In this document: one piece after another, positions 1 to 64,000 of the stretch | Layout of the letters: every line of letters begins with the position of its first letter | How positions within the stretch are numbered: the first letter of the stretch is position 1 | Assembly: GCA_043803105.1 (NCBI GenBank) | Contig: JAZDKJ010000012.1 | Span: 23,337-87,336, forward strand | DNA from: Candidatus Woesearchaeota archaeon | GTDB taxonomy: Archaea > Nanobdellota > Nanobdellia > Woesearchaeales > JAZDKJ01 | DNA length: 64,000 bases | Direction: 5' to 3' | Notes under the pieces: model-generated | The model's input: the letters and a program-made list of their open reading frames with translations, nothing else | Databases searched by the model: none | What the model was told of the DNA's origin: nothing | Translations under genes and position numbers: made by a program

Positions 1-1
1 T

Positions 2-610
2 GTCATTACTGCTGCCAAAGTAAAGACTTTTGGCGAGACAATAGGCACAAAATGCCCAAGGCACGAGCTTACCCTCACTTTGAAAGATGCAACAGTCGGA
101 ACATCAATTAACGCAGATGCAATTAAGGAAAAGATTGCTGAAGAGATGAGGACATGCTATTACAAAATGTCTGGAAAACAGCAGCTTAATCCTTATGCTG
201 AGAGCAAGATGCCTTTTGAAAAACAGAATATCTGCCTGGTCTGCTCAGAGATATCTTTTGCCCCTGACCTTCAGAAAAAGCTTCCGGAAATCAATAACTT
301 TGGTGCTTTCCTGAAGGATTCTAACTATTCATTCATGCAGGTCAAGACAGCAAATGTCCTATGGGCTATTTTTCCAACAACCAAGCAGTACAAAACTACT
401 GAGCTTGGCACAGATTCATTTTCCACAAAGAATGCTTACTACTTGATTTACAATACCGAATCCCCTGATTGGTGGAGGTCAGATAATCTTTTTAACAGGG
501 CACTTCGTGTTGCTCTTGGAGATTTTGCCGTCAGTGACTCTTATTCAGTGATGCTGCTCATGCCCTCTTCTGACATTGGCACTTTGCAGTGCACATCTTA
601 TATAGGCTAG
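2..610 (+). CDS. hypothetical protein, 5' end truncated by window edge (reading frame is open from position 2; listed ATG at 80 is internal)
   Basis: No stop codon upstream in frame to window start; no recognisable motifs. Confidence 0.45.
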   Translation, partial: VITAAKVKTFGETIGTKCPRHELTLTLKDATVGTSINADAIKEKIAEEMRTCYYKMSGKQQLNPYAESKMPFEKQNICLVCSEISFAPDLQKKLPEINNFGAFLKDSNYSFMQVKTANVLWAIFPTTKQYKTTELGTDSFSTKNAYYLIYNTESPDWWRSDNLFNRALRVALGDFAVSDSYSVMLLMPSSDIGTLQCTSYIG

Positions 611-614
611 CACA

Positions 615-1472
615 ATGAAGAAAGCTGAGCTCAAACTGATTGTCATCTTGGTACTTATGCTTGTTTGCATTTCAGTTATGATTTTATTTGAAGGTTCTGT
701 GTCCAAACTTTTTGCAAGTAGCATTGATTCTACTGGCTGCAAGGCTAATGTCATTGAGCATGCTGCTGCCCACCTTAAGATTGTTGACCTGTCCTCAGAC
801 ATTACCTGCCCTGCAGAGAACATCACCCTAAGATCCCAGGACCCAAAAGCCCAGCTTGCTGACTCAATGTACAAGTGCTGGGATAATTGGGGCAAGGGCA
901 AGCTTGACCTTTTTGCTAATGATGGTGTTTATTGTGTGGTCTGTTCCTGGGTTAAATCCAAGGATAAGTCCATGACCCTTACCGGTTTTGACAACTATCT
1001 GTCTACAACAATAATTCCCGGAAGAGGTATAACCTATCTTGATTTTCTTAATGGTTACGAAACTCCAAGGGGAAAAGAGGTTGTTGGCAACCTTCTCGAA
1101 AAGCAATCACAGAATCCCTCTGTCATTTTCGGTGACAAGACCTATTCAGTGATTTTTGTTTACGCGCGCGGTGATGAATTTATCAAGAAATTGTTGGTAA
1201 CCTCTGCCAGCACTGTGGGCCTTCCTGTGATTATTGCTGGCGGCATAATGGTTGTTGCAGGTTTATCAGGGGTTGGTATCCCTTTTGTGTTGTCTGCAGG
1301 AGCCTTGACCGTTGCAGGGTCAGGGACAGCACTCCTTGGAGGTATAGAAGCGTGGTATGAAGCAAAGTTAAGGATGGAAAGGCCTGACCACGTTGCCTTT
1401 GTTGCCTTAAGGGAGTACAATTCCGGCCAGTTGGATGAGCTCGGCTGCAAATCCCTGCCTGCAAAACAGTAA
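615..1472 (+). CDS. membrane/secreted protein with pilin-like N-terminus (MKKA-ELKLIVILVLMLV) and Gly/Ala-rich C-terminal TM segments
   Basis: Short basic n-region + A + long hydrophobic helix, same pattern as neighbours; ORF track. Confidence 0.55.
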   Translation: MKKAELKLIVILVLMLVCISVMILFEGSVSKLFASSIDSTGCKANVIEHAAAHLKIVDLSSDITCPAENITLRSQDPKAQLADSMYKCWDNWGKGKLDLFANDGVYCVVCSWVKSKDKSMTLTGFDNYLSTTIIPGRGITYLDFLNGYETPRGKEVVGNLLEKQSQNPSVIFGDKTYSVIFVYARGDEFIKKLLVTSASTVGLPVIIAGGIMVVAGLSGVGIPFVLSAGALTVAGSGTALLGGIEAWYEAKLRMERPDHVAFVALREYNSGQLDELGCKSLPAKQ

Positions 1473-1653
1473 CTTTTTTATAATGGTCTTTCCAGGTTTT
1501 ATTGATGTTTAATAGGAAGGCTATGGAAAAAAAGGTAATGGAATGGATTGTACTCCTCGCGCTTCTTGGCATTCTTTTGGGAATCATCTTTTACAAGGCC
1601 TATCCTGCCCTGATGTCAAATATCAAGCTTCCGGGCCTATCCTAGGTGAAAAT

Positions 1654-2181
1654 GTGAAGAAAGCAAGTATCTTGTGGGAGCCAATAATGAAGTGGATTAT
1701 TGTTCTAGTTGTAGTTGCATTTGTTTTCATTTTCTTGCTGCCAAAAGTTTTGTACGGTGCAGACAAGGTCTTGTCCTTAATTGGGGTTTCAGGCTCAAAA
1801 TGCTCTTTTACTGCTGCAAAATGCGCAAACTGTCTTTCAATAACCTCTTCTGTGCCCTCAACAATAGAGTTCAGAAAGTCTGACAATTATGCTTCAACCT
1901 CTTGTGAGATTTCTTCATCAACTCTTGCTTTATCCTTTAATGAGAACTTGAAATCACAGAAGGTGGACATCCTGTCCTGTTGCGGCAAAGCCCCAAAAAT
2001 CAAAACAGATTGGACAGGCTCAGCAAAACAGCTTACAATATCTTTGGACAAGAATTCTCTCAAATTCTCAGGCCTGACTTCTAACTGTTATTATCGCCTT
2101 TCTTTCGGCAAAGATTTAATAAGCGAGACCGGCAAGAATATAAGCACTGACCAGGAGGTTATTGTTTTCAAGACAAAATGA
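1654..2181 (+). CDS. secreted Cys-containing protein with class III-like signal; start reassigned to in-frame GTG giving MKKASILWEPIMKWIIVLVVVAF
   Basis: GTG at 1654 restores the MKKA motif shared by adjacent genes; listed ATG 1543 gives an N-extension with no hydrophobic start. Confidence 0.45.
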   Translation: MKKASILWEPIMKWIIVLVVVAFVFIFLLPKVLYGADKVLSLIGVSGSKCSFTAAKCANCLSITSSVPSTIEFRKSDNYASTSCEISSSTLALSFNENLKSQKVDILSCCGKAPKIKTDWTGSAKQLTISLDKNSLKFSGLTSNCYYRLSFGKDLISETGKNISTDQEVIVFKTK

Positions 2182-2456
2182 AGAAGGCTGACCTTTCCAT
2201 GAACATGATTATTCTTGCAGTGCTTGGCATAATCCTTTTGATTGTCCTAGTTGCGTTGTTCACTGGCAAGATTAGGATTTTCAGCAGTAATGTGCTTGGC
2301 TCCTGCGCAGAGCAGGGAGGCACCTGTGCACAACAAGGTAAATGTGATGAAGGCAAGTATATTGCCTGGGCTACTGGCTGCAGTTGTTATCCTCCTGATG
2401 ACAAGGATTGCAAAGACAAAAAGCTCGGCCAATGCTGTCTGCAGGCTCTAAAATGA
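2178..2456 (+). CDS. small secreted cysteine-rich protein (8 Cys) with pilin-like N-terminus MKKADLSMNMIILAVLGIILLIV...LFTGKI
   Basis: ORF; N-terminal basic+hydrophobic helix; Cys-rich C-terminal 50 aa; 4-nt overlap (ATGA) with next gene. Confidence 0.55.
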   Translation: MKKADLSMNMIILAVLGIILLIVLVALFTGKIRIFSSNVLGSCAEQGGTCAQQGKCDEGKYIAWATGCSCYPPDDKDCKDKKLGQCCLQALK

Positions 2457-2683
2457 AAAAAGCTATGGAAATGCTTGGCACAATAATAACTTCGGTACTT
2501 GTGATTGTGGCTATTTTTGTCATGATATTGCTTTTCACAGGAAAGATTGGTATAACAAAAGAGAATCTTTCAAGCTGCACTACAAAGAATGGAGAGTGTG
2601 TGAAGACAGCTGAAGAATGTTCAGGAGGCACTGCCTTGTTCGATTGCCCGTCTTCAAAGCCTGTATGTTGCATTAAACCTTAG
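2453..2683 (+). CDS. small secreted cysteine-rich protein, paralog of the preceding gene (MKKAMEMLGTIITSVLVIVAIFVMILLFTGKI)
   Basis: Internal ATG at 2453 gives MKKA start; shares the LFTGKI motif and Cys-rich tail with 2178..2456. Confidence 0.55.
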   Translation: MKKAMEMLGTIITSVLVIVAIFVMILLFTGKIGITKENLSSCTTKNGECVKTAEECSGGTALFDCPSSKPVCCIKP

Positions 2684-2688
2684 CAGGA

Positions 2689-3135
2689 GTGATAACCGTG
2701 TTTGGAAAAAAAGGTGATGGTGTACTCTGGGAACAAATACTGTATGCTGTGCTTGTAGTTGTAGCGATTGCTGTGATGTTGTATATTTTTGGACCTAACG
2801 CAGCCAGAGCCAGCACCAGCTTTAATAAATACTTTAATCAGGCTGAGCTTACGCAATGTGCTTTGAAAGGTAGCAATGATAAAGATAGGATTGAGCTATA
2901 CTGCAATCCAAACAATAAGGATTATCCGTATCCTGTTAGCTGCGATCCGTGCCTTGGCGCAACAAACACATACGACATGGATGGTGATGGTATGCCTGAC
3001 CAGTGCGAAAAAGACAAAGGCCAGGATGTTAAAAAGACAGAATGCCTGCATGTCAACAAAGCCAAAAAAACACAATGCTGCATGACCACAACTCCCTGCA
3101 ATAATCTTAAAGCAGTAACCATTACCTGCACCTAA
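2689..3135 (+). CDS. secreted cysteine-rich protein (KKG-DGVLWEQILYAVLVVVAIAV class III-like N-terminus; GTG start)
   Basis: SD-like GGAGTG immediately upstream; hydrophobic helix; 11 Cys in C-terminal domain. Confidence 0.5.
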   Translation: MITVFGKKGDGVLWEQILYAVLVVVAIAVMLYIFGPNAARASTSFNKYFNQAELTQCALKGSNDKDRIELYCNPNNKDYPYPVSCDPCLGATNTYDMDGDGMPDQCEKDKGQDVKKTECLHVNKAKKTQCCMTTTPCNNLKAVTITCT

Positions 3136-3136
3136 G

Positions 3137-5152
3137 ATGCCTCTTTACAAGAAAGCCTTCAGTTCTGTGATGATGGAGGTTGTTGTCCTTATCCTGGTGG
3201 TAGTTGTCATCCTAGCTTCCGGAAAATGGACTTATTCTATGGCATCCTCTCTGTTTGGCAACAAGCAAGGCACTGTGGAGAGCTTTGAGATTGTCTCAAA
3301 GAGTATGCAGGCTCTTGCCAATAGTCAGACTGTTTTTGCCTCTGACAATGCAAACCTCATGATTTTGCAGGATAGTTATGTGATTGTTGGTTTTGACAAA
3401 ACTGAGCAAAAGTCTGTGAGTTCCTGCGAGAGCCGCGAGGCCCAAAAGCCTCCTGTCTGTGCTGGTAGCGCCTGCATCTGCCTTTTCAAATTTGATGCAC
3501 TTGATAAGCCTGTGCAGTGCACAATCCTCTATAATGTTGACCGGGTCTTCACAATCAATTATGATTCTGATTACAGCAGCCGTTTTAAGGTTCCTGAAGC
3601 CTATAGCTTCAACTCCCTAGGCTCACAAGCATACATTTTCAATGACAACTACAAATCATCTTTTTCCTCCACAATTCAAGGAGTGTCAAATCCTGCAGTT
3701 AGCTATTCGCATCTTTTCCTCTTTGGCAATTGCCCGAATGAGCATATTTCCAGAAGTTTTGCAGCCCATAACTTTTACATTGAGAAGTTTGTCGACGCCA
3801 CGCAGAAGAAGACCTATTTCCTTGTTGCCTATGCTGATGAATTTACCATTGCGCACTCTGAGGAGATAAGAAAGAAGTTCGGCTCAAAGAGTCCTGCCGA
3901 GTACGAAAAGCTGATTTCCGAGCTTCTTGCGTCAAAAAATCCTGAGCAGGCTGTTGCAAAGTTCTCTGAGTTCAAGGCAGCTTATCCGCTCGCAAATCTT
4001 TCAAATGCAACTTACCAAAAGCTTTTGCAGTACCTTCTTCCAAAGACCTCAAAAGAGGAGTTGGCCATAGCCTTGCAGATTGTTGATGATTATCTCAAGT
4101 TCTTTCCTAATGATGACAAGACTCAGGAGATGCTCTATAATCAGGGCTTGTTTAACATGCTTCTTGATGATGTTGATGCAGCTAAGGAGTCATTTGACAA
4201 GGTTATTGAGACTAATGCCAAGTCTGAACTGGCAAAAAAGGCTGAAGACATGCTGGACGCTGTCTCAATCATAAAAGAAGATCCCGGCCTCACAGGCGAG
4301 TCAAGCCAGGCTACAATTAAGAGGTTAACTGAGGAGATTTCATCAGAAAAGGATGATTCCAAGCTCGGCGAGCTCCATTATGGGCTTGGTGTTGCTTACC
4401 TTGTCGCAAATATTAGGTCACGCTCAACCATTTATCCAAGAGATCTTGCAGTAAACGAGTTTGCTACAGTAATCTCAAAATATCCTGTAAGCGAGTATGC
4501 TGATGTTTCTTGCTACAATCTCGGCCTTGTCTACAGCTCTTTGGCTGAACAAAATGAAAAAGACCATCAAAAGGCTTGTGAATATTTCGCTAAAGTTTAC
4601 CAGGATTACCCCTTTGGCAAGTCTGTCTTTAATGAGGACTTGAGCACTCTTGCTGCTGACAAAATCAAAAGGTTTGACTGCAATGTGGACGAGTATGATA
4701 CATTTGATTCTTCTTCATATACAGAACCTGCTCCTTCTGACGTTTCAACTGATGTCTTAGACCCAAAACTTCAAGGCCTCACTCCTGAGACTGTTGAGGA
4801 CGTCAAGAAATTGCAGACTGCATTGAATGCTAAGTTTGTTATTCATGAGGGCTACGCAACCACCGGCCATCTGCCTGGCTCACTTCATTATGTAGGCAAG
4901 GCAGTTGACTTTCACATCACTGGAACAAGCCTAACATATCTCGAGCAGATCGATGCAATGAATCAAGCACTCATTGGTTTAAAAATTGCAGACAACGGCT
5001 TTGGTATCTATCCTGATTGGCGTAATCCTGGCTTTCACTTCGATACCCGTGGCAAGGTTGCAAGATGGGGCTGGCTCAGCAAGCATGAGGTCTCTTATCA
5101 GGCTGCTCTGGATTACGCAAAGGCGCATGCACCAGCAACTGCTGTTGGCTAG
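3137..5152 (+). CDS. membrane-anchored protein with central TPR-like helical repeats and a C-terminal peptidase M15 (YcbK/MepK-like, Peptidase_M15_3) domain
   Basis: C-terminus HEGYATTGHLPGSLHYVGKAVDFH ... NGFGIYPDWRNPGFHFDTRG matches the zinc-binding SxHxxGxAxD and GxGxY...FxHxDxR motifs of M15A/M15_3 peptidases; N-terminus MPLYKKAFSSVMMEVVVLILVVVVIL. Confidence 0.65.
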   Translation: MPLYKKAFSSVMMEVVVLILVVVVILASGKWTYSMASSLFGNKQGTVESFEIVSKSMQALANSQTVFASDNANLMILQDSYVIVGFDKTEQKSVSSCESREAQKPPVCAGSACICLFKFDALDKPVQCTILYNVDRVFTINYDSDYSSRFKVPEAYSFNSLGSQAYIFNDNYKSSFSSTIQGVSNPAVSYSHLFLFGNCPNEHISRSFAAHNFYIEKFVDATQKKTYFLVAYADEFTIAHSEEIRKKFGSKSPAEYEKLISELLASKNPEQAVAKFSEFKAAYPLANLSNATYQKLLQYLLPKTSKEELAIALQIVDDYLKFFPNDDKTQEMLYNQGLFNMLLDDVDAAKESFDKVIETNAKSELAKKAEDMLDAVSIIKEDPGLTGESSQATIKRLTEEISSEKDDSKLGELHYGLGVAYLVANIRSRSTIYPRDLAVNEFATVISKYPVSEYADVSCYNLGLVYSSLAEQNEKDHQKACEYFAKVYQDYPFGKSVFNEDLSTLAADKIKRFDCNVDEYDTFDSSSYTEPAPSDVSTDVLDPKLQGLTPETVEDVKKLQTALNAKFVIHEGYATTGHLPGSLHYVGKAVDFHITGTSLTYLEQIDAMNQALIGLKIADNGFGIYPDWRNPGFHFDTRGKVARWGWLSKHEVSYQAALDYAKAHAPATAVG

Positions 5153-5194
5153 ACCAAAAGCTTTAATAAATGCGCTTTCTGTTTCTTGCCTTAA

Positions 5195-6253
5195 ATGAAA
5201 AAAAGAGGTTTTGGTCTTAGAGCCAGTCTTGACCCTACTCACCATCTTTATCTTGTGTTATTTGAGTTGTTTCTGGTTGCAATAGTCTTCATTGCCTTGA
5301 TGTCTTATGTCAAGTCTTTGCAGGAAAATACATTGCTTGAGAAGAGCTATCTTTCAAAAGACCTGGCCTTGCTCTCAACTGCAATCTACTCCAGTCCCGG
5401 TGATGTTTTTTACGTCTACACTCATCCAAAGATTGGCTTGCAGCGCTACAATTTCATTTTCCAGCAGGGCTCTGTAATAGTTTCTGATGCATCTTCCTAC
5501 AAGATTTCTTATCCTTATGGCCTAAGCCCTAAGATAAAGGCTTCTTCAATCAGCATTGACAAGCCGATTGGCATCCTTTTCTCTCTTTCCGATTCTAATC
5601 TTTACATCACTGCCTCAACCCTTGAACAAACCATCTCATGCCCTGATGTGGAAACTAAGGCTTCTGGAGATAGGATTGTTGCTATAGATCCTGGCCATGG
5701 AGTTGACACAAGGCTCTCTAGTCCGACCTCAGCCTCAGGTGCAGGCTCTGTCTTTGGCACTTTAATCGAGCAGGACTTGACCAAAAATATTGGCTCAGCC
5801 CTCTCTTACCAGCTCAATCAGGCCGGTGTTAAAACCATCGTTACTAGTTCAGGTGACAGTTTTGTTTCAATGCAGGAGAGGCTTTCCACTGTTTCCAGGG
5901 ATGATGTTTCGTTGGTCATTAGCCTGCATACAGGCAATGAATTGCCTCCATTCAACGGGATTCGCGCCTTCATCTATTCATCCTCTTCCAAGTCATTGCA
6001 GAGCGAAAAGCTTGCCTGCCTTGTTTTGAAGCAGTTTGCCCTCAAATTTCCAGCGATTACCTCTATTGAGTTGAACAGGCTCGATGCCTCAGCACTTGAA
6101 GGTATCGATAATCCAATGCTTGTTTTGTATGGCGATAAGCCTTCTGTGCTGATCGAGATAGGTAATCTCCAGCTTGAATCAGGCTTGTTGAAAGAACAAT
6201 CACCTTCGATTGCAGAGCCTATTGTGAAGGCTATCCAGAGTTACTATGAATAA
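5195..6253 (+). CDS. N-acetylmuramoyl-L-alanine amidase (Amidase_3 family) domain protein with N-terminal membrane anchor
   Basis: IVAIDPGHGVDTR ... VSLVISLHTGN ... GIRAFIYS ... PSVLIEIGNLQLESG follow the Amidase_3 pattern (DxGHGG...DLFxSIHAN...E.Y...VLVELGFxSN). Confidence 0.7.
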   Translation: MKKRGFGLRASLDPTHHLYLVLFELFLVAIVFIALMSYVKSLQENTLLEKSYLSKDLALLSTAIYSSPGDVFYVYTHPKIGLQRYNFIFQQGSVIVSDASSYKISYPYGLSPKIKASSISIDKPIGILFSLSDSNLYITASTLEQTISCPDVETKASGDRIVAIDPGHGVDTRLSSPTSASGAGSVFGTLIEQDLTKNIGSALSYQLNQAGVKTIVTSSGDSFVSMQERLSTVSRDDVSLVISLHTGNELPPFNGIRAFIYSSSSKSLQSEKLACLVLKQFALKFPAITSIELNRLDASALEGIDNPMLVLYGDKPSVLIEIGNLQLESGLLKEQSPSIAEPIVKAIQSYYE

Positions 6254-6881
6254 GAAGAGTGAGATTTCAGATTACATGATTGCCTTTGTTCCTAGGTTTC
6301 TCTTTCTTGTTGTGATGCTTGTCAGCATTTATTTTCTTGTGCACACATATGTAAAGACTGAAGTTGACACCTTTGATGCAGAGTCTGCTCTGTTTGTTGA
6401 CCGCCTGATTTACTCAAGGGATGGGTTATGCCAGATGTCCCAGGGCCAGGTTACTCCAGGAATTATTGATGCTTCAAGGCTTCAATACCTTGAATCCAAC
6501 CTGACCAAAAATATTGTCTATCCTGATTCACGGCACATTGCTGCAAAAGTTTCGATTAAGGATATGGGCTCTGCTGAGCTTTTTTCTTTTTATTACAACA
6601 AGGATTGGTTTGATAGGTGGATTGTGCTCTCAAAGTACTCAGGCAGCAGCGCATCCACTGTTTCCAGGAGGAGCCTTTACTTCCTGTTGAAAGGAAAATC
6701 TGAGCTTGATAAGCTCTTGTTGAAGAACCAGATTTCCGGGCTTCAGTCCGACCCGTTGTTTGCCTCAAGCCAAGAGCTTGTGCCATTGCAGAAGCAGCTT
6801 GATGAGCTTTCCAAAAAGCCTAAAGATGATGCTATCATTCCAGTTTGGCTGGAAATTATTGTGGTGATGCCAAATAGTTAA
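6246..6881 (+). CDS. hypothetical membrane-anchored protein (MNKKS-EISDYMIAFVPRFLFLVVMLV)
   Basis: ORF track; pilin-like N-terminus; overlaps the preceding gene by 8 nt. Confidence 0.5.
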   Translation: MNKKSEISDYMIAFVPRFLFLVVMLVSIYFLVHTYVKTEVDTFDAESALFVDRLIYSRDGLCQMSQGQVTPGIIDASRLQYLESNLTKNIVYPDSRHIAAKVSIKDMGSAELFSFYYNKDWFDRWIVLSKYSGSSASTVSRRSLYFLLKGKSELDKLLLKNQISGLQSDPLFASSQELVPLQKQLDELSKKPKDDAIIPVWLEIIVVMPNS

Positions 6882-7394
6882 GAGAGCTCTTCTTTCACCA
6901 AATCTTCTTGATTTTTATGCATACATAGCTTTCTGCGTAGTCCTGATCATTTTTTTCCTCCTGTTTTCAATAAGTCCGACCAAATCCATTGAAAGCATTT
7001 CCTCAAAACAGATTTCAACAGATTCTGGCCTTATCCTGATTAATCTGCTGAAGACTCCTGCCTCTCAGAGTAGCAGCGTCTCTGATATTCTGCTCACCGC
7101 GTCAGATTCTGATGATTTTAAGTCATTTGCATCATACGCAAAGCCTGTTATTGAGCAATTTGTTGCGTCTAACTTCGATGATTGCTGCTATGAGTTATCG
7201 GTTGTTAAGGCAGGCTCAGCGATTTTTGTGCTGACCACGGAAAATTGTGAGCTTTCAAAATTAAATGAGGTCTCTGCGTCAGTCAGTGTTCCGCCGAAAG
7301 ACCCGAAAAAGGCAGGCCTTGATGTTGTGCTAACCCTTTACAGGTCTTACCTTGTTGGCGGAAACATTGGTGCTACAAGGATGCAGAGTTCAGT

Positions 7395-9572
7395 TTGCAA
7401 GTACAAAAAATGAAAAAAGCCTTTGTTTTCAACATCAGCTTGGTTTTCATAACTACTATTGTGTTAATGTCCATCTTCCTTGTCCTCCAGTCCAAGAGAA
7501 GCTCTCTTGAGCTTGACAATCTTGGTTCAAGGCCTCTTGACCTTATCAGTTCTTATGAGTCAGGGGAGTCTATTAGGTTTTTCATAGAGCAGTCCTTAAG
7601 GAATAGCTTTGGACAGTCTGTTTTTGATCTGGCTTCAAACGGTGGTTTTGTAGAGTATAGCAAGTGCGGCTCTTATCTTGGTTATCAGCTCTGGCAGCCA
7701 GAATGTTTTCCAAATCTTGATTCAGAGTTCAATAAGCGTTTGCAGCTTGTTTTTGGAGACTTCTTGCTCACTTACAAGCAGGAGTTGCCTCTCTCGTATT
7801 CTTCAGCCATCGAATCTAAAGACCCCCTCAAGGTTTCTGCCTTCCCTAACACGCCAATCACCATTGATGTCTTCACTAAGAAGCTCACCTCAGTGAAGCC
7901 TGGTTTTTGGGCTAAGCTTGTTGCAAAAATATCTGGCGCAACTTTGCCTGAGCCTTCTGATTTGAGCAAAGCCCCCAAGTTTGTTTCAAAGAATAGCAAA
8001 GGAGTAATGAACAATATCTATATTTTATACAGCAGCTCTCTTTCAAGGTACACAATTGATTATCCTCAGGTGTCAAAGTCATTGATCGCAGGCGTGATTG
8101 CTCAGGAGTCTAAAGGAGACCCATTTGCTATTGGCACTCTTGGCACCAGTGCAGGCCTGACCCAATTTGAGCTTGCAACAGCCAAAGGTTTTCCACAGGT
8201 TTTCAAGAAATTGACTGATTGTGCGTGTTCCGGCTCTAAGTGTAAGCTTAGTGCCTTGTGCAACCCTTCTAATGATGACAGGTTAAATCCAGATATTTCA
8301 ATAAAGGGTTCTTTTGTTTACTATGCATCGCTATTAAATAGCTTTTCAAAGTTCTCTTCAGCCACAGAGTTTGCAGTTGCTTCTTACAATGGAGGAGAGT
8401 CTGTCATCAGGAAGGCCATTTCATCAACAGGCTTGTCCAATCCTTCATGGCCACAGGTTTCTGCTGCTTTGCGGCCTGAGCTCATTACATATATATCATC
8501 TGAGTCTGCAAGGCTTCGTAAAGTCGAGATTATAAGGAACTATGTTAAGGCAGTAATGGCCTATAAATCAGAATATGAGTTGCTTGACCAGGCTCAAAAG
8601 CAGCAGGCTTACGAAGAGAAAAAAAAGGACCTTGCTAAGACTCATGATTGCTGTTTCTGCTCGCAAAAGTGCGGTTTTGATTGCTCTCTTGTTCCTGTCC
8701 CAGAATCTCAGGCCTGTGGCCCCCTTTCTATTGGCATTGGTGTTAATTGTGATGTATCTTCTTGTTCCCTTCCGCAGACCTCCACTTCAACATACCAATT
8801 TAGGCCTGTAGTGGCTGCCTCGTCAAATTATAATCTGACAACCTACCAGCGCATCCAATACCTTCTTACCTCAAATAACGGACTCCTTGCCAATCTTGCA
8901 ACCTGTTCTTCTGCCAAGCCTTTGGCAGTTTGCCTCGCTCCCTTGTCATCAGTTATGTCAGAAAAAGACCCTAGCCTAAAGTGGGGTTTTGACCTTGATT
9001 GTGATTCAAATGCAGAGATGGTTTTTGACAGGTTTGCTGAAAATCTTCTTTTGTGTTCAATGTCCGCTACAGATAATTGTGTATGTAATCTTGCAATGGA
9101 CATTGGTAAGCAGATGGTCCCTGACGGCACTTTTGAAATCAAGCTCTCAAATTCTGGCTCAACCACTGTTCTGCAGTCAGACAAGGTTAAGGACTTCACT
9201 GTACCTGTTTTATCAAGCATTTTCCTGAGGTCCATGACATCATCTGAAAAAGCAGATTTCAAATATGACATAAACTACAGGAAGGGTGTTTTCTACAAGG
9301 CAAGCCTTAACACTGCAAATTATGTTTCTGTTTTGGGCAAAAATGTGAGGATTGTGAAGCAGGGAAAGGCCTTGACATTTGTTGATGATGAGGTTTTTGC
9401 TGCATCATTTGCCTCAATGCCCTCTTGCACTGTTCAGAAGGATACTCTACGAGTTTGCGTCTCAAGGCTTATTTCAGGCAAGCCTGAGCAGGTTTATGCA
9501 TTCAACCCATTGACAGGCAAGGTCGAGCCTCGTAACCTGGTGTATAGGTTTGCGATTAAAGCCTCTGTTTGA
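7395..9572 (+). CDS. large secreted protein with lytic transglycosylase (SLT/GH23 lysozyme-like) domain
   Basis: VIAQESKGDPFAIGTLGTSAGLTQFELATAKGF and VASYNGGESVIRKAI match SLT catalytic motifs (E-S ... GLMQ ... AYNAG); N-terminus MKKAFVFNISLVFITTIVLMSIFLVL. Confidence 0.65.
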   Translation: MQVQKMKKAFVFNISLVFITTIVLMSIFLVLQSKRSSLELDNLGSRPLDLISSYESGESIRFFIEQSLRNSFGQSVFDLASNGGFVEYSKCGSYLGYQLWQPECFPNLDSEFNKRLQLVFGDFLLTYKQELPLSYSSAIESKDPLKVSAFPNTPITIDVFTKKLTSVKPGFWAKLVAKISGATLPEPSDLSKAPKFVSKNSKGVMNNIYILYSSSLSRYTIDYPQVSKSLIAGVIAQESKGDPFAIGTLGTSAGLTQFELATAKGFPQVFKKLTDCACSGSKCKLSALCNPSNDDRLNPDISIKGSFVYYASLLNSFSKFSSATEFAVASYNGGESVIRKAISSTGLSNPSWPQVSAALRPELITYISSESARLRKVEIIRNYVKAVMAYKSEYELLDQAQKQQAYEEKKKDLAKTHDCCFCSQKCGFDCSLVPVPESQACGPLSIGIGVNCDVSSCSLPQTSTSTYQFRPVVAASSNYNLTTYQRIQYLLTSNNGLLANLATCSSAKPLAVCLAPLSSVMSEKDPSLKWGFDLDCDSNAEMVFDRFAENLLLCSMSATDNCVCNLAMDIGKQMVPDGTFEIKLSNSGSTTVLQSDKVKDFTVPVLSSIFLRSMTSSEKADFKYDINYRKGVFYKASLNTANYVSVLGKNVRIVKQGKALTFVDDEVFAASFASMPSCTVQKDTLRVCVSRLISGKPEQVYAFNPLTGKVEPRNLVYRFAIKASV

Positions 9573-9614
9573 TTATACAAAATTATATAAATGTCTCAAT
9601 AACCCTTCACTCTT

Positions 9615-10616
9615 ATGATTCAGATTCCGCTGGCAGATGTTTTGTCAAAGATCAAGGAGAAGACCGGTCTTTCTGATGAAGAGATTAATTCCAGGATTGC
9701 ATTGAAGCTAAAACAGCTCTCAGGCCTTATCTCCAGGGAGGGAGCTGCCCACATTGTTGCAAATGAGCTCGGCGTCAAGCTTTTTGAGAATCTTTCAGGT
9801 AAGCTTCAGATAAAGAACATTCTTGCTGGCATGCGCGATGTTGAGACCATTGGCAAGGTTCTTTTTGTGAACGAGCCTCGTGAGTTCCAGTCAGAGAACC
9901 GCTCTGGCAAGGTTGGTTCCATTGTTATAGGAGATGAGACTGGTACTATTAGGATTGTCTGCTGGGGCAATCAGGCAGACAAGATGTCTTCTGTTGTTCA
10001 GGATAACATTGTCAAGATTAAGGGTGGCTATGTGCGAGAGAATAATGGCATAAAAGAGGTTCATCTTAATGACCGTGGCCTGTTGATGGTCAACCCCAAG
10101 GGTGAGACTGTTGGCGAGGTTAAATCTCAAGCTCTTGAGAAGCCTGCCAGAAAGACAATAAAGGAACTGCAGGAGAACGATAATAATGTTGAGGTCCTCG
10201 GTACAATTGTCCAGGCCTTTGAGCCGAAGTTCTATGAGGTCTGCCCTCAGTGCAACAAGCGCCTGAAGCAGTCTGATTCAGGTTTTGTATGTGACCAGCA
10301 TAGCTCTGTTGTTCCAAGTTATGCCTATGTTCTTAACCTCTTTCTTGACGACGGTACAGAGAACATTCGCGTTGTTTTCTTCCGCGACCAGGTTGAAAAG
10401 CTTGTCAGCAAGTCAAAGGAGCTGATGCTCTCAATGCGCGACAAACCCGAAGAGTTTGAGACTTTGAAGACAGAGCTTCTTGGGAACATCATTAAGGTCT
10501 CCGGCAGGGTTACAAAGAACCAGATGTTTGACCGCCTTGAGCTTGTCGCAAGGTCTGTTGACCCTTCCCCTAATCCTCAGGAAGAGATAGATCGCCTTAA
10601 GCCAAATGATGGCTAG
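9615..10616 (+). CDS. rpa: replication factor A (RPA, ssDNA-binding protein) with OB folds and zinc ribbon
   Basis: N-terminus MIQIPLADVLSKIKEKTGLSDEEINSRIALKLKQLSGLISREGAAHIVANELGV typical of archaeal RPA; CPQC...C..H zinc finger. Confidence 0.75.
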   Translation: MIQIPLADVLSKIKEKTGLSDEEINSRIALKLKQLSGLISREGAAHIVANELGVKLFENLSGKLQIKNILAGMRDVETIGKVLFVNEPREFQSENRSGKVGSIVIGDETGTIRIVCWGNQADKMSSVVQDNIVKIKGGYVRENNGIKEVHLNDRGLLMVNPKGETVGEVKSQALEKPARKTIKELQENDNNVEVLGTIVQAFEPKFYEVCPQCNKRLKQSDSGFVCDQHSSVVPSYAYVLNLFLDDGTENIRVVFFRDQVEKLVSKSKELMLSMRDKPEEFETLKTELLGNIIKVSGRVTKNQMFDRLELVARSVDPSPNPQEEIDRLKPNDG

Positions 10617-11070
10617 GACCCACGCTGCCTTCGGCCTTTTGTGTGCCTTGTGTGCCTTGTTTTTCATCAGTTTCTTCAGTAAGGACATGATCATTCCAGT
10701 AGTTGCTGTCATCTTTGCTTTGGTGCCTGACATCGACACTCCAAAGTCTTTTGTTGGCAGGCGCCTCGGCCCAATTTCTTATGTCATCAATTTCCTGTTC
10801 GGTCACCGCAGGCTTTTTCATGCTGTTTGGCTCCCCACATTGCTTTTTGTTGTGTTTGCAAGATTCAATCTGTCTGTGGCTATTGGTATTGCCATTGGTT
10901 ATCTTTCCCACCTTGTGCTTGACTTGTCTAATGACCGAGGCATTCAGCCCTTATATCCATTAAGATTTCACATAAGCGGACCATTTAAAACCGGAGGCTT
11001 TTTCGAGGTTTTGATTTTTATTGTAATTGTATCTTCTGATTTTCTCATTTTATTGAGAATCTTTGGCTAA
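10606..11070 (+). CDS. membrane-bound metal-dependent hydrolase-like protein (YdjM/DUF457-like)
   Basis: Multi-TM protein with conserved His (HRRLFH, SHLVLD); weak family assignment. Confidence 0.4.
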   Translation: MMARTHAAFGLLCALCALFFISFFSKDMIIPVVAVIFALVPDIDTPKSFVGRRLGPISYVINFLFGHRRLFHAVWLPTLLFVVFARFNLSVAIGIAIGYLSHLVLDLSNDRGIQPLYPLRFHISGPFKTGGFFEVLIFIVIVSSDFLILLRIFG

Positions 11071-11104
11071 TCTTTATAAGATATTATTAGCATGCCAACT
11101 TATT

Positions 11105-11851
11105 ATGAAAGGTTTAATAGTTGCTGTTGGTGAAAAGGACTCTATCAGCAGAGACAGGACATCCGAAATTAGGGGGTTATCAGAGTACGCCAGTATGCCT
11201 GTTGTTAAGCATATTCTGATGAGCTTTGACAAGATAGGCGTGAATGAGACACTTTTGCTTGTGAATCCAAATCACAAAAGGCAGTATGAACAGGCACTGT
11301 CTGGCTATAATGGTGTAAGACTAGAGGAAACAAGAATCCCTTCATCTGATGTAACCTTTTCTTATATTGATGGTTTCGGTCGCTTAGGTACAGGAGACCA
11401 CATTATTGCATCTCCTGATGATTGCCTTTTTACGTTTTCTCTTGAAGGTTTGATGAGCAGGTTCAATGGCATTGCAGATACTGGCATGGGTGTTATGGCA
11501 GTAAGAAATAAAGTTCATATTCAAGATGATAATTTTGCAGAATCTAATTACGGTTGGTGCACTGTTGACAAAGCGGGCAGGTTTACTGAAGTCAAATCTT
11601 CTTTTCATGACAAGAACAAGCCTTGGCCAGAGAACCGCGCTTTTGTGACTCTTGACCTCAGCATAATCCATAAGGATATGATATGCTCTTTGCTGAAAGA
11701 TATCCAGAAACCCAACATCCAGGGCGAGCAGCTTATCAGGAAATACTCAACACAGTTCTATGCTTGGGTAATTAACGAAGGTGCGTGGTTTGACATCGGC
11801 AAGCCCAGCTCAAGAAAGAAAGCTGAAGAGTACTTTTCTTCTTTACATTAG
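11105..11851 (+). CDS. nucleotidyltransferase-fold protein (degenerate sugar-nucleotidyltransferase-like)
   Basis: MKGLIVAVGEK...VVKHILMSF..GVNETLLLVN resembles the N-terminus of NTP-transferases but lacks GxGTRL; start moved to internal ATG. Confidence 0.35.
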   Translation: MKGLIVAVGEKDSISRDRTSEIRGLSEYASMPVVKHILMSFDKIGVNETLLLVNPNHKRQYEQALSGYNGVRLEETRIPSSDVTFSYIDGFGRLGTGDHIIASPDDCLFTFSLEGLMSRFNGIADTGMGVMAVRNKVHIQDDNFAESNYGWCTVDKAGRFTEVKSSFHDKNKPWPENRAFVTLDLSIIHKDMICSLLKDIQKPNIQGEQLIRKYSTQFYAWVINEGAWFDIGKPSSRKKAEEYFSSLH

Positions 11852-11961
11852 TTGCCACTTATCCACTGGACATTCACGCGTAGCCTATTTAAGCCATTTC
11901 CTTCTGTTATATTGCATTGACTCCAGCCCCTGGGGCCCTAGTAGCTCATAACTAAGGGGGT

Positions 11962-12273
11962 TTGAAACAAAACGCGAAAGCAATGGAGATTAAAATGAAA
12001 CAAGAAAATAAGGTGGGGCCTGAAAAAAGGTTTAGTGCTGGTGCAGTTAACGCCAACATCTGGAGAAATGAGGTCCCTAACAAGACCGCAGGAACTTCTG
12101 GGTATTATACAATAAGCTTGCAGCGAAGCTATAAGGACAAGGCTGGCAAATGGCAGAACTCTAGTTCTATGCGCATAAACGACCTGCCAAAGGCTGCTTT
12201 AGTCCTTAGTAGGTCTTACGAGTACCTGGTTCTTAAGGAGAACCAGGAAGATACTGCGGATTCTGCGTATTAG
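11962..12273 (+). CDS. hypothetical protein
   Basis: ORF track only. Confidence 0.35.
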   Translation: MKQNAKAMEIKMKQENKVGPEKRFSAGAVNANIWRNEVPNKTAGTSGYYTISLQRSYKDKAGKWQNSSSMRINDLPKAALVLSRSYEYLVLKENQEDTADSAY

Positions 12274-12275
12274 AG

Positions 12276-13310
12276 GTGAAAAAAATGACAAAAGCTTTAT
12301 TAATCGCCAAGACTATCAGGCAGGAAGGTGAAGTGATGGTAAAGAATGATCGCAAGGAATTGTCTGTTGAAGACTTGCCCGGTGTTGGCCAGACCACAGC
12401 AGAGAAATTAAGGGAGACTGGTTACACAAGTCTTATTGCTGTTGCTGTTGCCTCTCCTGCTGAACTTGCAGAGACAGCTGGTGTAACCGACGCTGCAGCA
12501 AGAAAGATGATTGCCTTTGCACGCTCTTCTATGAGGATGGGTTTTGAATCAGGCACTGACCTGTTGAAGAAGCGTGAGCTGGTAATTAAAATCCCTACTG
12601 GCTCTGCAGAATTTGACAGATTGATGGGTGGTGGCTTTGAAACTGGAGCAATTACAGAATGCTTTGGTGAGTTCGGCTCAGGCAAGACGCAAATTGCCCA
12701 CATGTTGTGTGTTAATTGCCAAAAGCAGGACCCTGAATCTTATGCAGTATATATTGATACAGAGAACACTTTCCGCCCTGAGCGAATAATTGAGCTTGCC
12801 AAGGGCGCTGGCCTTGATGAGCATCAGGTTCTGAGCCATATCAAGGTTGCAAGGGCTTATAATTCAGACCATCAGATGCTCCTGGCAGAAAAGGTTGAGG
12901 ATATTATCACAAATCAGAAGCTCAATGTCAAGGTTGTCATTGTTGATTCCCTTACCGCACATTTTAGGGCTGAGTTTATTGGTCGTGGTACCTTAGCTGA
13001 AAGGCAACAAAAGCTCAATCGCCACATGCATGTTTTATTGAAGCTTGCAGATGTGAACAACACTTGCGTTTACGTAACTAATCAAGTCATGGCAAGGCCC
13101 GACGTATTTTTCGGCGACCCGACCCAGGCCATTGGCGGTCATATTGTGGCCCATGCCTCTACCTTTAGGATTTATTTAAGGAAAGGCAAGAAAGGCTCAA
13201 GGGTTGCAAAGCTTGTTGATGCTCCTAATCTGCCTGACGGCGAAGTTGGCTTCTATGTTACAGAAGGCGGCCTAAAGGAGCTTTCGGTAACAAAGCTTGC
13301 AGAAGAATAA
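12276..13310 (+). CDS. radA: DNA repair and recombination protein RadA
   Basis: N-terminal HhH (LPGVGQTTAEKLRETGYTSL), Walker A GEFGSGKTQIAHMLCVN, RecA-fold core; an alternative start at 12336 is preceded by GGTGA. Confidence 0.9.
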   Translation: MKKMTKALLIAKTIRQEGEVMVKNDRKELSVEDLPGVGQTTAEKLRETGYTSLIAVAVASPAELAETAGVTDAAARKMIAFARSSMRMGFESGTDLLKKRELVIKIPTGSAEFDRLMGGGFETGAITECFGEFGSGKTQIAHMLCVNCQKQDPESYAVYIDTENTFRPERIIELAKGAGLDEHQVLSHIKVARAYNSDHQMLLAEKVEDIITNQKLNVKVVIVDSLTAHFRAEFIGRGTLAERQQKLNRHMHVLLKLADVNNTCVYVTNQVMARPDVFFGDPTQAIGGHIVAHASTFRIYLRKGKKGSRVAKLVDAPNLPDGEVGFYVTEGGLKELSVTKLAEE

Positions 13311-13331
13311 TTTTTTTTTATTTGTAATGCC

Positions 13332-13360
13332 AAGCGGTTATTGCAACCGCTTTTCTTTCT
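13332..13360 (+). terminator. stem-loop (AAGCGGTT-ATTGC-AACCGCTT) followed by a T-rich tract just downstream of radA
   Basis: Seen directly in sequence; archaeal termination at oligo-T after a hairpin. Confidence 0.4.
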
Positions 13361-13491
13361 TATTTCTTGACAAATCAGGTATAATGCTATTTAAACCCGT
13401 GGCTTCTCACCCAAAACCATCATATTTAAATATCCTTAATGCAATTCTCCACCTGTTGCACATTAGATGCATCAGAAAGGTGAAATAAAAT

Positions 13492-13893
13492 ATGAATAGA
13501 AGTTTTAACAGGAATGAAGGTAGTCATGGGCCACGAGAATTTAGGGGCGGTATGGACGATGGTGTCCGGCCTGTGAATGTTGGAGAGGAGTTGACCGTTA
13601 AGATTGAGGCTGTCGGCGAGAAGGGCGACGGTATCGCAAAAAAGGATGGTTTCGTCCTGTTTGTGCCTAACACCTCAGCCGGCGACGAAGTCAAGGTAAG
13701 GGTCACAAAGGTTTTGCGCAGGGTTGGTTTTGCAGAAGTGATTGGTAGCGCAGAGCCGTCAAAGCAGGCAAAGAAGGAAGAAGCCCCTGAAGACACTGAG
13801 GACTTTGGTGAAGAAAGTGGAGAATCTTCGGAAGACGTTCAAGAAGAATCTGAAGAAAAGGACGTTGAGGAAGAAGAGTCTGATAAGCAATAA
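13492..13893 (+). CDS. TRAM domain protein with acidic C-terminal tail
   Basis: VGEELTVKIEAVGEKGDGIAKKDGFVLFVPNTSAGDEVKVRVTKV matches the TRAM beta-barrel pattern. Confidence 0.7.
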   Translation: MNRSFNRNEGSHGPREFRGGMDDGVRPVNVGEELTVKIEAVGEKGDGIAKKDGFVLFVPNTSAGDEVKVRVTKVLRRVGFAEVIGSAEPSKQAKKEEAPEDTEDFGEESGESSEDVQEESEEKDVEEEESDKQ

Positions 13894-13934
13894 TTTTTTC
13901 TTTTTGTCAGCCCTGATTTATCAGGGTTATTAAT

Positions 13935-14465
13935 ATGAGGTTGTTCATAGCTCTGGACTTTGTTGAGCATAAAGATTATTTTATTAAGCTACAAGAGGAG
14001 TTCAGTAAGCCTGGAAGATACAGCCTCCCCAAATCTTTTCATTTGACCCTGAAATTTCTTGGCGAGGTGCCGGATTCAAACATTTCCCAAATCAAGGATG
14101 CTCTTTCCAAGGTTTCATTCAAGCCCTTTAGCCTAAGATTGAATAGGTTGGGTGTTTTTCCGAGCCTTAGTTATGTTCGTGTTCTTTGGGTTGATGTCCT
14201 TCCCTTGGAAGAGGTTTCAACCCTTCAAAGGTCAATCGATGCTGCTTTGCGTGGATGGTTTGCTCCTGACAATAGGTTTCATCCTCATATTACACTAGCA
14301 AGGGTTAAGTCCATTGCTGACAAACAGAAATTTGATGAGCTGCTCAATAATCAGGTTGAGGTAAAGACTGTTGTCATTGAATCTTTTAACCTGATTAGAA
14401 GCGTTCTGTCTTCGAAAGGTCCTTCCTATGAGTTGGTTGATGGTTTTCGAGCGCAAGATATTTAA
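13935..14465 (+). CDS. thpR: RNA 2',3'-cyclic phosphodiesterase (ThpR/LigT, 2H family)
   Basis: Two H-x-T/S-x motifs: HLTLKFLG and HITLARV. Confidence 0.8.
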   Translation: MRLFIALDFVEHKDYFIKLQEEFSKPGRYSLPKSFHLTLKFLGEVPDSNISQIKDALSKVSFKPFSLRLNRLGVFPSLSYVRVLWVDVLPLEEVSTLQRSIDAALRGWFAPDNRFHPHITLARVKSIADKQKFDELLNNQVEVKTVVIESFNLIRSVLSSKGPSYELVDGFRAQDI

Positions 14466-14489
14466 GCGCAGTTTCTCTAAACTTAATAA

Positions 14490-16040
14490 ATGGTTTCAAA
14501 AAGGGGTGATTCTTACACTGTTCTTTATGGTGTTCTTGTTGTTTTGGTTGGCTTGATTGTGATTTTTGGCTTTCGTTCGATTGTTCAGTTGAACCAGAGT
14601 GCTCAGGATGTAAAGGTTTTGCAGTTCATTACAAGTTTGGATGAGGATGCACAGACTATGTCTTCTAAGGTTGGCTCTCTAACTCAATCAACCTACTCTC
14701 TTCCTATGGTTGTTAACGAGGTCTGTTTTGCTGATTTACAGACTTCACCTGAAAGTATTGGTAGTGCTCTTATCGGGAAATACTCTTTCATTAAACGCTC
14801 TGTCGAATCTGGTTCTGGTAAGAATGTTTTTTTGGTTGGTGACAAGTTTTTTGATTCGTATTCTGTTCCCAGCCTGCATTTAGATGATGGAGTCATGTTT
14901 GCTTGCCTGAATCCTGAGGCTAAGGTTTTGTCTCTTGACCTTAAGGGTTCTGCTAAAGGTGCTGTGCTTGTTAAGGGTTGGAGGGTTGAGCGCACTCTCT
15001 CTACCTCTGCGACTACTGATATTGTTTCTGCTGATAGTTCAGCATTAATGTCTGTTCCTGCCGGCGCTTCTGCCTCTCCAACACTTTCTGTTGAGGTTAT
15101 CTCTCATCCAGGCTACGATTTCTTGAGTGAGGCCTATAAGTTTGGTCCATCAGGAACAGTTTTTGATCCGGCTGCAACCATTTCAATCTCCTTCAATCCC
15201 GCTGAGATAACAGTCTGTCCGCCTGGCAGGGCACAATTTGTCTTCAAGCTGTACGATGACAATAATCAATTCATTGAGGACCTTCAGTATGATTCTGTTG
15301 ATTGTGTTAGTCATGTTATGACTTTCAGGCTTGACCATTTCAGTTGGGGAGGCATTGCTGCTGTCCAGGCGACACAATATACGCTCAACGTTGTTATTAA
15401 CAATGAGGGGACTGTAATAGCCAAGGTTGGTGGAAATATAGTTCCTTTACCGCTTACTGCTGACTTCGGAGCTGTGGTTCACCTTGTGGCTGGTCCGAAT
15501 TTTGTTGGGTGGAGTACCATTCCAGCTGTTGCGCCTTTTAGTTCAGCTAACACTCTCTATCAAACGTTGACTGCGACAGGTACGATTTACGCCAATTTCC
15601 GTGCTAGTGGTCTTACGGGCAAATGGGCTAGTGTTTTAGCCAATGGATACAAGTGCAATGTCAAAAACACGTACATCGGAATTGGCTATCACGAGAGGGG
15701 AATACCGGGGGCCATAGATGTTGCCCCCAATCAAATAACCTACTTCATTATTGATCCAACCGGATACACTGGACTTGATTATAGCGGCAGAAACATTGTC
15801 GTTAGGGCACTTGACTACGATCAAAGTAATACAGGCACGTCAAAAGATACGGTATCCAAAGCCAGATTGATTGTAGTGGATCGCAATGGCAATGAAATTG
15901 TAATTTATAATCTTGGTGGAGAAAATAACAATTTTGTTGGCACTGTTCAATGTGATGCCACCACCAAAGATAGGATTTATATTGTTGAGCACAAGCAGGG
16001 AGATTTAAGAGGAGCTCAGATATCCTCCTGGTGGCCGTAA
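14490..16040 (+). CDS. surface protein paralog 1 (class III-like signal KRG-DSYTVLYGVLVVLVGLIVIF; conserved N-module, InlB-B-repeat-like middle module, variable C-terminus ending GDLRGAQISSWWP)
   Basis: ORF; near-identical 5' 280 bp to paralog 2; preceded by TATA-like ATATTTAAG about 26 bp upstream of the ATG. Confidence 0.7.
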   Translation: MVSKRGDSYTVLYGVLVVLVGLIVIFGFRSIVQLNQSAQDVKVLQFITSLDEDAQTMSSKVGSLTQSTYSLPMVVNEVCFADLQTSPESIGSALIGKYSFIKRSVESGSGKNVFLVGDKFFDSYSVPSLHLDDGVMFACLNPEAKVLSLDLKGSAKGAVLVKGWRVERTLSTSATTDIVSADSSALMSVPAGASASPTLSVEVISHPGYDFLSEAYKFGPSGTVFDPAATISISFNPAEITVCPPGRAQFVFKLYDDNNQFIEDLQYDSVDCVSHVMTFRLDHFSWGGIAAVQATQYTLNVVINNEGTVIAKVGGNIVPLPLTADFGAVVHLVAGPNFVGWSTIPAVAPFSSANTLYQTLTATGTIYANFRASGLTGKWASVLANGYKCNVKNTYIGIGYHERGIPGAIDVAPNQITYFIIDPTGYTGLDYSGRNIVVRALDYDQSNTGTSKDTVSKARLIVVDRNGNEIVIYNLGGENNNFVGTVQCDATTKDRIYIVEHKQGDLRGAQISSWWP

Positions 16041-16185
16041 AAAGAACGGCGGACAGCAGTTGACCAATTAAAATTAACGAGGGCAGATTTCCCAAACACA
16101 ATTTTTTACTTTTTCTGGAATGTTATATTCGAAGTTCTGTCCTCGGCAGGGCCTTCGTATGAGTTAATCGAAGGTTTTCGAGCGG

Positions 16186-16200
16186 AAGATATTTAAACGC
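16186..16200 (+). promoter_or_regulatory. BRE/TATA-like element (GATATTTAAAC) about 26 bp upstream of the paralog-2 ATG, implying a leaderless transcript; equivalent elements at about 14456, 18037 and 19758
   Basis: Conserved in all four repeat units. Confidence 0.4.
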
Positions 16201-16220
16201 AATTTCCCCCAACTTAATAA

Positions 16221-17855
16221 ATGGTTTCAAAAAGGGGTGATTCTTACACTGTTCTTTATTGTGCTGTTGTTGTTTTGGTTGGCTTGATTGTGATTTTTGG
16301 CTTTCGTTCGATTGTTCAGTTGAACCAGAGTGCTCAGGATGTAAAGGTTTTGCAGTTCATTACAAGTTTGGATGAGGATGCACAGACTATGTCTGCTAAG
16401 CTTGGCGCTCTAATGCAATCAACCTACTCTCTTCCTGGTGTGGTTAAGGAAGTTTGTTTTGCTGATTTGTTGGCTTCTCCGGAATCTATTGGAAGCGTTG
16501 ATATTGGGAATTATCCTTTCATCAAGCGTTCTGTCGAATCTGGCTCTGGCAAGAATGTCTTCTTGGTTGGTGACAAGTTTTTTGGTTCGTATTCTGTTCC
16601 TAGCCTTAATTTGGGTGATGGTGTTATGTTTGCTTGCCTGAATGCTGAAGGCAAGGTTTTGTCTGTTGCTTTGAGGGATTCTGCCAAAGGCACTGTGCTT
16701 GTTAAGGGTTGGAGGGTTGAGCGCAATTTATCCTCCTCTGCAAATACTGATATTGTCTCTGCCGATGGATCTGCAACCTTATCTGTTCTTGCTGGCTCCT
16801 CTGCCTCTCCCACCCTCTCTATTGAGGTTATCCCGCATCCAGGCTACAATTTCTTGAGTGAGGCTTACAGGTTCGGCCCTTCTGGGACTGTTTTCACAGA
16901 CCATGTCATTCTGGCTGTAAATTTTGACCCGACCATCTGTCCACCTGGTCCAGATGAGTATGTTTTCAGGCTTTTTGATGACAACAACCAGTTTGTAGAA
17001 GATATCAAATATGATTCTGTTGATTGTGTTAATCATGTTATGACTTTCAAGCTTGACCATTTCAGTTGGGGTGCAATTGCTGCTGTTCAGGAGGCACAAT
17101 ACACTTTCAACGTTGTCATTAACAATGGAGGGACTGTTATGGCCACGGTTGGTGGAAATATAGTCCCTTTACCGCTTACTGCTGACTTCGGAACTGTGGT
17201 TCACCTTGTGGCTGGTCCGAATTTTGTTGGGTGGAGTACCATTCCAGCTGGTGCGCCTTTTAGTTCAGCTAATACTTTCTATCAGACGTTGACTGCGACA
17301 GGTACGATTTACGCCAATTTCCGTGCTAGTCAAACTGTTCAGCCGCAGAAAGGCGAGTGGTATGGCATAATGCAGTCTGCCTACAAGATGGACCAGGATG
17401 TGCAGATAAGGGCTCCTGATGGCACGTGGGCGGCTGCCGGCCAGGGCTTTGGATATGGCTGCCACCCTACTCCGGGAATATGCTCTCCTGACATGGTCTG
17501 GATATATCCCGGTCAGACTTTGTACTTCCTTATAGACATCAATTATTCAAAATCCTGGTCTTGGAATCCAGACTATTGGAAATACTGCGAGGGCAACTAT
17601 GTCACGGTAAATATTTATGATTATAACCAGCGTCACACTGCAGGCTACTATGGCGTCGATTTGATTGCGGTTGACGTTTACGGAAGCGAAATTCCCCTTC
17701 CATACAAGCCTTACTTTGGAAGCGCTGGGAATGGCGTATTCCAGGGGTATATCGGAACATCACAGCACTCCTCCGGAAGGCTGTACATCCTTAAAATCCA
17801 TTCTTTGCTCAATGAACAGGCGCTGCTGAGGGTCAACTGGAGGTGCGGGAGATAA
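16221..17855 (+). CDS. surface protein paralog 2 (same N- and middle modules; distinct C-terminal domain ending LRVNWRCGR)
   Basis: ORF; sequence comparison with 14490..16040. Confidence 0.7.
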   Translation: MVSKRGDSYTVLYCAVVVLVGLIVIFGFRSIVQLNQSAQDVKVLQFITSLDEDAQTMSAKLGALMQSTYSLPGVVKEVCFADLLASPESIGSVDIGNYPFIKRSVESGSGKNVFLVGDKFFGSYSVPSLNLGDGVMFACLNAEGKVLSVALRDSAKGTVLVKGWRVERNLSSSANTDIVSADGSATLSVLAGSSASPTLSIEVIPHPGYNFLSEAYRFGPSGTVFTDHVILAVNFDPTICPPGPDEYVFRLFDDNNQFVEDIKYDSVDCVNHVMTFKLDHFSWGAIAAVQEAQYTFNVVINNGGTVMATVGGNIVPLPLTADFGTVVHLVAGPNFVGWSTIPAGAPFSSANTFYQTLTATGTIYANFRASQTVQPQKGEWYGIMQSAYKMDQDVQIRAPDGTWAAAGQGFGYGCHPTPGICSPDMVWIYPGQTLYFLIDINYSKSWSWNPDYWKYCEGNYVTVNIYDYNQRHTAGYYGVDLIAVDVYGSEIPLPYKPYFGSAGNGVFQGYIGTSQHSSGRLYILKIHSLLNEQALLRVNWRCGR

Positions 17856-18065
17856 ATATCTCCCGGGACAAATATCTTCGATGAAATTTGCGTTTGGTTT
17901 TATTATTGGCAATTTATGCCTCATTTTTCTCTCGAATTCTGCACTGGCTCAGTCCCTTTCTGGCATATTATATTCGAAGTTCTGTCCTCGGCAGGGCCTT
18001 CGTATGAGTTAATCGAAGGTTTTCGAGCGCAAGATATTTAAACGCAATTTCTCCCAACTTAATAA

Positions 18066-19586
18066 ATGGTTTCAAAAAGTGGTGATTCTCATATTCTTCT
18101 TTACGGCGCCCTTGTTGTTGTAGTTGGTTTGATAGTTATTGTTGGTTTTCGTTCGATTGTTCAGTTGAACCAGAGTGCTCAGGATGCAGAGGTTCTGCAG
18201 TTCATAACAAGTTTGGATCAAGATGCACAAACTTTGTCTGCTAAGCTTGGCTCTTTAACGCAATCAACCTACTCTCTTCCTGGTGCGGTCAAGGAAGTTT
18301 GTTTTGCCGATCTAAAGGCCTCTCGAGAATCTATTGGTGGGGTTGCTATTAGGAATTATCCTTTTATTGAGCGTTCTGTTGATTCTGGTGCTGACAAGAA
18401 TGTTTTTTTGGTTGGTGATAATTTCTTTGAATCGTATTCTGTTGCCAGCTTAAACTTAGATGACGGTGTTATGTTCGCCTGCATAAATACCGAAGGTAAG
18501 GTTTTACCTCTTGCCTTAAAAGGCTCTACAAAGGGTACTGTGCTTGTTAAGGATTGGAGGGTTGAGCGTGTTTTGGCTTCTTCTGCGACTACTGATATTG
18601 TTTCTGCTGATGGTTCTGCAACACTGTCTGTTCCTGCTGGTGCGTCTGTCTCTCCCACACTTTCTGTTGAGGTTATCTCTCATCCAGGCTACGATTTCTT
18701 GAGTGAGGCCTATAAGTTTGGTCCATCAGGAACAGTTTTTGATCCGGCTGCAACCCTTTCAATCTCCTTCAATCCCGCTGAGATAACAGTCTGTCCGCCT
18801 GATAGGGCACAATTTGTCTTCAAGCTGTACGATGACAATAATCAATTCATTGAGGACCTTCATTATGATTCTGTTGATTGTGTGAATCATGTTATGGCTT
18901 TTAGGCTTGACCATTTTAGTTGGGGTGGGATTGCTGCTGTCCAGCCTGTGCAGGTTGTTGTTGCTGTGGAAAATTTGCCTAGCGGGGGGAGTGTTACAGC
19001 TAATGGGGTGGCCTGTCCAGCGACGTTATCGGTTCAACCAAACACCGTGGTGTATCTGGTTGCTGCTCCGGCGACTGCTTTTAGTGGGTGGAGTATCGGG
19101 TCAAGCCCAGTGAGAGCAACTGCGAGTTATTATTATACTGCAACCTCAACAGTTATGATCACTGCTAGGTTTGCCCCTAGGGTCGTCTCAGGCCATGGAA
19201 GCGGGACATTCGCCGATCCGTATAAACTAGACACGCTTACGTCTACTGGCTATTCGTATTATACCTCCAGTCCCAAGGCAGAATTCGCCTTGCCTTCCGG
19301 CAAGATATATTATGAGGTTGACCCGTCAGCATATAGTAGTAATAAGAATTTCCAGTTTGTCCTAAAAGGATACAATAACCCTTTCATTAATGGTGTAACA
19401 TTAACTGTTAGGAACAAAGCCACTGGCCAGGATATTTTAACAGAACAATATGTTTCCTCTGGCTGGACTGCAATATATGATAGGACAGATTCGTCTGCCT
19501 TTCCGTTTAGCACATACAAGTTTATTATGGGCATCAGCAACACCGGACCATCTGAACTGGCAGCTGTCTGGTGGTGGGCATACTAA
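18066..19586 (+). CDS. surface protein paralog 3 (conserved N-module; middle module replaced by a divergent B-repeat-like module; distinct C-terminus ending AAVWWWAY)
   Basis: ORF; sequence comparison. Confidence 0.7.
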   Translation: MVSKSGDSHILLYGALVVVVGLIVIVGFRSIVQLNQSAQDAEVLQFITSLDQDAQTLSAKLGSLTQSTYSLPGAVKEVCFADLKASRESIGGVAIRNYPFIERSVDSGADKNVFLVGDNFFESYSVASLNLDDGVMFACINTEGKVLPLALKGSTKGTVLVKDWRVERVLASSATTDIVSADGSATLSVPAGASVSPTLSVEVISHPGYDFLSEAYKFGPSGTVFDPAATLSISFNPAEITVCPPDRAQFVFKLYDDNNQFIEDLHYDSVDCVNHVMAFRLDHFSWGGIAAVQPVQVVVAVENLPSGGSVTANGVACPATLSVQPNTVVYLVAAPATAFSGWSIGSSPVRATASYYYTATSTVMITARFAPRVVSGHGSGTFADPYKLDTLTSTGYSYYTSSPKAEFALPSGKIYYEVDPSAYSSNKNFQFVLKGYNNPFINGVTLTVRNKATGQDILTEQYVSSGWTAIYDRTDSSAFPFSTYKFIMGISNTGPSELAAVWWWAY

Positions 19587-19787
19587 TGAAAAAGCGGGAA
19601 AGGCAAAACGGGATGCTTTTCTGGTAGTCCTCCGTTTTTTTGATATGGCGCATTCTCCGGAAGCAGTTTTTCTTGCTTGTTAATCAAGTCGAACAGTTTA
19701 GCGAGTTCTTCATCAAGGCCCTTCATATGATTTGATTGATAGTTTTCCGACGAAAGATATTTAAGCGCAATTTCTCCCAATCATTGT

Positions 19788-21359
19788 ATGACATTAAAAA
19801 GGGGCGATTCTCATACTGTTTTTTATGGTGCTCTTGTTGTTGTGGTTGGCTTGATTGTGATTTTTGGCTTTCGTTCAATTGCTCAGATGAGCCGGAGTGC
19901 TCAGGATGCAAAGGTTCTCCAGTTCATTACAAGTTTGGATGAGGATGCACAGACTATGTCTTCTAAGGTTGGCTCTCTAACTCAATCAACCTACTCTCTT
20001 CCCGGTGCTGTTAACGAAGTTTGTTTTGTTGATTTGCATGCTTCACCTGAAAGTATTGGTAGTGCTCTTATCGGGAAATACCCTTTTATTGAGCGTTCTG
20101 TTGATTCTGGTTCTGGCAAGAATGTTTTTCTGTTAGGTGACAAGTTTTTGGAATCATATTCTATTCCCAACCTCAACCTGGACGATAATATTATGTTCGC
20201 TTGCGTGAATCCTGAGGCTAAGGTTTTATCTCTTGACCTTAAGGGTTCTGCTAAAGGTGCTGTGCTTGTTAAGGATTGGAGGGTTGAGCGCGCTTTGGCT
20301 TCTTTGGCAACTACTGATATTGTCTCTGCCGATGGATCTGCAACCTTATCTGTTCCTGCTGGCTCCTCTGCCTCTCCCATGCTCTCTATTGAGGTCATTG
20401 CTCATCCGGGTCAGGATTTTTTGAGTGAGGCGTACAGGTTTGGTCCTTCTGGTGCTGTTTTCAGCCAGCCCGTCACCCTTTCAGTCAGTTTTGACTCAGC
20501 TGTCTGCCCGCCAGCTAGGGATGAGTATATTTTCAAGCTTTTTGACGATAACAATCAGCTTATTGAAGACTTGCAGTATGATTCTGTTGATTGTGTGAAT
20601 CATGTTATGACTTTCAGGCTTGATCATTTTAGTTGGGGAGGCATTGCTGCTGTCCAGACTCCGGTTTCTGCCGCTCAGGTGGCGATAAACACTCTCAACG
20701 TTGTCATTAACAATGGTGGGGTTGTTATGGCCGCGGTTGGTGGAAATGCAGTTGATTTGCCGTACACTGGTGACTTCGGAACTGTGGTTCACCTTGTGGC
20801 TGGTCCAAGTTTTGTTGGGTGGAGTAACAGTCCAGCTGGTGCGCCTTTTAGTTCAGCTAACTCTCTCTATCAGACGTTGACTTCGACAGGTACGATTTAT
20901 GCCAATTTCCGTGCTAGTGGTCTTACGGGCACGTGGGCTAGTGTCTTGGCTACTGGCTATAAAGACAATACCCGCTTTACCAGGGGCGGCATTCCGATAG
21001 GTGGATGGGGATATTATTTAGATGCGACCCCATCTCAAGTCCCTGTTGCGGCGGGTGGAACGATATACTTTGTCATTGATCCCAATGCATACACTGGACT
21101 GGACTGGACAGGGAGAGCGATTCGTGTCCGCGCAGTTGATTATGACCAGACCAATTCCGGTTCGTCCATCGAGAAGCAGACAAACGCCCGTTTGATTACT
21201 GTAGACAGAGATGGTAATGAGTTATCTGCCCAAACTTTGGCAGGTGATAGGTATCAGTTTTCAGGGACAGTCTATTACACCAGACCTAGCAAGATTTACA
21301 TCATCGAAGTGACACAGGGGGATTTGAGAGGAGCTTATTTTTCTTCTTGGTGGCCGTAA
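19788..21359 (+). CDS. surface protein paralog 4 (C-terminus related to paralog 1, ending GDLRGAYFSSWWP)
   Basis: ORF; shares the 3' flank (AAAGAACGGCGGACAGCAGTTGAC...) with paralog 1. Confidence 0.7.
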   Translation: MTLKRGDSHTVFYGALVVVVGLIVIFGFRSIAQMSRSAQDAKVLQFITSLDEDAQTMSSKVGSLTQSTYSLPGAVNEVCFVDLHASPESIGSALIGKYPFIERSVDSGSGKNVFLLGDKFLESYSIPNLNLDDNIMFACVNPEAKVLSLDLKGSAKGAVLVKDWRVERALASLATTDIVSADGSATLSVPAGSSASPMLSIEVIAHPGQDFLSEAYRFGPSGAVFSQPVTLSVSFDSAVCPPARDEYIFKLFDDNNQLIEDLQYDSVDCVNHVMTFRLDHFSWGGIAAVQTPVSAAQVAINTLNVVINNGGVVMAAVGGNAVDLPYTGDFGTVVHLVAGPSFVGWSNSPAGAPFSSANSLYQTLTSTGTIYANFRASGLTGTWASVLATGYKDNTRFTRGGIPIGGWGYYLDATPSQVPVAAGGTIYFVIDPNAYTGLDWTGRAIRVRAVDYDQTNSGSSIEKQTNARLITVDRDGNELSAQTLAGDRYQFSGTVYYTRPSKIYIIEVTQGDLRGAYFSSWWP

Positions 21360-21680
21360 AAAGAACGGCGGACAGCAGTTGACAAATTAAAATTAACGAG
21401 GGCAGATTTCCCAAACACAATTTTTTACCATTTCTGGAAATTTATATTCGAAGTTCTGTCCTCAAAAGGTCCTTTAATTCACTGTACTGATTCAGAGCCA
21501 GACCCTTTTTGTTTAGCATTAGCCAACCGGTGATAACTGAAGTATTTTGGATTATGATTGGTATAGATTGACGTGCACATTGAACAGTTAACTTTTTAAA
21601 CCTCCTGATATTCTCCGTTTTCATTACCGAAGCTGCTGAGGTGAAAAACAAGCAGGTCACTTCTGGTTTGTTCGGTAAGG

Positions 21681-22286
21681 TTGAATATGGCTGACGAGAA
21701 ACTATTGGTTGCCCAGGAAGTTTACCTGAAGTCAGGGATACATATAGGTACCAAGTTCCGCACAAAGTATATGGAGCAGTTCATCTACAAGACAAGGCCT
21801 GACGGCCTTTCTGTTCTAAACCTTCAGAAGATTGATGAGCGCATCAAGCTTGCTGCTAACCTGCTTTCAACTTATGATCCAAAAGATATCTTGATCGTTA
21901 GCCGCAGGGAGAACGGTTGGAAGGCTTCCAAGATGTTTGGTGTTGCAACATCTGCTAAGGTGCTTGCAGGCAGGTATCCCCCGGGAATACTTACTAATCC
22001 TGAGCTAAAGGAATATACTGAGCCAAAGATTATCATGGTTACAGATGCTTGGCCTGATAGGAATGCTGTTCAGGATGCAATACTTATTGGAGTTCCGATA
22101 ATAGCTTTATGTGACACGAATAATCAATCAAATAACATTGACCTTGTTGTTCCCTGCAACAACAAAGGGAAAAAGAGCCTTGGATTGCTCTTTTACATAC
22201 TTGCAAAAGAATTCTTGGTCATGAAGGGTCTGTTGAAGTCTGATGAGGAATTCAAATACTCGCTTGATGACTTTAGCGAGGAATGA
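21681..22286 (+). CDS. rps2: 30S ribosomal protein S2 (uS2)
   Basis: LVAQEVYLKSGIHIGTKFRTKYMEQFIYKTRPDGLSVLNLQKIDERIKLAA matches archaeal S2. Confidence 0.85.
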   Translation: MNMADEKLLVAQEVYLKSGIHIGTKFRTKYMEQFIYKTRPDGLSVLNLQKIDERIKLAANLLSTYDPKDILIVSRRENGWKASKMFGVATSAKVLAGRYPPGILTNPELKEYTEPKIIMVTDAWPDRNAVQDAILIGVPIIALCDTNNQSNNIDLVVPCNNKGKKSLGLLFYILAKEFLVMKGLLKSDEEFKYSLDDFSEE

Positions 22287-22947
22287 TTTCTATTCCACTG
22301 GCAGTTATCTTGTAGTCAATAATCTTTTCGCCTATTGACCTGTGTTTCTTTAATATCAACTTATGCACATTCTTGAAGTTCTGCAGTTCAATTACACATT
22401 TGCTTGCATAGTTTAGTATGTCTCCACCAACGATTTTGATGTCATTTCCTCCGTTCATAGGTGAATATACCTGGCTTGTCAGGATAACCGGTATGTTTTT
22501 TTTGCGAGCAAGGTCTGAGAGGTTTGATATTTGTAGCCCTAGGTCTCGATTCAGCTCATAAGAGTCAAATTTATTTCTCTGCACTCTGTAAAGCATCACT
22601 ATTGTGTCCACTATCACCAGGCCTATATTATCAAAATTCAATTTCTTGATTTCCAATAAGACTTTTTTCTGCTCCTCGAATGAAGCTGGCTTGAATATCA
22701 TCATGTTTTCCAGGATTTTTTCGTGGTCAGGTGATATCTGCTTGAGTCTTTCTATGGAAAAGCTACTCTCTGTGTCTACAAATATGACCTTTTTTCCCAT
22801 CCTGCTGGCTGACACTGCGCACAGAAGACAAAGGTTTGACTTTCCAGATCCGGCAGGCCCGTATATTGTTGTGATTATCTCTTTCTCATAACCTCCTTCA
22901 AGCGCCTTGTCAAGCTCCTCATTCCCAGTGGTTATCTTTTCTTCCAT
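22273..22947 (-). CDS. radB: DNA repair protein RadB (RecA-superfamily ATPase)
   Basis: Walker A GPAGSGKSN, KaiC/RadB-like core, about 220 aa. Confidence 0.8.
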   Translation of the reverse strand: MEEKITTGNEELDKALEGGYEKEIITTIYGPAGSGKSNLCLLCAVSASRMGKKVIFVDTESSFSIERLKQISPDHEKILENMMIFKPASFEEQKKVLLEIKKLNFDNIGLVIVDTIVMLYRVQRNKFDSYELNRDLGLQISNLSDLARKKNIPVILTSQVYSPMNGGNDIKIVGGDILNYASKCVIELQNFKNVHKLILKKHRSIGEKIIDYKITASGIEIIPR

Positions 22948-23059
22948 TTGTATGCCAGAACCTTTTGTGCTTATAAAAAAGTTTGGAAAATGACCGGTTC
23001 TGTAATTATTTAGTTGAAATGAAACATTAGAATTGTTATTGTAGAACTCCTATTATAGT

Positions 23060-23572
23060 TCATTTGAACTTTGCCGAGACTCCTTCATAAGCTTCAAACG
23101 CTTTGAATGCTAGCGTTCTCAACAATGGGAATGTGTTGACTTTTGTTAGCCCTACCTTTGTGACCCACTTATAATTTGTTAGTTCCTCCTTTTGTAAACT
23201 AATCTTTTCTGGGTTTAGTGCAACAGCGACATAGTCGATCATGAGTTCCCTTTTCTTGATTGATGAGTGCATAGAAAAAGGAATCGGTTCTGGTCTTAAA
23301 TTCTTTTTTACGAAAACATTTGTAATACCACAATCCACAATTTTGACTTCTAGGTTAGTTTCTTCTCTGATTTCCCTTGTCAATGCCTCAGAAGGTAACT
23401 CCCCCGATTCAACATGTCCTCCGACATGCAACCATTTCTTTAATTTCTTATGAAAAACCATCAACAACTTGTTCTTATAGAAAATGAAAGCAGTCACGGT
23501 GGTTCTCATGAAAATCGTTGGCCTCCTGAACCTTAAATAGTTTTTGGAAAACATTAAATACTCCCCTTCCAA
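23060..23572 (-). CDS. NUDIX hydrolase
   Basis: Nudix box GGHVESGELPSEALTREIREETNLEV. Confidence 0.75.
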   Translation of the reverse strand: MEGEYLMFSKNYLRFRRPTIFMRTTVTAFIFYKNKLLMVFHKKLKKWLHVGGHVESGELPSEALTREIREETNLEVKIVDCGITNVFVKKNLRPEPIPFSMHSSIKKRELMIDYVAVALNPEKISLQKEELTNYKWVTKVGLTKVNTFPLLRTLAFKAFEAYEGVSAKFK

Positions 23573-23582
23573 AATCTTTCAG

Positions 23583-24503
23583 ATGCAAAAAAGGGGTCAG
23601 ATAACCATTATTCTGGTTCTAGTCGTTTTCATCGTCATCATCCTCTCTATTGTCATTTACCTGAATTCAGTCAAGAGTCAGAGGGGCATTGAGACCTCAA
23701 CCTACAAGGCAGTTGGCTCGCCGCTTGATGCAACTCCCATAAAGTTATATCTGGATTCTGTGTTCGCCCAGACTGTGGAGCACTCCCTTGCCACAATCGG
23801 AGTCAATGGTGGCTACATCAGCATTAACGTTAATGAATCATATAATGAGACAGGCTTCCCAGATTATGTCATCTACGAAGGTAGCAAGATTCCTTACTAC
23901 ACTAGGGATTGGGATTTGAGTGGTAGCGTGACACCGAATGAGGTACGTTTTCTTCCGCTTCAGAATATCACTGACAGGTTGAGGCGTTATGTGCTTTTTT
24001 GGGTTGGAAACCAGTCCAATTTCTCTTTTTTCAGGGAGCACAGCTACATCGTTTATGCACCAAATATTTCCTTTCAGGCAATCTCCTATAATCTTACCAA
24101 GGCAAGCCTTAGCTATACAAAAGCTAGACTCAATCTTTCAGTAAACGCGAATGATGAGGATGTTGCCTTTATGCTTTCTTACCCTATTATAGTCTTAAAA
24201 CGGGAGGGCTCTACCGAACTGGTTGACTTCACAGACATTGTTCCTTATCCTTTGAAGGATGTTTACCAGAATATCAGCTTCCTGTTGAACGAGATAGTTT
24301 CGGAACAACCCCTACCTTACGACCTTGCAGCTAATTGCAACAAGTACACTGCTGTTAATGACATAAGGCTCACTGACCTTGGGGCAAGCGGGCTCATTGT
24401 TAACTTTTCCAGGATCATATCTCCGGATTACAATTACACCTTTAGGTTTGGGCTCCGGGATGTTTCAGTTACAGGCGAGTGCAGAAGCATCCGCACATCC
24501 TAA
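23583..24503 (+). CDS. secreted, sequon-rich (N-x-S/T) probable glycoprotein with archaeal pilin-like signal MQKRG-QITIILVLVVFIVIIL
   Basis: KRG-Q class III-like motif; at least 8 N-x-S/T sequons (NVNESYNETGF, NQSNFSF, NLTK, NLSV, NISF, NFSR, NYTF). Confidence 0.55.
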   Translation: MQKRGQITIILVLVVFIVIILSIVIYLNSVKSQRGIETSTYKAVGSPLDATPIKLYLDSVFAQTVEHSLATIGVNGGYISINVNESYNETGFPDYVIYEGSKIPYYTRDWDLSGSVTPNEVRFLPLQNITDRLRRYVLFWVGNQSNFSFFREHSYIVYAPNISFQAISYNLTKASLSYTKARLNLSVNANDEDVAFMLSYPIIVLKREGSTELVDFTDIVPYPLKDVYQNISFLLNEIVSEQPLPYDLAANCNKYTAVNDIRLTDLGASGLIVNFSRIISPDYNYTFRFGLRDVSVTGECRSIRTS

Positions 24504-24537
24504 ATGTTTATATATTCTCTTCTTATCTTTTCTTCCA

Positions 24538-26037
24538 ATGAAAAGGACTTACCTGGTGCTAGCTTTGATTTTCGCTTTTTCTGTAGCCCTCAGGCTTTTC
24601 TTTGCTTTGAGTGTGCAAAACTTCAGCGATAATGAGGCATATTTTGTTCTTCGCCAGGTTGAGAGCATCAGGCAGACAGGTCTGCCCTTGTATCATGATC
24701 CGCTGAGCTATGATGGTAAGCAGCAGATTTTTCTTCCGCTCTATTATTATTCCCTTTCCATCTTCAGTTTTTTCCTGCCTGTACAGCTCGTGCTAAAGAT
24801 TATTCCCAATCTCTTTGCGTCCTGTCTTGTTTTCGTGGTCTATGCCATAACCTTACACATCACTCGCAACCCTGCCGCTAGTTTATGGGCTGCTTCGGTC
24901 TCGGCAGTTATCCCGGTGTTCACAAGCCTTACAGCAAATTCTGCATCAATATACACATTTGTTGTGCCATTGTTGTTTCTAATCTTGTATTTTTTCATGC
25001 GTGCTGCCCAGGAAAAGGCTTTTGTATGGTTTTTTGTTATCAGTTTTTTTACCCTTGCCTTCACAAGCGCGATTGCGGCCCTTGTCGCATTGGGTTTTGT
25101 GTTCTATCTGTTGATCGCAAAACTTGAGGGTTTGCGCACCACCAAGGCAGAACTGGAGGTCACCATTTTTTCAGTGCTTTTCATTCTTTGGTTGTATGTT
25201 TTGGTTTTCAAGAAAATTTTGTTGACATACGGTGCCTCTGTACTTTTCCAGAACATTCCCTCTGCTCTTATGTCACAGTATTTCCGAAATATCACAATTG
25301 TTGGTGCTGTCAATCAGGTAGGTCTTTTGCCATTGTTCGTTGGGACAGTCATGCTCTACCACTATCTCTTCCGGATAAAGAGCAAGTCCATCTATATGCT
25401 TATAGGGTTTACCTTTGCTGTCTTCCTGCTCTTATGGCTGAAGGTTTTATCTTTCGGCGGTGGCCTAATGGTGCTTGGCTCTGCCTTCACAATCCTTTTT
25501 GGCAAGTCCTTGGCATCCTTCCTTGACTACATCGAGAAGACCAATCTTCTTCGCTTCAAGATGTATTTTGCAGCTGGTGCTGTGATCTTGTTGGTTGCAT
25601 CCTCTTTAGGTCCTACCCTGTTCTATTATAACCAAGAGTCTAAGAAGGCTTTCAATGCAGATGAAATAGATGCACTCCAGTGGTTGGCAAACAATAGTGA
25701 GCCACAATCTGTTGTGCTCTCAACCTTGCAGGAGGGTAATCTTGTCACAGGCATTGCTCATAGGGCAGACGTGATGGACCAGAATTTCTTGCTTGTGCCC
25801 AACATTGACCAGCGCCTGTCAGACCTCGATACAATTTTTTCTACCTCCTCGGAAATCGAAGCTGTCGATCTTCTCACAAAGTTCCATGTTGATTACATTT
25901 TTTTTTCTGACTATGCTAAGCTGAAGTACAAGAGGACTTCCCTTGGTTACACAGATGATTTCAACTGTTTTCAATTGGTGTACGATAAGCAGGTCCAGAT
26001 TTATCGTACAAGGTGTAAACTGGAGACTATAACATGA
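24538..26037 (+). CDS. multi-TM GT-C-fold glycosyltransferase-like protein (STT3/PMT/ArnT-like; degenerate C-terminal motif)
   Basis: About 11 TM helices; first-loop motif DNEAYFVLRQVESIRQTGLPLY; C-terminal VVLSTLQEGNLVTGIAHRADVMD aligns to the STT3 WWDYG region without the WWD residues. Confidence 0.45.
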   Translation: MKRTYLVLALIFAFSVALRLFFALSVQNFSDNEAYFVLRQVESIRQTGLPLYHDPLSYDGKQQIFLPLYYYSLSIFSFFLPVQLVLKIIPNLFASCLVFVVYAITLHITRNPAASLWAASVSAVIPVFTSLTANSASIYTFVVPLLFLILYFFMRAAQEKAFVWFFVISFFTLAFTSAIAALVALGFVFYLLIAKLEGLRTTKAELEVTIFSVLFILWLYVLVFKKILLTYGASVLFQNIPSALMSQYFRNITIVGAVNQVGLLPLFVGTVMLYHYLFRIKSKSIYMLIGFTFAVFLLLWLKVLSFGGGLMVLGSAFTILFGKSLASFLDYIEKTNLLRFKMYFAAGAVILLVASSLGPTLFYYNQESKKAFNADEIDALQWLANNSEPQSVVLSTLQEGNLVTGIAHRADVMDQNFLLVPNIDQRLSDLDTIFSTSSEIEAVDLLTKFHVDYIFFSDYAKLKYKRTSLGYTDDFNCFQLVYDKQVQIYRTRCKLETIT

Positions 26038-27404
26038 GAAGATACCTTGTCTATGTTGCATCATTGCTTGCTGTTTTTTCCTTGCTATTGCCCTTCTATT
26101 TGAGGTATGTTGAATCCCAGCCTCTAGTTTTCGCTGGCGAGTCATATTATAATCTTAGGATTGCATCTCTTATACAGAAGTCTGGTATTCCACATTATGA
26201 CTTAATGTTGTGGCAACCTAGGCCTTACCTGATTAACCCTTATCATCTGGTATTGGCAGGTTTTTTTCTTCTATTTACCCATATCCAGACCTCGATACTA
26301 TTTCCTGTTCTCTTAGGAGCTCTCTCATTTGTCATTTTTGGCATGCTGCTTAAGAGCTTCTCTGTTTCCTCTCATGTCACTCTGGCATCCCTAGTTATGC
26401 TTGCCTTCAGCCCGCCATTTGTGCACACCTTCACTGTGTCATCACCAATTGCCCTTTCTGCAACTATAGTCCTCCTTGGTTTGTACCTTCTGTGTTCAGA
26501 GCAAGCCTTCGCTAAGTGGCTCGGTATCCTTTCCTTGTCTATAGTTCCTTTTTTCAGTTTTTCTTTCGCTGTTGTCTCAATAGTGGTCCTGCTTTCTGTG
26601 GAAAAGTACAGGAAGAATGCAATTGCCGTGCTTCCGGTTATTGTTCTTACGCTTGTCTCTCTTGTTCTGCAGCTGCCCACAGTTCATATTCCACAGATTC
26701 ATCTGTTTTTTTCTGACCTGGGCAGCCAGTTCGGGTTCGGCCTGTTTAATGTCATTCTTTGCTTCCTCGGGCTGATTCTTGCATGGCCCAAGAAGTCTGG
26801 CTTGCTGTCATGGTTTGTGGTTGGGCTGTCAATTATCTCTGTCTCATTCCTTGATCTTGGATCTCTCGTCCTCCTCAATTACCTTGTTTCCGTGGCCGCA
26901 GCCTTTGCCTTTGTTCGTTTATTGAAAATGCGCTGGGATCTTCTGCAGATAAGGTTTATGTCCATTACTCTCATTGTCTGTGGTCTGCTTTTTTCCTTTG
27001 TAACTTTTGAGACCTCTCTCGCCTCCTCTGCTCCAACAGAAGGTCTGGAGCAAGCTCTCTCTTGGCTGTCTACGCAAGAGACTTCAGCGGTTTTTAGCCA
27101 CCCATCTTTGGGTTTCTTCATTCAGGCTGATGCAGGGAAAAAAGTGCTTGCTGATGATCTAACTATAGATCAAAAAATACTTAATGACTCCAATACATTG
27201 TTTTACTCCAGGAGCCTGCAGAAGACCAAGGAGATCTTGTCAAAATACAATATATCGCATATTCTTATCTCTCCAGAGATGAAGGTTGGTTTGGTTTGGA
27301 ATGAACCAGAACAAGGTCTCCTATTCTTACTCCGGAATAACGAAACATTTAAAAGTGTTTACAACAAGTCTCAAGTCCTGGTTGTTTCGTACTCTGGTGG
27401 TTAG
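26034..27404 (+). CDS. multi-TM GT-C-like membrane protein, paralog of 24538..26037
   Basis: Shared N-terminal loop motif (GESYYNLRIASLIQKSGIPHYD) and topology. Confidence 0.45.
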   Translation: MRRYLVYVASLLAVFSLLLPFYLRYVESQPLVFAGESYYNLRIASLIQKSGIPHYDLMLWQPRPYLINPYHLVLAGFFLLFTHIQTSILFPVLLGALSFVIFGMLLKSFSVSSHVTLASLVMLAFSPPFVHTFTVSSPIALSATIVLLGLYLLCSEQAFAKWLGILSLSIVPFFSFSFAVVSIVVLLSVEKYRKNAIAVLPVIVLTLVSLVLQLPTVHIPQIHLFFSDLGSQFGFGLFNVILCFLGLILAWPKKSGLLSWFVVGLSIISVSFLDLGSLVLLNYLVSVAAAFAFVRLLKMRWDLLQIRFMSITLIVCGLLFSFVTFETSLASSAPTEGLEQALSWLSTQETSAVFSHPSLGFFIQADAGKKVLADDLTIDQKILNDSNTLFYSRSLQKTKEILSKYNISHILISPEMKVGLVWNEPEQGLLFLLRNNETFKSVYNKSQVLVVSYSGG

Positions 27405-28635
27405 ATGATAAGATATATACTTTGGGGTGTCTCATTTATCACCCTTTATGTTTCTCTGGTCTGGCTTAGCTTCATGTACTTGAATCCATTTCAGCACAAG
27501 CGACTTTTTTCATATCCCAGCATTACTGTTGTAATACCTGCTTATAATGAAGAGCGCACTGTTGTCGATACAATTAAATCTGTTGCTTCTGCCTCTTATC
27601 CAAAAGGAAAGCTTAGTCTGGTTGTGGTTAATGATGGCAGCACTGATCATACTTCAGCTGTTGCCAAAGAATATATCCGGTCCGCCAGGATTAAGAACGC
27701 AATTGTCATAGATAAACCACAATCGGGCAAGGCAGCCGCACTTAATACTGCCCTCAAAAGCACTTCGACTGAATTGTTTGCCTGCGTGGATGCAGATTCT
27801 TTGATTGACAAACATGCCTTGCTGCAATTAATGCACCACTTCGAAGACCCAAAGAATGCTGCTGTGATAACTGCCTTGAAGGTGTATAAGCCCAAGAAGC
27901 TCTTGGAAAAGGTACAGCATTTTGAATACCTGTTGGGCATTATTACCCGGAAGATTCGTTCCTCAATCAATACCCTGGCAATGACCCCCTGGCGTTTTGA
28001 GCGTTTACAGAACTAATTTACTACAAGATCTCGGGGGTTTTGATGAGCATAATATTACCGAGGATTTTGAGATTGCCATGCGACTGAAGTTTCATGGTTA
28101 TAACATTCAGCTCGAGACTAAAAGCATCACGTACACTAATGTACCCGACACGTTCCGCGCGCTAAAGAGGCAACGCGTTAGATGGTTCAGGGGCTATATC
28201 TTCAACCACATAAAATATAAGAGTATGTTCTTTGATCGGAATAATAAGTTCATGGGGTATTTCCAGCTACCCTTGAACATCATCTCTATTGGTATACTCC
28301 TCCTCAGCACAACACTCATAGGGTATGGGACCTTTACGACTGTGAGGGAGCTCATCCAACGGGCTCTCTTGATTAAGGGGTATATCCCCAGCCTGTTTTA
28401 CATACCTCCCCTAAAAGAGATAATCCTTGGCCATGACATTCAGATCATGTTTCCAATATATATAGGCGCAATTGGAGGTTTTTACCTTTTCTATGTTGCT
28501 CACAAGGAGACAAACGAAAAGTTTAAGCACCCTCTCTCGATTTGGCTTTATTTCACAATCTTTCCCTTGCTTAATTTTTATTATTGGGTTTGCTCACTGG
28601 TGCAGGAGGTCTTTAGGTCCAAGAGAAAATGGTGA
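27405..28635 (+). pseudogene. GT2 family processive glycosyltransferase (DAD and Q-R-V-R-W motifs) interrupted by a +1 frameshift in a C5 run at 27985-27989
   Basis: Two ORFs (27405..28016, 27997..28635) whose conceptual fusion after removing one C reads ...TLAMTPGVLSVYRTNLLQDLGGFDE..., a canonical GT2 sequence; VVIPAYNEE, CVDADS, QRVRWFRG. Confidence 0.6.
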
Positions 28636-29273
28636 AGCGCTTTGCAAAGCATGTTTTTGTAGTCACATTGGTACTTCTGGTTGTCGTTTTTGTCACCGGC
28701 CTGCTCTTTGGTAGGTCTCTTGGCACTTCAAGGGAGGTTGAAATCACAAGGTTGATTCAGCGTAATGAGCTTAATGCAGAGAGCTTCTTGATTGAGCAGG
28801 ACCTGTTCAAGAACCTTGACAAGAGCAATTGTGAGCTTGTCAGGATAAGGCTTACTGACATGTCTAATGAGCTTGGAAAGACTGGACGAGTGCTTGTCCA
28901 GAACAATTCAAGAAGCTCACTTGGCGCTGAAGAATTTGCTTTTCTCAAGCTAAAGTATCACTTGATGCAGGTAAGGTCTTACCTGTTGTTTGAGCGCCTC
29001 AAGGATAAGTGCAATATCACATCAAACGTGATTTTGTACTACTATGGCATCAATGATAAGGACTCTGCCGAACAGGGCAAGATACTTGACCAGGTGGTAA
29101 AGGATTACCCTGTGTCTGTTTTTGCTATTGAGTACAATTATTCCCCCCAGCTCAGGTTCCTTGAGGCTTTCTATAATGTGACTGCCACTCCGACCATTGT
29201 TCTGGATTTTGGTCGCATCCACATGGGATTGGCTGATTACGATACCATCACCAGTGAATTGACAAAGCCATAA
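28629..29273 (+). CDS. membrane-anchored hypothetical protein (module shared with the next gene)
   Basis: ORF; homology to the N-terminal 200 aa of 29273..31357. Confidence 0.5.
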   Translation: MVKRFAKHVFVVTLVLLVVVFVTGLLFGRSLGTSREVEITRLIQRNELNAESFLIEQDLFKNLDKSNCELVRIRLTDMSNELGKTGRVLVQNNSRSSLGAEEFAFLKLKYHLMQVRSYLLFERLKDKCNITSNVILYYYGINDKDSAEQGKILDQVVKDYPVSVFAIEYNYSPQLRFLEAFYNVTATPTIVLDFGRIHMGLADYDTITSELTKP

Positions 29274-31357
29274 TGCAGCGCGCTTATCAAAAGCACATTT
29301 TCTTGACAAGCCTACTTTTGACTCTTTCAATTTTTACGATGGGGATCATTATTAGTTACTTCATGGATTTCGTAAGGATTGCCGAGATTACCAAGGTCAT
29401 AGAGAAGAATGAACTTGACAGTGAGGCTTATTTTCTTCAGCAGGATTTTCTTGCAGTCTCTGGTGCCAATCAATGTGCTCAAATAGAGCAGCGCCTGACC
29501 AGTCTGAAGGAGGAGGTAAGGAAGGTTGGTATTGACCTTTCCAATTATGGTAGCAAGGGTTTTTTCAAGAAAAAAGATTATGATTACCTTAAGCGCAAGT
29601 ATTTTCTTTTGGAGTTGCAGTTTCTCACGCTTGTGAACGGTGTTAACGACCGCTGTGGCAGCACCTACATCCCGATCATTTTTTTCTACAAGATTGATGA
29701 TGCCTTAAGTGAGCGTCAGGGCTATGTGCTTGATGACATCAATGAGGCTTACCCTGCCCAAGTTGTAGTTGTTTCTCTTGACAAGGATTATGTCGATGAG
29801 CCCATTGTGAGTTATTTGGTCAAAAAGTACAATGTTACGAAAGCGCCCACTGTTATTATTGACAACAACATCAAGCAAGAGAGACTCCTGTACACAGGCG
29901 AGCTTAACGCCACAATTTTAAGATTGCTGCGCAGGACTGATGAGTATTCCAAGGGCACAAATTTTGATTTTGTCATTGATGCTACAAAGACAAATAAGTC
30001 CCTTCTCATGCTAAGATATAAGCAGCTTGTTGAGATCAACATCTCTCCCTTCGCAAAGGGTGATATTCTTCTTGCTCTTGGCAGACTTTCCAACAATGAG
30101 TCCTTGAAGTGCCTTGCCTTGCGATATTATGATGAGTATAAGCCGCAGCAACCAGAGGAGAGAGCTTTGTTGTTTGAAACCTATGCTTCGATTGGCTGCG
30201 GTCGAAACAGAAAGGCTTTTCTCCTTGAAGCCTCCAGGATCTGGAAAGCCTTAGGGAATAATGCTCGCTCTGAAATCGAGGAGAGGTTATCACAAAGAGA
30301 AGAACCTCTGCTGGTTTTTGAACCAAGCAGGCTCAATGCCACAAGAATCCCTCGTTTCTCCAAGGTTACTATTGGACGGACGGGTTTTTCCATTACCAAG
30401 TCCGATGTCCTGGTTTCGCAGGTTGACCGGGTGAATCGAGATTGGTTATCTGGCCAGCTTAATTCCTCCCCGTTCTCACAAAATCTCCTCACAGTGTTCT
30501 CTGAGAGATATACTCTTCCAGAGTTCGAACTCTTGCCAGATATTGGTTGGCACGAAGGTGCAAGGATAAAGGAGATACAAAAGATTGGTCTGAAGCGCTA
30601 TACTGCCACCGGAACTCTTGTAGCCAAGCGCAATGGAACATGGTTTGCCCCTGATGAAAAAGGGATTTTCCGCTTTGAGGTGCCCCTTGATAAAGTCCTC
30701 TATCCTACAACCAGGTTCTTGTCAGAAGACCTTGCTGTGATTGTTGATACCCATGGCGTAAACATGCTTGTTGAACAAGCCTTAAGATTGAACGCAAGTG
30801 TTGTGATCGGTTGTTGTGACAATCCCTCAAAGGTTGCTGCAGCAAAATACCTTGCGGGCAAGGGCATCAAGGTCGTTTGTTTCACAGATAAGTATCTCCC
30901 CCTTATTCTAGGCTCAAACCTTTCAATACTTGGCAGCCCCCCTATGTTGAGGAATGGTAACTCTGTCTTGCTTGGCAGCCAGCCTGTCTCGATACTCTCC
31001 TCAGATGTGCTGCTTGTTGAGGATGTGGCAAACTATTCACAGGTCCAGAGCTATTATGATACGCCTGCGCGCTATTTCAGTCAGCTTAACGCTTCTCTTG
31101 ATGTTCATTACTTTGGGCTTTCTGCCTCAAGTGGTCCAGAAGATTTCATCGATGCTGCCGTTAAGCTTAACGCGAATGTGGTTGCTGCCAGGGTTTATTC
31201 GCTTGAGGACTATCTGGCCATTAGCTCCTGGCTCCGAGAAGACATGCATCACAGGGCAATCCTGTTTCACTCAGCGCCATATCCTTTTGGGTTAATCATT
31301 TATGAAGAATTCAGGGACCAAACGTCTTTTGATGATATTCATCCGGAGTTTTCATGA
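29273..31357 (+). CDS. large membrane-anchored hypothetical protein (N-terminal module paralogous to 28629..29273)
   Basis: ORF; AEITKVIEKNELDSEAYFLQQDF... parallels VEITRLIQRNELNAESFLIEQDLF... Confidence 0.5.
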   Translation: MQRAYQKHIFLTSLLLTLSIFTMGIIISYFMDFVRIAEITKVIEKNELDSEAYFLQQDFLAVSGANQCAQIEQRLTSLKEEVRKVGIDLSNYGSKGFFKKKDYDYLKRKYFLLELQFLTLVNGVNDRCGSTYIPIIFFYKIDDALSERQGYVLDDINEAYPAQVVVVSLDKDYVDEPIVSYLVKKYNVTKAPTVIIDNNIKQERLLYTGELNATILRLLRRTDEYSKGTNFDFVIDATKTNKSLLMLRYKQLVEINISPFAKGDILLALGRLSNNESLKCLALRYYDEYKPQQPEERALLFETYASIGCGRNRKAFLLEASRIWKALGNNARSEIEERLSQREEPLLVFEPSRLNATRIPRFSKVTIGRTGFSITKSDVLVSQVDRVNRDWLSGQLNSSPFSQNLLTVFSERYTLPEFELLPDIGWHEGARIKEIQKIGLKRYTATGTLVAKRNGTWFAPDEKGIFRFEVPLDKVLYPTTRFLSEDLAVIVDTHGVNMLVEQALRLNASVVIGCCDNPSKVAAAKYLAGKGIKVVCFTDKYLPLILGSNLSILGSPPMLRNGNSVLLGSQPVSILSSDVLLVEDVANYSQVQSYYDTPARYFSQLNASLDVHYFGLSASSGPEDFIDAAVKLNANVVAARVYSLEDYLAISSWLREDMHHRAILFHSAPYPFGLIIYEEFRDQTSFDDIHPEFS

Positions 31358-32748
31358 GGAAGCCCTACCTGCCGATCGTTATTGTTCTGTTTGTTTCGCT
31401 TGTCGTAAGGCTTTACTTCTTTTTTTCTTATCACGACATGTGGTGGGATGCCGCAGTCTACATTGGCATGGGCAAATACATGCTTACTCTTGGCCATCTT
31501 GGTTTGTGGGAGCCGATTAGGCCTGTCTTCTGGCCGCTGATTCTGGGATTGTTGTGGTCTACAAGATTGAATGTTGTTGTGCTTGGCAATTTGGTTCAGC
31601 TTTTAATGAGCATAGGTATAATCTATCTTGTTTATGCCATTGCAGCAAATGCCTTTGATAGGAGGACAGCTGTCTTGGCTGCGGCAATTTTTTCTTTTGG
31701 TTCGATTTTTTTCATTTTAGGTTATCATTTGTATACTGAAATTCCCGCCACTTTTTTTCTGCTTCTTGCGCTATTTTTTCTTTTCAGGCAATCTTTTTTC
31801 ACGTCCGGGTTATTTTTTGCCTTCTCAGTTTTGACCAAGTTTACAATGATGGTTTTTATTGTTCCTATCATCATTTTTTTGTTCTTTAATCCTCGTTTTA
31901 GGTCATTTATGTTTTTTGGTTTAGGTGCCCTTGTACCCTTAGTGCCAGCTCTTGCAGTCAATCTTTGGTTTTACAGCTCTCCATTTTTTCCATTTCTCGA
32001 AGCCAATCGCGTAATCAATCAGGTTCTCGGCTGCAATGTCCTGAGTTTCAAGCCATGGTATTTTTATTTGCGGATGATGATATCTGAGAGTGCGCTTTAC
32101 GTCCTTTTGCCAATTGGTTTTCTTATTTCCCTTCGCAGGCGAAAGCGCGAAGATTTGTTGATTTGTGTCTCCCTTGTGTTGCCTCTAGTGTATTTGTCAA
32201 CCCTCCATTGTCGTGATTACCGCTATCTTCTGGCCTTTCTGCCTTTCGCTTCAATGCTTGTTGGCCTCGCGCTTGCTTTTATGCTTGCTAGGCTCCCTGA
32301 AAGGTTTTTCTTGCTGCTTGTTATAATGATTGCCATTACTGGATTTGTTTCTGCTTTCTCTTTTTACAGGCTTAATGAGCCGTCTTCAGAGCCCGCTGTT
32401 GCAAGAGACTTTTACAGGTTTTTGGAGAACCGCACTGCAGAACACGAGATTTGGGTTAGTAATCCTATTGTGGCCCTTTATGCAGATAAGAAGGTAAACC
32501 TGGTCTATTATCCTGTCTTTGACTCCAACCTCATCTTTAGTTTCAATCAGTACATTCGTCATCATTTGGCAAATGTAAGCTATGTTTTCCTTGACAGTTG
32601 CGGTGGAGGTATCATCTGCCCACCCAAGGACACTGCATGTCTATCAGAATCCGATGATCTGGTTCGTTTTCTTTACAATAATTCCAGGTTGGTGTATTAC
32701 TCCAGCTCTGCAGGATGCGCCGATTATGTTTTCTTTAACCAAGCTTGA
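31354..32748 (+). CDS. multi-TM GT-C-fold glycosyltransferase-like protein (PMT/ArnT-like)
   Basis: HDMWWDAAVYIGMGKYMLTLGHLGLWEPIRPVFWPL matches the first-loop motif of ArnT/PMT family (D/E..Y...A..M...G.W...KPPL..W). Confidence 0.5.
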   Translation: MRKPYLPIVIVLFVSLVVRLYFFFSYHDMWWDAAVYIGMGKYMLTLGHLGLWEPIRPVFWPLILGLLWSTRLNVVVLGNLVQLLMSIGIIYLVYAIAANAFDRRTAVLAAAIFSFGSIFFILGYHLYTEIPATFFLLLALFFLFRQSFFTSGLFFAFSVLTKFTMMVFIVPIIIFLFFNPRFRSFMFFGLGALVPLVPALAVNLWFYSSPFFPFLEANRVINQVLGCNVLSFKPWYFYLRMMISESALYVLLPIGFLISLRRRKREDLLICVSLVLPLVYLSTLHCRDYRYLLAFLPFASMLVGLALAFMLARLPERFFLLLVIMIAITGFVSAFSFYRLNEPSSEPAVARDFYRFLENRTAEHEIWVSNPIVALYADKKVNLVYYPVFDSNLIFSFNQYIRHHLANVSYVFLDSCGGGIICPPKDTACLSESDDLVRFLYNNSRLVYYSSSAGCADYVFFNQA

Positions 32749-33181
32749 TGAGGTCTCCCACAGTTAGACCTTCTGCTGCTTTCGGCTTGGCCTGATTGCT
32801 GTTTTCCTTGTATTCTTCAACAAGCTTGATTTTTAAGAATCTTTCTATTTTTCGTGCTAGCTCGATTGGTGGTTGGTACCTTCCTGATTCTATGTTGTGT
32901 ATTAAGGAAGTTTTTTCGCTTATTTTATTTGCAAATTCCTCCTGCTTTAGCCCTAATGCCTCTCGCGCCTGTTTTACTAGCACCGCATAGTTGCCCACTA
33001 CAATTTCTTGTGCAGGCTCTTCCCTCTGCCGCTCAGGTTTTTTGCTTGGTACAACCAGTGATGCAGGCTTGTTTGGCAGAAGCTTTCCGTACTTAGAACA
33101 TTTTTCGCAGACCATCAGTTCTATCCCTTCTACTGATGTCCTCAGGAGCGCCTCTTCCTTGCCACAGAGCTCGCATTGCAT
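32735..33181 (-). CDS. mbf1: archaeal multiprotein bridging factor 1 (zinc ribbon + XRE HTH)
   Basis: MQCELCGKE...CEKC zinc ribbon; C-terminal HTH LGLKQEEFANKISEKTSLIHNIESGR. Confidence 0.75.
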   Translation of the reverse strand: MQCELCGKEEALLRTSVEGIELMVCEKCSKYGKLLPNKPASLVVPSKKPERQREEPAQEIVVGNYAVLVKQAREALGLKQEEFANKISEKTSLIHNIESGRYQPPIELARKIERFLKIKLVEEYKENSNQAKPKAAEGLTVGDLIKLG

Positions 33182-33331
33182 TTTTTAGCACCCCATCTTC
33201 TTTGTCTTTGTCGTCCATTTTTGGACATCTCACGTAAAGTGTGACAGATATAAAAATCTTTGCTGCTTACATAATTTTGTCCTCTGATAAATCCGTTAAG
33301 TTTAAATAATCACCTCAAATTAGCTTGGGCT

Positions 33332-34471
33332 ATGAAGCATGCCTCTCCAAACAGGGAAATCTCCCTTAATGAGCAAAGTGAGATTGCCAACTATGTTGAT
33401 AAGGCTCGATTGCGAGGCTATGCTGACAAGAGAATCCTTAAGAGTCTTTCTTCTGCAGGCTGGCCGGAAAATATTGTTCTTTCGATAATGCAAGAGTGTG
33501 ATTCCAAGCCTGGCAATAGCATCATCAAGTGTGTTAATCTGACTAAGCGTTTTGGAGATAATGTTGTGCTTGATTCAATCTCCCTTGAGATACCAGAGGG
33601 AGGCATTTTCGGAATCATTGGTCTGAGCGGCTCTGGAAAGACCACGCTGCTCAATTCTATGATAGGGTTTCTGCAGCCTGATGAAGGTGAGGTTTTCTTT
33701 CACAAGCCTCGTTCCTCAGAATACCTTTCTGTTTCTGAGAGGCTGATGGACGTAAAGAGGCTTTTTGGTTTTGCCACCCAAGAGCCTTCCTTTTACAACA
33801 AGCTCACCACTGAAGAGAATCTTGACCATTTTGGCTCATTGTATAATCTGCCCACCAATGTGCGCAAAGCTAATGTGAGCCTGTTGCTCGAGCTCATGGG
33901 GCTGACTGAGTCAAAGAATACCCTTGCTGAGAACCTTTCCGGGGGCATGCAGCGCCGACTAGGTATTGCCTGCTCTCTCATCCATGATCCAAAGATATTG
34001 ATACTTGATGAGCCGACTGCAGACCTCGATCCTCTTCTGCGCCGAGAGATGTGGAACCTTATAAGTAAGATAAACCAGCAGGGCACCACAGTAATCCTCT
34101 CCTCGCACTTCTTGAGTGAAATCGAGGAATTGTGCACAAATGTGGCTATCCTCCATAACAGGAAGATTGTTGACGTAGGGACCCCTAATGAGCTAAGAAA
34201 GAAGCTCTCTACCAACGAGGAGATTCACCTGCGGACAGCATCTGCTAACTATGAGAAGCTCATACGCGAGCTTCAGAAGGAGAACCTTTTTATCGAACAG
34301 CTTATAGAGAAGGACCATAAGCTAGTGATAGTGACCCCTCACGCAGAACGGATCCTTCATGCCTTGATACACGTCGTTGAAAGGAACAAGGAGTCCATCG
34401 TTGACCTCGATGTGGTTGACAAGCCTAGCCTCTTTGAGGTTTTCGAGCATTTGGTTATGAATAGTCATTAA
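33332..34471 (+). CDS. ABC transporter ATP-binding protein
   Basis: Walker A GLSGSGKTT, signature LSGGMQRRL, Walker B ILILDEP. Confidence 0.85.
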   Translation: MKHASPNREISLNEQSEIANYVDKARLRGYADKRILKSLSSAGWPENIVLSIMQECDSKPGNSIIKCVNLTKRFGDNVVLDSISLEIPEGGIFGIIGLSGSGKTTLLNSMIGFLQPDEGEVFFHKPRSSEYLSVSERLMDVKRLFGFATQEPSFYNKLTTEENLDHFGSLYNLPTNVRKANVSLLLELMGLTESKNTLAENLSGGMQRRLGIACSLIHDPKILILDEPTADLDPLLRREMWNLISKINQQGTTVILSSHFLSEIEELCTNVAILHNRKIVDVGTPNELRKKLSTNEEIHLRTASANYEKLIRELQKENLFIEQLIEKDHKLVIVTPHAERILHALIHVVERNKESIVDLDVVDKPSLFEVFEHLVMNSH

Positions 34472-34485
34472 AAGGAGGTGTATTT

Positions 34486-36222
34486 TTGGGTACTATACTC
34501 AAGGTTATCAAGAAGAATATCAAGCTCTTGATACGCTCCAAGGGTTCAGCCCTCATAGTCATTTTTGGCCCGCTCCTTGTCATTTTTCTTGTTGGCATTG
34601 CCTTTGACAACAGCAATGCCTATATGGTTAAGATTGGTGCCTATTCCGAAAAGTTTAGCGATTTTTCGAACAGCATTGTGAACCAGCTTAACGATAAGGA
34701 TTTCAGGGTCTCGATTTTTTCTTCTAAGGAGGCTTGCATTGAGGCTATAAAGCAAGGTGAGGTTCACGTCTGCATGTTCTTTTCCAAGGATTTCACTATC
34801 GGCAAGGACATGAATAATGAGATCGCCTTTTACATTGACTATTCCAAGATAAATCTGGTCTGGATGATCCTTGACACCTTGTCAGATGAGGTTCAATCAA
34901 AATCCTCGCAGGTTAGCATGGACCTGACGAACGTGCTGCTCACCAAGCTTGAGGACACCAGAAAAGAGGTGTCTTCAGACAAGGCCTTGGTTATCAAGCT
35001 TATCGATGGATCGGGCAAGGAGTCTGCGGATGTGTCTGCAATGCAGTCTTCGCTTCAGGGATTGAATCTCAATATGGACCTAGACAATTTCCCGGTCAAG
35101 GCCGTGGTCAATAGAACTGATCTTGTCAAGAAGCTCTCCGCAGACATTGCGAAGACGACCAATGATTATATGTTGGACTTAAGGAAACAGCTGCGCAAGA
35201 TGAATGTTACAGTCGCTGACATAGACAAGGTTATTGTGATCCTTGATGGCACAAAGTCTAAGCTTGATAACATGACCAAGAGGATGAACAGTAACACATC
35301 TGACCTTGCCTCTTTAGCATCCACTTTGCAGGAAAGCATTAGTTCTGTCAAGAGCCAGATTGACGCTGCTGGTTCTGTGAGAAGGGATATCCTTGTCAAG
35401 CTTTCTGACTTGAAGAATCTCTTGGAATCTGACCTTGCAACCATAATGTCTATCCAGAGTTCATTCAATAAGATCGAGAGCAACATTCAAGGAATCCAGG
35501 TAAAGAATGCAGAGAGCATAGTGAGTCCTATCAAGACAACCATCAACCCAGTAACTTCAAAGAAGACGCATCTGAATTACATTTTTCCAAGCCTTATTGT
35601 TCTCGTTGTGATGTTTGTGAGTCTCTTGCTCTCATCTACTCTGGTTGTAATGGAAAAAAGCTCAAAAGCCTATTTTCGCAACTTTATCACACCAACCAGG
35701 GACATTGTTTTCATTGTTGCCACTTACCTTACCAGTCTTTTGTTGCTTTTTGTCCAGGTTGTGGTTATACTGATAGTTGCTGCTTTCTTTTTCAAGTCGC
35801 AGCTCATTTCATCTTTGCCGAACACAATCCTCACCCTGTTCATAGCAGGGACCTTTTTCATTCTTGTTGGAATGGCTGTCGGTTACCTATTCAATTCTGA
35901 AGAGACATCAACCCTTGCTGCGATCTCCCTTGGCAGCGTTTTCCTTTTCCTTTCAAGTGTTATCCTGCCGCTCGAGAGCATGCCGCAGTATGTTATGCGG
36001 ATTGCAGAATTTAACCCCTTCGTTGTCTCAGAGAATGCTCTGCGCCAGGCCTTGCTGTTCCAGTATCCATTAAGGTTAATTGGTTACGAGCTTCTTCTGC
36101 TCTTGGGATACTCTGCTTTATTATTCGGGCTTACTCTGGTTATCCAAAAGGTTATGAAAAAACATTTTGTCACCAAATACGCGCGGCGCTTTGCCCCCGT
36201 CAAGATGAAGAAAAAAGAATGA
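34486..36222 (+). CDS. ABC-2 type transporter permease with large coiled-coil extracytoplasmic domain (YhgE/Pip-like)
   Basis: N-terminal TM, about 330-aa soluble coiled-coil domain, C-terminal 5-6 TM bundle; follows the ABC ATPase. Confidence 0.6.
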   Translation: MGTILKVIKKNIKLLIRSKGSALIVIFGPLLVIFLVGIAFDNSNAYMVKIGAYSEKFSDFSNSIVNQLNDKDFRVSIFSSKEACIEAIKQGEVHVCMFFSKDFTIGKDMNNEIAFYIDYSKINLVWMILDTLSDEVQSKSSQVSMDLTNVLLTKLEDTRKEVSSDKALVIKLIDGSGKESADVSAMQSSLQGLNLNMDLDNFPVKAVVNRTDLVKKLSADIAKTTNDYMLDLRKQLRKMNVTVADIDKVIVILDGTKSKLDNMTKRMNSNTSDLASLASTLQESISSVKSQIDAAGSVRRDILVKLSDLKNLLESDLATIMSIQSSFNKIESNIQGIQVKNAESIVSPIKTTINPVTSKKTHLNYIFPSLIVLVVMFVSLLLSSTLVVMEKSSKAYFRNFITPTRDIVFIVATYLTSLLLLFVQVVVILIVAAFFFKSQLISSLPNTILTLFIAGTFFILVGMAVGYLFNSEETSTLAAISLGSVFLFLSSVILPLESMPQYVMRIAEFNPFVVSENALRQALLFQYPLRLIGYELLLLLGYSALLFGLTLVIQKVMKKHFVTKYARRFAPVKMKKKE

Positions 36223-36229
36223 TCTTGCC

Positions 36230-36730
36230 ATGACTGTTATCCTGGTGTCCGGAACCCCTGGCACTGGTAAGACAACTCTTGCGAAGCTCATCTCTGAACG
36301 CTTTGGCTATCACCTGTTGGATGTAAACAAGCTGATTAAGAGAAGGAATCTTGCAGAAGGTTATGACAAGTTGCGTGATTCGTTAATTGTTGATGTGAAC
36401 AAACTCTCAAAGGTTCTGGTGAAGATGATCTCACGTTCTCATGATGTTGTTGTTGATTCTCATCTTTCTCATTACCTTCCTCCATCCTGCGCTGATGCAT
36501 GCCTTGTTACCAAATGCACTTTGAAGGAGCTTAAGCGAAGGTTAGAAGAACGATATAGTCAGGCAAAAGTGCGTGAAAATCTTGATGCAGAGGTCTTTGA
36601 CATAATCAGAAACGAGGCGGTTGAGCTTGGTCACAGAGTCTACATTGTTAGGACAACGCACGGCATCAATTTGAAAAGGGTTAAGTCCATTCTAAGCAAG
36701 GTGAGTCATGACAGACAAAACCATTCTTGA
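36230..36730 (+). CDS. adenylate kinase-like NTPase (Fap7/AK6 family)
   Basis: MTVILVSGTPGTGKTT P-loop; VVDSHLSHYL motif; about 165 aa. Confidence 0.6.
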   Translation: MTVILVSGTPGTGKTTLAKLISERFGYHLLDVNKLIKRRNLAEGYDKLRDSLIVDVNKLSKVLVKMISRSHDVVVDSHLSHYLPPSCADACLVTKCTLKELKRRLEERYSQAKVRENLDAEVFDIIRNEAVELGHRVYIVRTTHGINLKRVKSILSKVSHDRQNHS

Positions 36731-37346
36731 TTATGCGAGAAAGGCAGCAGCCATTGGAGCTGCAAAGAGCGTGGTTAAGGCTCGCTTGCTGTCTGCTGGT
36801 TGGCCAGAGCAGGATGTTTCAAGAGCGATCTCTTCAGCGTATTCAAAAAAGCATAAGCTTATGTTGCCCTTGCTAATGCTCCTTTTGCTTTGCCTTGCTT
36901 TGGTTGTCTTGTTTTACAATACCCAGACCTCCGCTTCATCGATCATGCTAAATTTTCAGGTGCCAAAATCTGTCTACAAGGTTGGAGAACCTTTTTCCGG
37001 ATCATTGAGCTTCCATCATTCCTTCTTAACCTTTAGGTCTGTGCTCTTGCTGTCTTACCAAGAGCAGGACTTCCCTTCAAACTCCACTCTAACGGCATCT
37101 GTTGTTGAACCCTTAAGCTTTCGCGACCAGTCGTTACCTCTTGCTGCGTTTTCCTTGCATGATAATGCCTTGGAGTTCTCTGATTCATTTGCTAGGCGCG
37201 GGATGTATTCATTTTATGTCTCTGTTTTTTCGTGTGCGGTGCTGGAAAAGAAGCTGCATAAGTCATGCAGTGAAATAACAAAGGAAGACATAAGCACGTT
37301 ATTGCCGCTGCTCACTAGCATGGTAAAGGTTGTCGTTGTAAGTTAG
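36708..37346 (+). CDS. hypothetical single-TM protein
   Basis: ORF track. Confidence 0.4.
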   Translation: MTDKTILDYARKAAAIGAAKSVVKARLLSAGWPEQDVSRAISSAYSKKHKLMLPLLMLLLLCLALVVLFYNTQTSASSIMLNFQVPKSVYKVGEPFSGSLSFHHSFLTFRSVLLLSYQEQDFPSNSTLTASVVEPLSFRDQSLPLAAFSLHDNALEFSDSFARRGMYSFYVSVFSCAVLEKKLHKSCSEITKEDISTLLPLLTSMVKVVVVS

Positions 37347-37666
37347 AAGTAATGCGGGGAGTAGGATTTTCATGCTGACTTGCAATCTTGAACCCACGTA
37401 GGCACTAAGCCAATAGATGGCCCACAGAGCATTTCATCGGCGTTAGCCTCATCACTCGATGACTTGAGTTTGGATTTTTCGTACCCACATACCGAAAAAC
37501 TATCCCGTTTGGCTTAGACCGACCAAGGTCGGTCTATTTGGCCACTCCGGCATCCCCGCAAACTTGAGTTTTGTGGGCCTTAGACAATGTCTGATTTGCC
37601 CGCAAATGCCCTTCAGATTTTATCTGGTGAGCACGCACAAAAAGAATGGTTGTATGTTTATAAATC

Positions 37667-38026
37667 TTATTTAAGCCTCTCAAGTTTGCTCTCGAGTTCA
37701 AGCAGCTCTTGCTCTAGTTTGTCTATTGCTGAGCTGTTGTTCACGCTTTGCTTGACAGGTATTGTCCTGGCAACCTCGACCGGTTTTGGGAGTGATTTGA
37801 GGTTTGCTTTCGGGATTGCTGCCCTTAGTCTTGTGTTGAGCATGTTAATCTCTTCAAATAGCCTTTTCAGTTTGGCAACAAGCTCTCCCTTTTCTGCCCG
37901 CCTTGACTTGTTTGTTTCGTACAGTCGCAGGTTGTGTATTATGTCTTTTGAGCAGCCAAGTATGGATCGTCTCATCTGGACAGGCTCTTGAATTCCCACA
38001 AAGAATATCTCTTTTTGCTCGTTCAT
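37667..38026 (-). CDS. coiled-coil hypothetical protein
   Basis: ORF; heptad-like C-terminus; first of a 3-gene minus-strand operon. Confidence 0.45.
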   Translation of the reverse strand: MNEQKEIFFVGIQEPVQMRRSILGCSKDIIHNLRLYETNKSRRAEKGELVAKLKRLFEEINMLNTRLRAAIPKANLKSLPKPVEVARTIPVKQSVNNSSAIDKLEQELLELESKLERLK

Positions 38027-38028
38027 CT

Positions 38029-38268
38029 TCAGAATGGCTCGGTCTCAAAAAGTGTCTTGTCTATATAGCTGATCTTTCTCTCGATTTCGTCAAGCTGTGT
38101 TTTCCATTGCTCAAGGGTGGCGTCCTCTTCATTCTTTATCTCGCTCAATCTGCCCATGACAGATCTGGTCTCTGCAATCTTCGTCTTTAGAAGGCCCATA
38201 AGATCAAGTATGTCTTTGTATTCATCTATCCTAACAAAGATTGGCATTTCTTTTCTTGTCTCCATCAT
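38029..38268 (-). CDS. hypothetical protein (domain paralogous to the C-terminus of 38275..38793)
   Basis: MPIFVRIDEYKDILD...NEEDATLEQWKTQLDEIERKISYIDK parallels KPLFVRVDDYREIID...NEEDKEFEKWRLELEDMQRKLMYVDR. Confidence 0.45.
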   Translation of the reverse strand: MMETRKEMPIFVRIDEYKDILDLMGLLKTKIAETRSVMGRLSEIKNEEDATLEQWKTQLDEIERKISYIDKTLFETEPF

Positions 38269-38274
38269 GCACCC

Positions 38275-38793
38275 CTAGCTTGACACGATCCTGTCCACGT
38301 ACATGAGCTTTCGCTGCATGTCCTCGAGCTCAAGCCTCCATTTCTCGAATTCCTTGTCCTCCTCGTTCTTGAGTTCATTCATCCTGACTACTATATCGCT
38401 TGCCTCTTTCAGGTTGTTTCTGATTTCGGCTGCTCCATCGATTATTTCCCTATAATCATCCACCCTCACGAAAAGTGGTTTTTGCATCCCGATTGCCTTG
38501 AGTATCCTTTCCCTTGAGATTTCTGGTTGTGCTGCCTCTGTCACCCTCGGTTTTATTAGGTGTTCTATAGGTATCTCGATTTTCTCTGGTTGCATCAAAA
38601 CTTCTGGTTTTGGTGAGAATGCCTCTGGCTGTGGTATGGGTAATGGTTCATGCCTTTGTGTCTCCACTTTAGGTCTTGCCTTTGGATAAACTGGTGGCGG
38701 GGGCAGATCTAGGTCATCCACTGCAGGTATCTCAGGCAAGGTAATCTCTGAGTTAGAAGCCTGCTCCCTACCAAACAACCCTAAAAAACCCAT
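38275..38793 (-). CDS. hypothetical protein with Pro-rich N-terminal region and the same C-terminal domain
   Basis: ORF; paralogy as above. Confidence 0.45.
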   Translation of the reverse strand: MGFLGLFGREQASNSEITLPEIPAVDDLDLPPPPVYPKARPKVETQRHEPLPIPQPEAFSPKPEVLMQPEKIEIPIEHLIKPRVTEAAQPEISRERILKAIGMQKPLFVRVDDYREIIDGAAEIRNNLKEASDIVVRMNELKNEEDKEFEKWRLELEDMQRKLMYVDRIVSS

Positions 38794-39087
38794 CTCATCA
38801 CCCCTTTGCTTGGCTTTCTATTGGCTTGCCATATTAAAAGTTTTTGTGAGTATTTTTAGATAGTGAAAATATTTCTTGCACACTTTTATACTCCCTTGGC
38901 TATCCTGTATTTTGAAGAGATATTGACAGAAAATGATTATTGTATCATGATAAACCTTATAAACTACCTTCAATACTACAATTTCAGTTGTTGGCGTGTC
39001 GCCTCAAATTTTTATCGCACTCCTCAAGTTTTTTTGGCGACCAGCGTTCATTTTGACAGAACTTACATTCATAAAAAAGGGTGAGTC

Positions 39088-39348
39088 TTGGGCGGGGATT
39101 TGGCATTCGGAAGGTTTGCTGACTCTCCGCCTCTCTCTTTTCTTTCTGATTATTTTGCCTCCAGGAATATTGACTTGGTTGTGAACATTCCAAAAACCTT
39201 TAATAGGGAGGAGCTTACCAACGATTATCAGATTCGGAGGTTGGCTGTCGATTTTGGTGTTTTCCTAATAACCAATGCAGAGAATGCAAAGTTGTTCTTT
39301 GAGTCTCTTGCCGAGTATTCGATTGACAGCCTTGAGATTAAGTCTTGA
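39088..39348 (+). pseudogene. carB: remnant of carbamoyl-phosphate synthase large subunit C-terminal MGS-like domain
   Basis: IDLVVNIPKTFNREELTNDYQIRRLAVDFGVFLITNAENA matches the CarB MGS-like domain (INTxSG...D...IRR.A......T...A); no upstream CarB coding sequence. Confidence 0.45.
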
Positions 39349-39359
39349 GATGAATTCAA

Positions 39360-40301
39360 ATGAGCATTTTCATTGGTAATGGGATGGTTTTCACTAACGG
39401 CAGGCTCGAAAGGCTGAACCTTGTGATTGATGATAGAGTAATTTCCGACCTCACAACAGACCGCGTCACCTGTGAGCGCTACATTGATGCCAGGGGCAAG
39501 CTTATTCTTCCTGGAGTGATATGCTCCCACGTTCTCCACGATTTTTCCTCTGCTGCGGAAAATGGGGTTACTACAGTCCTTGCTGCCGAGGATTCTCTTT
39601 TGAATGATCATGTCAATTATGGGTTTCATTCAGATTCTTTGGAAATGCCAGCTGCCTCTGTTCTTATGGATATTTGTGATCCCTTAAAGTCTGGGCCTTC
39701 AAAACTTGTCTCAATCAGGTCAGACAATTTTTCCACTTTCTTCCCTATCCTGAAAAATACCAAGAACCGTATCTACCTTCGCGGCATGGGCACTGCCGAT
39801 CTCTCGCTTCTAAGGAAGTATATGAAAGGAAAGGTCTTTGCCGAATTGTCTCTTGATGCCCTTAATTCAGAGGACTCATGGAAATCACTCGAGCGTGTAG
39901 ATACATTGTCTGCAGACCCGGGTTTTTTTGGTTTGCAGTTCTTGCTTGATTCTGTCAACAAGAAGCGTCTGAGCCTAGAGAAGGCAGTCTCTCTCTTGTC
40001 AGAAAGCCCTGCCTCGATATTTGGTCTTGTTGGCAAGGGCTTCTTGCGCAAGGGTTTTGACGCTGATTTGGTCTTGGTTGACATGTTTCCATCTTTGCAG
40101 GTTGCTAACACTAGAAGCCACTTTAATGGCTTGCTCCTGAAGGGCTGGCCTGTTATGACTATAGTCAATGGCAAGGTTGCTTTCGAGGATAAGGCCTTGT
40201 TTGGCCATTGTGGCAGGCCTGTTTCATACAGGTGGGACCACTTGGAAGAGGAAAATGAATCTATTGAAGAATTGTCTGCCGAGGAGCCTCAGCCGAAATA
40301 G
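39360..40301 (+). CDS. dihydroorotase-like amidohydrolase, truncated/degenerate (likely non-catalytic)
   Basis: IDARGKLILPGVICSHVLH replaces the canonical PGxIDxHVH metal site; C-terminal GFDADLVLVD amidohydrolase motif; only 313 aa. Confidence 0.5.
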   Translation: MSIFIGNGMVFTNGRLERLNLVIDDRVISDLTTDRVTCERYIDARGKLILPGVICSHVLHDFSSAAENGVTTVLAAEDSLLNDHVNYGFHSDSLEMPAASVLMDICDPLKSGPSKLVSIRSDNFSTFFPILKNTKNRIYLRGMGTADLSLLRKYMKGKVFAELSLDALNSEDSWKSLERVDTLSADPGFFGLQFLLDSVNKKRLSLEKAVSLLSESPASIFGLVGKGFLRKGFDADLVLVDMFPSLQVANTRSHFNGLLLKGWPVMTIVNGKVAFEDKALFGHCGRPVSYRWDHLEEENESIEELSAEEPQPK

Positions 40302-40696
40302 GCTGGCTTGACAGTTGGGCCTTCTTTGAATTCTTTTTCCCGTGCTTTCTTGCCAGGCTTCTTGATTTGGCCATACATCTTTTCGTGTTGCTTTATCCTT
40401 TCTGCCAGGAGTTCATGCAGCACCTTTGCCAGTGGTGCACTCATTATTATTGCATTATGCCTTATTGTGATTGATGTTTGCTGTTCTGCTGATTCCAAAG
40501 ACATTGGGTCAAATCTTGGAGAGGTCTGCTTAAAGTCGAATACAAACCTCTCTTCATTATCTGCAATTGTGATTGAATCAGTGAAAAAGGCATCCCCATG
40601 GTTAACACTGACGTTCACGCTTTTCTGTTTATCCATTTGCATCACCCCTGGCTCGATAAGTCCCATAGGTTTAAAAAGTTTGTGTCGATGAATCAT
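40289..40696 (-). CDS. hypothetical protein
   Basis: ORF track. Confidence 0.4.
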   Translation of the reverse strand: MIHRHKLFKPMGLIEPGVMQMDKQKSVNVSVNHGDAFFTDSITIADNEERFVFDFKQTSPRFDPMSLESAEQQTSITIRHNAIIMSAPLAKVLHELLAERIKQHEKMYGQIKKPGKKAREKEFKEGPTVKPAYFG

Positions 40697-40751
40697 TGTT
40701 TTCTGACGCTGTTTCGATACATTTTTAAATTATGTAAAATCTTGTCTGTCC

Positions 40752-41330
40752 ATGGCTAAAGTTAATGATAACCCAGGCCAGGTTCTGGCTAGGTTGATTG
40801 TCGAAATGATCGGTACTCCCAAGGATCACCTGGAGCATACTCTTACAGATTTTATTAAGATGCTCAAGGATGATTCTGAACTTAAGGTTGTTGCCGAGGA
40901 TTATGCAGAGCCGGTAGAGAAAGGTAAGATGTTCAGCACTTTTGTTGAGTTGGAAATCTGGTTTAAGAACGTACCGCGTTTGCTCAATTTCTGTTTTGAG
41001 GCAATGCCCTCAAGCGTCGAGATACTTGAGCCTGTTTCTTTAGGGTTGAACGCAGGCGAGTTTTCTGGTTACCTGAATGACTTGCAGGCAAGGCTTCATA
41101 CTGTTGATATGGCGATAAAAGAGCTTGAAGCCAAGAAGATGATTCTTGAGCGCAATGCTGAGGCTTTGTTAAAGAACCTCATCACCTTGTCTGTGAAGGA
41201 TTCTCCCAAGGAGTTGAGTGTTCTTTCTGATGATGTTGGGATTAACACCGAGGATCTTAAGCCCTTGGTGGATCATCTTGTTGATAAGGGTTATCTCAAA
41301 AATTCCGATGGTGTTTATAGCCGAGCGTGA
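40752..41330 (+). CDS. hypothetical protein co-transcribed with scpB (possible divergent ScpA-like partner)
   Basis: 4-nt overlap with scpB start; C-terminal winged-helix-like LVDHLVDKGYLKNSDGVY. Confidence 0.4.
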   Translation: MAKVNDNPGQVLARLIVEMIGTPKDHLEHTLTDFIKMLKDDSELKVVAEDYAEPVEKGKMFSTFVELEIWFKNVPRLLNFCFEAMPSSVEILEPVSLGLNAGEFSGYLNDLQARLHTVDMAIKELEAKKMILERNAEALLKNLITLSVKDSPKELSVLSDDVGINTEDLKPLVDHLVDKGYLKNSDGVYSRA

Positions 41331-42358
41331 CGATGTCTGAAGAGCTTATATCAAAGGTTGAAAGCGTCCTGTTCTCCTCTGGAAGGAGCATGCAGGTGGA
41401 TGAGCTTGCTAAGCTTTGCAGTTCTTCGCACGAGCAAGTGCGCAAAGCACTCGTGGAATTGAAAAAACATTATGATGAGAAGAATGGATCTCTCATGTGT
41501 GTAGATGAAGGCAATTCTTGGAAGCTTGCCGTTCGTGAGAGGTTCCTTCCTATAGTCCAGAAGATTGTAACCAATACTGAGCTTCCCAAGAGTGTCATTG
41601 AGACACTTGCAGTTATAGCCTTCAAGCATCCTATACTCCAGTCCGAAGTGGTCAAGATTAGGACCAACAAGGCTTATGAACATTTGGAAACCCTTGAGGC
41701 CTCTGGCTATATCACAAGAGAGAAGCATGGTAGGACAAGAAAGGTCAAGCTTGCCCAGAAGTTTTTCGATTATTTTGATCTCCCGCCTGGAAGGGAAAAG
41801 GAGGCCTTTGCTGGTTTTGATAAGGTTGAAAGGGCGATAAGAGAGCACGAGCTTGCTGTTGAAAAGCTGCAGCCCAAGCATGCAAAGACTGCGGTCTTGG
41901 AGGTATACGAGACCTCTGAGGAAAATGTGAATTCTGAAGAAAAAAATCCTGACGAAAACACTGATAGCAACCTTGATAGCAACCTTGATAGCAACCTTGA
42001 TGACAGTCTTGCCCGTGAGGAAATCCAACTTCCCGCTACTGATTCTGAACCTAAAGACAGAGAGCCAGAACCAGAAATCTTGTACGCAGATGAGGTTAAT
42101 GATTCCAAGATTAGCATTTTTCTTGGTAATAAGGAGACTGAGTCTGAACCTGAAGAGTTGCCTGGTGAGTCAGTTCACGAAGATTCTGATGATGATTCTC
42201 CTGAAGGCCGTATTTCGAGGATTATTGAGAGGAAGGCCGACGCTATATTTCATCCTAAGGATGAGAAAAAAAAGGAAGACTCCAAGGGCTCGCTCAATGA
42301 TATCTATGAAGAGATAGAAAAGGATAAGAAAGAGCTGGAAAAGAAGGATGACCTCTAA
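41327..42358 (+). CDS. scpB: segregation and condensation protein B (ScpB) with acidic C-terminal extension containing a (DSNL)x3 repeat
   Basis: VESVLFSSGRSMQVDELAKL...TLAVIAFKHPILQSEVVKIRTNKAYEHLETLEASGYI matches tandem winged-helix ScpB. Confidence 0.7.
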   Translation: MTMSEELISKVESVLFSSGRSMQVDELAKLCSSSHEQVRKALVELKKHYDEKNGSLMCVDEGNSWKLAVRERFLPIVQKIVTNTELPKSVIETLAVIAFKHPILQSEVVKIRTNKAYEHLETLEASGYITREKHGRTRKVKLAQKFFDYFDLPPGREKEAFAGFDKVERAIREHELAVEKLQPKHAKTAVLEVYETSEENVNSEEKNPDENTDSNLDSNLDSNLDDSLAREEIQLPATDSEPKDREPEPEILYADEVNDSKISIFLGNKETESEPEELPGESVHEDSDDDSPEGRISRIIERKADAIFHPKDEKKKEDSKGSLNDIYEEIEKDKKELEKKDDL

Positions 42359-42500
42359 GTTCTATCTTTTGCGCTGCCCATTCTGTAAGAACTGCATGAA
42401 GTATCATTCAGACAATATAAGCAAAAAAAGGAAAGCCTGTGTCTATTGCGGCAAGTCTTTTGCAGTATTGCCTTCAATTATTAAGAAGATAGATAGTTGA
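42348..42500 (+). CDS. small zinc-ribbon protein (50 aa; CPFC...CVYC), not in ORF track (below length cut-off)
   Basis: MTSKFYLLRCPFCKNCMKYHSDNISKKRKACVYCGKSFAVLPSIIKKIDS; two CxxC pairs. Confidence 0.35.
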   Translation: MTSKFYLLRCPFCKNCMKYHSDNISKKRKACVYCGKSFAVLPSIIKKIDS

Positions 42501-42629
42501 ATGTCACATTATTTTCTATATAGAAAATAATCATGCGATAATTCGTAGATTTTTCGCATATCTGTGCTTTTTTACCGACGACAAAACACCACCAAAAGGC
42601 TTATAAAAGGACAAAAATTCTGTCTTACC

Positions 42630-45065
42630 ATGGAAGACGTTGTAAATCCAGAGCGTATAGTGCAAAAGGAAATAGAAGATGAGATGAGGCAGAGCTATCT
42701 GGATTATTCTATGTCTGTTATTGTGGGAAGGGCGCTTCCAGATGTTCGCGACGGCTTAAAGCCCGTGCATCGGAGGATTCTTTTTGCCATGTATGACCTT
42801 GGCATGCTCCACAACAAGCCTTTCAAGAAGTGTGCAAGGATTGTTGGTGAGGTTCTTGGTAAATATCATCCCCACGGAGATATTGCAGTTTATGATGCCT
42901 TGGTGAGGATGGTCCAGGATTTCTCGCTAAGGTATCCCCTGATTATTGGCCAGGGCAACTTTGGCAGTATTGACGGTGACAATGCTGCTGCTAGGAGATA
43001 TACCGAGGCCAAGCTTCATGAACTGTCTGAGGAACTTTTGAAGGACATTGAAAAGGATACAGTTCTCTTCAATCCTAATTTTGACAATACCTTAAAAGAG
43101 CCTGTTGTGCTTCCGTCAAGGCTTCCAAATCTTCTGGTTAACGGCAGTTCTGGGATTGCTGTTGGCATGGCAACCAATATCCCGCCGCATAACCTGCGTG
43201 AAGTCTGCTTGGCAGTCAATGCTTTTGTCGATGATCCAACAATCAGCTCTGCGAAACTGCAGGAGCATCTGTTGGGTCCTGATTTTCCTACTGGTGGGAT
43301 TATCTGCGGCACTTCCGGGATAAGGGAAGCTTATCATACTGGCAAGGGAAAGGTTACTGTGCGCTCAAAGACCTCAATTGAGAGGAAGGGCAATCATGAC
43401 AACATTATAGTTAACGAAATCCCTTACATGGTGAACAAGGCGATGCTAATCGAGCAGATTGCAGAACTTGTCAAGGAGAAGACCATAAGTGGCATTGACG
43501 ATTTGAGGGATGAGTCTGACAGGGAGGGTATTAGGGTCGTCATCGAATTGAAGCCAGGAGCTAACTCAGAGGTTGTCTTAAACCAATTATTTGTTCACTC
43601 TCGTCTTGAGTCCACATTTGGCATCATCATGCTTGCACTTGTCGATAACCAGCCTAAGGTCCTCAACCTTGCAGAACTTATTCAGTACTTTGTTTCCCAC
43701 AGGCAGTCTGTTGTTAGGAGAAGGACTACATTTGACCTCGAAAAGGCAAAGGAAAAAGCGCATCTGCTTGAGGGAATAATCATTGCCTTGAACAATATCG
43801 ATGAGATCATCCAGAAGATTAAGCGGTCCAAGGATACGGTTTCTGCAATGGCTATCCTTTCGCGTGACTATAATTTATCAGAAAAGCAGTCTAAGGCTAT
43901 ACTTGAGATGCGCCTGCAGAGGCTCTCCTCACTTGAGCAGCAGAAGGTCAGAGACGAGCATTCTTCTTTGATCAAACTCATTGCTGAGCTTGCAGCCATC
44001 CTTGCTGACGAATCAAGGATCCTTGCCATAATACGGCAGGAAACCTCTGACCTCCTGCAAAAATATTCTGATGCGCGGCGCACCCAGATTTTGGAGATTG
44101 AGACAGACACAGGGCTTGAAGACCTCATAAAGCCCGAAGAGGTTATTGTGACCATGACTCACTTAGGTTATGTCAAGCGGCAGCCAATTGATGTCTACAG
44201 GCAGCAGCGTCGTGGCGGCCGCGGCATCATCGCAGCCTCTGCTCATGAGGAAGACTTTATTGAGGAAATTTTTACAGCAAATACCCACGATTATATCCTG
44301 CTTTTCACAAACCATGGCCAGGTACACTGGCTTAAGGTCTATTCACTGCCTGACGCATCAAGGATTGCAAAAGGCACTGCTGTGGCCAATCTCTTGAGCC
44401 TGGGCACGGATGAGAAGGTCACAGCATTTGTTCCTGTGCATACCTTTGATAGTGGTTTTCTTTTCATGTGCACAAAGAAAGGTATTGTCAAAAAGACTGC
44501 TCTTGAGTTGTTCTCCAGACCCAGGCGGGGAGGAATTATTGCTCTCACACTTGACGATAATGATGAGCTCATTGGTGTTCGCTTGACTGATGGCAATAAG
44601 CAGATAATCCTTGCAACGCGTAATGGGCTTGCAGCAAGATTCTTAGAAAATGATGTAAGGGACATTGGAAGGACTGGCAGGGGCGTTCGCGGAATTAGGT
44701 TAAAGAATGATGATTGTGTTGTAAGTCTTGTTGTTGCTGATGATTCATTGTCTTTGCTCTCAATTACCGAGAACGGTTATGGCAAGCGTACAACGGTGCC
44801 CGAATACCGTCTTATTGGTCGTGGTGGAAGTGGTGTGATAAACATCCAGTGTTCAGATCGGAATGGAAAGGTTGTCTCAGTTATCCCGGTTTCAGACAAC
44901 GAGGAACTGATGCTCATTAGCGAAAAGGGCATTGCCATCAGGATGCCTGTTGGGACCATTTCTAAAATTGGTAGGAACACTCAAGGTGTGCGCTTGATGA
45001 AACTCGAACAAGACGACCTCGTAGTTTCTGCGACAAAGACTCTTCCGGAAAACAACAGCGTTTAA
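42630..45065 (+). CDS. gyrA: DNA gyrase subunit A
   Basis: ERIVQKEIEDEMRQSYLDYSMSVIVGRALPDVRDGLKPVHRRILFAM (active-site Tyr region) and C-terminal beta-pinwheel repeats; start moved to ATG at 42630. Confidence 0.9.
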   Translation: MEDVVNPERIVQKEIEDEMRQSYLDYSMSVIVGRALPDVRDGLKPVHRRILFAMYDLGMLHNKPFKKCARIVGEVLGKYHPHGDIAVYDALVRMVQDFSLRYPLIIGQGNFGSIDGDNAAARRYTEAKLHELSEELLKDIEKDTVLFNPNFDNTLKEPVVLPSRLPNLLVNGSSGIAVGMATNIPPHNLREVCLAVNAFVDDPTISSAKLQEHLLGPDFPTGGIICGTSGIREAYHTGKGKVTVRSKTSIERKGNHDNIIVNEIPYMVNKAMLIEQIAELVKEKTISGIDDLRDESDREGIRVVIELKPGANSEVVLNQLFVHSRLESTFGIIMLALVDNQPKVLNLAELIQYFVSHRQSVVRRRTTFDLEKAKEKAHLLEGIIIALNNIDEIIQKIKRSKDTVSAMAILSRDYNLSEKQSKAILEMRLQRLSSLEQQKVRDEHSSLIKLIAELAAILADESRILAIIRQETSDLLQKYSDARRTQILEIETDTGLEDLIKPEEVIVTMTHLGYVKRQPIDVYRQQRRGGRGIIAASAHEEDFIEEIFTANTHDYILLFTNHGQVHWLKVYSLPDASRIAKGTAVANLLSLGTDEKVTAFVPVHTFDSGFLFMCTKKGIVKKTALELFSRPRRGGIIALTLDDNDELIGVRLTDGNKQIILATRNGLAARFLENDVRDIGRTGRGVRGIRLKNDDCVVSLVVADDSLSLLSITENGYGKRTTVPEYRLIGRGGSGVINIQCSDRNGKVVSVIPVSDNEELMLISEKGIAIRMPVGTISKIGRNTQGVRLMKLEQDDLVVSATKTLPENNSV

Positions 45066-45090
45066 ATACTGATTCTCCTTTGTTATTTTT

Positions 45091-46179
45091 ATGAAAGCCT
45101 TGGCCTGGACTAATAAGGGAATCGAATTCTTGGCTGCGCAAGAGCTGAAACTCTTGAAGATTAACCAGATTGAGACCAAAGGTCAATTGCTTTTGTTTGA
45201 CATTCCCTCTTATGATAACCTTGCAATGCTCTGCTATTGTGCCCGTTCTATTCGTGGTGTCATTCTTCTTCTGGGCTCGGCAAATAATGATGACCTGCTT
45301 ACAGCAATAAATAAGGCTTCATTTCCCGTTTGGTTCAACAGTAAAACAAGCTTTGCTGCCCGCTGCCATGGCCTCGATTCATCCCCTGCCTTATCTGAAG
45401 CTGAGGTAGGTAATCTAGTTAACGAGAAAACAGGCTCCAAAGTGGACTTGACTAATCCACAAGTGACTTTCCTTGTGATTTCCCAGGATAACCTTTGTTA
45501 TTTTGGTGTTGATTTTGCAGGCACTGACCTTGGCAAGCGCGATTACAAGGTTTTTTCCACCAGGCAGTCACTCAAGGGTAATGTTGCGTTCTCCATGCTT
45601 CTCTTAGCTGGTTTTAAGCCATCCCAGGTCCTGCTCGACCCATTTGGTCGTGACGGGATTATTGGCATTGAGGCAGCCCTTTTTTCTTTGGCCAAAAGTC
45701 CGCATTTCTTCAACAGGGAGAAATTTGCTTTTGTTAAGCTGTCTCTTGGCTTGGACAAATTCTCTGCGTGGGACAAGTCTATTTCAAAGCCTTCTGACAT
45801 ACGTATTTATGACTCGCTCTTCCACAATGTTGCGGCAATAAAGAAGAATGCAAGGATTGCCGGGGTGGACAAGACGATCGCTGTTTCACGTATTGATGTG
45901 GATTGGCTCGATGTCAAGATGGGCAGGGAGTCTGTTGATGCTATTGTATCTTATCCGCCACAGCTTACTTTGAGGAGTGATGCCAAGGCAATCGCAAAAC
46001 TTTATGGTGAGCTCTTTCATCAGGCAGAGTTTGTGTTAAAGAAGAACTGCAGGATGGTGTTGGCAATGCACTCCATTGATGTCTTGAATGGGATAAAGAC
46101 ATCCCTTAAGCAGGAAAAGCCGATTGCTGCCTATCAGGGTGATGCTGTTCTCTTCTTGGTTGTTCTACAAAAGCTTTAA
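45091..46179 (+). CDS. THUMP-domain RNA methyltransferase (tRNA m2G methyltransferase Trm14/TrmN-like)
   Basis: LLDPFGRDGIIGIEAAL SAM-binding motif and SYPPQ (DPPY-like) motif. Confidence 0.6.
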   Translation: MKALAWTNKGIEFLAAQELKLLKINQIETKGQLLLFDIPSYDNLAMLCYCARSIRGVILLLGSANNDDLLTAINKASFPVWFNSKTSFAARCHGLDSSPALSEAEVGNLVNEKTGSKVDLTNPQVTFLVISQDNLCYFGVDFAGTDLGKRDYKVFSTRQSLKGNVAFSMLLLAGFKPSQVLLDPFGRDGIIGIEAALFSLAKSPHFFNREKFAFVKLSLGLDKFSAWDKSISKPSDIRIYDSLFHNVAAIKKNARIAGVDKTIAVSRIDVDWLDVKMGRESVDAIVSYPPQLTLRSDAKAIAKLYGELFHQAEFVLKKNCRMVLAMHSIDVLNGIKTSLKQEKPIAAYQGDAVLFLVVLQKL

Positions 46180-46206
46180 AAACTAGCCAATCCTTCTCTG
46201 TTTTGT

Positions 46207-46551
46207 GGTAGGATAGGAGCTTAGCTCTCGCAAAATTGTGAGGAAAGTCCGCCCACACATAGCAAAGGTTGCGGATTTCGTGACCCTCGCTAGGAACTGG
46301 CCACTCTTCGGAGGTCCCGAAAGGGGCGGCTACTGAACAGAAACGAAACGGCCCATTGCACTGGAATGAGGCAGAAAACGTCCTGGTGACAGGATCGAGC
46401 TAACCTGCCGACGACGCTTTGGGATTCGGTGGAACGGCAAGCCCTGGCTTGTGCAAGTCGAAAAGACGCTTAGTTGAATGCTAAGACAGACCATCGCTTT
46501 GTTTTTCGCAAAGTTTGGGTCTGACAGAAGGCGGCTTATTTCTATCCTACC
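46207..46551 (+). ncRNA. rnpB: RNase P RNA
   Basis: GAGGAAAGUCCGCCCACAC (P4 region), ACAGAAACGAAACGG motif, terminal P1 helix GGUAGGAUAG...CUAUCCUACC. Confidence 0.75.
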
Positions 46552-46589
46552 CAAAATTTTTTAAGCAAGTTAGTATTTTATGATAGAAA

Positions 46590-46766
46590 ATGGCGCAAGA
46601 CAAGATAACAATGCCGACGAGTACAGCCGGTATTACAAGGTATTTTGACGACTATAAGAGCAAGATTGAGTTTAAGCCAGGCCACATCATCATCCTCTGT
46701 ATCATAGTGATTATTCTCTCGTTGGCTCTGCAGGCTTATGGTTCCTCTCTTCTTAGCATCCCATGA
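46590..46766 (+). CDS. secG: preprotein translocase subunit Sec61-beta (SecG), 58 aa, not in ORF track
   Basis: MAQDKITMPTSTAGITRYFDDYKSKIEFKPGHIIILCIIVIILSLAL matches archaeal Sec-beta (SSGAGLxRYF + C-terminal TM); ATGA overlap with the next gene. Confidence 0.6.
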   Translation: MAQDKITMPTSTAGITRYFDDYKSKIEFKPGHIIILCIIVIILSLALQAYGSSLLSIP

Positions 46767-47095
46767 ACCTAAACAACAGGCAGATTCAGCACGCAATGAA
46801 GCGTATGGGCATTGCCCAAGTTGATATTCCGGCAACCGAGGTTATTATTAGGACCGCTGATTCTGAGATTGTAATTTCGGATCCTCAGGTTGCAAAGGTA
46901 AACATGATGGGCCAGACGACCTTCCAGGTTTCAGGAAATATCTCAGAAAGGCCGATTTCTTCAGAGCCAGAAATCAATGAGGAAGACATTGCCACAGTAA
47001 TGGACCAGACTGGCGCAACAAAAGAGAAAGCCCTCTCAGCAATCAAGGCTGCAAAAGGCGACCTTGCCCAGGCGATTCTTGACCTTAAATCTTGA
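46763..47095 (+). CDS. nac: nascent polypeptide-associated complex protein (NAC alpha) with UBA-like C-terminus
   Basis: NNRQIQHAMKRMGIA...VIIRTADSEIVISDPQVAKV...GQTTFQVSG...EEDIATVMDQTGATKEKALSAIKAAKGDLAQAI. Confidence 0.75.
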   Translation: MNLNNRQIQHAMKRMGIAQVDIPATEVIIRTADSEIVISDPQVAKVNMMGQTTFQVSGNISERPISSEPEINEEDIATVMDQTGATKEKALSAIKAAKGDLAQAILDLKS

Positions 47096-47807
47096 TAAGA
47101 GTAAGAAACAAGCCATCTTCGTCTTTTTTTGGGAGTCTAAAGCCAGCGCTCTTATAAAGTTCGTTGATATCTTTTTCTTGAAACCTGACCTTTTCGCTGC
47201 TTTCGCTTGCGATAACCTTGTCTGCAAGTTGTACATGTAGCACATAGTAATTCTTAGTAAAACTGTCCTCCCCCAACCAAACTAATGATTGCCTGTAAAA
47301 TAGTCCATCTCCAATTGGGAGCACTAACTCCTGATCATGTTCTTGATGTATATTTACTGCAAACACCCCGTTATCTCTCAGATGCATGTTTACTCTTTTT
47401 AGTGCTTTCGCCACTTCCCAAATGTCCTCCAGGTATGTTTCCACCAGAGGCTTGTCTTTTATATGCCATATGAAGCCCCCATGCGAGATGATTGCATCGT
47501 AGGTTTTTCCAGTGTCCATCTCCATAATATTTTGCTCATAGATTGGCAGGTTTAAGTTCTGCTCAATAATCTTCTTTCTGGCAATCTCTATCATTGCTCT
47601 TGAGCAGTCTACTCCCTCCACTCTGTAGCCTAGTTTCGCAAGTTCTATTCCAATAATTGCTGTTCCGATTGAAACCTCAAGTACATCCTTTTTGTCTCCA
47701 AGAATTTTCTCCAGACTGCTGATTGCCTTTTTATAGTCGCAATACCCGCCTAATGCGATTCTGTCATAGAACTCAGCGATTCCATCATAGAAGTTGTTCC
47801 TTTGCAT
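47085..47807 (-). CDS. class I SAM-dependent methyltransferase
   Basis: VLEVSIGTAIIGIELAKLGYRVEGVDCS motif I. Confidence 0.65.
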   Translation of the reverse strand: MQRNNFYDGIAEFYDRIALGGYCDYKKAISSLEKILGDKKDVLEVSIGTAIIGIELAKLGYRVEGVDCSRAMIEIARKKIIEQNLNLPIYEQNIMEMDTGKTYDAIISHGGFIWHIKDKPLVETYLEDIWEVAKALKRVNMHLRDNGVFAVNIHQEHDQELVLPIGDGLFYRQSLVWLGEDSFTKNYYVLHVQLADKVIASESSEKVRFQEKDINELYKSAGFRLPKKDEDGLFLTLIKI

Positions 47808-47851
47808 AAAGAAGAAATGTTATGATATTTCTTAAAGCTTTACTTCAGAAA

Positions 47852-48679
47852 TTAAGCAGCAAAAGCTTGTTCACAGGGTTGGTACTCAACCTTGCTTCCA
47901 TATTTCTGTACCAGCATCTCGTTTAAGGCTTGGATCTTTTGGTTCTTCACTTCCACCATCTTGCCATCTACCCGTTGCCTGTAAATTCCTTGCAGTGCAT
48001 TGTATTGTTTGTTGTACACAAAATGCAGGTCTTCCACTAGGCCATCCTTATCAAAATGTGATAGTCTGCCGATTCCAGCACCTACAGGTGTTTCCTGCAA
48101 TAGGATTGTGTCCACATCTCCTCCTAAGTTCAGTTTATTCACTAGCGCTGGTGTGAGCACAGCAGCCCATGTTTTTGTTCCTGCATATTGTACGGGGATG
48201 TGCCCGTCAAGTGACAGGAAATCCTTTGAGAGCCTTCTTTCGAGGTTCTCATCTACAGGAAAATCAGGGTGCCAGTTCTTGAATTCTCCTCTCATTGAAT
48301 ACATTAGTTCACCCTGTGAATTGTAAAGAAGCTTAATGTCCCTTTTGTCGTTCGCGACTAGGTATTGCTTAAATCCTTCTTTTCCATCTACTTTCACTGG
48401 CTCGCCAATTGCGTTCGGCCTGCCCATAACCTCAGATGCCTTCGCTAGAATCTTTTCCCCATCAAAAGCCATGATGAGCCCGTTATAATAAGGGTTCTCA
48501 AAGTCAGGGCCTTCTCCCAGGATTTTTCCATCAAGGCCAATCACCCTTCCTTCTTTGTGGTCTAGATGTGGAATAACCTTAGGCAGGATTCTTTCATAAA
48601 CATATTCGGTCATCCATTCAAATGGTTTGCTCAGCATACGCATAATATACTTTTTACTATATTTATACCTTATTACCAC
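47852..48679 (-). CDS. conserved hypothetical protein
   Basis: ORF track; no family recognised with confidence. Confidence 0.4.
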   Translation of the reverse strand: MVIRYKYSKKYIMRMLSKPFEWMTEYVYERILPKVIPHLDHKEGRVIGLDGKILGEGPDFENPYYNGLIMAFDGEKILAKASEVMGRPNAIGEPVKVDGKEGFKQYLVANDKRDIKLLYNSQGELMYSMRGEFKNWHPDFPVDENLERRLSKDFLSLDGHIPVQYAGTKTWAAVLTPALVNKLNLGGDVDTILLQETPVGAGIGRLSHFDKDGLVEDLHFVYNKQYNALQGIYRQRVDGKMVEVKNQKIQALNEMLVQKYGSKVEYQPCEQAFAA

Positions 48680-48745
48680 ATATTTTTTATTTTTGTATAA
48701 AACAAAGGCAAGATTTATAAATTAATAAAGAACAAGTTACATAAA

Positions 48746-49726
48746 ATGCAAAATATTGACCGAGACCTGATATTTCTTTACTCTGAGAACCTGAGGCAAA
48801 GGCTGACAGACCTTTCCTCTTTGCTAAAAAAAAGCCCTCAGAGGCTGAGGTATTCCTTGAAAACATTTGAGGATGAGCGTTTTCTGCACAACCCGCATTG
48901 TATTTTTGACTATTCTTATTTTGGCCTTATCCTCTTCAGGGTCTACTTTAAGGGAGGTTACATAAGCGAAAAAGACAAGACGGGCATCATCAAGGAGCTC
49001 ACCCTTAGCCCTTATGTTGTTTCTGTTTACGAGCTCAGCGGTGAGTTTGATTTGTCTATCGAGTTAATAGCCCCCAATCCCTCCAAGTTCAACAAGGAAT
49101 TTAAGAAATTGACTTATCTTATTCCCACACTAAATAATTACAAGGTCCTGCTCAATGTCGTCACTCACATCTATCCTAGGTTCTACCTGACAAAGAATAA
49201 TCTCATAAGGCAGAGGGTCCAGCACGAAATAATTGTTGGCGGTGATAGGACTGTTGTCTCTTTCAAAGAGTCAGAATTAGAGTTGATAAAACATATCCTC
49301 TTTAATCCAAAGGCAAGGATGACCTCGCTTGCTAAGGATGCATCTCTCAACAGGACTACCGCCCTTTCTGTTTTCAAGAAATTGATAAGAAAGCGAATAA
49401 TCAAGGGTTTTAAGTATTTTGTAAATACCAATGCTCTGGGTATCTTTCGTTTTCGGCTTTTTCTCAAGCTGCACAATCTTAGCCAGGAGCGTGAGACAGA
49501 GTTTATGGCTTATCTTTCTAAGGTAGATGAGGTGGTGCAGGTAAATAAGACAGTTGGGGATTGGGACATTGAGATTGACATCGAAAGCTTTAGCAAGGCC
49601 ACAGTGCGTTCGATTATCATCGGGCTTCGTGAGCAATTTAGCGACTTGATCGAGACTTTCAACAGCATTGAATTCTATCAATCATACAAGAAAGCATTTC
49701 TTCCCACCTATTTGTTTGAATCATGA
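48746..49726 (+). CDS. fused tandem Lrp/AsnC-like protein (two HTH + RAM-domain modules)
   Basis: Two successive segments each with an N-terminal HTH-like region and a RAM-like beta-alpha-beta region (LILFRVYFKGG...VYELSGEFDLSIELIA; ALGIFRFRLFLKLHN...VGDWDIEIDIES). Confidence 0.45.
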   Translation: MQNIDRDLIFLYSENLRQRLTDLSSLLKKSPQRLRYSLKTFEDERFLHNPHCIFDYSYFGLILFRVYFKGGYISEKDKTGIIKELTLSPYVVSVYELSGEFDLSIELIAPNPSKFNKEFKKLTYLIPTLNNYKVLLNVVTHIYPRFYLTKNNLIRQRVQHEIIVGGDRTVVSFKESELELIKHILFNPKARMTSLAKDASLNRTTALSVFKKLIRKRIIKGFKYFVNTNALGIFRFRLFLKLHNLSQERETEFMAYLSKVDEVVQVNKTVGDWDIEIDIESFSKATVRSIIIGLREQFSDLIETFNSIEFYQSYKKAFLPTYLFES

Positions 49727-50229
49727 CAACATTTTTAAACTCTTTTTGCCTTATAGTGCCCATGGAAAAGTTTGAGGATTCTTTTCTTAAGGCAAAGCGT
49801 CACCTGCAGATCGCTGACCACATGGTTTACGTGACCTATGGCTTGGTGAAAGACCCCAGGCTTTTGCTCTCAGTTCTTGACAATGTTTTTCTCGCCTTCA
49901 CCAATTCCATGTCCTCCATTCTGCACTATGAAAACTTATTTAAACGAGTGCCTCCTTTTCCTGATAACTTTGAGGCAAAGTTTGCCTTGTTTAGGGAATC
50001 CTGCCTCTCAAGGTACAACATACATAAGGACTATCTTCCCTTGATGCGCGAGCTTAAGGGATTGATTGTTGCGCACAAGAAAAGCCCTGTCGAGTTCGCG
50101 AGAAATGATCGCTTTGTCATCTGTTCGGATGATTACCGGATGCAGGTCATTTCTGTCGAGCAAATCAAGTGTTATGTTGCCCAGGCAAAATTGTTTATCC
50201 AGGATATAAGCGTGATTATCAAAAGATGA
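49723..50229 (+). CDS. hypothetical protein, paralog A of a tandem pair
   Basis: KAKRHLQIADHMVYVTYGL parallels P2 KRADHLIYVSLKY. Confidence 0.45.
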   Translation: MTTFLNSFCLIVPMEKFEDSFLKAKRHLQIADHMVYVTYGLVKDPRLLLSVLDNVFLAFTNSMSSILHYENLFKRVPPFPDNFEAKFALFRESCLSRYNIHKDYLPLMRELKGLIVAHKKSPVEFARNDRFVICSDDYRMQVISVEQIKCYVAQAKLFIQDISVIIKR

Positions 50230-50678
50230 GAGAAGTTTTGGGCGAAGCTAACGAGGAGTTGAAGCGGGCTGACCATCTTATTTATGTTAGCCTAAAGTAT
50301 ACGAGAAGTGTTGATGTAATTAAGAGTGTGTTTGAGCGTCTTATCAATGCATATAGCATAGTCTTTCGAGGTCTTCTTGTCAAAGCCAAGGAGAAAAAAC
50401 TTCTTGCACAGATTCCTACCTCTCCCGGTAGCCAATGTGACTTGGTAAGGGAAATTTACAGGGATGATCTGGAGCTGCTTGATTATATCAAGTTTTATCT
50501 TCTCCTGCGCAAGATGGATCAAGGAAAATTCACTCGGGCGCATGAGTTTCGGCGAAATGTGACTATGACAGTCACTGTGGACAATAAGCAGATGGAAGTC
50601 AACATAGACATTGTCACTGAATATTATAAGCGTTCACTGAAATTTTTGGAATATGCAAAGGAGCGTTTCCTCAGGTAG
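50226..50678 (+). CDS. hypothetical protein, paralog B (start at internal ATG MREVLGE)
   Basis: Paralogy to 49723..50229; 4-nt overlap arrangement. Confidence 0.45.
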   Translation: MREVLGEANEELKRADHLIYVSLKYTRSVDVIKSVFERLINAYSIVFRGLLVKAKEKKLLAQIPTSPGSQCDLVREIYRDDLELLDYIKFYLLLRKMDQGKFTRAHEFRRNVTMTVTVDNKQMEVNIDIVTEYYKRSLKFLEYAKERFLR

Positions 50679-50681
50679 ACA

Positions 50682-51128
50682 ATGCAAAATCGTCTGCGGC
50701 GAAAGGGTTGGTCATCAACTGATCTTGCCAAATTGGATAAATATTCTGTCAAGCGCCTGCATTTGTTTTGGATTGTAATTATTTCTGCAGTTCTGGTTAA
50801 CATGGTTTTGGCCTTTGTTTTTATCCCTGTGTTTCTGGGTCTAAAGAATGTCCCAATGTTTGCTCTGGTTATTGCAACTGGTGTCTGCTTTGGCCTTTTG
50901 TTCTTCAACCTCTTGAGGAATGTCGATGTGTTTACTTATCGTCATCATCTCGCTGTCGCGATTGTGCCAGCATTTGCTGCAGTCTCAATTTTCTTCTCGA
51001 GCGAGATCGCCAATTCAGTTGCGCCACTTCTGCATAGCATCCGCCATTCATCTGTTATGCTCGGTTTGTTGTACGCCTTTAGCTTTGAGCTGCCCATTTT
51101 CATTGGCTTTCTTTACATCAAGGATTGA
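50682..51128 (+). CDS. hypothetical 4-TM membrane protein
   Basis: ORF track; hydrophobic. Confidence 0.45.
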   Translation: MQNRLRRKGWSSTDLAKLDKYSVKRLHLFWIVIISAVLVNMVLAFVFIPVFLGLKNVPMFALVIATGVCFGLLFFNLLRNVDVFTYRHHLAVAIVPAFAAVSIFFSSEIANSVAPLLHSIRHSSVMLGLLYAFSFELPIFIGFLYIKD

Positions 51129-51159
51129 GCGCAATCTTTATAATCTGTTTTGTTTCTCG

Positions 51160-51375
51160 AGTCCTTTGTGGCGGCCATGGTGTATCCCGGCAGCATAAGG
51201 GACTGTGGCGCTTTGCATAGACATCCCTTGGAGCGGGTTCAAAGGAGCTGAAAAGTCAGCTCGCACCTTCGTTCCACCTTCGGTGGAGTTGCCTGTTAGG
51301 CAACAGAGGTTGCAGAGCTTTTCAGATGTGAAAATCCCGCTGGCCGCCCTCTTTACCACAACCTTTTTAAAGGAC
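51160..51375 (+). ncRNA. candidate structured RNA of unknown class (long imperfect hairpin with two apical stem-loops), strand uncertain
   Basis: GC-rich, ORF-poor island; GUGGCGGCC...GGCCGCC, AGCGGG...CCCGCU, CUGAAAAG...CUUUUCAG pairings; apical CCACC-UUC-GGUGG and GUUGCC-UGUUA-GGCAAC hairpins. Confidence 0.3.
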
Positions 51376-51463
51376 TGCCAGTTTTTTCAGGTTATAAGCC
51401 CGAGTGCAGTTGTCTGTGCGTCCTTAGGGCAAGCGTGATAGCTTGTTCTCGGCACTTTTGATA

Positions 51464-51949
51464 ATGGAACCCAACTTCAAGCACATTGTCCGTATCATCA
51501 ATACTGACCTTAATGGCAACAAGCAGATTTTGTATGCCTTAAGGAAAATCAAGGGTGTTAATACTGTCATGGCCAACGCAATTCTTTTTGCCGCAGGTAT
51601 TGCCAAAGACAAGCGCACTGGTTTGTTAAGCGATATGGAGATTCGTACTATTGATGACGTCTTGAAAAATCCGGCAAAGCACAATCTTCCAAGCTGGCTC
51701 TACAATCGAAGAAAGGACCCTGAGACTGGTAATGACCGGTATCTTGTTGGTACTGATGTTGCTTTTGTCAAGGATAATGATATAAAGAAGATGAAGATGA
51801 TTCGCTGTTACAAGGGCTTCCGCCATATGGCTGGTTTGCCTGCAAGGGGTCAGCGCACCAAGGCCAATTTCAGAAGGACTAAAAGCAGGGGCAAGGGCGG
51901 TAGTCTTGGTGTTGTGAAGCGCGCTGGCGCAAAGCAAGGTCGTGGTTGA
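51464..51949 (+). CDS. rps13: 30S ribosomal protein S13 (uS13)
   Basis: FKHIVRIINTDLNGNKQILYALRKIKGVN... Confidence 0.9.
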   Translation: MEPNFKHIVRIINTDLNGNKQILYALRKIKGVNTVMANAILFAAGIAKDKRTGLLSDMEIRTIDDVLKNPAKHNLPSWLYNRRKDPETGNDRYLVGTDVAFVKDNDIKKMKMIRCYKGFRHMAGLPARGQRTKANFRRTKSRGKGGSLGVVKRAGAKQGRG

Positions 51950-52536
51950 AAATGGGAGACATAAAAAAGCAAAGGAAGAAGTTTGACAAGCCATTTCATC
52001 CCTGGCAGAAAGCCCGCCTTGATACTGAATCTGTTGTTGTCAAGGAGTATGCCTTGAAGAACAAGAAGGAGTTGTGGAAGATGCAGTCTAGGCTCAAGCA
52101 TTTCACAAGTCAGGCAAAGAAGCTTACCCCTGGTTTGAGGGGGGAGACTGAAAGGAATCTTCTCTTGTCAAGCTTAAGAAACCTTGGTGTGGTCAGCGAC
52201 TCCGCAACCATAGATGATGTCCTGAACCTTACGCTCAAGGATATTTTGGAAAAGAGGTTGCAGACATTTGTCTTTCGTAAGGGCTTTTCTCGTTCGATGA
52301 AACAAGCACGCCAATTCATTGTGCACAAGCATGTAATGGTTGGCTCAAAGGTTGTTGGCGTGCCTTCCTATCTGGTCTTGAAATCAGAAGAGTCTGCGAT
52401 TAGCTTCAGGGAATCCTCTGCACTCGCTTCAGTTGACCATCCAGAGCGCGTCGCAAAGACCGAGCCTAAAGAGAAAAAGGTCCAGCCTAAAAAGGAGCCT
52501 GTAAAGAGAAAGCCGAGGCAGGAGAAGAAACAATGA
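51946..52536 (+). CDS. rps4: 30S ribosomal protein S4 (uS4)
   Basis: [43 protein letters not shown]. Confidence 0.9.
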
Positions 52537-52931
52537 GAACAGACAGTACTCGATGGGGTGTAGCTCACATTTATTCATCTTTCAATAATACTATTATCCA
52601 TATTACTGATATTACAGGTACAGAAACCATAGCCAAGGCATCTGGCGGCATGATGGTTAAGGCTGACAGGATGGAATCAAGCCCTACCGCTGCAATGATG
52701 GCTGCAAAAAAGGCTGCTGAGGCTGCTCTTGAGAAAGGAATCAACGGAATTCATGTGAAGATTCGCGCTCCAGGAGGCCATAACGGCCCAAGCAGCCCAG
52801 GACCTGGTGCTCAAGCTGCGATCAGGGCGCTGTCTCGAATGGGTCTTCGCATTGGCACTATTGAGGATGTAACCACAATTCCTCATGATGGCTGTCGCAA
52901 GAAAGGGGGAAAAAGGGGGAGGAGAGTATGA
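52533..52931 (+). CDS. rps11: 30S ribosomal protein S11 (uS11)
   Basis: [37 protein letters not shown]. Confidence 0.9.
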
Positions 52932-53728
52932 TTGACATCTCTTTGCTTGATTATGACAAGAAGAATGAGAAATGCTCTTTTTTGATTAAGGGAGCTGATT
53001 TTTCATTTGTTAACTCCATTAGGCGCTGCATTGTTGATTTTGTTCCCACCATGGCAATAGAGGACGTTGAGTTTCACAAGAATAGTTCTGTGCTGTATGA
53101 TGAGATTATTGCGCACAGGCTTGGGCTAATTCCCTTGGAGACTGATCTTAAGACTTATAATCTGCCAAGCAAGTGCAAGTGCAACGGCGCAGGATGTGCC
53201 AGGTGTACTCTAAAGCTTTCGCTTAAGGCAAAAGGCCCGGGTATCGCTGATGCCTCTCTATTGAAGTCCAAGGACCCTAAGGTCAAGCCTGTCTTTTCCG
53301 CCACCCCAATTGTCAAGCTGCTCAAAGGCCAGGAGCTTGAGTTTGAAGCAACTGCAGTCCTTGGTTTTGGAAAAGAGCATGCCAAGTGGTCTCCAGGTTT
53401 GGCTTACTACAAGAACAAGCCTGTCATCGAGATGTTGAAGAAGTGCGATAAGTGCGATATCTGTGTCAAGGATTGCCCGCAAAAGATTTTCGAGGTGAAG
53501 GGCAATAGCGTTGAATTGAACAAGGATAATGTTAACAAGTGTGACCTTTGTGGTGCGTGTTTTGAGCACTGCCCGAAGGGTGTCATACGCATTGGTGAAA
53601 AAGAGGATGAGTACATTTTTAACATCGAGTCTTGGGGTCAGCTCTCCTGCAAGGAGATTGTCAAGGAAGCTGCCGACTGTTTTGACAGCCTGCTCGATGA
53701 TTTGCTTGATAAACTAAAAGAGATGTAG
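52928..53728 (+). CDS. rpoD: DNA-directed RNA polymerase subunit D (Rpo3) with two 4Fe-4S cysteine motifs
   Basis: Position after S11; [12 protein letters not shown] and [12 protein letters not shown]. Confidence 0.85.
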
Positions 53729-53731
53729 TTT

Positions 53732-53829
53732 GCGAGGGTGCCGGAGTGGCCAAACGGGCTAGGTTGAGGTTTGGTTAGCAAAAGCCTAGTGGCTTAGTGC
53801 CTGCGCGAGTTCGAACCTCGTCCCTCGCA
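53732..53829 (+). tRNA. tRNA-Leu (anticodon GAG) with about 14-nt intron adjacent to the anticodon loop and long variable arm
   Basis: Acceptor GCGAGGG/CCCUCGC + A73; D stem CCG/CGG; anticodon stem CUAGG/CCUAG enclosing UUGAGG...; T arm GCGAG-UUCGAAC-CUCGU. Confidence 0.75.
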
Positions 53830-53925
53830 TAATGGGTGTTTCGCCTGGGGCGAAGCGGCCACTGAAAGTGGCCTGAAGGTGTCAACGGACTTGGCCGTTG
53901 GTTCCCGAACCTCGTCCCTCGCATA
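53812..53925 (+). repeat. direct repeat of the tRNA-Leu 3' end (CGAACCTCGTCCCTCGCATA at 53812-53831 and 53906-53925) flanking a 75-nt hairpin-rich spacer
   Basis: Exact 20-nt duplication seen in sequence; spacer contains three hairpins (UUCGCC/GGCGAA, GGCCAC/GUGGCC, CAACGG/CCGUUG). Confidence 0.6.
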
Positions 53926-53930
53926 GCAAG

Positions 53931-54473
53931 ATGGAAATCGTTTTGAAACCGAATGTCACGAAAATATTGGTGTGGAGTATAATGAAAACCTTGAGCGGAA
54001 CAATTGTGATTGTTGGTCTGGTTGCCTTAGTTGTCTACATGGGAGGCTTTGGTTTCCCTGCAGCAATAGAATACCTAAGCTCCAGCATTGGACTCTCAAA
54101 GCTAGTTCAAGGTCTAGTGCTTGCATTCTCATTGGTTACCATTTTGATTATTGCGCTTACCTTTCTTGGTCTTCCAACCAGGAAGGTTATTGCTTCTGAT
54201 GTTAAGCTCAAGGCTGACAATCGTGACGTGCCTTACGATAATGTGGCAAGGATCAACTTTGACAGGACGAATCTTCTTGATCAGCTTCTTGGCACAGGAC
54301 GCGTGGTTTTTGAATTGACAGGCTTTGACAGGCAGAAGATTGAGGTTGGTTTTGTTGACAATCCAAAGGACCTTACCATAAAGATTCAGCAGTTGTTGAA
54401 CATTTTCAAGATGAGAAAGTTTGCCCAGTTTGCAGACCAGCAAAGGATTGAGAGGATAGTGCAAGACTTTTAA
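53931..54473 (+). CDS. membrane protein (bacterial PH-domain/YdbS-like), apparently inserted between tRNA-Leu and L18e
   Basis: Two N-terminal TM helices then soluble domain; start moved to ATG 53931. Confidence 0.45.
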   Translation: MEIVLKPNVTKILVWSIMKTLSGTIVIVGLVALVVYMGGFGFPAAIEYLSSSIGLSKLVQGLVLAFSLVTILIIALTFLGLPTRKVIASDVKLKADNRDVPYDNVARINFDRTNLLDQLLGTGRVVFELTGFDRQKIEVGFVDNPKDLTIKIQQLLNIFKMRKFAQFADQQRIERIVQDF

Positions 54474-54474
54474 C

Positions 54475-54837
54475 ATGAAACGTACCGGACCTTCAAACCC
54501 TGAACTGCAGAAGCTTATCATAGACTTGAGAAGGATTTCCCACAAGGAGAATTCTGATATATGGACTAGGATTGCCTCTGACCTTCAGAAGTCCACAAGG
54601 TCAAGGCGTGTTGTAAATCTCTCCCGTATTAACCGCTATTCATCTGACAATGATACTGTCATTGTTCCTGGCAAGGTGCTTTCTTCAGGCAGCTTAAGCC
54701 ACAAAGTGCATGTTGCAGCCTTTTCTTTTTCAGCCGCAGCCCGCGAGTCCATATTGTCTAGCAAGGGCTCTGCCTTGTCTATCCAGGAACTGATCAAGCA
54801 GAATCCCAAGGGCAAGAATGTGAGGATTATAGGATGA
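54475..54837 (+). CDS. rpl18e: 50S ribosomal protein L18e (eL18)
   Basis: MKRTGPSNPELQKLIIDLRRISHKENSDIWTRIASDLQKSTRSRRVVNLSRINRY. Confidence 0.8.
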   Translation: MKRTGPSNPELQKLIIDLRRISHKENSDIWTRIASDLQKSTRSRRVVNLSRINRYSSDNDTVIVPGKVLSSGSLSHKVHVAAFSFSAAARESILSSKGSALSIQELIKQNPKGKNVRIIG

Positions 54838-55247
54838 AGATCGACGCAGAAAATCTCTTGCTGGGAAGGTTTGCCGCACGTGCTGCAAAGTCTGCCTTGC
54901 TCGGAGAGGATGTGCAGATAATTAACTGCGACAAGGCAGTGGTGAGCGGCCGCAGGCTTTACGTGTTCCAGCAATACTTGAGGAGAAAAAGGATGGGAAC
55001 TCACAGGAAAGGCCCATTTTACTTCACAGCTCCTGACCGGTTTGTCAAGAGGACCATTAGGGGAATGCTACCTCATCGTCAGGAAAAAGGCAGGCTTGCC
55101 TTAAAGCGAATAATGTGCTATTCAGGCGTTCCAGTCTCTATGAAGAAGGAAGATTTTCATGCTGTTAAATCTGCCCACGTGGCTAAGCTTAACAGCACTA
55201 AGTTTGTGTCTGTCAGGCAGATATGCTCTGCCATGGGTGGAAAATGA
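54834..55247 (+). CDS. rpl13: 50S ribosomal protein L13 (uL13)
   Basis: MKIDAENLLLGRFAARAAKSALLGEDVQIINCDKAVVSG. Confidence 0.85.
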   Translation: MKIDAENLLLGRFAARAAKSALLGEDVQIINCDKAVVSGRRLYVFQQYLRRKRMGTHRKGPFYFTAPDRFVKRTIRGMLPHRQEKGRLALKRIMCYSGVPVSMKKEDFHAVKSAHVAKLNSTKFVSVRQICSAMGGK

Positions 55248-55639
55248 AGACTATTCATGTTTCAGGCAAAAGGAAGAGCGCAATCGCGCGCGCAACATTG
55301 AACGAAGGCAATGGCTCTGTCAGGGTCAACCACCTGATGGTTGATGTGTTCGAGCCTGAAGTCTGCAGGATGAAGCTCTTTGAGCCCTTGCTGCTTGCCG
55401 GCGACACTGTAAAGAAGGTCAATATTGATGTTGTTGTCTTTGGTGGAGGCATGACAAGTCAGGCTGAGGCAGCGCGCCTTGCCATTGCCCGTGCACTGTC
55501 AGCTTATGACAAGAAGTTAGAGGATGTGTTCTCGAAATATGACAGGCATCTTCTGGTTGCTGATGTCAGGAGAAAGGAGACCCACAAGCCTAATCGTCAT
55601 GGCAAGGCTCGTGCAAAGACCCAGAAGTCTTACCGTTAA
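55244..55639 (+). CDS. rps9: 30S ribosomal protein S9 (uS9)
   Basis: MKTIHVSGKRKSAIARA...RRKETHKPNRHGKARAKTQKSYR; ATGA overlap with L13. Confidence 0.85.
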   Translation: MKTIHVSGKRKSAIARATLNEGNGSVRVNHLMVDVFEPEVCRMKLFEPLLLAGDTVKKVNIDVVVFGGGMTSQAEAARLAIARALSAYDKKLEDVFSKYDRHLLVADVRRKETHKPNRHGKARAKTQKSYR

Positions 55640-55660
55640 TCAATAACTATAAAAACACAG

Positions 55661-57019
55661 ATGCCTCTTGTGCCTCTGATGAAGGTAAGCGATTTAACAA
55701 CTAATCCTAGGAAGGCCCTGTTGATTCTTAGCTGGCCAATTGTTGTCAGTATGCTTATCCAGGTTATGTACAACATTGTTGATACTGCTTTTGTTGGCCG
55801 CCTTGGTTCTGATGCAATCGCTGCCTTGACATTTGCCTTTCCTCTTTTCATACTGATGGTTGCCATTACCTCAGGTCTTGGTGCTGGCTACAATGCATTG
55901 ATTTCTCGCTTTGTAGGCTCAAAGAAAGTCAAGAGCGCTCAGAATGCTGCTTTGCATGCATTGCTTATTTCTATTGTAGCTTCCATCATTTTCGCTTTCT
56001 TAGGCCTTATTTTTTTGCGGCCGTTGTTCATGTTTTTTGGTGCAAAGGGTAATGTTCTCGAGCTAGGTATTGCCTTTATGAGCATCATATTTGCTTTTAG
56101 CCCGCTGATGTTTGTTTCCTACGCGATTACATCTTTTTTCACTGCTGTCGGTGATACAAAGACCTCCATGAAGATTCAGGTCACCTCCCTTGTTGTAAAT
56201 ATTATCCTTGACCCAATTCTTATCTTTGGCCTTCACCTTGGTGTCAGGGGTGCAGCCCTTGCCACAGCTGCAGCTTACCTGGTGTCTCTGGGCCTTGGGA
56301 TCTATTTTTCCTACTGCAAGTCCTGCAAGGAAAAGAATCTTGTGAGGCTACGCGTTGCCAGCTGGAGTTTCTCCCCATCAATTCTGAAAAGTATTTTTAT
56401 TGTCGGCTTTCCCGCCACGCTGATGAACTTTATCCTTTCTGTCTATGTTGTCATTATCAACATGTTCATGTCGCATTTTGGCACTGATTATGTTGCAGCC
56501 TTTGGTCTTGGCTCAAGGCTTGAGAGTCTTGCTGTTCTTCCATTTGTTGGTGTCAGTTTTTCCATGCTTACACTTGTTGCAATGTTTATTGGTGCTAAGA
56601 AGCATAAGGAGCTCAAGAATTTTGTGTGGTATGGGATTCGCATCTCAGTGATTCTTTCTTCTGCGATAGGTGTTGTCTTCTTTTTTTTATCTGGCTTCTT
56701 TTTCAGGATTTTTACCTCTGATCCAGTGCTTATCTCCCTCTCCACTGCTTACATGCGAATTGACGTCCTGACCTTTCCACTCATGGCCATTGGCTTCACA
56801 GTTGCTAGGATTATTCAGGCTATGGGTGACGGTTTTGCAGGCTTGGTTGTAACCTTGACCCGGGTCTTGTTTGTTTTTGTGCCCGTTTCCTACTTTTTTG
56901 TTTTTGTGCTAGGTTATGGGTTCTTGAGCGTAGCCTTCTCTATGGTGATAGGAGGTATTGTCTCAAATATTGTTGGTCTTATTTGGTTAAGGAAGAAGAT
57001 GAAGGGTTTTGACCATTAG
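55661..57019 (+). CDS. MATE family efflux transporter
   Basis: 12 TM helices, 452 aa, MATE N-terminus ([29 protein letters not shown]). Confidence 0.75.
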
Positions 57020-57770
57020 CCTTGTAAGCTATGAGGAACCAGTCCCACATCTTGTTCTCTCCTGGAAAGTCGTCGTGGCTGCTTATCTCCTGTCCCCATG
57101 GGTAAAGCACCTTTCGAAATTTTATTTTCGAGAATCCTGCTTTTTTCAATAGATAAATCAATTCGAACTTGTAGAAGTATTTTTGCTCTTGGTTTGGCTC
57201 TTCAGCGTAGATGCCTCTTATGAAGTCATATTTTTGCTCCTCAAATATCTCTCCAGTTTTTTTTCGTGCAGCCTTCTCCCCCATGCTTCCTAGTTCCCTG
57301 TTCATTATGAGCATTGACAGGTATATGAGTGACTCCATTGACGGGAATATTGCCACAAGGTAGCCTCCTTTTTTTAGTGAGTTGTACACCTGTGCAAGCA
57401 TTTGTCTTACGTCGCTCACTGATGGCCCGAGTATTGAGTTGATTGCAACAACCACATCAAACTGTTCCTCACACCCTGACAGGTTTTTCATATCCTTGCT
57501 TGCAAACACTATGTTCTCCTGCTGGTTGTTTTTCCTTGCTATCTCAAGCATCTTGCTCGAGAAATCTATTGCGTGCACCTGTTTGAAATTCTCTGACAAA
57601 AAGCCCAGTTGTTCTCCTGTCCCGCATCCAAGGTCTGCTATCACCTTGTTTTTTGTCTCAGGTATGCTGAGAAGAATGCCCTTTATCGGGTTCTTTACCC
57701 CTTCCTGGAATGGGCTTATGATCTCTTCATGGTATTTTGAAGCCACCTTGTCCCATTCTCTGCGAAGCAT
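56979..57770 (-). CDS. class I SAM-dependent methyltransferase
   Basis: [16 protein letters not shown] motif I; [10 protein letters not shown] motif. Confidence 0.7.
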
Positions 57771-57875
57771 TATTGCAACTGAAACGGCATCATATAAATC
57801 TCTTTCCTTTAATTACTGTTGTTTTGTTGTGGACTCGTAACCTTTATAAACCCGCCACCAATCCTGTGCTCTGTA

Positions 57876-58073
57876 ATGATTATACCCATTAGATGCTGGA
57901 GTTGCGGTAAGCCTGTAGCACATCTTTGGGAGATCTACAAGGAGCGTGTCGCAAAGGGTGAGGAAAGAAAGAAGGTTCTTGATGATCTTGGCCTTGAGCG
58001 TTATTGCTGCAGGGCAACCTTCCTTGGCCAGATTGACTTGATTGATACTGCAGCCCAGTTCAAGAAGTTTTGA
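57876..58073 (+). CDS. rpoN: DNA-directed RNA polymerase subunit N (Rpo10)
   Basis: MIIPIRCWSCGKPVAHLWEIY...YCCRATFLGQIDL with CxxC and CC zinc motifs; 65 aa from internal ATG. Confidence 0.8.
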   Translation: MIIPIRCWSCGKPVAHLWEIYKERVAKGEERKKVLDDLGLERYCCRATFLGQIDLIDTAAQFKKF

Positions 58074-58282
58074 AAATGAGCAATCACGTTTTTATCAGGG
58101 ATTTTCAGAGGGGTGGCTCAAGAAGCGAGCACACTCCAAGAGGAAGGGCATCCAGGCCAAAGACTTTCAAGACTGAGGATGCAGCAAATAAGTGGGCAGA
58201 GCAAAAAGGCTTGAAGAATTTTACACTTGTTAACCTAAAGAATGAGGAATCCTCAACCAAGGAGATCAAGGTTGTTTCCTGA
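58070..58282 (+). CDS. small basic hypothetical protein (occupies the position where RpoK is usually found)
   Basis: ORF track; no match to RpoK. Confidence 0.3.
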   Translation: MKMSNHVFIRDFQRGGSRSEHTPRGRASRPKTFKTEDAANKWAEQKGLKNFTLVNLKNEESSTKEIKVVS

Positions 58283-58352
58283 TCATCTCTTTCTTCTCTA
58301 TAAATACTTTTGTAAGACAACTTTTAAAAATCCTTGTCAATTATCCTCTCTT

Positions 58353-60989
58353 ATGCCTGACTTTAACTCTATTGCCGCAAAGTGGCAGAGGAAATGGGAA
58401 GAATCAAAGGTCTTTCAGGTAAAGGAGGATCCAAAGAAAAAAAAGTACTATGTCTTGGAGATGTATCCTTATCCGAGCGCTTCAGGCCTTCATCTAGGCC
58501 ATTCACGGAACTACGTTATTGGTGATGTCTTTGCCCGTTTTAAGCGGATGAATGGTTTCAATGTTCTTTATCCGATGGGTTATGATAGTTTTGGCCTCCC
58601 TGCAGAGAATGCTGCAATAAATGCGAGGTCTCATCCAAAGGTCTTCACTGATACTGCCATAAAGAATTATATTCGCCAGCAGCACGAGCTCGGCTGTAGC
58701 TATGATTGGTCAAGGGTGCTTATGTCCCATGATCCTAATTATTATAAGTGGGACCAATGGATTTTTCTCAAGATGTTTGAGAAAGGTCTTGTCTACAAGA
58801 AAAAGTCTGCTGTGAACTGGTGCCCCAAGTGTAAGACTGTTTTGGCAAATGAGCAGGTTCATTCTGGAAAGTGTTGGCGCCATACTGATACTGATGTTGA
58901 GCTTAAGGACCTTGAGCAGTGGTTCATCAAGATAACCAATTATGCTGAGGAGCTCTTGAATGATATTGACAAACTTACTGAATGGCCCGAGGATGTCAAG
59001 ATCATGCAGCGAAACTGGATAGGAAAGAGCATGGGCACTCTGATTGATTTCAAGATTGAAAGTTCTGACAAAGTGCTCACTGTTTTTACCACCCGGCCAG
59101 ATACCCTATTTGGTATCACCTATCTTGTCTATGCCCCAGAGCATCCTGATGTTTTGGATCTTGTCAAGGGAACCAAGCTTGAAGAGCCTGTCAAAAAATT
59201 CATCAAGAAGGTTGTTCAGGAAGACAGATTTACTCGTACTGCTGAGGACAAGGAAAAGGAAGGACTATTCATCGGAAGATACGCAATCCATCCTGTCACA
59301 AATGATAAGATTCCCATATACATTGCAAACTTTGTGCTTTATGAATATGGCACTGGAGCGATTATCGCAGTTCCCGCTCATGACCAACGCGACTTTGATT
59401 TTGCCAAGAAGTTCAAGATTCCAATAAAAGTTGTGATAAATCCTCCTGATTTTGATTTATCTGTAGATAAGATGTCTCGTGCATATGTTAGCGATGGTAC
59501 AATGGTCAATTCTGGTGATTTCAACGGTACGAATAACCGTGATGCGATCGGGGAAATTACCCTTTTCCTGGAAAAGATTGGTCATGGCAGAAAGACTGTC
59601 CAGTATAAATTGCGTGACTGGCTCATTTCAAGGCAACGGTTCTGGGGTTGTCCTATACCTCTCATTTATTGCGACAAGCATGGTGTTGTGCCTGTGCCTG
59701 AAAAGGACTTGCCTGTGATTTTACCTGAGGATTTCAAATTTACCATTGGTGAAGGAAATCCCCTTGAGCACTGCGAGGAGTTCGTGCACACAAAATGCCC
59801 GAAGTGCGGTTCTCCTGCCCAGCGCGAAACAGATACCATGGACACTTTCATGGACTCTTCCTGGTATTTCCTTCGCTTTTGTGACCCTCATAGTGATAAG
59901 TTGCCATTTGACCCAAAAAAGTCTGCCTACTGGATGCCTATTGATGCCTATATTGGCGGTAGGGAGCATGCCACTATGCACCTAATCTACTTTAGGTTTG
60001 TTACAAAGTTCTTGCGTGATATAGGCTTGTGTAGCTTTGACGAGCCTGCCAAGAGGCTTTTCAATCAGGGCATGCTCCATAAGGGAGGCTCTGTCATGAG
60101 CAAGAGTAAGGGCAATGTTGTGACTCAGGAGGAGATTGCCAAGAGGTTTGGCATCGATACTGCAAGGTTTTTCATGATGTTTGTTGCCTCGCCAGATAAG
60201 GACATGGAGTGGGACGACAAGGGTGTTGAAGGCTCCTTCCGCTTTTTGAACAAGCTTTATTTCCTTGTTGCAGAAAAAGCTTCCGTGCCTGATGCTTTTA
60301 AAAACCAGGAAAGCACGCTTCACAAGACCATAAAGGACGTGACTTATTGTATCGAAAATTTCAGGTACAACCAAGCTCTCATCGCACTGATGCAATTGAC
60401 TAATTATCTTGCGTCGCAAGAAAAGGTAAGTAAGAATGCCTTAGAAAAGCTTATCATAATGCTGTCTCCATTTGTGCCGCATATTTGCGAAGAGCTCTGG
60501 GAGCATTTGGGCAATAAGCCTTTTGTCTCGCTCGAAAAGTGGCCTTCCTATGATGAGTCCAAGATTGACCTTGAATTAGAGGCTCAAGAGTCCATGGTTG
60601 AGCAGACTGTCAAGGATGTGTTGGCTGTTCTTGAGCTTGCAAAGATTTCTGAGCCGAAAAGCATCACTCTTTTTGTTGCAGAGAAGTGGAAGTTCGATTT
60701 TTTCAAGAGGTTAAAGTCCGAGCTGGAAAAGACCCATGATGTAAGTGCCTTGATAAAGGCAGTCATGGACAAGTCTCATTCCAAGGAGATAAGTCAGCTT
60801 GTTCCTCGCATTGTCAAGGATTTGGGCAAGATGCCTGCCTTGGTCCTTGATCAGAAAACTGAGATTTATGCGCTCGCAGGATTAGAATCCAGGTTTAAGG
60901 CTCCTGTACAGGTTGTTGCAGCAGACAACTCAACAGAGAATAAGGCGCGTCAGGCATTGCCTGGAAAGCCCGCAATTATTGTTCATTAG
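58353..60989 (+). CDS. leuS: leucyl-tRNA synthetase, bacterial-type
   Basis: HLGHSRNYVIGDVFARFKRMNGFNVLYPMGYDSFGLPAENAA (HIGH region with bacterial-style GLPAE), VMSKSKGN (KMSKS); start moved to ATG 58353. Confidence 0.9.
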   Translation: MPDFNSIAAKWQRKWEESKVFQVKEDPKKKKYYVLEMYPYPSASGLHLGHSRNYVIGDVFARFKRMNGFNVLYPMGYDSFGLPAENAAINARSHPKVFTDTAIKNYIRQQHELGCSYDWSRVLMSHDPNYYKWDQWIFLKMFEKGLVYKKKSAVNWCPKCKTVLANEQVHSGKCWRHTDTDVELKDLEQWFIKITNYAEELLNDIDKLTEWPEDVKIMQRNWIGKSMGTLIDFKIESSDKVLTVFTTRPDTLFGITYLVYAPEHPDVLDLVKGTKLEEPVKKFIKKVVQEDRFTRTAEDKEKEGLFIGRYAIHPVTNDKIPIYIANFVLYEYGTGAIIAVPAHDQRDFDFAKKFKIPIKVVINPPDFDLSVDKMSRAYVSDGTMVNSGDFNGTNNRDAIGEITLFLEKIGHGRKTVQYKLRDWLISRQRFWGCPIPLIYCDKHGVVPVPEKDLPVILPEDFKFTIGEGNPLEHCEEFVHTKCPKCGSPAQRETDTMDTFMDSSWYFLRFCDPHSDKLPFDPKKSAYWMPIDAYIGGREHATMHLIYFRFVTKFLRDIGLCSFDEPAKRLFNQGMLHKGGSVMSKSKGNVVTQEEIAKRFGIDTARFFMMFVASPDKDMEWDDKGVEGSFRFLNKLYFLVAEKASVPDAFKNQESTLHKTIKDVTYCIENFRYNQALIALMQLTNYLASQEKVSKNALEKLIIMLSPFVPHICEELWEHLGNKPFVSLEKWPSYDESKIDLELEAQESMVEQTVKDVLAVLELAKISEPKSITLFVAEKWKFDFFKRLKSELEKTHDVSALIKAVMDKSHSKEISQLVPRIVKDLGKMPALVLDQKTEIYALAGLESRFKAPVQVVAADNSTENKARQALPGKPAIIVH

Positions 60990-61380
60990 TTGAGTGTTCT
61001 TTGTTGCTCTTTTCTACTACCACCACTTTTCCCTTGTAGTCCACGAATATTATGTTGTCCCCTTCTGTTATCTGTTCCAAGAGCATTGGTTCGCACTCAG
61101 CATCCAGCATCTCATACGTATGTGAGTCCATTATCTGCACTCTGTCCTGCAATTTTGCTATCACTGATGCAACTTTTTTTCTTGCCTCGACTATCTCTAC
61201 CTTGTCGTTATGAGCTAACGTTATGATTTTTTCTCCTCCGCCAAAGAGAGGTTTCACAAAGAATTTCATTTTTGTGTGCGAGTGCGTGCCTACAGCAACT
61301 AATTCTTTTCTTACCACTTTGAGTGTCTCTCCCTTGTACTCGAATGTGCTTCCCCTATCAAGGTCTGATGCTGATGCCAT
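60976..61380 (-). CDS. eif5a: translation initiation factor 5A (aIF-5A)
   Basis: GSTFEYKGETLKVVRKELVAVGTHSHTKMKF aligns to the hypusine loop (K-T-G-K-H-G-x-A-K) region; about 130 aa with C-terminal OB domain. Confidence 0.75.
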   Translation of the reverse strand: MASASDLDRGSTFEYKGETLKVVRKELVAVGTHSHTKMKFFVKPLFGGGEKIITLAHNDKVEIVEARKKVASVIAKLQDRVQIMDSHTYEMLDAECEPMLLEQITEGDNIIFVDYKGKVVVVEKSNKEHSTNEQ

Positions 61381-61457
61381 GCCTTTTGCCTTTTCTGGTC
61401 TGTATAAAAAGGTTTCTACATGGAATCTGTTATGCTCCAGAAATTGCGACCAGATGA

Positions 61458-61859
61458 TTAATCATACCTTTCAGGCCTGTACACATCGCTTCCCGGTTGG
61501 AATGGTATGAAGGACTTTGGACTGTTGTCCATGCAGGAAATCTGTTTCTTAATTATTTCTTTGATGTCATACATGATTGCCCTTGTTGCCTTATTAGCGT
61601 GTTCTCCTTTGGCTGCCACATAAATTTCACTCCTGCCATCGACTGCAAACATCATTCTGGTTGAAAGCTCTTCGTCGTGGACATGGGCGAGAAACCATGG
61701 ACCTACATACTCATAATCCCTTTTCTTGAAATTACCAGTTATCTCAGCAATAACGCACTTCAGCGCATCCTTCGGTAAATCAGTTACTAGCCAGCATATT
61801 GAAGATGGCTTACTTCCAACCTTTTGTATAAAAGCATTTTCGACTTCTGGTTCAAGCAT
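61458..61859 (-). CDS. hypothetical protein adjacent to aIF5A
   Basis: ORF track; no confident family. Confidence 0.4.
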   Translation of the reverse strand: MLEPEVENAFIQKVGSKPSSICWLVTDLPKDALKCVIAEITGNFKKRDYEYVGPWFLAHVHDEELSTRMMFAVDGRSEIYVAAKGEHANKATRAIMYDIKEIIKKQISCMDNSPKSFIPFQPGSDVYRPERYD

Positions 61860-61951
61860 TTCATGTCCCTCCGGTTTTTACAAAAATATTATATAGTTGA
61901 TATTAATACCTATTGTTATAAAAATAACAAACTGTTATTGAATCTGTTACC

Positions 61952-62599
61952 ATGGTTAACATCAGTCATCTTGTCCGGGAATTTGTTGACCGCCAGCCCC
62001 TCCTGCAGGAGGCAATTATTGAGGGCATAGTCAATTTTGGTGCTCTTGCAGACCAGCTCAAGCCCAGGATTGAGAAGGAACTTTCCAGGAAGGTTAAGCA
62101 TTCTGCTGTTGTAATGGCCCTGCACAGGTATTCTGAAACATTGAAAAAGCCCTTTCCCAAAAAGTTTGACTATCGCTCCGAGATTATCATCAAGACCGGA
62201 ATATGCGACCTAATCCTTGTGAAGAGCCCTGAGCTTTTTGAGCGCCTGAAAAAGGCTTATGACCTTGTTGACTATAACAAGGGTGATACCCTGAACATTG
62301 TCCTTGGCAATTATGAGGTCTCCCTTGTTGTGAGCGAGCGTATTCTGGCCAGCCTGACTTCTTTGTTGCGTGATGTCAAGGTTATAAGTATAGAGCATGA
62401 CCTTGTTTCCATTGCCTTGCGTTTCAACGAAAAGTTTGTTACAACCCCTGGTGTTATTGCCAACATCACAAGAAAACTTAGTTGGAACAATGTGAATATT
62501 GTTGAGATTGTCTCTACGATGACTGAGCTAAGCGTAATAATTCATGAGAGAAATCTTACCCGCGCCTATAAAGTCCTCCAGGAATTAATAAGTGGGTAG
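61952..62599 (+). CDS. ACT-domain-containing putative regulatory protein
   Basis: Two beta-alpha-beta-beta-alpha-beta-like segments (IVLGNYEVSLVVSE; IVEIVSTMTELSVIIHE); weak. Confidence 0.4.
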   Translation: MVNISHLVREFVDRQPLLQEAIIEGIVNFGALADQLKPRIEKELSRKVKHSAVVMALHRYSETLKKPFPKKFDYRSEIIIKTGICDLILVKSPELFERLKKAYDLVDYNKGDTLNIVLGNYEVSLVVSERILASLTSLLRDVKVISIEHDLVSIALRFNEKFVTTPGVIANITRKLSWNNVNIVEIVSTMTELSVIIHERNLTRAYKVLQELISG

Positions 62600-62872
62600 G
62601 CATGCCCAAGAGTGGTTAGTTGCCTTATGCAAAAGTTTCCTTGATGCCTCCTCTGTTCCGCTACCCTTCAAGCACCAGTGTTAAAGGTTAAGGCTGCTAT
62701 GTTCCCATCCTGACCTAGTTCCCTAGATCACCAGCCCTGCAGGACAGAACATCACTGTCCGCGCCAAGACTCCTGCATATGACAGCTATCGCTTCCAAGG
62801 CTTCGGCCCCGCCATGAAGCCCGTGTGCGGTGACAGGAAAGGGCTAACTTCCCAGCCTAGCCTACCCATGGC
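62592..62872 (-). ncRNA. ffs: signal recognition particle RNA (7S/SRP RNA)
   Basis: On the minus strand: CUAGGUCAGGAUG-GGAA-CAUAGCAGCCUUAACC reproduces the helix-8 signature (GGUCAGG ... GNRA tetraloop ... AGCAGCC); closing terminal helix GGGUAGGC/GCCUACCC; 300-nt ORF-free GC-rich intergenic region. Confidence 0.55.
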
Positions 62873-62902
62873 AAAAGATGCTACTTTTGCTTTTAAAAGT
62901 TA

Positions 62903-63466
62903 CTATTCAACCTGCTTTAGAAGTGAGTTTATCTGTTCTAGTGGCAGCCCCATGATATTTGTGTAAGAGCCTTCTACTGACTCAACAAAGCTTGAAAAGT
63001 TTGGGTCAGAGATATTGTACGCTCCAGCCTTTCCTTCGTAACTTCCTGCACTGATATATTCCGTTAATATTTCTTTGCTTACCCTGTTAAGTTTGACTCT
63101 GGAGACTTCATAAGACTTTGCTGTCTTGCCAGACTTTGTGTTGATAAGGTATAGTCCTGTGTGCACTTCATGCACCTCTCCAAGCAGGCTTTTTATCATC
63201 TTTTCTGCTTCCTCTGCATCTTTTGGCTGCCCTATTATCTTTTCTTTGAAGTATACTGCAGTGTCTGCAGCGATTATTACACTGTCTTTATGCTTTGCCG
63301 CTGCTTTCTCTGCCTTTCCCCTAGCTATTTGCATCACAAGCCTCTTGACATCGTGCTCTCTAATCTCGCTCTCCTCAAAATTGCTTGCATCAACAATGAA
63401 CTCGTATCCAAGTCTCTCAAGTATCTCTTTCCTTCTCGGTGATTTTGATGCTAAAACAAGTTTCAT
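62903..63466 (-). CDS. maf: Maf-like nucleoside triphosphate pyrophosphatase
   Basis: MKLVLASKSPRRKEILERLGYEFIV N-terminus and overall Maf pattern. Confidence 0.8.
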   Translation of the reverse strand: MKLVLASKSPRRKEILERLGYEFIVDASNFEESEIREHDVKRLVMQIARGKAEKAAAKHKDSVIIAADTAVYFKEKIIGQPKDAEEAEKMIKSLLGEVHEVHTGLYLINTKSGKTAKSYEVSRVKLNRVSKEILTEYISAGSYEGKAGAYNISDPNFSSFVESVEGSYTNIMGLPLEQINSLLKQVE

Positions 63467-63553
63467 GAAGCATTTGTGGCTTGCTTGGCATTTAATAGGT
63501 TTTCTGTTAATCGCATCGAAACCTTTATTAAATCAGTAGTCTATTGGTCCATT

Positions 63554-64000
63554 GTGGCTGAGCCGGCAATCATCTTTCTCGGTACAGGTGGGGATTCTGT
63601 TGTAGTTGGTAAGCAGTTAAGGGGCTCTGGCGGCATTATCCTGCACGTTAATGATTATCAATTTCACATTGATCCTGGCCCTGGAGCTCTTGTTAGGGCC
63701 TTGCAGTTTGGTGTTAATGTCCGGGAAAACACTGCAGTCCTTGTCTCTCATGCCCATACAAATCATTGCAATGACGTTAATGCAGTCCTTTCAGCAATGA
63801 CTTATAACGGCCTTGATATCAAGGGTGTTCTTGTTGCAAACGACACTCTTGTTAATGGCCTAGAGAACGAGCCTCCATTCCTCACAAAATTTCACAGGGA
63901 AATGGTGGAGAGGATTATTAACATTAAGCACGGACAGAAGATTGGCATTGAGGACATTGAGATTCATGCCTTGAAGGCACGCCACACTGACCCAAACTCC
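63554..64000 (+). CDS. metallo-beta-lactamase-fold hydrolase, 3' end truncated by window edge (GTG start; not in ORF track)
   Basis: FLGTGG...HIDPGPG...VSHAHTNHCND (HxHxxH variant of the MBL metal motif); open to window end. Confidence 0.5.
   Translation, partial: MAEPAIIFLGTGGDSVVVGKQLRGSGGIILHVNDYQFHIDPGPGALVRALQFGVNVRENTAVLVSHAHTNHCNDVNAVLSAMTYNGLDIKGVLVANDTLVNGLENEPPFLTKFHREMVERIINIKHGQKIGIEDIEIHALKARHTDPNS

What the first reader, a model, noticed from the sequence alone, without database searches (positions are those of the whole stretch)
615..9572. Run of 10 consecutive genes with a shared MKK(A/G/S)-hydrophobic N-terminus
Almost every protein from 615 to 9572 begins with a 3-6 residue basic n-region ending in A/G/S, followed directly by a 20-25 residue hydrophobic helix. 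Examples are MKKA-ELKLIVIL, MKKA-SILWEPIMKWIIVLVVV, MKKA-DLSMNMIIL, MKKA-MEMLGTII, KKG-DGVLWEQILY, YKKA-FSSVMMEVVVL, KKS-EISDYMIAF and MKKA-FVFNISLVF. The same pattern appears at KRG-DSYTVLYG in the paralog array and KRG-QITIIL at 23583. This resembles the archaeal class III (prepilin peptidase PibD/FlaK/EppA) signal rather than Sec or Tat signals. The locus therefore looks like a co-localised set of PibD substrates, for example a surface appendage or adhesion organelle carrying lytic enzymes.
Basis: partly seen in the sequence, partly recalled or inferred. Interest (0 to 1): 0.6.

Follow-up and report, generated by a model that had tools for sequence, protein, structure and literature searches.

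The report
Archaeal pilin operon with wall-cutting enzymes
A tiny, probably symbiotic archaeon (Woesearchaeota) carries an operon of about a dozen pilus-subunit-like proteins, three of which are fused to enzymes that cut bacterial cell walls, which suggests a hair-like appendage used to grip and breach bacterial hosts.

Summary
In a Candidatus Woesearchaeota MAG, 10 of 11 complete ORFs between 615 and 9572 begin [KR][KR][G/A/S], then 0-10 residues, then a ~20-25 residue hydrophobic helix. A truncated paralogue runs off the left edge. The operon recurs in about 20 DPANN loci. There 117 of 129 cluster proteins keep the motif, against 14 of 46 other N-terminal-TM ORFs (p=1e-14).

In four distant loci the same gene set directly follows a T2SSE/FlaI-type ATPase and a ~730 aa platform protein. 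One locus also has an A24 (FlaK-like) prepilin peptidase. AlphaFold models of two members show a ~50-residue N-terminal helix leading into a globular head, as in type IV pilins.

Three members (g6, g7, g9) are conserved pilin-like carriers fused to peptidoglycan hydrolases: M15-like, Amidase_3 and SLT. In relatives the same carriers bear glucosaminidase, NlpC/P60, VanY or M23, or no enzyme. One swap lies between carriers ~95% identical over the first 400 residues.

Cleavage is unproven, and no peptidase, ATPase or platform gene lies in this window. I rate it a new variant of a known kind, modular type IV pilins, with moderately high interest.

The parts
2..610 (+). g0: 3' part of a gene that runs off the left edge. 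It is a paralogue of g1 (4-Cys extracellular domain) without the C-terminal Gly-rich hydrophobic hairpin.
   Evidence: The frame is open from base 2. It aligns with g1 and with the gene preceding g1 in other loci, sharing conserved Cys. BLASTP to L001 2009-2791 gives E=2e-35.
615..1472 (+). g1: MKKA|ELKL, a 4-Cys globular domain, a Gly/Ala-rich hydrophobic hairpin (~res 200-245) and a short C-terminal tail. Probably a membrane-retained pilin-like base or assembly component rather than a fibre subunit.
   Evidence: AF2 gives pLDDT 79.7, with helix 3-52, then an alpha/beta domain, and low confidence for 209-244. There is no PDB or BFVD fold match. The family has 920 representatives at 50% identity. 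It lies directly after the ATPase and platform genes in L013, L014 and L018, and one small gene further on in L005. Orthologues in L003, L007, L009 and L016 lack the K[GAS] site.
1523..1645 (+). g1b: 40-aa single-helix protein (MEKKVMEWIVLLALLGILLGIIFY...). It is the only cluster member with V at -1.
   Evidence: The sequence is. A ~44-58 aa counterpart sits at the same position in L001, L003, L004, L005, L009, L013, L016 and L019, and those have KKG, KKA or KRG.
1654..2181 (+). g2: GTG start, (M)KKA|SILWEPIMKW, helix, ~140 aa Cys-containing head. Minor pilin-like.
   Evidence: Orthologue L001 3761-4381 has GRKA|FALDK.
2178..2456 (+). g3: 92-aa Cys-rich small pilin-like protein, MKKA|DLSMNMIILAVLGIILLIVLVALFTGKIRIF. 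Candidate major fibre subunit.
   Evidence: The N-terminal helix is conserved in small proteins of L001, L002, L003, L007 and L009 (E 1e-6 to 3e-18). The positional counterpart in L013 gives a sub-threshold Flp1_like hit (E=2.9e-5, 23.8 bits against a cut-off of 33.5).
2453..2683 (+). g4: 76-aa Cys-rich small pilin-like paralogue of g3, MKKA|MEMLGTII....LLFTGKIGI.
   Evidence: L001 4638-4910, E=4e-15. The start overlaps the g3 stop, which suggests translational coupling.
2698..3135 (+). g5: MFGKKG|DGVLWEQILY, Cys-rich ~110 aa head. The ORF opens at GTG 2689. The GTG at 2698 follows an AGGAG.
   Evidence: Orthologues in L003 and L007, and positional equivalents in L001 and L019.
3137..5152 (+). 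g6: modular protein. MPLYKKA|FSS, helix, conserved carrier module (~res 35-230), TPR region (YbgF/BamD-like, ~250-500) and a C-terminal LAS/M15-type peptidase domain (SLHYVGKAVD ... GFHFD).
   Evidence: Pfam TPR hits, and Peptidase_M15_2 at E=0.009, below the cut-off. NCBIfam YbgF/BamD TPR. Motif search. Carrier-only orthologues of 230-254 aa occur in L003 and L010. The cargo is replaced by Glucosaminidase in L001, NLPC_P60 in L019 and Glucosaminidase plus M15 in L020.
5195..6253 (+). g7: modular protein. MKKRGFGLRA|SLDPTHH, helix, 7-strand sheet and an Amidase_3 domain (N-acetylmuramoyl-L-alanine amidase).
   Evidence: Pfam Amidase_3 at 3e-18. AF2 pLDDT 84.9, with helix 14-65, strands 71-140 and the amidase fold at 161-351. 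Foldseek to AmiC2 5emi gives E=5e-12 and TMt 0.82. DPGHG, E and SxH align with 5emi. Carrier-only orthologues of 131-158 aa occur in L007, L010 and L013.
6246..6881 (+). g8: MNKKS|EISDYMIAF, helix, ~170 aa head. Minor pilin-like and well conserved.
   Evidence: Orthologues in L001, L002, L003, L007, L010 and L016 (E down to 8e-58), with KKA|E or KKA|Q sites.
6874..7413 (+). gX: intact ORF with no canonical start codon. ATA at 6874 gives (M)VKRA|LLSPNLLDFYAYIAFCVVLIIFF. Minor pilin-like.
   Evidence: Translation. Orthologue L001 9471-10004 (MKKG|LLGSNIADFLAY) at E=2e-38, also found in L002, L010, L013 and L016.
7410..9572 (+). g9: modular protein. MKKA|FVFNISL, helix, conserved carrier module (~res 30-160), SLT lytic transglycosylase (223-346, with the QES, GLTQF and YNGG motifs), a Cys-rich linker (413-448) and a C-terminal domain (461-715).
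   Evidence: Pfam SLT at 2.4e-11. NCBI calls it an SLT domain protein of a Woesearchaeota MAG. The carrier is conserved in L002, L009, L010 and L016 (E~1e-12 to 1e-15). The cargo is VanY/M15 in L003 and L007, NLPC_P60 in L022 and L023 and M23 plus SLT in L029. The C-terminal domain is a separate gene in L003 and L007.
14490..21359 (+). Array of four paralogues (516, 544, 506 and 523 aa), MVSKRG|DSYTVLYG. The N-terminal ~295 aa are strongly conserved and the C-terminal ~200 aa vary. Probably variable-head pilin-like proteins of the same system.
   Evidence: Alignment A6. The N-domain is homologous to cluster members that lie upstream of g0 in L003 (5670-6182, E=7e-11) and L009. No Pfam domains.
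23583..24503 (+). 306-aa protein, MQKRG|QITIILVLVVFIVIIL. It has a textbook KG|Q class III-type site.
   Evidence: Weak homology (E=2e-5) to L016 327-1745, a member of that locus's cluster.

Best explanation
The region is the pilin-gene operon of an archaeal type IV filament (type IV pilus-like) system in a Woesearchaeota (DPANN) genome.

Proposed mechanism:
1. Each product is inserted into the membrane by its basic tip and ~20-25 residue hydrophobic helix.
2. An A24 prepilin peptidase of the PibD/FlaK/EppA type removes the short MKK(A/G/S) leader ahead of the helix.
3. The freed helices let a secretion ATPase and platform protein, encoded elsewhere in this genome, polymerise the subunits.
4. 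The small Cys-rich proteins (g3, g4) are the likely bulk fibre subunits. g2, g5, g8, gX and g0 are minor pilins.
5. g1 has an extra hydrophobic hairpin and loses the cleavage site in some lineages, so it probably stays in the membrane as a base component.
6. g6, g7 and g9 are modular pilins. Each is a conserved pilin-like carrier fused to a peptidoglycan hydrolase: an M15-type peptidase, an Amidase_3 and an SLT lytic transglycosylase. Together these could cut the peptide, the peptide-glycan link and the glycan strand of murein.
7. Archaea are not known to make murein. The enzymes therefore most likely act on the wall of a bacterium that the archaeon touches, opening it locally for attachment, penetration by the fibre, or uptake of host material.
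8. The enzyme modules are exchanged between lineages like cassettes on constant carriers.

Shown: the motif and its conservation, the synteny, the link to T4P machinery in other loci, the domain content, the predicted folds and the cassette exchange. Inferred: cleavage, polymerisation, display on a fibre and a bacterial target.
For: The motif meets the published class III rules. It occurs in 10/11 window cluster proteins against 1/13 controls (p=9e-5) and in 117/129 against 14/46 across loci (p=1e-14). Position -3 is K or R in 105/117. Position -1 is G in 53, A in 51 and S in 13. Q is the commonest +1 residue, as in EppA substrates.

The operon order g0-g1-small-g2-small pilins-g5-g6-g7-g8-gX-g9-RPA-YdjM is conserved in L001, L002, L003, L007, L009, L010, L013, L016, L019, L020, L022, L024, L026 and L029.

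In L013, L005, L014 and L018 the cluster follows a T2SSE ATPase and a ~730 aa platform protein. The ATPase is closest to A. fulgidus GspE 2oap, CpaF and FlaI. L005 adds a Peptidase_A24 related to FlaK 3s0x.

AF2 of g7 shows a helix at 14-65, a 7-strand sheet and an amidase fold, with pLDDT 85. AF2 of g1 shows a helix at 3-52 and a globular domain.

The hydrolase domains and motifs are present. Short orthologues consisting of the carrier alone exist for g6, g7 and g9.

Cassette swap: the g6 proteins of L001 and L019 are ~95% identical over residues 1-400, then end in an unrelated Glucosaminidase or NLPC_P60 domain.

Overlapping stop and start codons indicate one operon. Cryo-TEM of groundwater ultrasmall cells has shown pili-like appendages extending into host cells (PMC7906910).
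Against: No prepilin peptidase, ATPase or platform gene lies in the 64 kb window. None lies next to the cluster in the closest relatives L001, L019, L024 and L026. The rest of this genome could not be inspected.

No Pfam or NCBIfam pilin or class III model hits any window protein. The only pilin-family hit is a sub-threshold Flp1_like match in one L013 orthologue.

A few cluster members lack the site: g1b here, and g1 and g8 orthologues in some loci. The spacer between site and helix is longer (5-7 residues, often with acidic residues) than in most characterised archaeal pilins.

The M15 call for g6 rests on a sub-threshold Pfam hit plus motifs, with no PDB sequence match. Several lineages carry no recognisable hydrolase, or a degenerate amidase, so lysis is not a universal function of the locus. 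There is no experimental evidence for cleavage, a fibre or a bacterial host.
Confidence: 0.6

Rival explanations
1. Bindosome-like or pseudopilus-like surface assembly. The proteins are processed at class III sites, but the result is a short, cell-associated scaffold rather than a long fibre. It would hold the hydrolases and binding modules in the envelope, in the manner of the Sulfolobus bindosome or a type II secretion pseudopilus.
For: Many different large non-pilin-looking proteins carry the signal. g1 has an extra membrane hairpin. In Sulfolobus, class III signals on functional non-pilin proteins (sugar-binding proteins) are established. No data here show an extended filament.
Against: Small (76-92 aa), highly conserved helix-plus-knob proteins suited to being bulk fibre subunits are present in every locus, often in several copies. 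Pili-like appendages are seen on ultrasmall cells in situ. This rival shares every sequence-level prediction with the main explanation, so sequence alone cannot separate the two.
Confidence: 0.15
2. Ordinary uncleaved signal anchors. MKK(A/G/S) would be only a positive-inside N-terminus, and the proteins would be type II membrane proteins forming a membrane-bound adhesion and lysis patch, with no peptidase processing or polymerisation.
For: MKK is a common N-terminus. No peptidase gene is in the window. Pilin profile models do not hit. Some orthologues (g1 in L003, L007, L009 and L016; g8 in L009 and L013) lack the site yet keep the helix.
Against: A small residue at -1 is not needed for a signal anchor, yet it is kept in 117/129 proteins at 25-48% identity, against 14/46 controls. 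The stricter KK[GAS] pattern occurs in 1/13 other N-terminal-TM proteins of the window. Orthologous clusters sit beside the ATPase, platform and A24 peptidase genes. The +1 position is enriched in Q. The predicted structures have a pilin-like long alpha-1 helix.
Confidence: 0.15
3. The hydrolases act on the archaeon's own envelope, to let the fibre pass or for division. This would parallel the lytic transglycosylases that accompany bacterial type IV pili and type IV secretion systems.
For: SLT enzymes dedicated to pilus and secretion machines are well known in bacteria (general knowledge). The enzymes here are encoded inside the pilin operon. The envelope of Woesearchaeota is uncharacterised.
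Against: Archaea are not known to make murein (general knowledge; PMC8204110). Three to six different murein-specific enzyme classes, exchanged as cassettes between near-identical carriers, look like diversification against a foreign target rather than housekeeping. Many related loci work without any hydrolase.
Confidence: 0.07
4. Classical Sec signal peptides cleaved after the hydrophobic segment, releasing soluble secreted lysins and small Cys-rich peptides.
For: The N-termini have the n-region and h-region layout common to all Sec signals. I could not run a signal peptidase I predictor.
Against: The hydrophobic segments are 20-25 residues, which is transmembrane length. In the AF2 models they run without a break into a ~50-residue helix packed on the globular head. 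Giant proteins in the same loci have distinct, ordinary Sec signals such as ...SYSYA|DETG in L003, so the two signal types coexist and differ.
Confidence: 0.03

Closest known systems
Archaeal type IV pili and their class III signal-peptide substrates (Epd pili of Methanococcus maripaludis with EppA; Aap/Ups pili of Sulfolobus and PilA pili of Haloferax with PibD). This corresponds to 'System 1' and related TFF classes in the archaeal censuses (PMC4858521; bioRxiv 10.64898/2026.04.22.720090).
   Same: A short basic leader ends in K/R then G/A/S, followed by a ~20-residue hydrophobic helix. There are many minor pilin genes in one operon and small major-pilin candidates. In related loci there is a VirB11/GspE-type ATPase, a large polytopic platform protein and an A24 peptidase. 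Q is frequent at +1, as in EppA substrates. DPANN archaea are already listed as carrying such systems.
   Different: None of the proteins matches the Pfam or NCBIfam pilin N-terminal models. The spacer between site and helix is longer and often acidic. In the Woesearchaeota-type loci the pilin operon is detached from the ATPase and platform genes and fixed next to RPA/RadA. Three subunits carry murein hydrolases, which neither census mentions.
Bacterial modular type IV pilins (Streptococcus sanguinis PilB with a vWA module and PilC with a lectin module; more than 1,200 examples in InterPro, many from CPR bacteria; PMC8179133).
   Same: A pilin module (alpha-1 helix plus beta-sheet) is linked to a C-terminal functional module, as in the AF2 model of g7. 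The same carrier is found with different modules or with none. The idea is that the fibre presents the module to a target.
   Different: This case is archaeal, not bacterial. The modules are murein hydrolases of up to six families rather than adhesins or lectins. That survey mentions only a peptidase signature (IPR030392) among the predicted functions of the frequent architectures it discusses. Three such modular subunits co-occur in one operon.
[quoted passage not shown]
   Same: It is the precedent in archaea for functional non-fibre proteins that use prepilin-type signals and T4P-like machinery for surface localisation.
   Different: The cargo there is solute-binding proteins for uptake, not lytic enzymes. 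There is no sequence relationship, and here typical small pilin candidates are also present.
[quoted passage not shown] 2021, PMC8204110; earlier Rinke 2013, Castelle 2015).
   Same: The same phyla and the same SLT domain. The proposed role is the same: binding and degrading the wall of a bacterial host. g9 is annotated by NCBI as such a protein.
   Different: That work describes a family of isolated large proteins. It does not mention pili (0 occurrences of 'pili' in the text). As far as the passages I read show, it also does not report prepilin-type signals, the operon, the other hydrolase classes or cassette exchange.
Pilus- and secretion-associated lytic transglycosylases of bacteria (VirB1 of type IV secretion, and specialised SLT enzymes of type IV pilus and flagellar operons). 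Recalled from general knowledge, not tested here.
   Same: An SLT-family enzyme is encoded within the operon of an envelope-spanning filament machine.
   Different: Those enzymes open the producer's own murein and are not pilin fusions. Here the producer is an archaeon without known murein, and the enzymes carry prepilin-type N-termini.

Membership tests
Archaeal class III (prepilin peptidase) signal peptide substrates, FlaFind-type criteria | Charged residue at -2 and G/A/S at -1 of the processing site | tested here: met
   10/11 complete cluster ORFs, 4/4 array paralogues and the 23583 protein have [KR][GAS]. Across loci, -2 is K in 94 and R in 23, and -1 is G in 53, A in 51 and S in 13. The rule is taken from PMC4371748.
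Archaeal class III (prepilin peptidase) signal peptide substrates, FlaFind-type criteria | The processing site precedes a hydrophobic H-domain of ~20 residues and lies close to the N-terminus | tested here: met
   The sites lie at residues 4-10. Hydrophobic cores of 20-25 residues start 0-10 residues later. AF2 places them at the start of a ~50-residue helix. The FlaFind program itself could not be run, and its original paper is not held.
Archaeal class III (prepilin peptidase) signal peptide substrates, FlaFind-type criteria | Actual cleavage by PibD, FlaK or EppA | not testable with these tools
   This needs N-terminal proteomics or a cleavage assay. An A24 peptidase gene is seen only in the related locus L005.
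Curated pilin N-terminal sequence families (Pfam Class_IIIsignal PF04021, Pilin_N PF07790, Flp1_like PF16982; NCBIfam pilin models) | Profile match above the curated threshold | tested here: not met
   No window protein hits any of them. Among 148 cluster proteins from 12 loci, there is one sub-threshold Flp1_like hit (L013 11908-12075, 23.8 bits against a cut-off of 33.5).
Type IV filament (TFF/T4P) system | Secretion ATPase of the GspE/VirB11/FlaI family encoded with the pilins | tested here: inconclusive
   Absent from the window and from the closest relatives' visible flanks. Present directly upstream of the orthologous cluster in L013, L005 and L014 (T2SSE Pfam hits; PDB 2oap, CpaF and FlaI).
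Type IV filament (TFF/T4P) system | Polytopic platform protein (TadC/FlaJ/PilC type) | tested here: inconclusive
   A ~730 aa protein lies next to the ATPase in L005, L013, L014 and L018, and the copies are 41-78% identical to one another. It has no Pfam hit, so its identity as the platform rests on size, position and the hydrophobic stretches I saw in its sequence. None is present in the window.
Type IV filament (TFF/T4P) system | Dedicated A24 prepilin peptidase in the genome | tested here: inconclusive
   Peptidase_A24 at L005 16954-17805 (Pfam 2.7e-12; FlaK 3s0x). None in the window. The genome could not be searched.
Modular type IV pilins | N-terminal pilin module: long alpha-1 helix with a hydrophobic N-half, packed on a beta-sheet head | tested here: met
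   AF2 of g7 gives helices 14-44 and 47-65, then strands 71-140, with pLDDT mostly 87-93 in that region. No fold search of the isolated module was possible, so similarity to solved pilins is judged from topology only.
Modular type IV pilins | A separate functional module fused C-terminally, with the carrier also found alone or with other modules | tested here: met
   g6, g7 and g9 carry M15-like, Amidase_3 and SLT modules. Carrier-only orthologues exist. Alternative modules are Glucosaminidase, NLPC_P60, VanY and M23. A recent swap is seen between L001 and L019.
Amidase_3 N-acetylmuramoyl-L-alanine amidases (g7) | Profile match, fold and metal-binding or catalytic residues | tested here: met
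   Pfam 66.8 bits against a cut-off of 27. Foldseek to AmiC2, CwlV and AmiB with TMt up to 0.82. DPGHG, E and S-x-H align with 5emi. The motif is lost in the more distant homologues P0011 and P0013-16.
SLT (GH23) lytic transglycosylases (g9) | Profile match and the catalytic Glu in the E-S motif | tested here: met
   Pfam SLT 43.7 bits against a cut-off of 21.3, residues 223-346. The sequence shows ...IAQESKGDP..., GLTQF and AYNGG. There is no PDB sequence hit, so no structural check was made.
LAS/M15 zinc peptidases (g6 C-terminus) | Profile match and the SxHxxGxAxD plus H-x-(D/H) zinc motifs | tested here: inconclusive
   Only a sub-threshold Peptidase_M15_2 hit (16.2 bits against a cut-off of 27) and no PDB sequence match. 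However, SLHYVGKAVD and GFHFD are present. The domain is conserved, with variant motifs, in L026 and L028.

The most novel reading that the evidence does not exclude
Some Woesearchaeota build a type IV pilus-like fibre whose minor subunits are interchangeable murein-cutting warheads (SLT, amidase, M15, glucosaminidase, NlpC/P60, M23) on constant pilin carriers. This would be an archaeal, contact-dependent device for breaching bacterial cell walls. Its enzyme cassettes would be swapped between lineages in an arms race with bacterial hosts or prey. It would be the first molecular mechanism for a DPANN-bacterium interaction and a new functional class of type IV filament.
Probability: 0.35. Interest if true: 0.8.

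Novelty: new variant of a known kind. Interest (0 to 1): 0.62.

Why it matters
The hosts of most DPANN archaea, and the way these cells attach to and feed on them, are unknown. It has been suggested, from isolated SLT-domain proteins, that Woesearchaeota and Pacearchaeota live on bacteria (PMC8204110). Microscopy has shown pili-like appendages of ultrasmall cells entering host cells (PMC7906910).

This locus ties those two observations together in a concrete and testable way. The murein hydrolases are written into the pilin operon as prepilin-type fusion proteins, and at least six enzyme families are exchanged on three conserved carriers.

If the reading is right, it has four consequences:
1. 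It gives a genomic marker for DPANN lineages that target bacteria rather than archaea.
2. It extends the modular pilin principle from bacteria to archaea, and from adhesion to enzymatic attack.
3. It supplies candidate antibacterial enzymes.
4. It defines a large unannotated protein family (g1, about 920 clusters at 50% identity) as a conserved part of DPANN type IV filament loci.

Tried and rejected
1. I tried to reach the rest of the source contig, to look for the peptidase, ATPase and platform genes. Exact-protein look-ups of g1 and of the NCBI copy of g9 found nothing on record.
2. Pfam and NCBIfam gave no pilin or class III model hit for any window protein. I do not treat that as evidence against pilins, because archaeal pilins are notoriously divergent, but membership in those families is not claimed.
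3. The FlaFind source paper is not held, so I used the rules as summarised in PMC4371748 and my own rule-based scan.
It worked with 4 sequences.
5. The homologue search with full-length g6 returned only the protein itself, because the TPR words swamped the candidate list. Cargo diversity was therefore sampled through the neighbours of g7 and g9 homologues instead.
7. I considered and rejected a mobile element or virus origin. Composition is uniform, the flanking RPA/YdjM/RadA genes are conserved across lineages, and there are no viral fold matches.
8. I considered and rejected a type IV secretion (conjugation-like) locus with a VirB1-type SLT. There is no VirB4- or VirD4-like gene in any locus, and the ATPase that is found is of the GspE/CpaF/FlaI type.
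9. My first crude gene caller picked two antisense ORFs over g3 and g4. These were corrected by hand.

Full report
SOURCE. The window is from a Candidatus Woesearchaeota (DPANN) metagenome-assembled genome. The products of g9, g7 and g6 are each 100% identical to NCBI proteins labelled 'MAG... [Candidatus Woesearchaeota archaeon]' on a 182,149-base contig. The rest of the window encodes archaeal housekeeping proteins: RPA, RadA, ribosomal proteins, RpoD, aIF5A, LeuRS and gyrase A. GC content is an even 0.39-0.47, and no tRNA was found.

OBSERVATION.
- Curating the ORFs gives 11 complete genes and one truncated gene on the + strand between 2 and 9572. Stop and start codons overlap or nearly abut, so this is one operon.
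- Two genes were not evident from a plain ORF list. One is a 40-aa ORF at 1523-1645. The other is gX, an intact reading frame at 6868-7413 that has no ATG, GTG or TTG. ATA at 6874 sits where its orthologue in L001 has ATG.
- Ten of the 11 complete proteins start [KR][KR][G/A/S], followed after 0-10 residues by a 20-25 residue hydrophobic stretch. The 40-aa ORF has V at -1.
- In the window the strict pattern occurs in 10/11 cluster proteins, against 1/13 other proteins with an N-terminal membrane helix (p=9e-5).
- The four-gene paralogue array at 14490-21359 and the gene at 23583 have the same kind of N-terminus.

COMPARATIVE GENOMICS.
- I retrieved about 25 related loci through g9, g7 and the g1 family: L001-L030, several of them duplicates.
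- The gene order g0, g1, ~50-aa gene, g2, small Cys-rich genes, g5, g6, g7, g8, gX, g9, then RPA, a YdjM-like gene and RadA recurs in loci labelled Woesearchaeota, Nanoarchaeota or 'uncultured archaeon'. Pairwise identities to the window proteins are 20-55%.
- Across 11 loci, 117 of 129 cluster proteins have [KR][GAS] just ahead of the hydrophobic core, against 14 of 46 other ORFs with an N-terminal hydrophobic core (p=1.3e-14).
- Position -3 is K or R in 105/117. Position -1 is G, A or S in 53, 51 and 13 cases. Q is the most frequent +1 residue at 27/117.
- A positive-inside signal anchor has no need for a small residue at -1. Its retention at this divergence is what argues for a peptidase site.
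- These are the features given for archaeal prepilin-peptidase substrates. A +1 Q is typical of EppA substrates (PMC4371748).

LINK TO PILUS MACHINERY.
- The window contains no ATPase, platform or A24 peptidase. Neither do the visible flanks of its closest relatives. There the cluster starts after an AsnC-like gene and a MazE-like gene.
- In L013, L005, L014 and L018 a g0/g1-family gene lies directly downstream of a 756-762 aa ATPase and a ~730 aa membrane protein, or one small gene away.
- That ATPase has a Pfam T2SSE hit. Its best solved relatives are A. fulgidus GspE 2oap, CpaF and FlaI.
- L005 also carries a Peptidase_A24 related to FlaK.
- L013 shares downstream synteny with the window: g7-, gX- and g9-type carriers, then RPA, YdjM, a ~90-aa gene and RadA. 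The window operon is therefore the orthologue of a bona fide type IV filament locus that has become separated from its motor genes.
- The g1 family is large, with 920 representatives at 50% identity and E<=1e-3. It has no Pfam or NCBIfam model.

STRUCTURE.
- AF2 of g7 (12-sequence alignment, pLDDT 84.9) gives an N-terminal helix spanning residues 14-65 with one kink, a seven-stranded sheet at 71-140 and an Amidase_3 fold at 161-351.
- The amidase part superposes on AmiC2, CwlV and AmiB, with TMt up to 0.82.
- AF2 of g1 (61 sequences, pLDDT 79.7) gives a 50-residue N-terminal helix and an alpha/beta head with no match in PDB or BFVD. The Gly-rich hydrophobic segment at 209-244 is modelled poorly.
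- A long alpha-1 helix whose N-terminal half is the hydrophobic segment is the universal feature of type IV pilins (PMC8179133).
- g1 has an extra membrane hairpin, and its orthologues in four loci lack the cleavage motif. I therefore infer a membrane-retained component rather than a fibre subunit.

THE ENZYMES.
- g7 has Amidase_3 (E=3e-18), with DPGHG, E and SxH aligned to 5emi.
- g9 has SLT (E=2e-11), with the QES, GLTQF and YNGG motifs.
- g6 has a YbgF/BamD-like TPR region and a C-terminal domain with the LAS/M15 zinc motifs SLHYVGKAVD and GFHFD. The Pfam hit is only sub-threshold.
- Each enzyme sits on an N-terminal module that is conserved in loci where the protein is short and has no enzyme:
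  - g6-type of 230-254 aa in L003 and L010, by BLAST, and a 188-aa gene at the same position in L013;
  - g7-type of 131-158 aa in L007, L010 and L013;
  - g9-type of 277 aa in L002, by BLAST, and a 239-aa gene at the same position in L013.
- The cargo differs between lineages:
  - g6 carries Glucosaminidase in L001, NLPC_P60 in L019, and Glucosaminidase plus M15 in L020.
  - g9 carries VanY/M15 in L003 and L007, NLPC_P60 in L022 and L023, and M23 plus SLT in L029.
  - g7's amidase is degenerate in some lineages.
- The g6 proteins of L001 and L019 are ~95% identical over the first 400 residues and then diverge into unrelated catalytic domains. This is a recent cassette replacement.
- A Pfam sweep of 148 cluster proteins found essentially only murein hydrolases, TPR and a few adhesion-type repeats.

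MECHANISM, most likely.
1. Membrane insertion is through the N-terminal helix.
2. An A24 peptidase removes the 4-10 residue leader.
3. A GspE/FlaI-type ATPase and a platform protein carry out assembly.
4. g3/g4-type small disulfide-rich subunits form the shaft, and the other small proteins act as minor pilins.
5. g6, g7 and g9 are modular pilins that present three complementary murein hydrolases to a bacterial wall.

The steps shown are the sequence features, conservation, synteny with machinery, folds, domains and cassette exchange. The steps inferred are cleavage, polymerisation, location of the enzymes on the fibre and a bacterial target. A short bindosome-like or pseudopilus-like assembly would fit the same data and cannot be separated from a long fibre by sequence.

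RIVALS. Uncleaved signal anchors are disfavoured by the conserved -1 residue and by the machinery linkage. Sec-type cleavage after the helix is disfavoured by helix length and by the continuous alpha-1 in the models. Action on the archaeon's own wall is disfavoured because archaea are not known to make murein and because of the cassette diversity. It is not excluded, because the envelope of this clade is unknown.

WHAT IS KNOWN.
- Type IV filament systems in DPANN are listed in the censuses. The text searches and passages I read from them showed no reference to hydrolases.
- SLT-domain proteins of Woesearchaeota and Pacearchaeota have been noted and proposed to degrade bacterial walls. That paper does not mention pili, and the passages I read describe no prepilin signals or operon context.
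- Modular pilins are established in bacteria, with adhesin or lectin modules.
- My full-text searches found no paper that joins these three points. That covers only the held library.
- I therefore rate the finding a new variant of a known kind.

LIMITS.
- No experiment supports the model, and the genome beyond the window was not seen.
- The platform protein is identified only by size, position and homology among loci.
- The M15 assignment is motif-based.
- The pilin-like fold is judged from AF2 topology, not from a fold search of the isolated module.

Noticed in passing
window 6868-7413: gX is an intact, conserved ORF with no ATG, GTG or TTG start. ATA (6874) occupies the position of the ATG of its L001 orthologue and overlaps the stop of g8. 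This is either initiation at a non-canonical codon, a start-codon mutation or a base-call error.
   Followed up: partly
window 1523-1645: A 40-aa single-helix ORF (MEKKVMEWIVLL...) lies between g1 and g2. A ~44-58 aa counterpart occupies the same position in most related loci, often ending ...LRFG or ...NWR. Its function is unknown, and it is too short to appear in a default ORF listing.
   Followed up: partly
window 14490-21359: Four tandem paralogues have a near-identical N-terminal ~295 residues and divergent C-terminal ~200 residues, separated by ~200-base spacers. Their N-domain is homologous to short cluster members found upstream of g0 in L003 and L009. This looks like a variable-head family of the same system, but no domain was identified.
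   Followed up: partly
window 8646-8753 (g9 residues 413-448); L001 5286-7658: A Cys-rich stretch (HDCCFCSQKCGFDCSLVPVPESQACGP...) in g9 recurs in the g6 proteins of L001 and L019 (E=2e-6). It is a small shared module that moves between carriers.
   Followed up: no
window 8790-9572 (g9 residues 461-715); L003 15535-16494, L007 7428-8381: The C-terminal domain of g9 is a separate gene, with its own N-terminal helix, just downstream of the VanY-bearing g9 in L003 and L007. This is gene fusion or fission within the operon.
   Followed up: no
L001, L003, L016 and other loci: small Cys-rich pilin-like proteins (counterparts of window 2178-2683): Two of the 148 cluster proteins gave weak hits to a plant defensin-like Pfam family (AtDEF-like, E=7.5e-4), and one to a bacteriocin-like family (YxzE). 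The Cys-rich knobs of the small subunits might resemble antimicrobial peptides, or the hits may be chance cysteine patterns.
   Followed up: no
window 28629-31357: Two adjacent proteins share an N-terminal helix plus a ~200-aa domain. The longer one has a weak hit to the thioredoxin-like TraF family (E=0.002). They could be extracytoplasmic disulfide oxidoreductases serving the many Cys-rich secreted proteins. They sit within a block of large polytopic and glycosyltransferase-like genes (24379-32748).
   Followed up: no
L019 1736-3269; L024 3242-4782: In the closest relatives with visible upstream sequence, the cluster is preceded by a conserved pair: a ~300-aa MazE/AbrB-domain protein on the minus strand and a ~160-aa AsnC-like protein. 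These are candidate regulators of the operon. The equivalent region lies just left of this window.
   Followed up: no
L029 14445-15194: In the locus where g9 carries M23 plus SLT, a polysaccharide deacetylase (Polysacc_deac_1) gene follows RPA. This could be another wall-modifying enzyme recruited near the cluster.
   Followed up: no
L001 219-995: An IS240-family DDE transposase lies directly upstream of the cluster in L001. It marks a rearrangement boundary there.
   Followed up: no

Follow-up and report, generated by a model that had tools for sequence, protein, structure and literature searches.

The three genes for murein hydrolase domains in the analysed woesearchaeal DNA (64,000 nucleotides, hereafter the window) did not constitute the self-contained weapon cluster suggested by the initial annotation, but formed the 3' half of a conserved operon of at least 12 genes for pilin-like proteins (positions 2–9572), in which enzyme heads have been exchanged between lineages. 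All cluster genes were encoded in one direction, with spacing of -19 to +5 nt across most of the cluster. Such swapping of wall-cutting heads on shared scaffolds suggests that the proteins serve in contacting or attacking bacteria, and the best reading, given about an even chance, is a surface- or pilus-displayed toolkit for breaching murein during such contact. The features were as follows.

2–610, + strand: first cluster gene, 5'-truncated at the window edge (frame open from base 2)
615–1472, + strand: conserved pilin-like core protein, 285 aa; MKKA-ELKLIVILVLMLV, a class III-like motif
1523–1645, + strand: hydrophobic mini-ORF, 40 aa, assigned by position only
1654–2181, + strand: pilin-like protein, 175 aa, GTG start at 1654; VKKA-SILWEPIMKWIIVLVVV
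2178–2456, + strand: small Cys-rich pilin-like protein, 92 aa; MKKA-DLSMNMIILAVLGIILLIVLV
2453–2683, + strand: small Cys-rich pilin-like paralog, 76 aa, class III-like motif
2689–3135, + strand: Cys-rich pilin-like protein, 148 aa; KKG-DGVLWEQILYAVLVVV
3137–5152, + strand: scaffold protein with C-terminal M15 head, 671 aa; class III-like N-terminus, conserved N-region, TPR/BamD-like repeats
4757–5152, + strand: M15/LAS zinc peptidase domain (H578, H584, D591, H634, D636)
5195–6253, + strand: amidase protein, 352 aa; N-terminal hydrophobic helix, second helix, beta domain (aa 71–140), Amidase_3
5678–6238, + strand: Amidase_3 catalytic domain (H168, E192, H245, E321)
6246–6881, + strand: conserved cluster protein, 211 aa; MNKKS-EISDYMIAFVPRFLFLVVML
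6874–7413, + strand: previously unlisted gene, 179 aa, apparent ATA start; (M)VKRA-LLSPNLLDFYAYIAFCVVLIIFF
7395–9572, + strand: SLT scaffold protein, 725 aa; class III-like N-terminus, N-domain (aa 1–120), SLT head, Cys-rich C-terminal region
8061–8432, + strand: SLT (GH23) lytic transglycosylase domain (catalytic E238, GLTQ, SYNGG)
14490–21359, + strand: four tandem paralogs, 506–544 aa, class III-like N-termini, 61–70% mutual identity

The three enzyme ORFs were all present on the + strand where they had first been placed. Between the amidase and SLT genes, the earlier gene listing had overlooked 6874–7413, an open frame without a canonical start codon, whose product matched L001_11713 (36.5% identity, E = 4e-41). 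The SLT protein more likely starts at the ATG at 7410, giving 720 aa as in the NCBI annotation, and the 42-nt gap upstream of the amidase gene contained a TATA-like element, GCTTTAATAAAT. The product of the truncated first gene aligned with residues 78–258 of its ortholog L001_4166, a protein of 258 aa with a class III-like N-terminus (blastp, 32% identity, E = 5e-30). The core protein at 615–1472 had no match in Pfam or NCBIfam and was 30–44% identical to its orthologs in L001, L002, L004 and L006, while the 6246–6881 product had an ortholog in all four compared loci. Orthologs were also found for the products of 1654–2181 (L001_6131) and 2689–3135 (L004_8037 and L006_7615), and ORFs of 37–50 aa occupied the position equivalent to the mini-ORF (L001_5988 and L004_5403). 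The 2178–2456 product (8.7% Cys), whose gene shares 4 nt with each of its neighbours, is a candidate for the major subunit; the 2453–2683 product was 42% identical to it.

Nearly all operon products opened with [KR][GA] and then a stretch of about 20 hydrophobic residues, like the archaeal class III (prepilin) signal; hallmarks of the archaeal prepilin peptidase site are a small residue at -1 preceded by a positively charged one at -2 (PMC3387779, PMC6098224). Such N-termini had been claimed for the three enzymes and were seen on each: LYKKA-FSSVMMEVVVLILVVVVILA in the M15 protein, GLRA-SLDPTHHLYLVLFELFLVAIVFIAL in the amidase and MKKA-FVFNISLVFITTIVLMSIF in the SLT protein. The motif was enriched in the cluster, where it occurred in 8 of 11 ORFs (9 with the GTG start at 1654) against 8 of 56 other ORFs in the window, and was similarly frequent in related clusters (13/14 in L001, 12/15 in L004, 14/16 in L006). 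In Pfam and NCBIfam the small cluster proteins matched no known pilin family. The class III-like N-terminus is shared by other surface proteins of this genome, so it may serve broadly for export or anchoring and need not point to a pilus. Neither the ORFs scanned in the 64-kb window nor the 10 kb on either side of any related locus yielded a PilB/FlaI-type ATPase, a PilC/TadC platform protein or an A24 prepilin peptidase.

These two observations favour the main rival to a contact toolkit, the scavenging of wall debris, which was judged about half as probable as the best reading. The N-termini would then be membrane anchors, uncleaved or cleaved, holding the three hydrolases on the archaeal surface, where digestion of free peptidoglycan debris or dead cells would yield amino sugars and D/L-amino acids for an auxotrophic DPANN cell; neither a pilus nor a live target would play a part. 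The enzymes and export signals would be the same under both explanations, class III signals occur on nutrient-acquisition proteins in the Sulfolobus bindosome, and Pacearchaeota have been proposed to obtain amino acids from peptidoglycan necromass (PMC11537232). However, simple ectoenzymes would have no need of the roughly nine small, non-enzymatic pilin-like subunits that are conserved over great distances and among which these enzymes lie, scaffolds were kept in lineages with dead or missing heads, and no muropeptide or amino-sugar transporter was present adjacent to the operon.

The identification of the enzymes as M15, Amidase_3 and SLT held, with catalytic residues intact. Profile searches placed Amidase_3 (E = 3.2e-18, 66.8 bits against a cut-off of 27, aa 162–348) and SLT (E = 2.4e-11, 43.7 bits against 21.3, aa 223–346) above the Pfam cut-offs, while the M15 domain fell below (Peptidase_M15_2, 16.2–19.7 bits against 27) and its protein is annotated by NCBI as a TPR protein only; the repeats, at aa ~250–500, corresponded to Pfam TPR_6 and YfiO. 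The M15 identity was nonetheless accepted because of a PHROG endolysin match (E = 7e-5), because 16 of 42 sampled relatives (from 373 in the representatives library) matched M15_2 (best 9e-10) and 10 matched M15_3, and because H578, H584, D591 and H634 were invariant. The original label 'YcbK/MepK-like' was too specific, as the NCBIfam MepK model scored 17.8 bits against a cut-off of 185; the domain was confirmed as a LAS-superfamily peptidase, not demonstrably MepK, and no bond specificity was assigned. The structure model of the amidase (pLDDT 84.9) ran from a long N-terminal helix through a second helix and the beta domain to the enzyme domain, and its best Foldseek match was AmiC2 (5emi, E = 4.7e-12, TM 0.82). 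The AQ-E238-S, GLTQ and SYNGG motifs were kept in SLT orthologs. A cell-wall- or peptidoglycan-binding domain was detected on none of the cluster's enzyme proteins.

The contig was confirmed as archaeal, belonging to a DPANN host genome. It encoded RNase P and SRP RNAs of archaeal type, RPA and RadA genes lay in the window, the NCBI source name is that of a Candidatus Woesearchaeota archaeon MAG, and GC content was flat (~0.43). The archaeal surroundings first described were thereby borne out. Two features might suggest that the assembly is a chimera with bacterial DNA, or that a lysis cassette of a virus or plasmid has integrated: the PHROG endolysin families that matched all three domains, and P0021, a small stand-alone relative of the M15 domain in an integrase-bearing, phage-like context. 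This explanation was effectively refuted by synteny, as eight further loci, independent of one another and drawn from different samples, showed the same gene order beside RPA and RadA. The flat GC content also spoke against it. Searches of viral collections also returned no relatives in IMG/VR and only two weak matches among GenBank phages, and the scaffold portions were specific to Woesearchaeota.

Bacterial T4SS, T3SS and flagella come with dedicated lytic transglycosylases, and DPANN genomes hold many bacterial-type genes; by analogy, the enzymes might insert a trans-envelope pilus through a murein-like wall of the archaeon's own. This was considered very unlikely, given the archaeal contig, heads that vary or are missing among close relatives, the lack of Mur, PBP and MraY genes among the scanned ORFs of the 64 kb, and surveys that regard these lineages as murein-free (PMC12352652, PMC8204110, PMC9723730).

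The operon was syntenic in the eight further loci (L001, L002/3, L004/5, L006/7, L011, L013, L014/18 and L021/22), every time upstream of RPA-YdjM-RadA, and relatives in GTDB genomes were all Woesearchaeota, bar one record titled Methanosarcinales. Between loci the scaffold regions were orthologous while the enzyme heads differed, comprising NlpC/P60 (E = 1e-18), GH73 glucosaminidase with VanY/M15, M15_3 (E = 9e-9), M23 with SLT, or none. Thus, aa 5–510 of the M15 scaffold were orthologous to L001_7677, L004_8540 and L006_8099, which carried NlpC/P60, no head, and glucosaminidase with M15, respectively; the SLT protein N-domain was orthologous to L002_12093 (NlpC/P60), L014_11558 (M15_3), P0016 (M23 and SLT) and L004_11941 (no head). 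The enzyme modules were interpreted as exchangeable and dispensable. The amidase-fold protein is a core subunit whose catalytic residues were lost in several lineages: it was clearly non-catalytic in the L002 clade and L004, probably so in L006 (His to Lys), and shrunk to its N-domain in L014. Since L004 kept the operon without a detectable hydrolase, and the amidase is dead in several lineages, murein cleavage is not the operon's core function. Six different murein hydrolase families turned up repeatedly on these shared scaffolds, which suggests selection for cutting murein as such and not for any single chemistry, and the presence of NlpC/P60, GH73, M23 and M15_3 strengthens the case for bacterial murein as substrate.

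The retained but inactive or truncated amidase-fold subunits also suit an explanation in which the hydrolase folds chiefly have a structural or binding role, or have a substrate other than murein (a glycoprotein, glycan or chitin-like polymer belonging to the archaeon itself or to a host), and 'murein hydrolase' is an overstatement. The missing peptidoglycan-binding domain is consistent with this, as is the caution of Strock et al. that catalytic domains alone are no proof of a murein substrate (PMC12352652). It was thought improbable, since the window's own clade (P0001–P0006) conserved the four amidase residues, the M15 H/D/H triad and the SLT Glu, and six murein-cleaving families are hard to fit to any other shared substrate.

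Under the preferred reading of a murein-breaching toolkit, positions 2–9572 would hold most of a Woesearchaeota-specific operon for a dozen type IV pilin-like surface proteins. The several small Cys-rich subunits, perhaps after cleavage by a prepilin peptidase, would probably make up, or prime, either a fibre or a surface assembly anchored in the membrane. The large subunits would be anchored, or brought into the assembly, by the same N-terminal hydrophobic helix and would bear the hydrolase heads outside the cell. The LAS/M15 head may cut the stem peptide or cross-link, the Amidase_3 head the MurNAc-L-Ala bond, and the SLT head the glycan strand. As archaea have no murein of their own, the presumed substrate is the wall of a bacterium touching the archaeon, and the assembly may breach the sacculus locally when the archaeon attaches to, or parasitises, a bacterial host or prey. 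Archaeal peptidoglycan hydrolases do kill bacteria, and bacterial hosts have been proposed for Woese- and Pacearchaeota (PMC12352652, PMC8204110, PMC9723730).

The initial annotation was right to remark on three such domains side by side, but its surprise at hydrolases in an archaeon is weakened, as earlier papers have reported murein hydrolases from Woesearchaeota (Castelle 2021, Vigneron 2022, Strock 2025) and SLT, M15 and Amidase_3 are catalogued in Woesearchaeales (PMC12352652, PMC8204110, PMC9723730). Strock et al. 2025 (PLoS Biol) described bacterial-type murein hydrolase domains in archaea, prominent in Nanoarchaeota/Woesearchaeales, with bacteria as proposed target; their table S2 lists LysM+SLT, LysM+Peptidase_M15 and LysM+Amidase_3 for Woesearchaeales (PMC12352652). 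Those proteins combine a catalytic with a cell-wall-binding domain and have a Sec/Tat signal or none, whereas the cluster proteins have no detectable binding domain, class III-like N-termini, a pilin-like operon and exchangeable heads; clustering of antibacterial genes in archaea was, according to the same study, not yet established (PMC12352652). The fam00969 SLT proteins of Woese- and Pacearchaeota share the GH23/SLT domain, the lineages and a proposed role in attaching to or attacking bacterial walls, but were reported as isolated genes, each for one very large protein (up to 3,000 aa), and the papers describe neither an operon or a pilin-like scaffold nor a companion peptidase or amidase, nor any swapping of heads (PMC8204110, PMC9723730). 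In the literature searched, no description of the pilin-like scaffolding, clustering or head swapping was found.

The Sulfolobus bindosome likewise has prepilin-type signals on functional globular proteins and is thought to build a pilus-like surface structure; its cargo is sugar- or solute-binding proteins rather than hydrolases, and it needs the Bas ATPase and membrane system, of which no equivalent was found in the scanned loci. VirB1, FlgJ, T7 gp16 and phi29 gp13 are hydrolase modules attached to a fibre, needle or tail that open the wall only locally, and the pairing of a glycan-cleaving with an M23 or other peptidase module recurs among machine-associated hydrolases (compare P0016, M23 with SLT). 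They are not fused to pilins and act on the producer's own wall or the phage's host, whereas the producer here is an archaeon without murein. T6SS Tae/Tge effectors and the pneumococcal fratricins CbpD, LytA and LytC are arsenals aimed at neighbouring bacteria in which amidase, peptidase and glycan-cleaving activities come together, but they are delivered by other routes and require immunity proteins, presumably needless for the cluster because its producer lacks the target.

Outside the operon, the four tandem paralogs at 14490–21359 had no match in Pfam. Their N-terminal ~130 aa were homologous to the cluster-head gene L006_29_598, and they may represent additional subunits or adhesins belonging to the operon's system.

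The three hydrolase genes that the initial annotation had described as lying side by side were all present, but they formed the distal part of a larger array of genes for pilin-like proteins, which was packed and co-directional from the window edge to 9572, with gaps of mostly -19 to +5 nt. The members referred to below were as follows; 'head' denotes an enzyme domain, and 'scaffold' the conserved N-terminal part of the large proteins.

1523-1645, forward strand: mini-ORF for a hydrophobic peptide of 40 aa, in the same position as ORFs of 37-50 aa at the related loci L001 and L004
3137-5152, forward strand: M15 protein, 671 aa
5195-6253, forward strand: Amidase_3 protein, 352 aa
6874-7413, forward strand: conserved gene missed by the ORF list, 179 aa, 36.5% identical to its ortholog L001_11713
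7395-9572, forward strand: SLT protein, 725 aa (720 aa from the NCBI start, ATG 7410)

The gene at 6874-7413, situated in what had looked like a gap devoid of ORFs, had no ATG, GTG or TTG start; an ATA at 6874 overlapped the upstream stop codon and would give (M)VKRA followed by LLSPNLL..., so that the gene either starts at an unusual codon or carries a sequencing error. TATA-like boxes (GCTTTAATAAAT and AAATTATATAAA) were found in the 42-nt gaps at 5153-5194 and 9573-9614, approximately 25-30 nt 5' of the next ATG. These suggest that the amidase-to-SLT genes have a promoter inside the operon, that the mRNAs are leaderless and that the following RPA gene has a promoter of its own, which would make it a separate transcription unit. 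A scan for sigma-70 promoters and terminators produced counts near those of shuffled sequence, the models being bacterial and wrong for archaea.

In nearly all products of the array, the N-terminus was a short basic segment that closed with [KR][GA] and led into about 20 hydrophobic residues, for example MKKA followed by DLSMNMIILAVLGIILLIVLV in the window, and MKKAQGLSLNIIILAAIALLVLIIL and MKKGQGLSMNVIIIAALALLVLVVL at related loci. Substrates of archaeal prepilin peptidases carry a positive residue at -2 and a small residue at -1, and are cleaved N-terminal to the H-domain (PMC3387779, PMC6098224). A simple pattern scan of our own, rather than FlaFind, was based on criteria from these two papers; it identified such class III-like N-termini in 8 of 11 cluster ORFs (9 with a GTG start at 1654) versus 8 of 56 other window ORFs; several of these eight look like genuine members too. 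Between 12 and 14 ORFs carried the pattern at each related locus. The pilin-like N-termini noted previously were thereby upheld, as predicted signals, and the signal was more widely used in the window's genome. The small subunits had no significant Pfam or NCBIfam match, to a known pilin family or otherwise. Neither PilB/PilC-type assembly genes nor an A24 prepilin peptidase were found in the scanned window ORFs (including 30 further ORFs, with small ORFs covered in part), nor were type IV pilus assembly genes or a prepilin peptidase found by precomputed Pfam annotation within 10 kb on either side in L001-L007 and L021. Pilin genes are often not linked to pilB/pilC (PMC6098224).

The enzymatic identity of the three heads was examined individually. 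The SLT domain (PF01464) was matched at 43.7 bits (E = 2.4e-11) against a cut-off of 21.3, and also matched the PHROG 669 endolysin family (E = 1e-10). Family 1 of GH23 is characterized by a catalytic Glu within an E-S motif, a GLMQ-like motif and AYNxG; the corresponding motifs here were AQ-E238-S, GLTQF and SYNGG, and these were kept in the homologs P0015, P0016 and P0017 and at L001. The domain, as originally proposed, is a predicted GH23 lytic transglycosylase, and its motifs are intact. A word-indexed search returned four homologs of the whole protein, and a PDB sequence search aligned no solved structure to the SLT region.

Pfam recognised Amidase_3 (PF01520) with E = 3.2e-18 and a score of 66.8 bits, where the cut-off is 27; the match covered positions 1-173 of a profile of 174. 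Alignment to AmiC2 (5emi) placed the His/Glu/His zinc ligands and the catalytic Glu at H168 (DPGHG), E192, H245 (SLHTG) and E321 (LIEIGN). The predicted model (pLDDT 84.9) had the Amidase_3 fold, with Foldseek matches at TM ~0.8 to AmiC2 5emi (E = 4.7e-12, TM 0.82), 4rn7 and CwlV 1jwq. The claim of an Amidase_3 domain was borne out by these data, with zinc ligands intact, and the domain is a predicted MurNAc-L-Ala amidase. The modelled chain opened with a long helix at the N-terminus; another helix and a small beta domain came next, followed by the enzyme domain, and this layout is compatible with a pilin-like stalk bearing a head. Homologs with the amidase fold were few, and those with a named source came from Woesearchaeota. 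P0001-P0006 kept all four active-site residues; P0007, P0009-P0011 and P0012 had lost them, and P0008 had Lys in place of the first His.

The M15 protein was the least apparent of the three. Pfam detected only TPR/BamD-like repeats above threshold, and NCBI labels it a TPR protein, nothing more; Peptidase_M15_2 was matched beneath the cut-off of 27, with 16.2 bits for the whole protein (aa 581-644, E = 0.009) and 19.7 bits for the domain alone. The isolated C-terminal domain, however, matched a PHROG endolysin family (E = 7e-5). A word-indexed search returned one match for the protein, while an exhaustive HMMER search among 1.84 billion representatives recovered 373 relatives of the head, mostly proteins of ~145 aa. 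Among 42 sampled relatives, Pfam matched Peptidase_M15_2 in 16 (best E = 9e-10) and M15_3 in 10; H578, H584, D591 and H634 were invariant in the 42-sequence alignment and D636 was nearly so. The head had a LAS fold, and H584, D591 and H634 made up the His-x6-Asp ... His zinc triad. Taken together, the PHROG match, the family matches among relatives and the invariant residues establish a genuine LAS/M15 zinc peptidase domain, as had been claimed, despite its sub-threshold Pfam score. The label 'YcbK/MepK-like' was not justified: the NCBIfam MepK model NF053624 reached 17.8 bits where 185 are required. Structural neighbours included DD-, LD- and L-Ala-D-Glu peptidases, so that no single bond specificity can be assigned. 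A PDB sequence search of the M15 region produced no match. Elsewhere, stand-alone proteins of approximately 146 aa shared 48-50% identity with the M15 head. A stand-alone relative of 152 aa (P0021, at L019/L020; 49% identity) was surrounded by small ORFs, with an integrase and a 3302-aa helicase/methylase-like protein beside it; the setting resembles a mobile-element pool that may have supplied the M15 head. Two giant metagenome proteins named 'endonuclease YncB (thermonuclease family)', P0030 (1635 aa) and P0169 (2623 aa), contained the same domain at 44% identity, which suggests fusions of nuclease and wall peptidase.

The presence of such enzymes in an archaeal contig could be explained by viral origin or by an assembly artefact, both of which were less likely. 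The contig proved archaeal, in agreement with the initial annotation: it contained archaeal RNase P RNA (46209-46549, forward strand), SRP RNA (62594-62867, reverse strand), RPA, RadA and a RadB-like gene, and all three enzyme proteins were 100% identical to entries from one 182-kb contig of a 'Candidatus Woesearchaeota archaeon' MAG. A chimeric assembly was rejected, since G-C content was flat (~0.43) across the cluster and the synteny recurred in independent assemblies. Phage origin was also rejected; there were two weak tblastn matches in GenBank phages and no viral relatives in IMG/VR.

L001, L002/3, L004/5, L006/7, L011, L013, L014/18 and L021/22, which differ in their source samples and in the assemblers used, all had the same operon. 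(L011, CAYYOI010000002.1, is titled 'uncultured Methanosarcinales archaeon' yet has the Woesearchaeota-type operon, and the record is probably mis-binned or mislabelled.) Comparison by blastp showed that the scaffold portions were orthologous across loci, while the catalytic heads differed.

Heads carried by scaffold orthologs at related loci
M15 scaffold, L001: NlpC/P60
M15 scaffold, L006: glucosaminidase plus VanY/M15
M15 scaffold, L004: TPR only
SLT scaffold, L001 and L013: SLT
SLT scaffold, L002: NlpC/P60 (E = 1e-18)
SLT scaffold, L014: Peptidase_M15_3 (E = 9e-9)
SLT scaffold, L021: M23 plus SLT, fused in the last scaffold protein (1033 aa)
SLT scaffold, L006: TSP3
SLT scaffold, L004: none

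The L004 lineage had no hydrolase whatever. The amidase-fold subunit was full-length at most loci, but only members of the window's clade kept the active site; at L006 Lys replaced the first His, all ligands were gone at L004 and in the L002 clade, and the N-domain alone was left at L014. Given that scaffolds are orthologous while heads vary, the conserved unit is, on sequence comparison, a predicted pilin-like assembly into which murein hydrolase modules of six families have been plugged repeatedly.

Downstream of the operon, RPA, YdjM, a small ORF of ~100 aa and RadA were always present, both in the window (9615-13310) and at all related loci, and this synteny spanned loci whose amidase-fold proteins shared only 26-46% identity. 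The adjacency may mean that the operon is functionally tied to DNA handling, or may be a mere conserved neighbourhood; a connection between the operon and DNA uptake through RPA and RadA is speculation. At L021, a polysaccharide deacetylase gene (Polysacc_deac_1, 14445-15194) followed RPA directly.

We know of no archaeon with murein, and on these grounds the heads most plausibly target the wall of a bacterium that touches the archaeal cell. Remodelling of the cell's own wall, or action on substrates other than murein, is less likely; the strongest internal argument for murein is that different murein-specific families recur on one scaffold. The cluster proteins would be exported through their class III-like N-termini, and then held at the membrane or assembled into a fibre or tip complex, presenting three complementary predicted activities to the wall of the touching bacterium: one against the stem peptide or cross-link, one against the MurNAc-L-Ala bond and one against the glycan strand. 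Tethered ectoenzymes that scavenge wall debris are a serious rival to this mechanism. The bacterial-contact reading agrees with proposals that Woese- and Pacearchaeota may be episymbionts or predators of bacteria (PMC8204110, PMC9723730), and with the demonstration that archaeal peptidoglycan hydrolases (PGHs) can kill bacteria (PMC12352652). In its most specific form, which we regard as possible but rather unlikely, a fibre or surface complex of Woesearchaeota resembling a type IV pilus would use interchangeable M15, Amidase_3, SLT, NlpC/P60, GH73 and M23 large minor subunits as 'drill bits' to pierce the bacterial host wall. If true, this would be an organelle that breaches walls across domains on contact and for which no counterpart has been described, and the pilus-like complex would give many archaeal PGHs that lack a signal their missing route of export. 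More speculatively, the invariant RPA and RadA synteny might mean that the apparatus also feeds DNA or nucleotide uptake.

DPANN lineages constitute a large share of archaeal diversity. Murein hydrolases in them are already known as such: the first reports of SLT proteins date from 2013-2015, surveys of them from 2021-2022 (PMC8204110, PMC9723730), and a 2025 survey lists LysM+SLT, LysM+Peptidase_M15 and LysM+Amidase_3 in Woesearchaeales (PMC12352652). Modular archaeal PGHs combine a catalytic and a recognised cell-wall-binding domain in one protein (Strock et al. 2025, PMC12352652), and the window's three proteins fall outside this definition; Pfam detected no LysM, SH3, PG_binding, SPOR or similar domain in them at E ≤ 1. 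In the literature searched, we found no fusion of murein hydrolases to pilin-like scaffolds, no clustering of such enzymes in a conserved operon, and neither modular head exchange nor a retained pseudo-amidase subunit. The archaeal type IV pilus census of Makarova (2016) was made without Woesearchaeota-type lineages. The locus bears on two points left by the 2025 survey (PMC12352652), namely gene clustering and the exit of PGHs without Sec/Tat signals. The hosts of Woesearchaeota and their mode of contact are a gap in the field, for which the locus provides a candidate apparatus that is concrete, conserved and open to experiment, with three soluble enzyme heads to apply to sacculi and pilin-like subunits to seek in filaments or contact sites. 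The hydrolase families carried by a lineage could give a clue to the chemistry of the wall that its bacterial partner has, and the swapped heads and dead amidase subunit neatly illustrate how a surface machine recruits enzymes and retains pseudoenzymes.

Further genes of the window had similar N-termini.

14490-21359, forward strand: four tandem paralogs of 516, 544, 506 and 523 aa, 61-70% identical, with no Pfam match

These paralogs began with MVSKRG followed by DSYTVLYGVLVVLVGLIVIFGF, and their first ~130 aa were homologous (E = 1e-9 to 1e-11) to L006_29_598, a pilin-like gene that heads the L006 cluster; for this reason they may belong to the same system as the operon. No tRNA genes were found in the 64 kb, and a bacterial-type DNA gyrase A gene was located at 42564-45065. 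A family-2 glycosyltransferase was divided between two overlapping ORFs (27405-28016 and 27997-28635, forward strand), corresponding to its N- and C-terminal domain halves, and may represent a frameshift or pseudogene. The forward-strand ORFs 23544-24503, 28629-29273 and 29273-31357 encoded further proteins that lack annotation, whose N-termini were of the class III-like or signal-anchor kind (MQKRG followed by QITIILVLVVFIV); the products of the last two, which adjoin glycosyltransferase genes, were paralogs with 30% identity.

Follow-up and report, generated by a model that had tools for sequence, protein, structure and literature searches.

A tandem array of probable surface proteins with a predicted self-cleaved link and variable adhesin-like tips in a woesearchaeal genome

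Autoproteolysis by ZU5 domains is known in animals, in proteins of cell death and of the inflammasome, and bacterial toxins are predicted to use it too. Domains that carry the appropriate motif cut their own chain between phenylalanine and serine, as PIDD does at HF|S and NLRP1/CARD8 at SF|S (PMC3210808). Experiments on the SF|S and HF|S sites showed that cleavage requires the +1 nucleophile and a buried phenylalanine and depends little on the −2 residue (PMC3210808). In bacteria, ZU5 autopeptidase domains are predicted in polymorphic toxins and in large surface proteins (Zhang, Aravind et al. 2012, PMC3482391). The InlB B-repeat, the second element to be compared here, is a compact domain of ~70-80 aa with an all-beta, helix-less, beta-grasp-like fold (PMC8900821); archaeal Flg_new has been reported from gut methanogens (PMC9723798), and the host in the present case is a woesearchaeote.

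The locus lies in a 64-kb window, the whole stretch of DNA analysed, from a metagenome-assembled genome (MAG) of Candidatus Woesearchaeota, a DPANN archaeon. Four genes follow one another on the + strand: copy 1 (14490-16040, 516 aa, delimited by ORF and alignment; its product is identical to the NCBI MAG protein V1837_07270), copy 2 (16221-17855, 544 aa), copy 3 (18066-19586, 506 aa) and copy 4 (19788-21359, 523 aa). Some 290 N-terminal residues (~290) are near-identical in all four; a module of ~78 aa follows, and then a variable tip of 135-175 aa. Further out, genes for a peptidoglycan amidase and a lytic transglycosylase lie 5-9 kb upstream of the array, and an ABC transporter of the ABC-2 exporter type is encoded 12 kb downstream.

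The most likely function is that of variable adhesins with a self-cleaved link: we put at roughly 0.6 the probability that the four tandem genes encode paralogous surface proteins in which such a link precedes variable adhesin tips. Each protein would have five parts: a pilin-like N-terminus, a beta head, a ZU5-type domain ending in H-F-S, a B-repeat spacer and a beta-sandwich tip. The N-terminal helix would serve as the anchor, in the membrane or as part of a pilus-like filament; the ZU5 domain would break its own backbone at F|S through an N-to-O acyl shift; the strand after the cut (WGGIAA) would stay docked in the ZU5 sandwich; spacer and tip, now held non-covalently, could be shed or pulled off; and the tip would bind a surface ligand, probably a glycan or a protein on a partner cell.

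The anchor is a type-IV-pilin-like N-terminus with its head, followed by a ZU5-type domain. A preliminary description of this DNA missed both, and the mechanistic picture changes with their identification. The AF2 model of copy 1 (pLDDT 88-97 for residues 11-290; 87-97 over helix and head) has one long helix at residues 8-59, a beta head at 60-172 (strands within 64-169) and a beta domain at 176-291; the predicted packing of the helix on the beta-sheet head is a pilin-like feature. C79 and C139 are invariant in alignment A2, and a disulfide-containing beta head is widespread in small archaeal pilin-like proteins. Residues 1-30 of copy 1 (MVSKRG|DS and a hydrophobic stretch) resemble a class III signal, in which basic residues and a glycine precede a hydrophobic stretch, here of ~22 residues, that opens the helix of ~50 residues. 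Substrates of the EppA type carry Gln at +1 and a Q-x-S-x-E pattern (Pfam Class_IIIsignal/DUF361). Most homologues conform to that pattern, their typical N-termini reading M-x-KRGQ-[ILV]-S-x-E-x-x-x-Y before a hydrophobic stretch. The window copies, which begin MVSKRG|DSYTVLYGVLVVLVGLIVIFGF, do not: alignment A2 gives them Asp at +1 (KRG-D vs KRG-Q), a two-residue deletion, and Tyr or His where homologues carry Glu. Because of these deviations, it is uncertain whether a prepilin peptidase processes them or a filament incorporates them. Genes for a pilus ATPase, a platform protein or a prepilin peptidase were not among the 30 larger ORFs scanned in the window.

This anchor belongs to a large family. 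A search of 1.84 billion representatives with profile A1 gave 664 proteins at E <= 1e-3; of the best 150 of these, almost all match in the N-module, and their lengths range over 150-2741 aa. The cargo carried by other family members always consists of extracellular binding modules (PKD, cohesin, CARDB, Laminin_G_3, Ig-like); one long homologue, P0008, bears a C-terminal Hint module as well.

The ZU5-like domain of copy 1 occupies residues 173-291 (15006-15362, + strand), as located by Foldseek and by Pfam matches of homologues. The model of residues 176-291 (pLDDT 88-96) is a ZU5 sandwich, which Foldseek matches with probability 1.00 to ankyrin ZU5 domains: 3ud1_A (E = 6e-5), 3kbu_D (TMt 0.57), 3f59_B (TMt 0.60) and 4d8o. 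ZU5 (PF00791) is the sole recurrent Pfam family in 35 homologous N-modules, nine of which match it (best E = 3.1e-5). In the homologue P0088 the score is 22.3 bits vs a gathering threshold of 21, and the order of modules, ZU5, then HFS, then Flg_new_2, is that of the window copies. The window copies themselves have no Pfam ZU5 match at E <= 10; profiles A1, A2, A4 and A5 had no significant match among proteins of solved structure, where ankyrin ZU5 domains (PDB) came up at a marginal E = 0.8-1.4.

At the end of this domain, H-F-S is invariant in copies 1-4: H283-F284-S285 of copy 1 (15336-15344, + strand) lies in the turn between strands 276-283 and 286-291, and the equivalents are at 17058-17066, 18912-18920 and 20625-20633. 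The motif sits exactly at the start of the variable part. A self-cleaving hinge between F284 and S285 is probable, as judged from sequence: like the experimentally defined sites, the window motif presents x-F-[S/T/C] at the C-terminal end of its domain, before a beta-strand, with the Phe conserved. Homologues extend the comparison. The +1 residue is S, T or C in 37 of the 39 that bear cargo (GFS, SFS, HFS, HFT, HFC), and 33 of the 39 have F at −1; by contrast, among the 14 homologues without cargo, 12 have no nucleophile and stop at F or beside it (Fisher p = 2.8e-8 for the association of nucleophile with cargo). A FIIND-type UPA subdomain is absent after the site, where a single strand (286-291) leads into the Flg_new_2 repeat; there is no match to UPA or death-fold domains.

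One may also understand the ZU5-like domain as lacking catalysis and serving for structure or binding, as ZU5 domains do in ankyrins and UNC5: the chain would stay intact, and HFS with the next strand would simply close the beta-sandwich. This account is less likely. In its favour, the closest structural matches are ankyrin ZU5 domains, which do not self-cleave; moreover, no invariant catalytic His or Glu is found in alignment A2, the −2 residue varies, and the window copies escape the Pfam ZU5 model. A structural role alone, however, does not predict a +1 position limited to the nucleophiles S, T and C, HFC and HFT included, nor does it predict loss of that residue exactly when the downstream cargo is absent; and the −2 residue is likewise dispensable in CARD8 and Nup98 (PMC3210808).

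The next module is the proposed spacer. It lies at 15369-15605 in copy 1 (residues 294-372), 17091-17327 in copy 2, 18945-19178 in copy 3 and 20658-20915 in copy 4. Its assignment to the InlB B-repeats in the preliminary description was well founded: it is a divergent member (Flg_new_2), on the strength of an hhalign profile match to bona fide repeats and of the matches of profile A1. The segment quoted in support, FSWGGIAAVQ...ANFRAS, is indeed present in copy 1, within 15300-15610 (residues 271-374; F284 begins at nt 15339, and nt 15605 is the last of the module), but the first ten residues, FSWGGIAAVQ, are not B-repeat; they comprise the putative cleavage motif and the last strand of the preceding domain. 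The variant module ascribed to copy 3, VQPVQVVVAVENLPSGG...ITARFAP, was located at 18939-19178 and is, as stated, different from the copy 1 module yet homologous to it (BLASTP E = 1e-5). An Ig-like beta-sandwich fold, which had also been proposed, is at odds with the fold described for B-repeats, a helix-less beta-grasp (PMC8900821). The model of the copy 1 module is all-beta (pLDDT 89-96), and an InlB B-repeat structure is absent from its top Foldseek matches.

Direct searches of Pfam and NCBIfam, with whole proteins and with separate modules, gave a weak Flg_new_2 (PF18998) match and otherwise noise (ACP, L25, DUF7550). That match has E = 0.017-0.11 in copies 1, 2 and 4 and covers profile positions 4-71 of 73, with scores (13.8, 15.5 and 12.9 bits, respectively) under the gathering threshold of 23.6; copy 3 has none. 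Comparison of profiles is more telling: hhalign of A4 against A5 (the repeats of P0047, with P0088) gives a probability of 96.9% and E = 1.3e-10. P0047 contains 14 Flg_new_2 repeats (Pfam E = 1.6e-139), and profile A1 matches it at E = 1.1e-17, with nine of its stretches aligned to positions 292-371; in P0088 the stretch aligned to A1 coincides with a significant Flg_new_2 domain.

That the proteins are modular, as first described, is borne out by per-module contrasts in identity among the four copies. Over residues 1-293 of copy 1, nucleotide identity is 79-86% for all pairs; in the middle module it is 85-93% among copies 1, 2 and 4, and the copy 3 module is 48-50% identical to the others (34-40% in amino acids). 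The tips of copies 1 and 4 are 57% identical in nucleotides and 55% in amino acids, vs 20-29% amino-acid identity for the remaining pairs; the tips do fall, as had been noted, into those of copies 1/4, 2 and 3. The mosaic is finer than this, particular pairs of copies sharing near-identical tracts: copies 1 and 3 agree at 38 consecutive polymorphic sites (15081-15179 = 18657-18755; permutation p <= 2e-4), where copies 1 and 2 are only ~50% identical. The anchor has dN/dS of 0.16-0.29.

The array was formed by in-situ tandem duplication, as is shown by the remnants of the upstream gene's 3' end in every unit. That gene (13935-14465) is LigT-like, with a Pfam LigT_PEase match; its 3' end plus 24 nt makes up the upstream unit of copy 1 (14381-14489, + strand; direct-repeat families D3-D5, alignment A9), which is repeated before copies 2-4 and places a conserved AAGATATTTAA element ~35 nt before every ATG. 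The relic preceding copy 2 (16112-16196, + strand) reads ...EVLSSAGPSYELIEGFRAEDI*, and its equivalents are at 17957-18041 and 19679-19763. These relics are duplication scars; together with a promoter-like region they fill the 180-210-nt spacers between copies, which contain no ORF. All four copies are complete genes, each with its own promoter-like region. On the 3' side, the flank of copy 1 (16041-16155, + strand; direct-repeat family D10) has its counterpart behind copy 4 (21360-21474). Gene conversion has homogenised anchors and flanks.

A simpler history would have ordinary tandem paralogues diverging in place, with faster evolution of the C-termini under relaxed or diversifying selection and no exchange of modules. 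Duplication in situ agrees with this history, as do the mutual homology of the tips of copies 1, 2 and 4 and the start of the copy 3 tip, and the lack of spare cassettes elsewhere in the window. We nevertheless find it unlikely. Synonymous divergence is ~0.4-0.8 in the anchor vs saturated in the tips, a contrast that faster protein evolution cannot produce; the first 60 nt of the non-coding 3' flanks of copies 1 and 4 are 98% identical beside tip-coding DNA that is 53-70% identical; and the nearest relative of each tip has an unrelated N-terminus and belongs to another genome, the copy 4 tip sharing an indel with its relative, P0173.

The tips appear instead, from these comparisons, to be old, distinct lineages with their nearest relatives in other genomes. 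Carried on one conserved scaffold, they would therefore let the cell display several binding specificities. No silent donor cassettes were found elsewhere in the 64-kb window. A diversity-generating retroelement was considered and set aside: the likeness of the 3' ends of copies 1 and 4 lacks the adenine-specific pattern of a template/variable repeat pair, and no reverse transcriptase turned up among the ORFs scanned. A word-indexed protein search with copy 1 returned the four paralogues and nothing else, metagenome scans found no related array, and the one locus brought up by a scan of GTDB species representatives was a distant one in Woesearchaeota (31% identity over residues 1-161).

All four tips are diverged versions of a single domain, a predicted beta-sandwich. 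That of copy 1 (15606-16037, + strand; residues 373-516, 144 aa) ends in SSWWP; that of copy 4 (20916-21356, + strand) is of the same type; copy 2 has a type of its own (17328-17852, + strand, 175 aa); and that of copy 3 (19179-19583, + strand, 135 aa) is the most divergent of the four. The copy 2 tip is homologous to that of copy 1 (BLASTP E = 1e-5), and relatedness of the copy 3 tip is detectable over its first ~50 residues only (hhalign probability 61%, E = 8e-5; BLASTP gives nothing). The notion of cassette-like tips thus stands in so far as they behave like cassettes, being closer to proteins of other genomes with an unrelated N-terminus than to their own paralogues; it fails in so far as it implied unrelated sequences. 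The closest relatives are two proteins in phage contigs and one in a low-GC organism (the tip tree, built by neighbour joining, covers ~140 residues and carries no bootstrap support): the copy 1 tip is 65% identical to the phage protein P0012, the copy 4 tip 65% identical to P0173, and the copy 2 tip shares 54% identity with P0174, whose contig has 26% GC. P0012 and P0173 are encoded in syntenic phage contigs; an IMG/VR scan confirmed the known tip-bearing contig to be a viral genome (IMGVR_UViG_3300020171_000025), and a metagenome scan with the tip returned that contig and no other. In 50,697 GenBank phages tblastn found nothing matching the tip, and neither PHROGs nor Pfam gave a family for it. 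Close kinship between the phage SLT and the archaeal SLT was looked for and not found.

The copy 1 tip, modelled with pLDDT 60-91, resembles the PPC domain 5sv5 and the ColG collagen-binding domain 1nqj_B (Foldseek probability ~1.0, with weak E = 8e-3 to 1e-2; TMt 0.52-0.55), and CBM domains and phage tail proteins are also among its fold matches, all with weak E-values (>= 4.7e-4). From this PPC-, collagen-binding- or CBM-like predicted fold, and from its occurrence in phage proteins, we infer that the tip is the part that contacts the ligand. The tip-phage link suggests that binding modules may move between viruses and cellular adhesins.

A bolder perspective supposes that the pilin-head-ZU5 scaffold is a widespread archaeal device with a self-cleaved, non-covalent breakaway joint for exchangeable binding modules, analogous to GAIN-domain adhesion receptors and to the FIIND of NLRP1/CARD8, but extracellular and prokaryotic; the tips would be receptor-binding domains traded with bacteriophages. 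Such trade is proposed because archaeon and phage would dock onto the same bacterial cell surface. The upstream amidase and lytic transglycosylase genes fit this proposal, as does the G+C content of the tip-bearing phage contigs, at 44% the same as that of the archaeal window. As a whole it is speculative, and doubtful.

Bindosome-type proteins for nutrient scavenging, whose tips bind soluble substrates (e.g. oligosaccharides) for uptake instead of cells for adhesion, would account for the likeness of the tip to carbohydrate-binding modules and for an ABC transporter in the region. That transporter, however, is of exporter type and is not adjacent to the array; the tips are unlike periplasmic substrate-binding protein folds, the family cargos are adhesion modules (cohesin, PKD, CARDB, lectin-like), and the tip is common to phage proteins; this function is improbable. 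Least credible of all is a polymorphic-toxin-like system, with ZU5 as the releasing peptidase and the variable C-termini as toxins or effectors aimed at competitors or hosts: ZU5 autopeptidases do occur on the N-terminal side of bacterial polymorphic toxins, of which C-terminal variability by recombination is a hallmark (PMC3482391), and P0008 has its Hint module, but the spacers contain no immunity-type ORFs, no tip matches a toxin family in Pfam, NCBIfam or PHROGs, the tips model as binding-type beta-sandwiches, and the small phage proteins homologous to them have a Pro-rich linker and are no toxins.

With variable adhesins as the preferred reading, the locus supplies four co-located candidates for contact proteins, which share a conserved anchor and differ in their tips. 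DPANN archaea, Woesearchaeota among them, are believed to live attached to other cells, and we know of hardly any molecules that make the contact. The tip-phage link offers a handle for guessing the partner organism. The locus also offers a testable general rule: between an archaeal pilin-like anchor and its variable cargo stands a ZU5 domain with an F|S/T/C site. Should the cleavage prove real, archaeal cell surfaces would join the known settings of ZU5 autoproteolysis; if it does not, the locus is still a clear case of concerted anchor evolution with maintained diversity of tips.

How, then, does the locus stand beside the known systems? With the InlB B-repeats (Flg_new_2, PF18998; Flg_new, PF09479) the middle module shares the pattern YTLNV-I-G-G-V ... 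V-L-A-P ... F-GW ... A-F and a spacer position in a surface protein, as in internalins and archaeal adhesin-like proteins (PMC9723798); it differs in being single where the others form arrays, and in having no counterpart of the Cys pair of the canonical repeats compared. With PIDD, the NLRP1/CARD8 FIIND, UNC5CL and the related Nup98 (HF|S) the window proteins share the predicted ZU5 beta-sandwich and x-F-[S/T/C] before a long strand, with a conserved Phe and a variable −2 residue as in PIDD and NLRP1/CARD8 (PMC3210808). They are, in contrast, archaeal and presumably extracellular, with a pilin-like anchor before the domain, adhesion modules after it and no UPA or death-fold, and their cleavage is predicted.

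The bacterial ZU5 toxins and surface proteins come closer in setting: prokaryotic and secreted, with ZU5 close to the N-terminus and variable modules, adhesive or enzymatic, after it, and with a proposed cleavage at the base of a surface structure that is also the role proposed here (PMC3482391). They use Sec signals, SpvB/RHS and TcdB/TcaC contexts, toxin tips and immunity genes (PMC3482391), whereas the window proteins, from a DPANN archaeon, have a class-III-signal or pilin-like leader and a cargo of B-repeat and small beta-sandwich, with no immunity gene. Archaeal class III signal proteins (minor pilins and adhesins, the Sulfolobus bindosome) have the same basic-Gly-hydrophobic motif, long alpha-1 helix and binding-type globular domain; the window copies depart from that signal at positions +1 and +5. 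A literature search yielded no description that combines a pilin-like N-terminus with a ZU5 domain.

For the tip, the predicted fold matches PPC, clostridial collagen-binding and CBM beta-sandwiches (5sv5, 1nqj, 2xon; TM 0.39-0.55 on the target), and phage receptor-binding tips share its terminal position after a spacer, with fold matches to phage tail proteins; it has no sequence similarity to any of these, and carries motifs of its own (IYF-IDP-AYTG, LITVDR-GNE, terminal SSWWP). The array as a whole recalls Neisseria pilE/pilS in its conserved N-terminal and variable C-terminal parts and in the recombination tracts between copies (PMC2188307, PMC4023411). Here, in contrast, the copies are complete genes, the window yielded no silent partial cassettes, and conversion homogenises the anchors instead of diversifying a single expression locus.

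The four-gene array is best explained as encoding variable adhesins whose pilin-like scaffold would cleave itself; we put this reading at a probability of roughly 0.6, the self-cleavage being a prediction. On the + strand the genes follow one another head to tail, with 180-210 nt between neighbours: c1 (14490-16040, 516 aa), c2 (16221-17855, 544 aa), c3 (18066-19586, 506 aa) and c4 (19788-21359, 523 aa). Each product is identical to one of the NCBI ‘hypothetical proteins’ V1837_07270 to V1837_07285, from a 182-kb contig of a Candidatus Woesearchaeota archaeon MAG. The array is flanked by archaeal housekeeping genes for RadA, ribosomal protein S2, a RadB-like protein and LigT (the last by Pfam match); a further neighbour was assigned by eye as an RPA-like ORF with an OB fold. 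The preliminary description took the proteins for mosaics of a conserved anchor, a B-repeat-like middle module and cassette-like tips. The strings it quoted are present (15300-15610 is c1 residues 271-374); its observation is confirmed and its interpretation partly supported.

Searching 1.84 billion representative sequences with a profile built from all four proteins gave 664 matches at E ≤ 1e-3, nearly all of them (among the best 150 of the 664) on the N-terminal module. Many homologues of 150-200 aa align to profile positions ~8-155; others, of 276-2741 aa, align up to position ~290 and continue into unrelated sequence. At their N-termini the homologues have M-x-KRGQ-[ILV]-S-x-E and then a hydrophobic stretch, which is the archaeal class III (prepilin-type) signal peptide pattern; the window copies depart from this family motif, with KRG-D and without the Glu. 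None of the 30 larger window ORFs that were scanned is a pilus gene. For c1, AF2 (mean pLDDT 80.5; 88-97 across residues 11-290) predicts a single helix (8-59), then a head of beta strands (64-169) and another beta domain (176-291); the only probability-1.00 Foldseek matches of this model in the PDB are ankyrin ZU5 domains (3ud1, 3ud2, 3kbu_D, 3f59_B and 4d8o). ZU5 is also the sole recurring Pfam family among 35 homologous N-modules (9/35, best E = 3.1e-5). One homologue, the bacterial-type lipoprotein P0088, has a ZU5 match that exceeds the gathering score; THFS and Flg_new_2 come next, so that the order is that of the window copies. On the model, then, the anchor is a pilin-like module with a predicted ZU5 domain, for which the sequence evidence in the window copies is indirect.

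A scan of GTDB species representatives gave a single match, in another Woesearchaeota MAG (isolate J072, RFII01000043.1, locus positions 4103-4576): a protein 31% identical to residues 1-161, with the pilin-like head only. Two more ORFs of the window, 23583-24503 and 615-1472, have class-III-signal-like N-termini (MQKRGQITIILVLVVF... and MKKAELKLIVILVLMLV...); they have no Pfam match and no relation to the four paralogues.

The motif L-D-H-F-S-W-G is present in all four copies (c1 H283-F284-S285, nt 15336-15344), and in the c1 model HFS occupies the turn that joins the final two strands of the ZU5-like domain; all variable sequence of the copies falls downstream of it. Known cleavage sites are SF|S in CARD8 and NLRP1 and HF|S in PIDD and Nup98, at the C-terminal end of a ZU5-like domain, ahead of a long strand; there the Ser at +1 acts as nucleophile, an essential Phe is buried, and little depends on the -2 residue (PMC3210808). 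Fifty-three homologues cover the HFS position. Where at least 60 residues of cargo follow, +1 is S, T or C in 37 of 39 (GFS, SFS, HFS, DFS, HFT, HFC) and -1 is F in 33 of 39; 12 of the 14 cargo-less homologues have no nucleophile and end at or beside the F (e.g. ...DGFI-stop, ...DAI-stop). The association of nucleophile with cargo is strong (Fisher p = 2.8e-8). A +1 position limited to three possible nucleophiles, and kept only with cargo, is the pattern expected of a working autoproteolytic site, which HFS is predicted to be. The main rival has the identical architecture with a non-catalytic ZU5 domain.

Eight short homologues (P0020, P0021, P0023, P0024, P0029, P0053, P0154 and P0155; 274-307 aa, e.g. 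locus L001, 6788-7657) consist of the pilin-like head and ZU5-like domain only, and terminate exactly at the motif Phe position (...GFI-stop, ...DAI-stop). The gene that follows in L001 encodes a Cys-rich protein of 745 aa, which has an MLKRGR plus hydrophobic N-terminus of its own.

The preliminary description likened the middle module to the divergent InlB B-repeat, seen there as a beta-sandwich. Pfam recovers Flg_new_2 in three copies, below the cut-off of 23.6 bits (12.9-15.5 bits, E = 0.017-0.11), with matches covering nearly the whole model. The four-protein profile matched P0047 (2319 aa) at E = 1.1e-17, via nine stretches on profile positions 292-371; P0047 carries 14 Flg_new_2 repeats (Pfam E = 1.6e-139). 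In P0088, also matched, the portion aligned to the middle module is its significant Flg_new_2 domain. Alignment of the four middle modules with eleven Flg_new_2 repeats by hhalign gave a probability of 96.9% (E = 1.3e-10), and the c3 module is homologous to that of c1 (BLASTP E = 1e-5). By these matches the middle module is a divergent InlB B-repeat. The all-beta AF2 model of the c1 module (pLDDT 89-96) is in line with the InlB repeat, a helix-less beta-grasp (PMC8900821), rather than with an Ig-like sandwich. No InlB structure was among the top Foldseek matches of the model of c1 residues 292-516.

Codon alignments bear out the mosaic, at finer grain than first described. Residues 1-293 (c1 numbering) are 79-86% identical in nucleotides in all pairs (dN/dS 0.16-0.29, dS 0.4-0.8); the middle module (294-373) is 85-93% identical among c1, c2 and c4, and that of c3 is 48-50% (34-40% aa) identical to the others. 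Tips are 57% (55% aa) identical between c1 and c4 and 20-29% (aa) in the remaining pairs, with synonymous sites saturated throughout. Sliding windows show patches of 97-99% identity between c1 and c2 (codons 1-45) and between c1 and c3 (codons ~195-255, where c1/c2 identity is only ~50%); in the tract 15081-15179 = 18657-18755, c1 and c3 agree at 38 consecutive polymorphic sites (permutation p ≤ 2e-4). Within the ZU5-like domain, the stretch at ~15120-15240 (c1 codons ~210-250, and equivalents) comes in two types ~50% identical to each other, one common to c1 and c3 (97-99% nt), the other to c2 and c4 (68-74% nt, with a 3-codon length difference).

A second model of c1 residues 292-516, from a richer alignment (mean pLDDT 81; tip 60-91), makes the tip an all-beta sandwich, with weak Foldseek matches to PPC (5sv5), the ColG collagen-binding domain (1nqj), CBM61 and the part of iota toxin Ib that binds the receptor, as well as to phage tail proteins in BFVD. 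The c2 tip is homologous to that of c1 (BLASTP E = 1e-5); the c3 tip, for which BLASTP gave no match, is related over its first ~50 residues only (hhalign 61%, E = 8e-5). The tips thus belong to one family whose members have diverged deeply: the C-terminal parts do differ among copies, as claimed, and are not unrelated domains.

The homologues that a tip profile recovered are all small proteins, and their N-termini are unrelated. P0012, P0172 and P0173 have c1/c4-type tips ending in SSWWP or SAWWP; P0174 has a c2-type tip. Identity is 65% for c1-P0012, 65% for c4-P0173 (with an indel in common) and 54% for c2-P0174, against 55% for c1-c4 and 25% for c1 or c4 with c2; each of these window tips is therefore nearer a foreign protein than its paralogues. 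The P0012 contig (64-70 kb, 44.3% G+C against 43.7% for the window; ENA ERZ27247124 k141_817690; IMG/VR IMGVR_UViG_3300020171_000025) is a tailed phage with a head-maturation protease, holin, SLT endolysin, HNH endonuclease and a giant DarB-like protein, distant kin of Pseudomonas, Vibrio and Ochrobactrum phage proteins. Its 187-aa tip protein (L004, 6001-6564), a short N-terminus, Pro-rich linker and tip, is encoded between the 2510-aa DarB-like/ART polyvalent protein and the protease. P0173, whose tip is the nearest relative of that of c4 and is preceded by a C2H2-like Cys/His stretch, lies at 4088-4744 of L007 (GCA_041643315.1, JBGGGV010000817.1), a phage-like contig syntenic with that of P0012, in the order giant protein, 75-aa ORF, 60-aa ORF, P0173, Trypsin_2 protease, SLT. 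P0174 (L009, 118-918; GCA_041643395.1), a lipoprotein-like protein of 266 aa, comes from a very low-GC organism (25.7% G+C), its gene adjoining that of an 839-aa Laminin_G_3 protein.

Upstream of the ATG of each unit, at a distance of about 25-110 nt, lies a relic of the last ~21 LigT codons, together with a conserved AT-rich element; the source is the LigT-like gene at 13935-14465, and the relics upstream of c2-c4 (16112-16196, 17957-18041 and 19679-19763) end in EVLSSAGPSYELIEGFRAEDI and a stop codon. These relics mark the boundaries of the duplication unit, and since every unit has one, the array grew by tandem duplication in place. Plain divergence of paralogues in place does not explain two features: the first 60 nt past the stop codon are 98% identical between c1 and c4, whereas identity falls to 53-70% in the tip-coding DNA directly before it, and the tips interleave with foreign proteins in their relationships. 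Saturated synonymous sites in the tips, moderate anchor dS and the conversion tracts argue that gene conversion homogenises anchors and flanks; the tips are old lineages, either maintained as distinct by selection or imported by recombination.

In long homologues the cargo after the ZU5 motif comprises PKD, cohesin, CARDB, Laminin_G_3 and Ig-like domains, which speaks for a role in extracellular binding. A toxin system is unlikely: the spacers contain no immunity genes, and the tips match no toxin family in Pfam, NCBIfam or PHROGs. The window also encodes an N-acetylmuramoyl-L-alanine amidase (5195-6253; Amidase_3, E = 3e-18) and, in a membrane-anchored protein of 725 aa (7395-9572), an SLT lytic transglycosylase domain (E = 2e-11) that is no close relative of the L004 phage SLT; two peptidoglycan-degrading enzymes in an archaeal genome hint at interaction with bacteria. 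Within a glycosylation cluster (PMT_2/Alg9-like at 31354-32748), the N- and C-terminal halves of a family-2 glycosyltransferase occupy overlapping ORFs (27405-28016 and 27997-28635), which reflects a split or frameshifted gene, or else an error of assembly.

No paper in the searched literature combines ZU5 with pilin, and a survey of type IV filament systems in archaea, from 2026, makes no mention of autoproteolysis; the pilin-ZU5 fusion with its nucleophile-cargo covariation, and the tips common to window copies and phage proteins, appear undescribed. In bacteria, ZU5 autopeptidases have been predicted for polymorphic toxins and for large proteins of the surface (PMC3482391). The homologue P0008 (2255 aa) has two different autoprocessing domains, an N-terminal pilin-ZU5 module with SFS and a C-terminal Hint module, a combination like that of bacterial polymorphic toxins. 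The locus is built on known kinds: modular adhesins, class III signal proteins and prokaryotic ZU5 autopeptidases.
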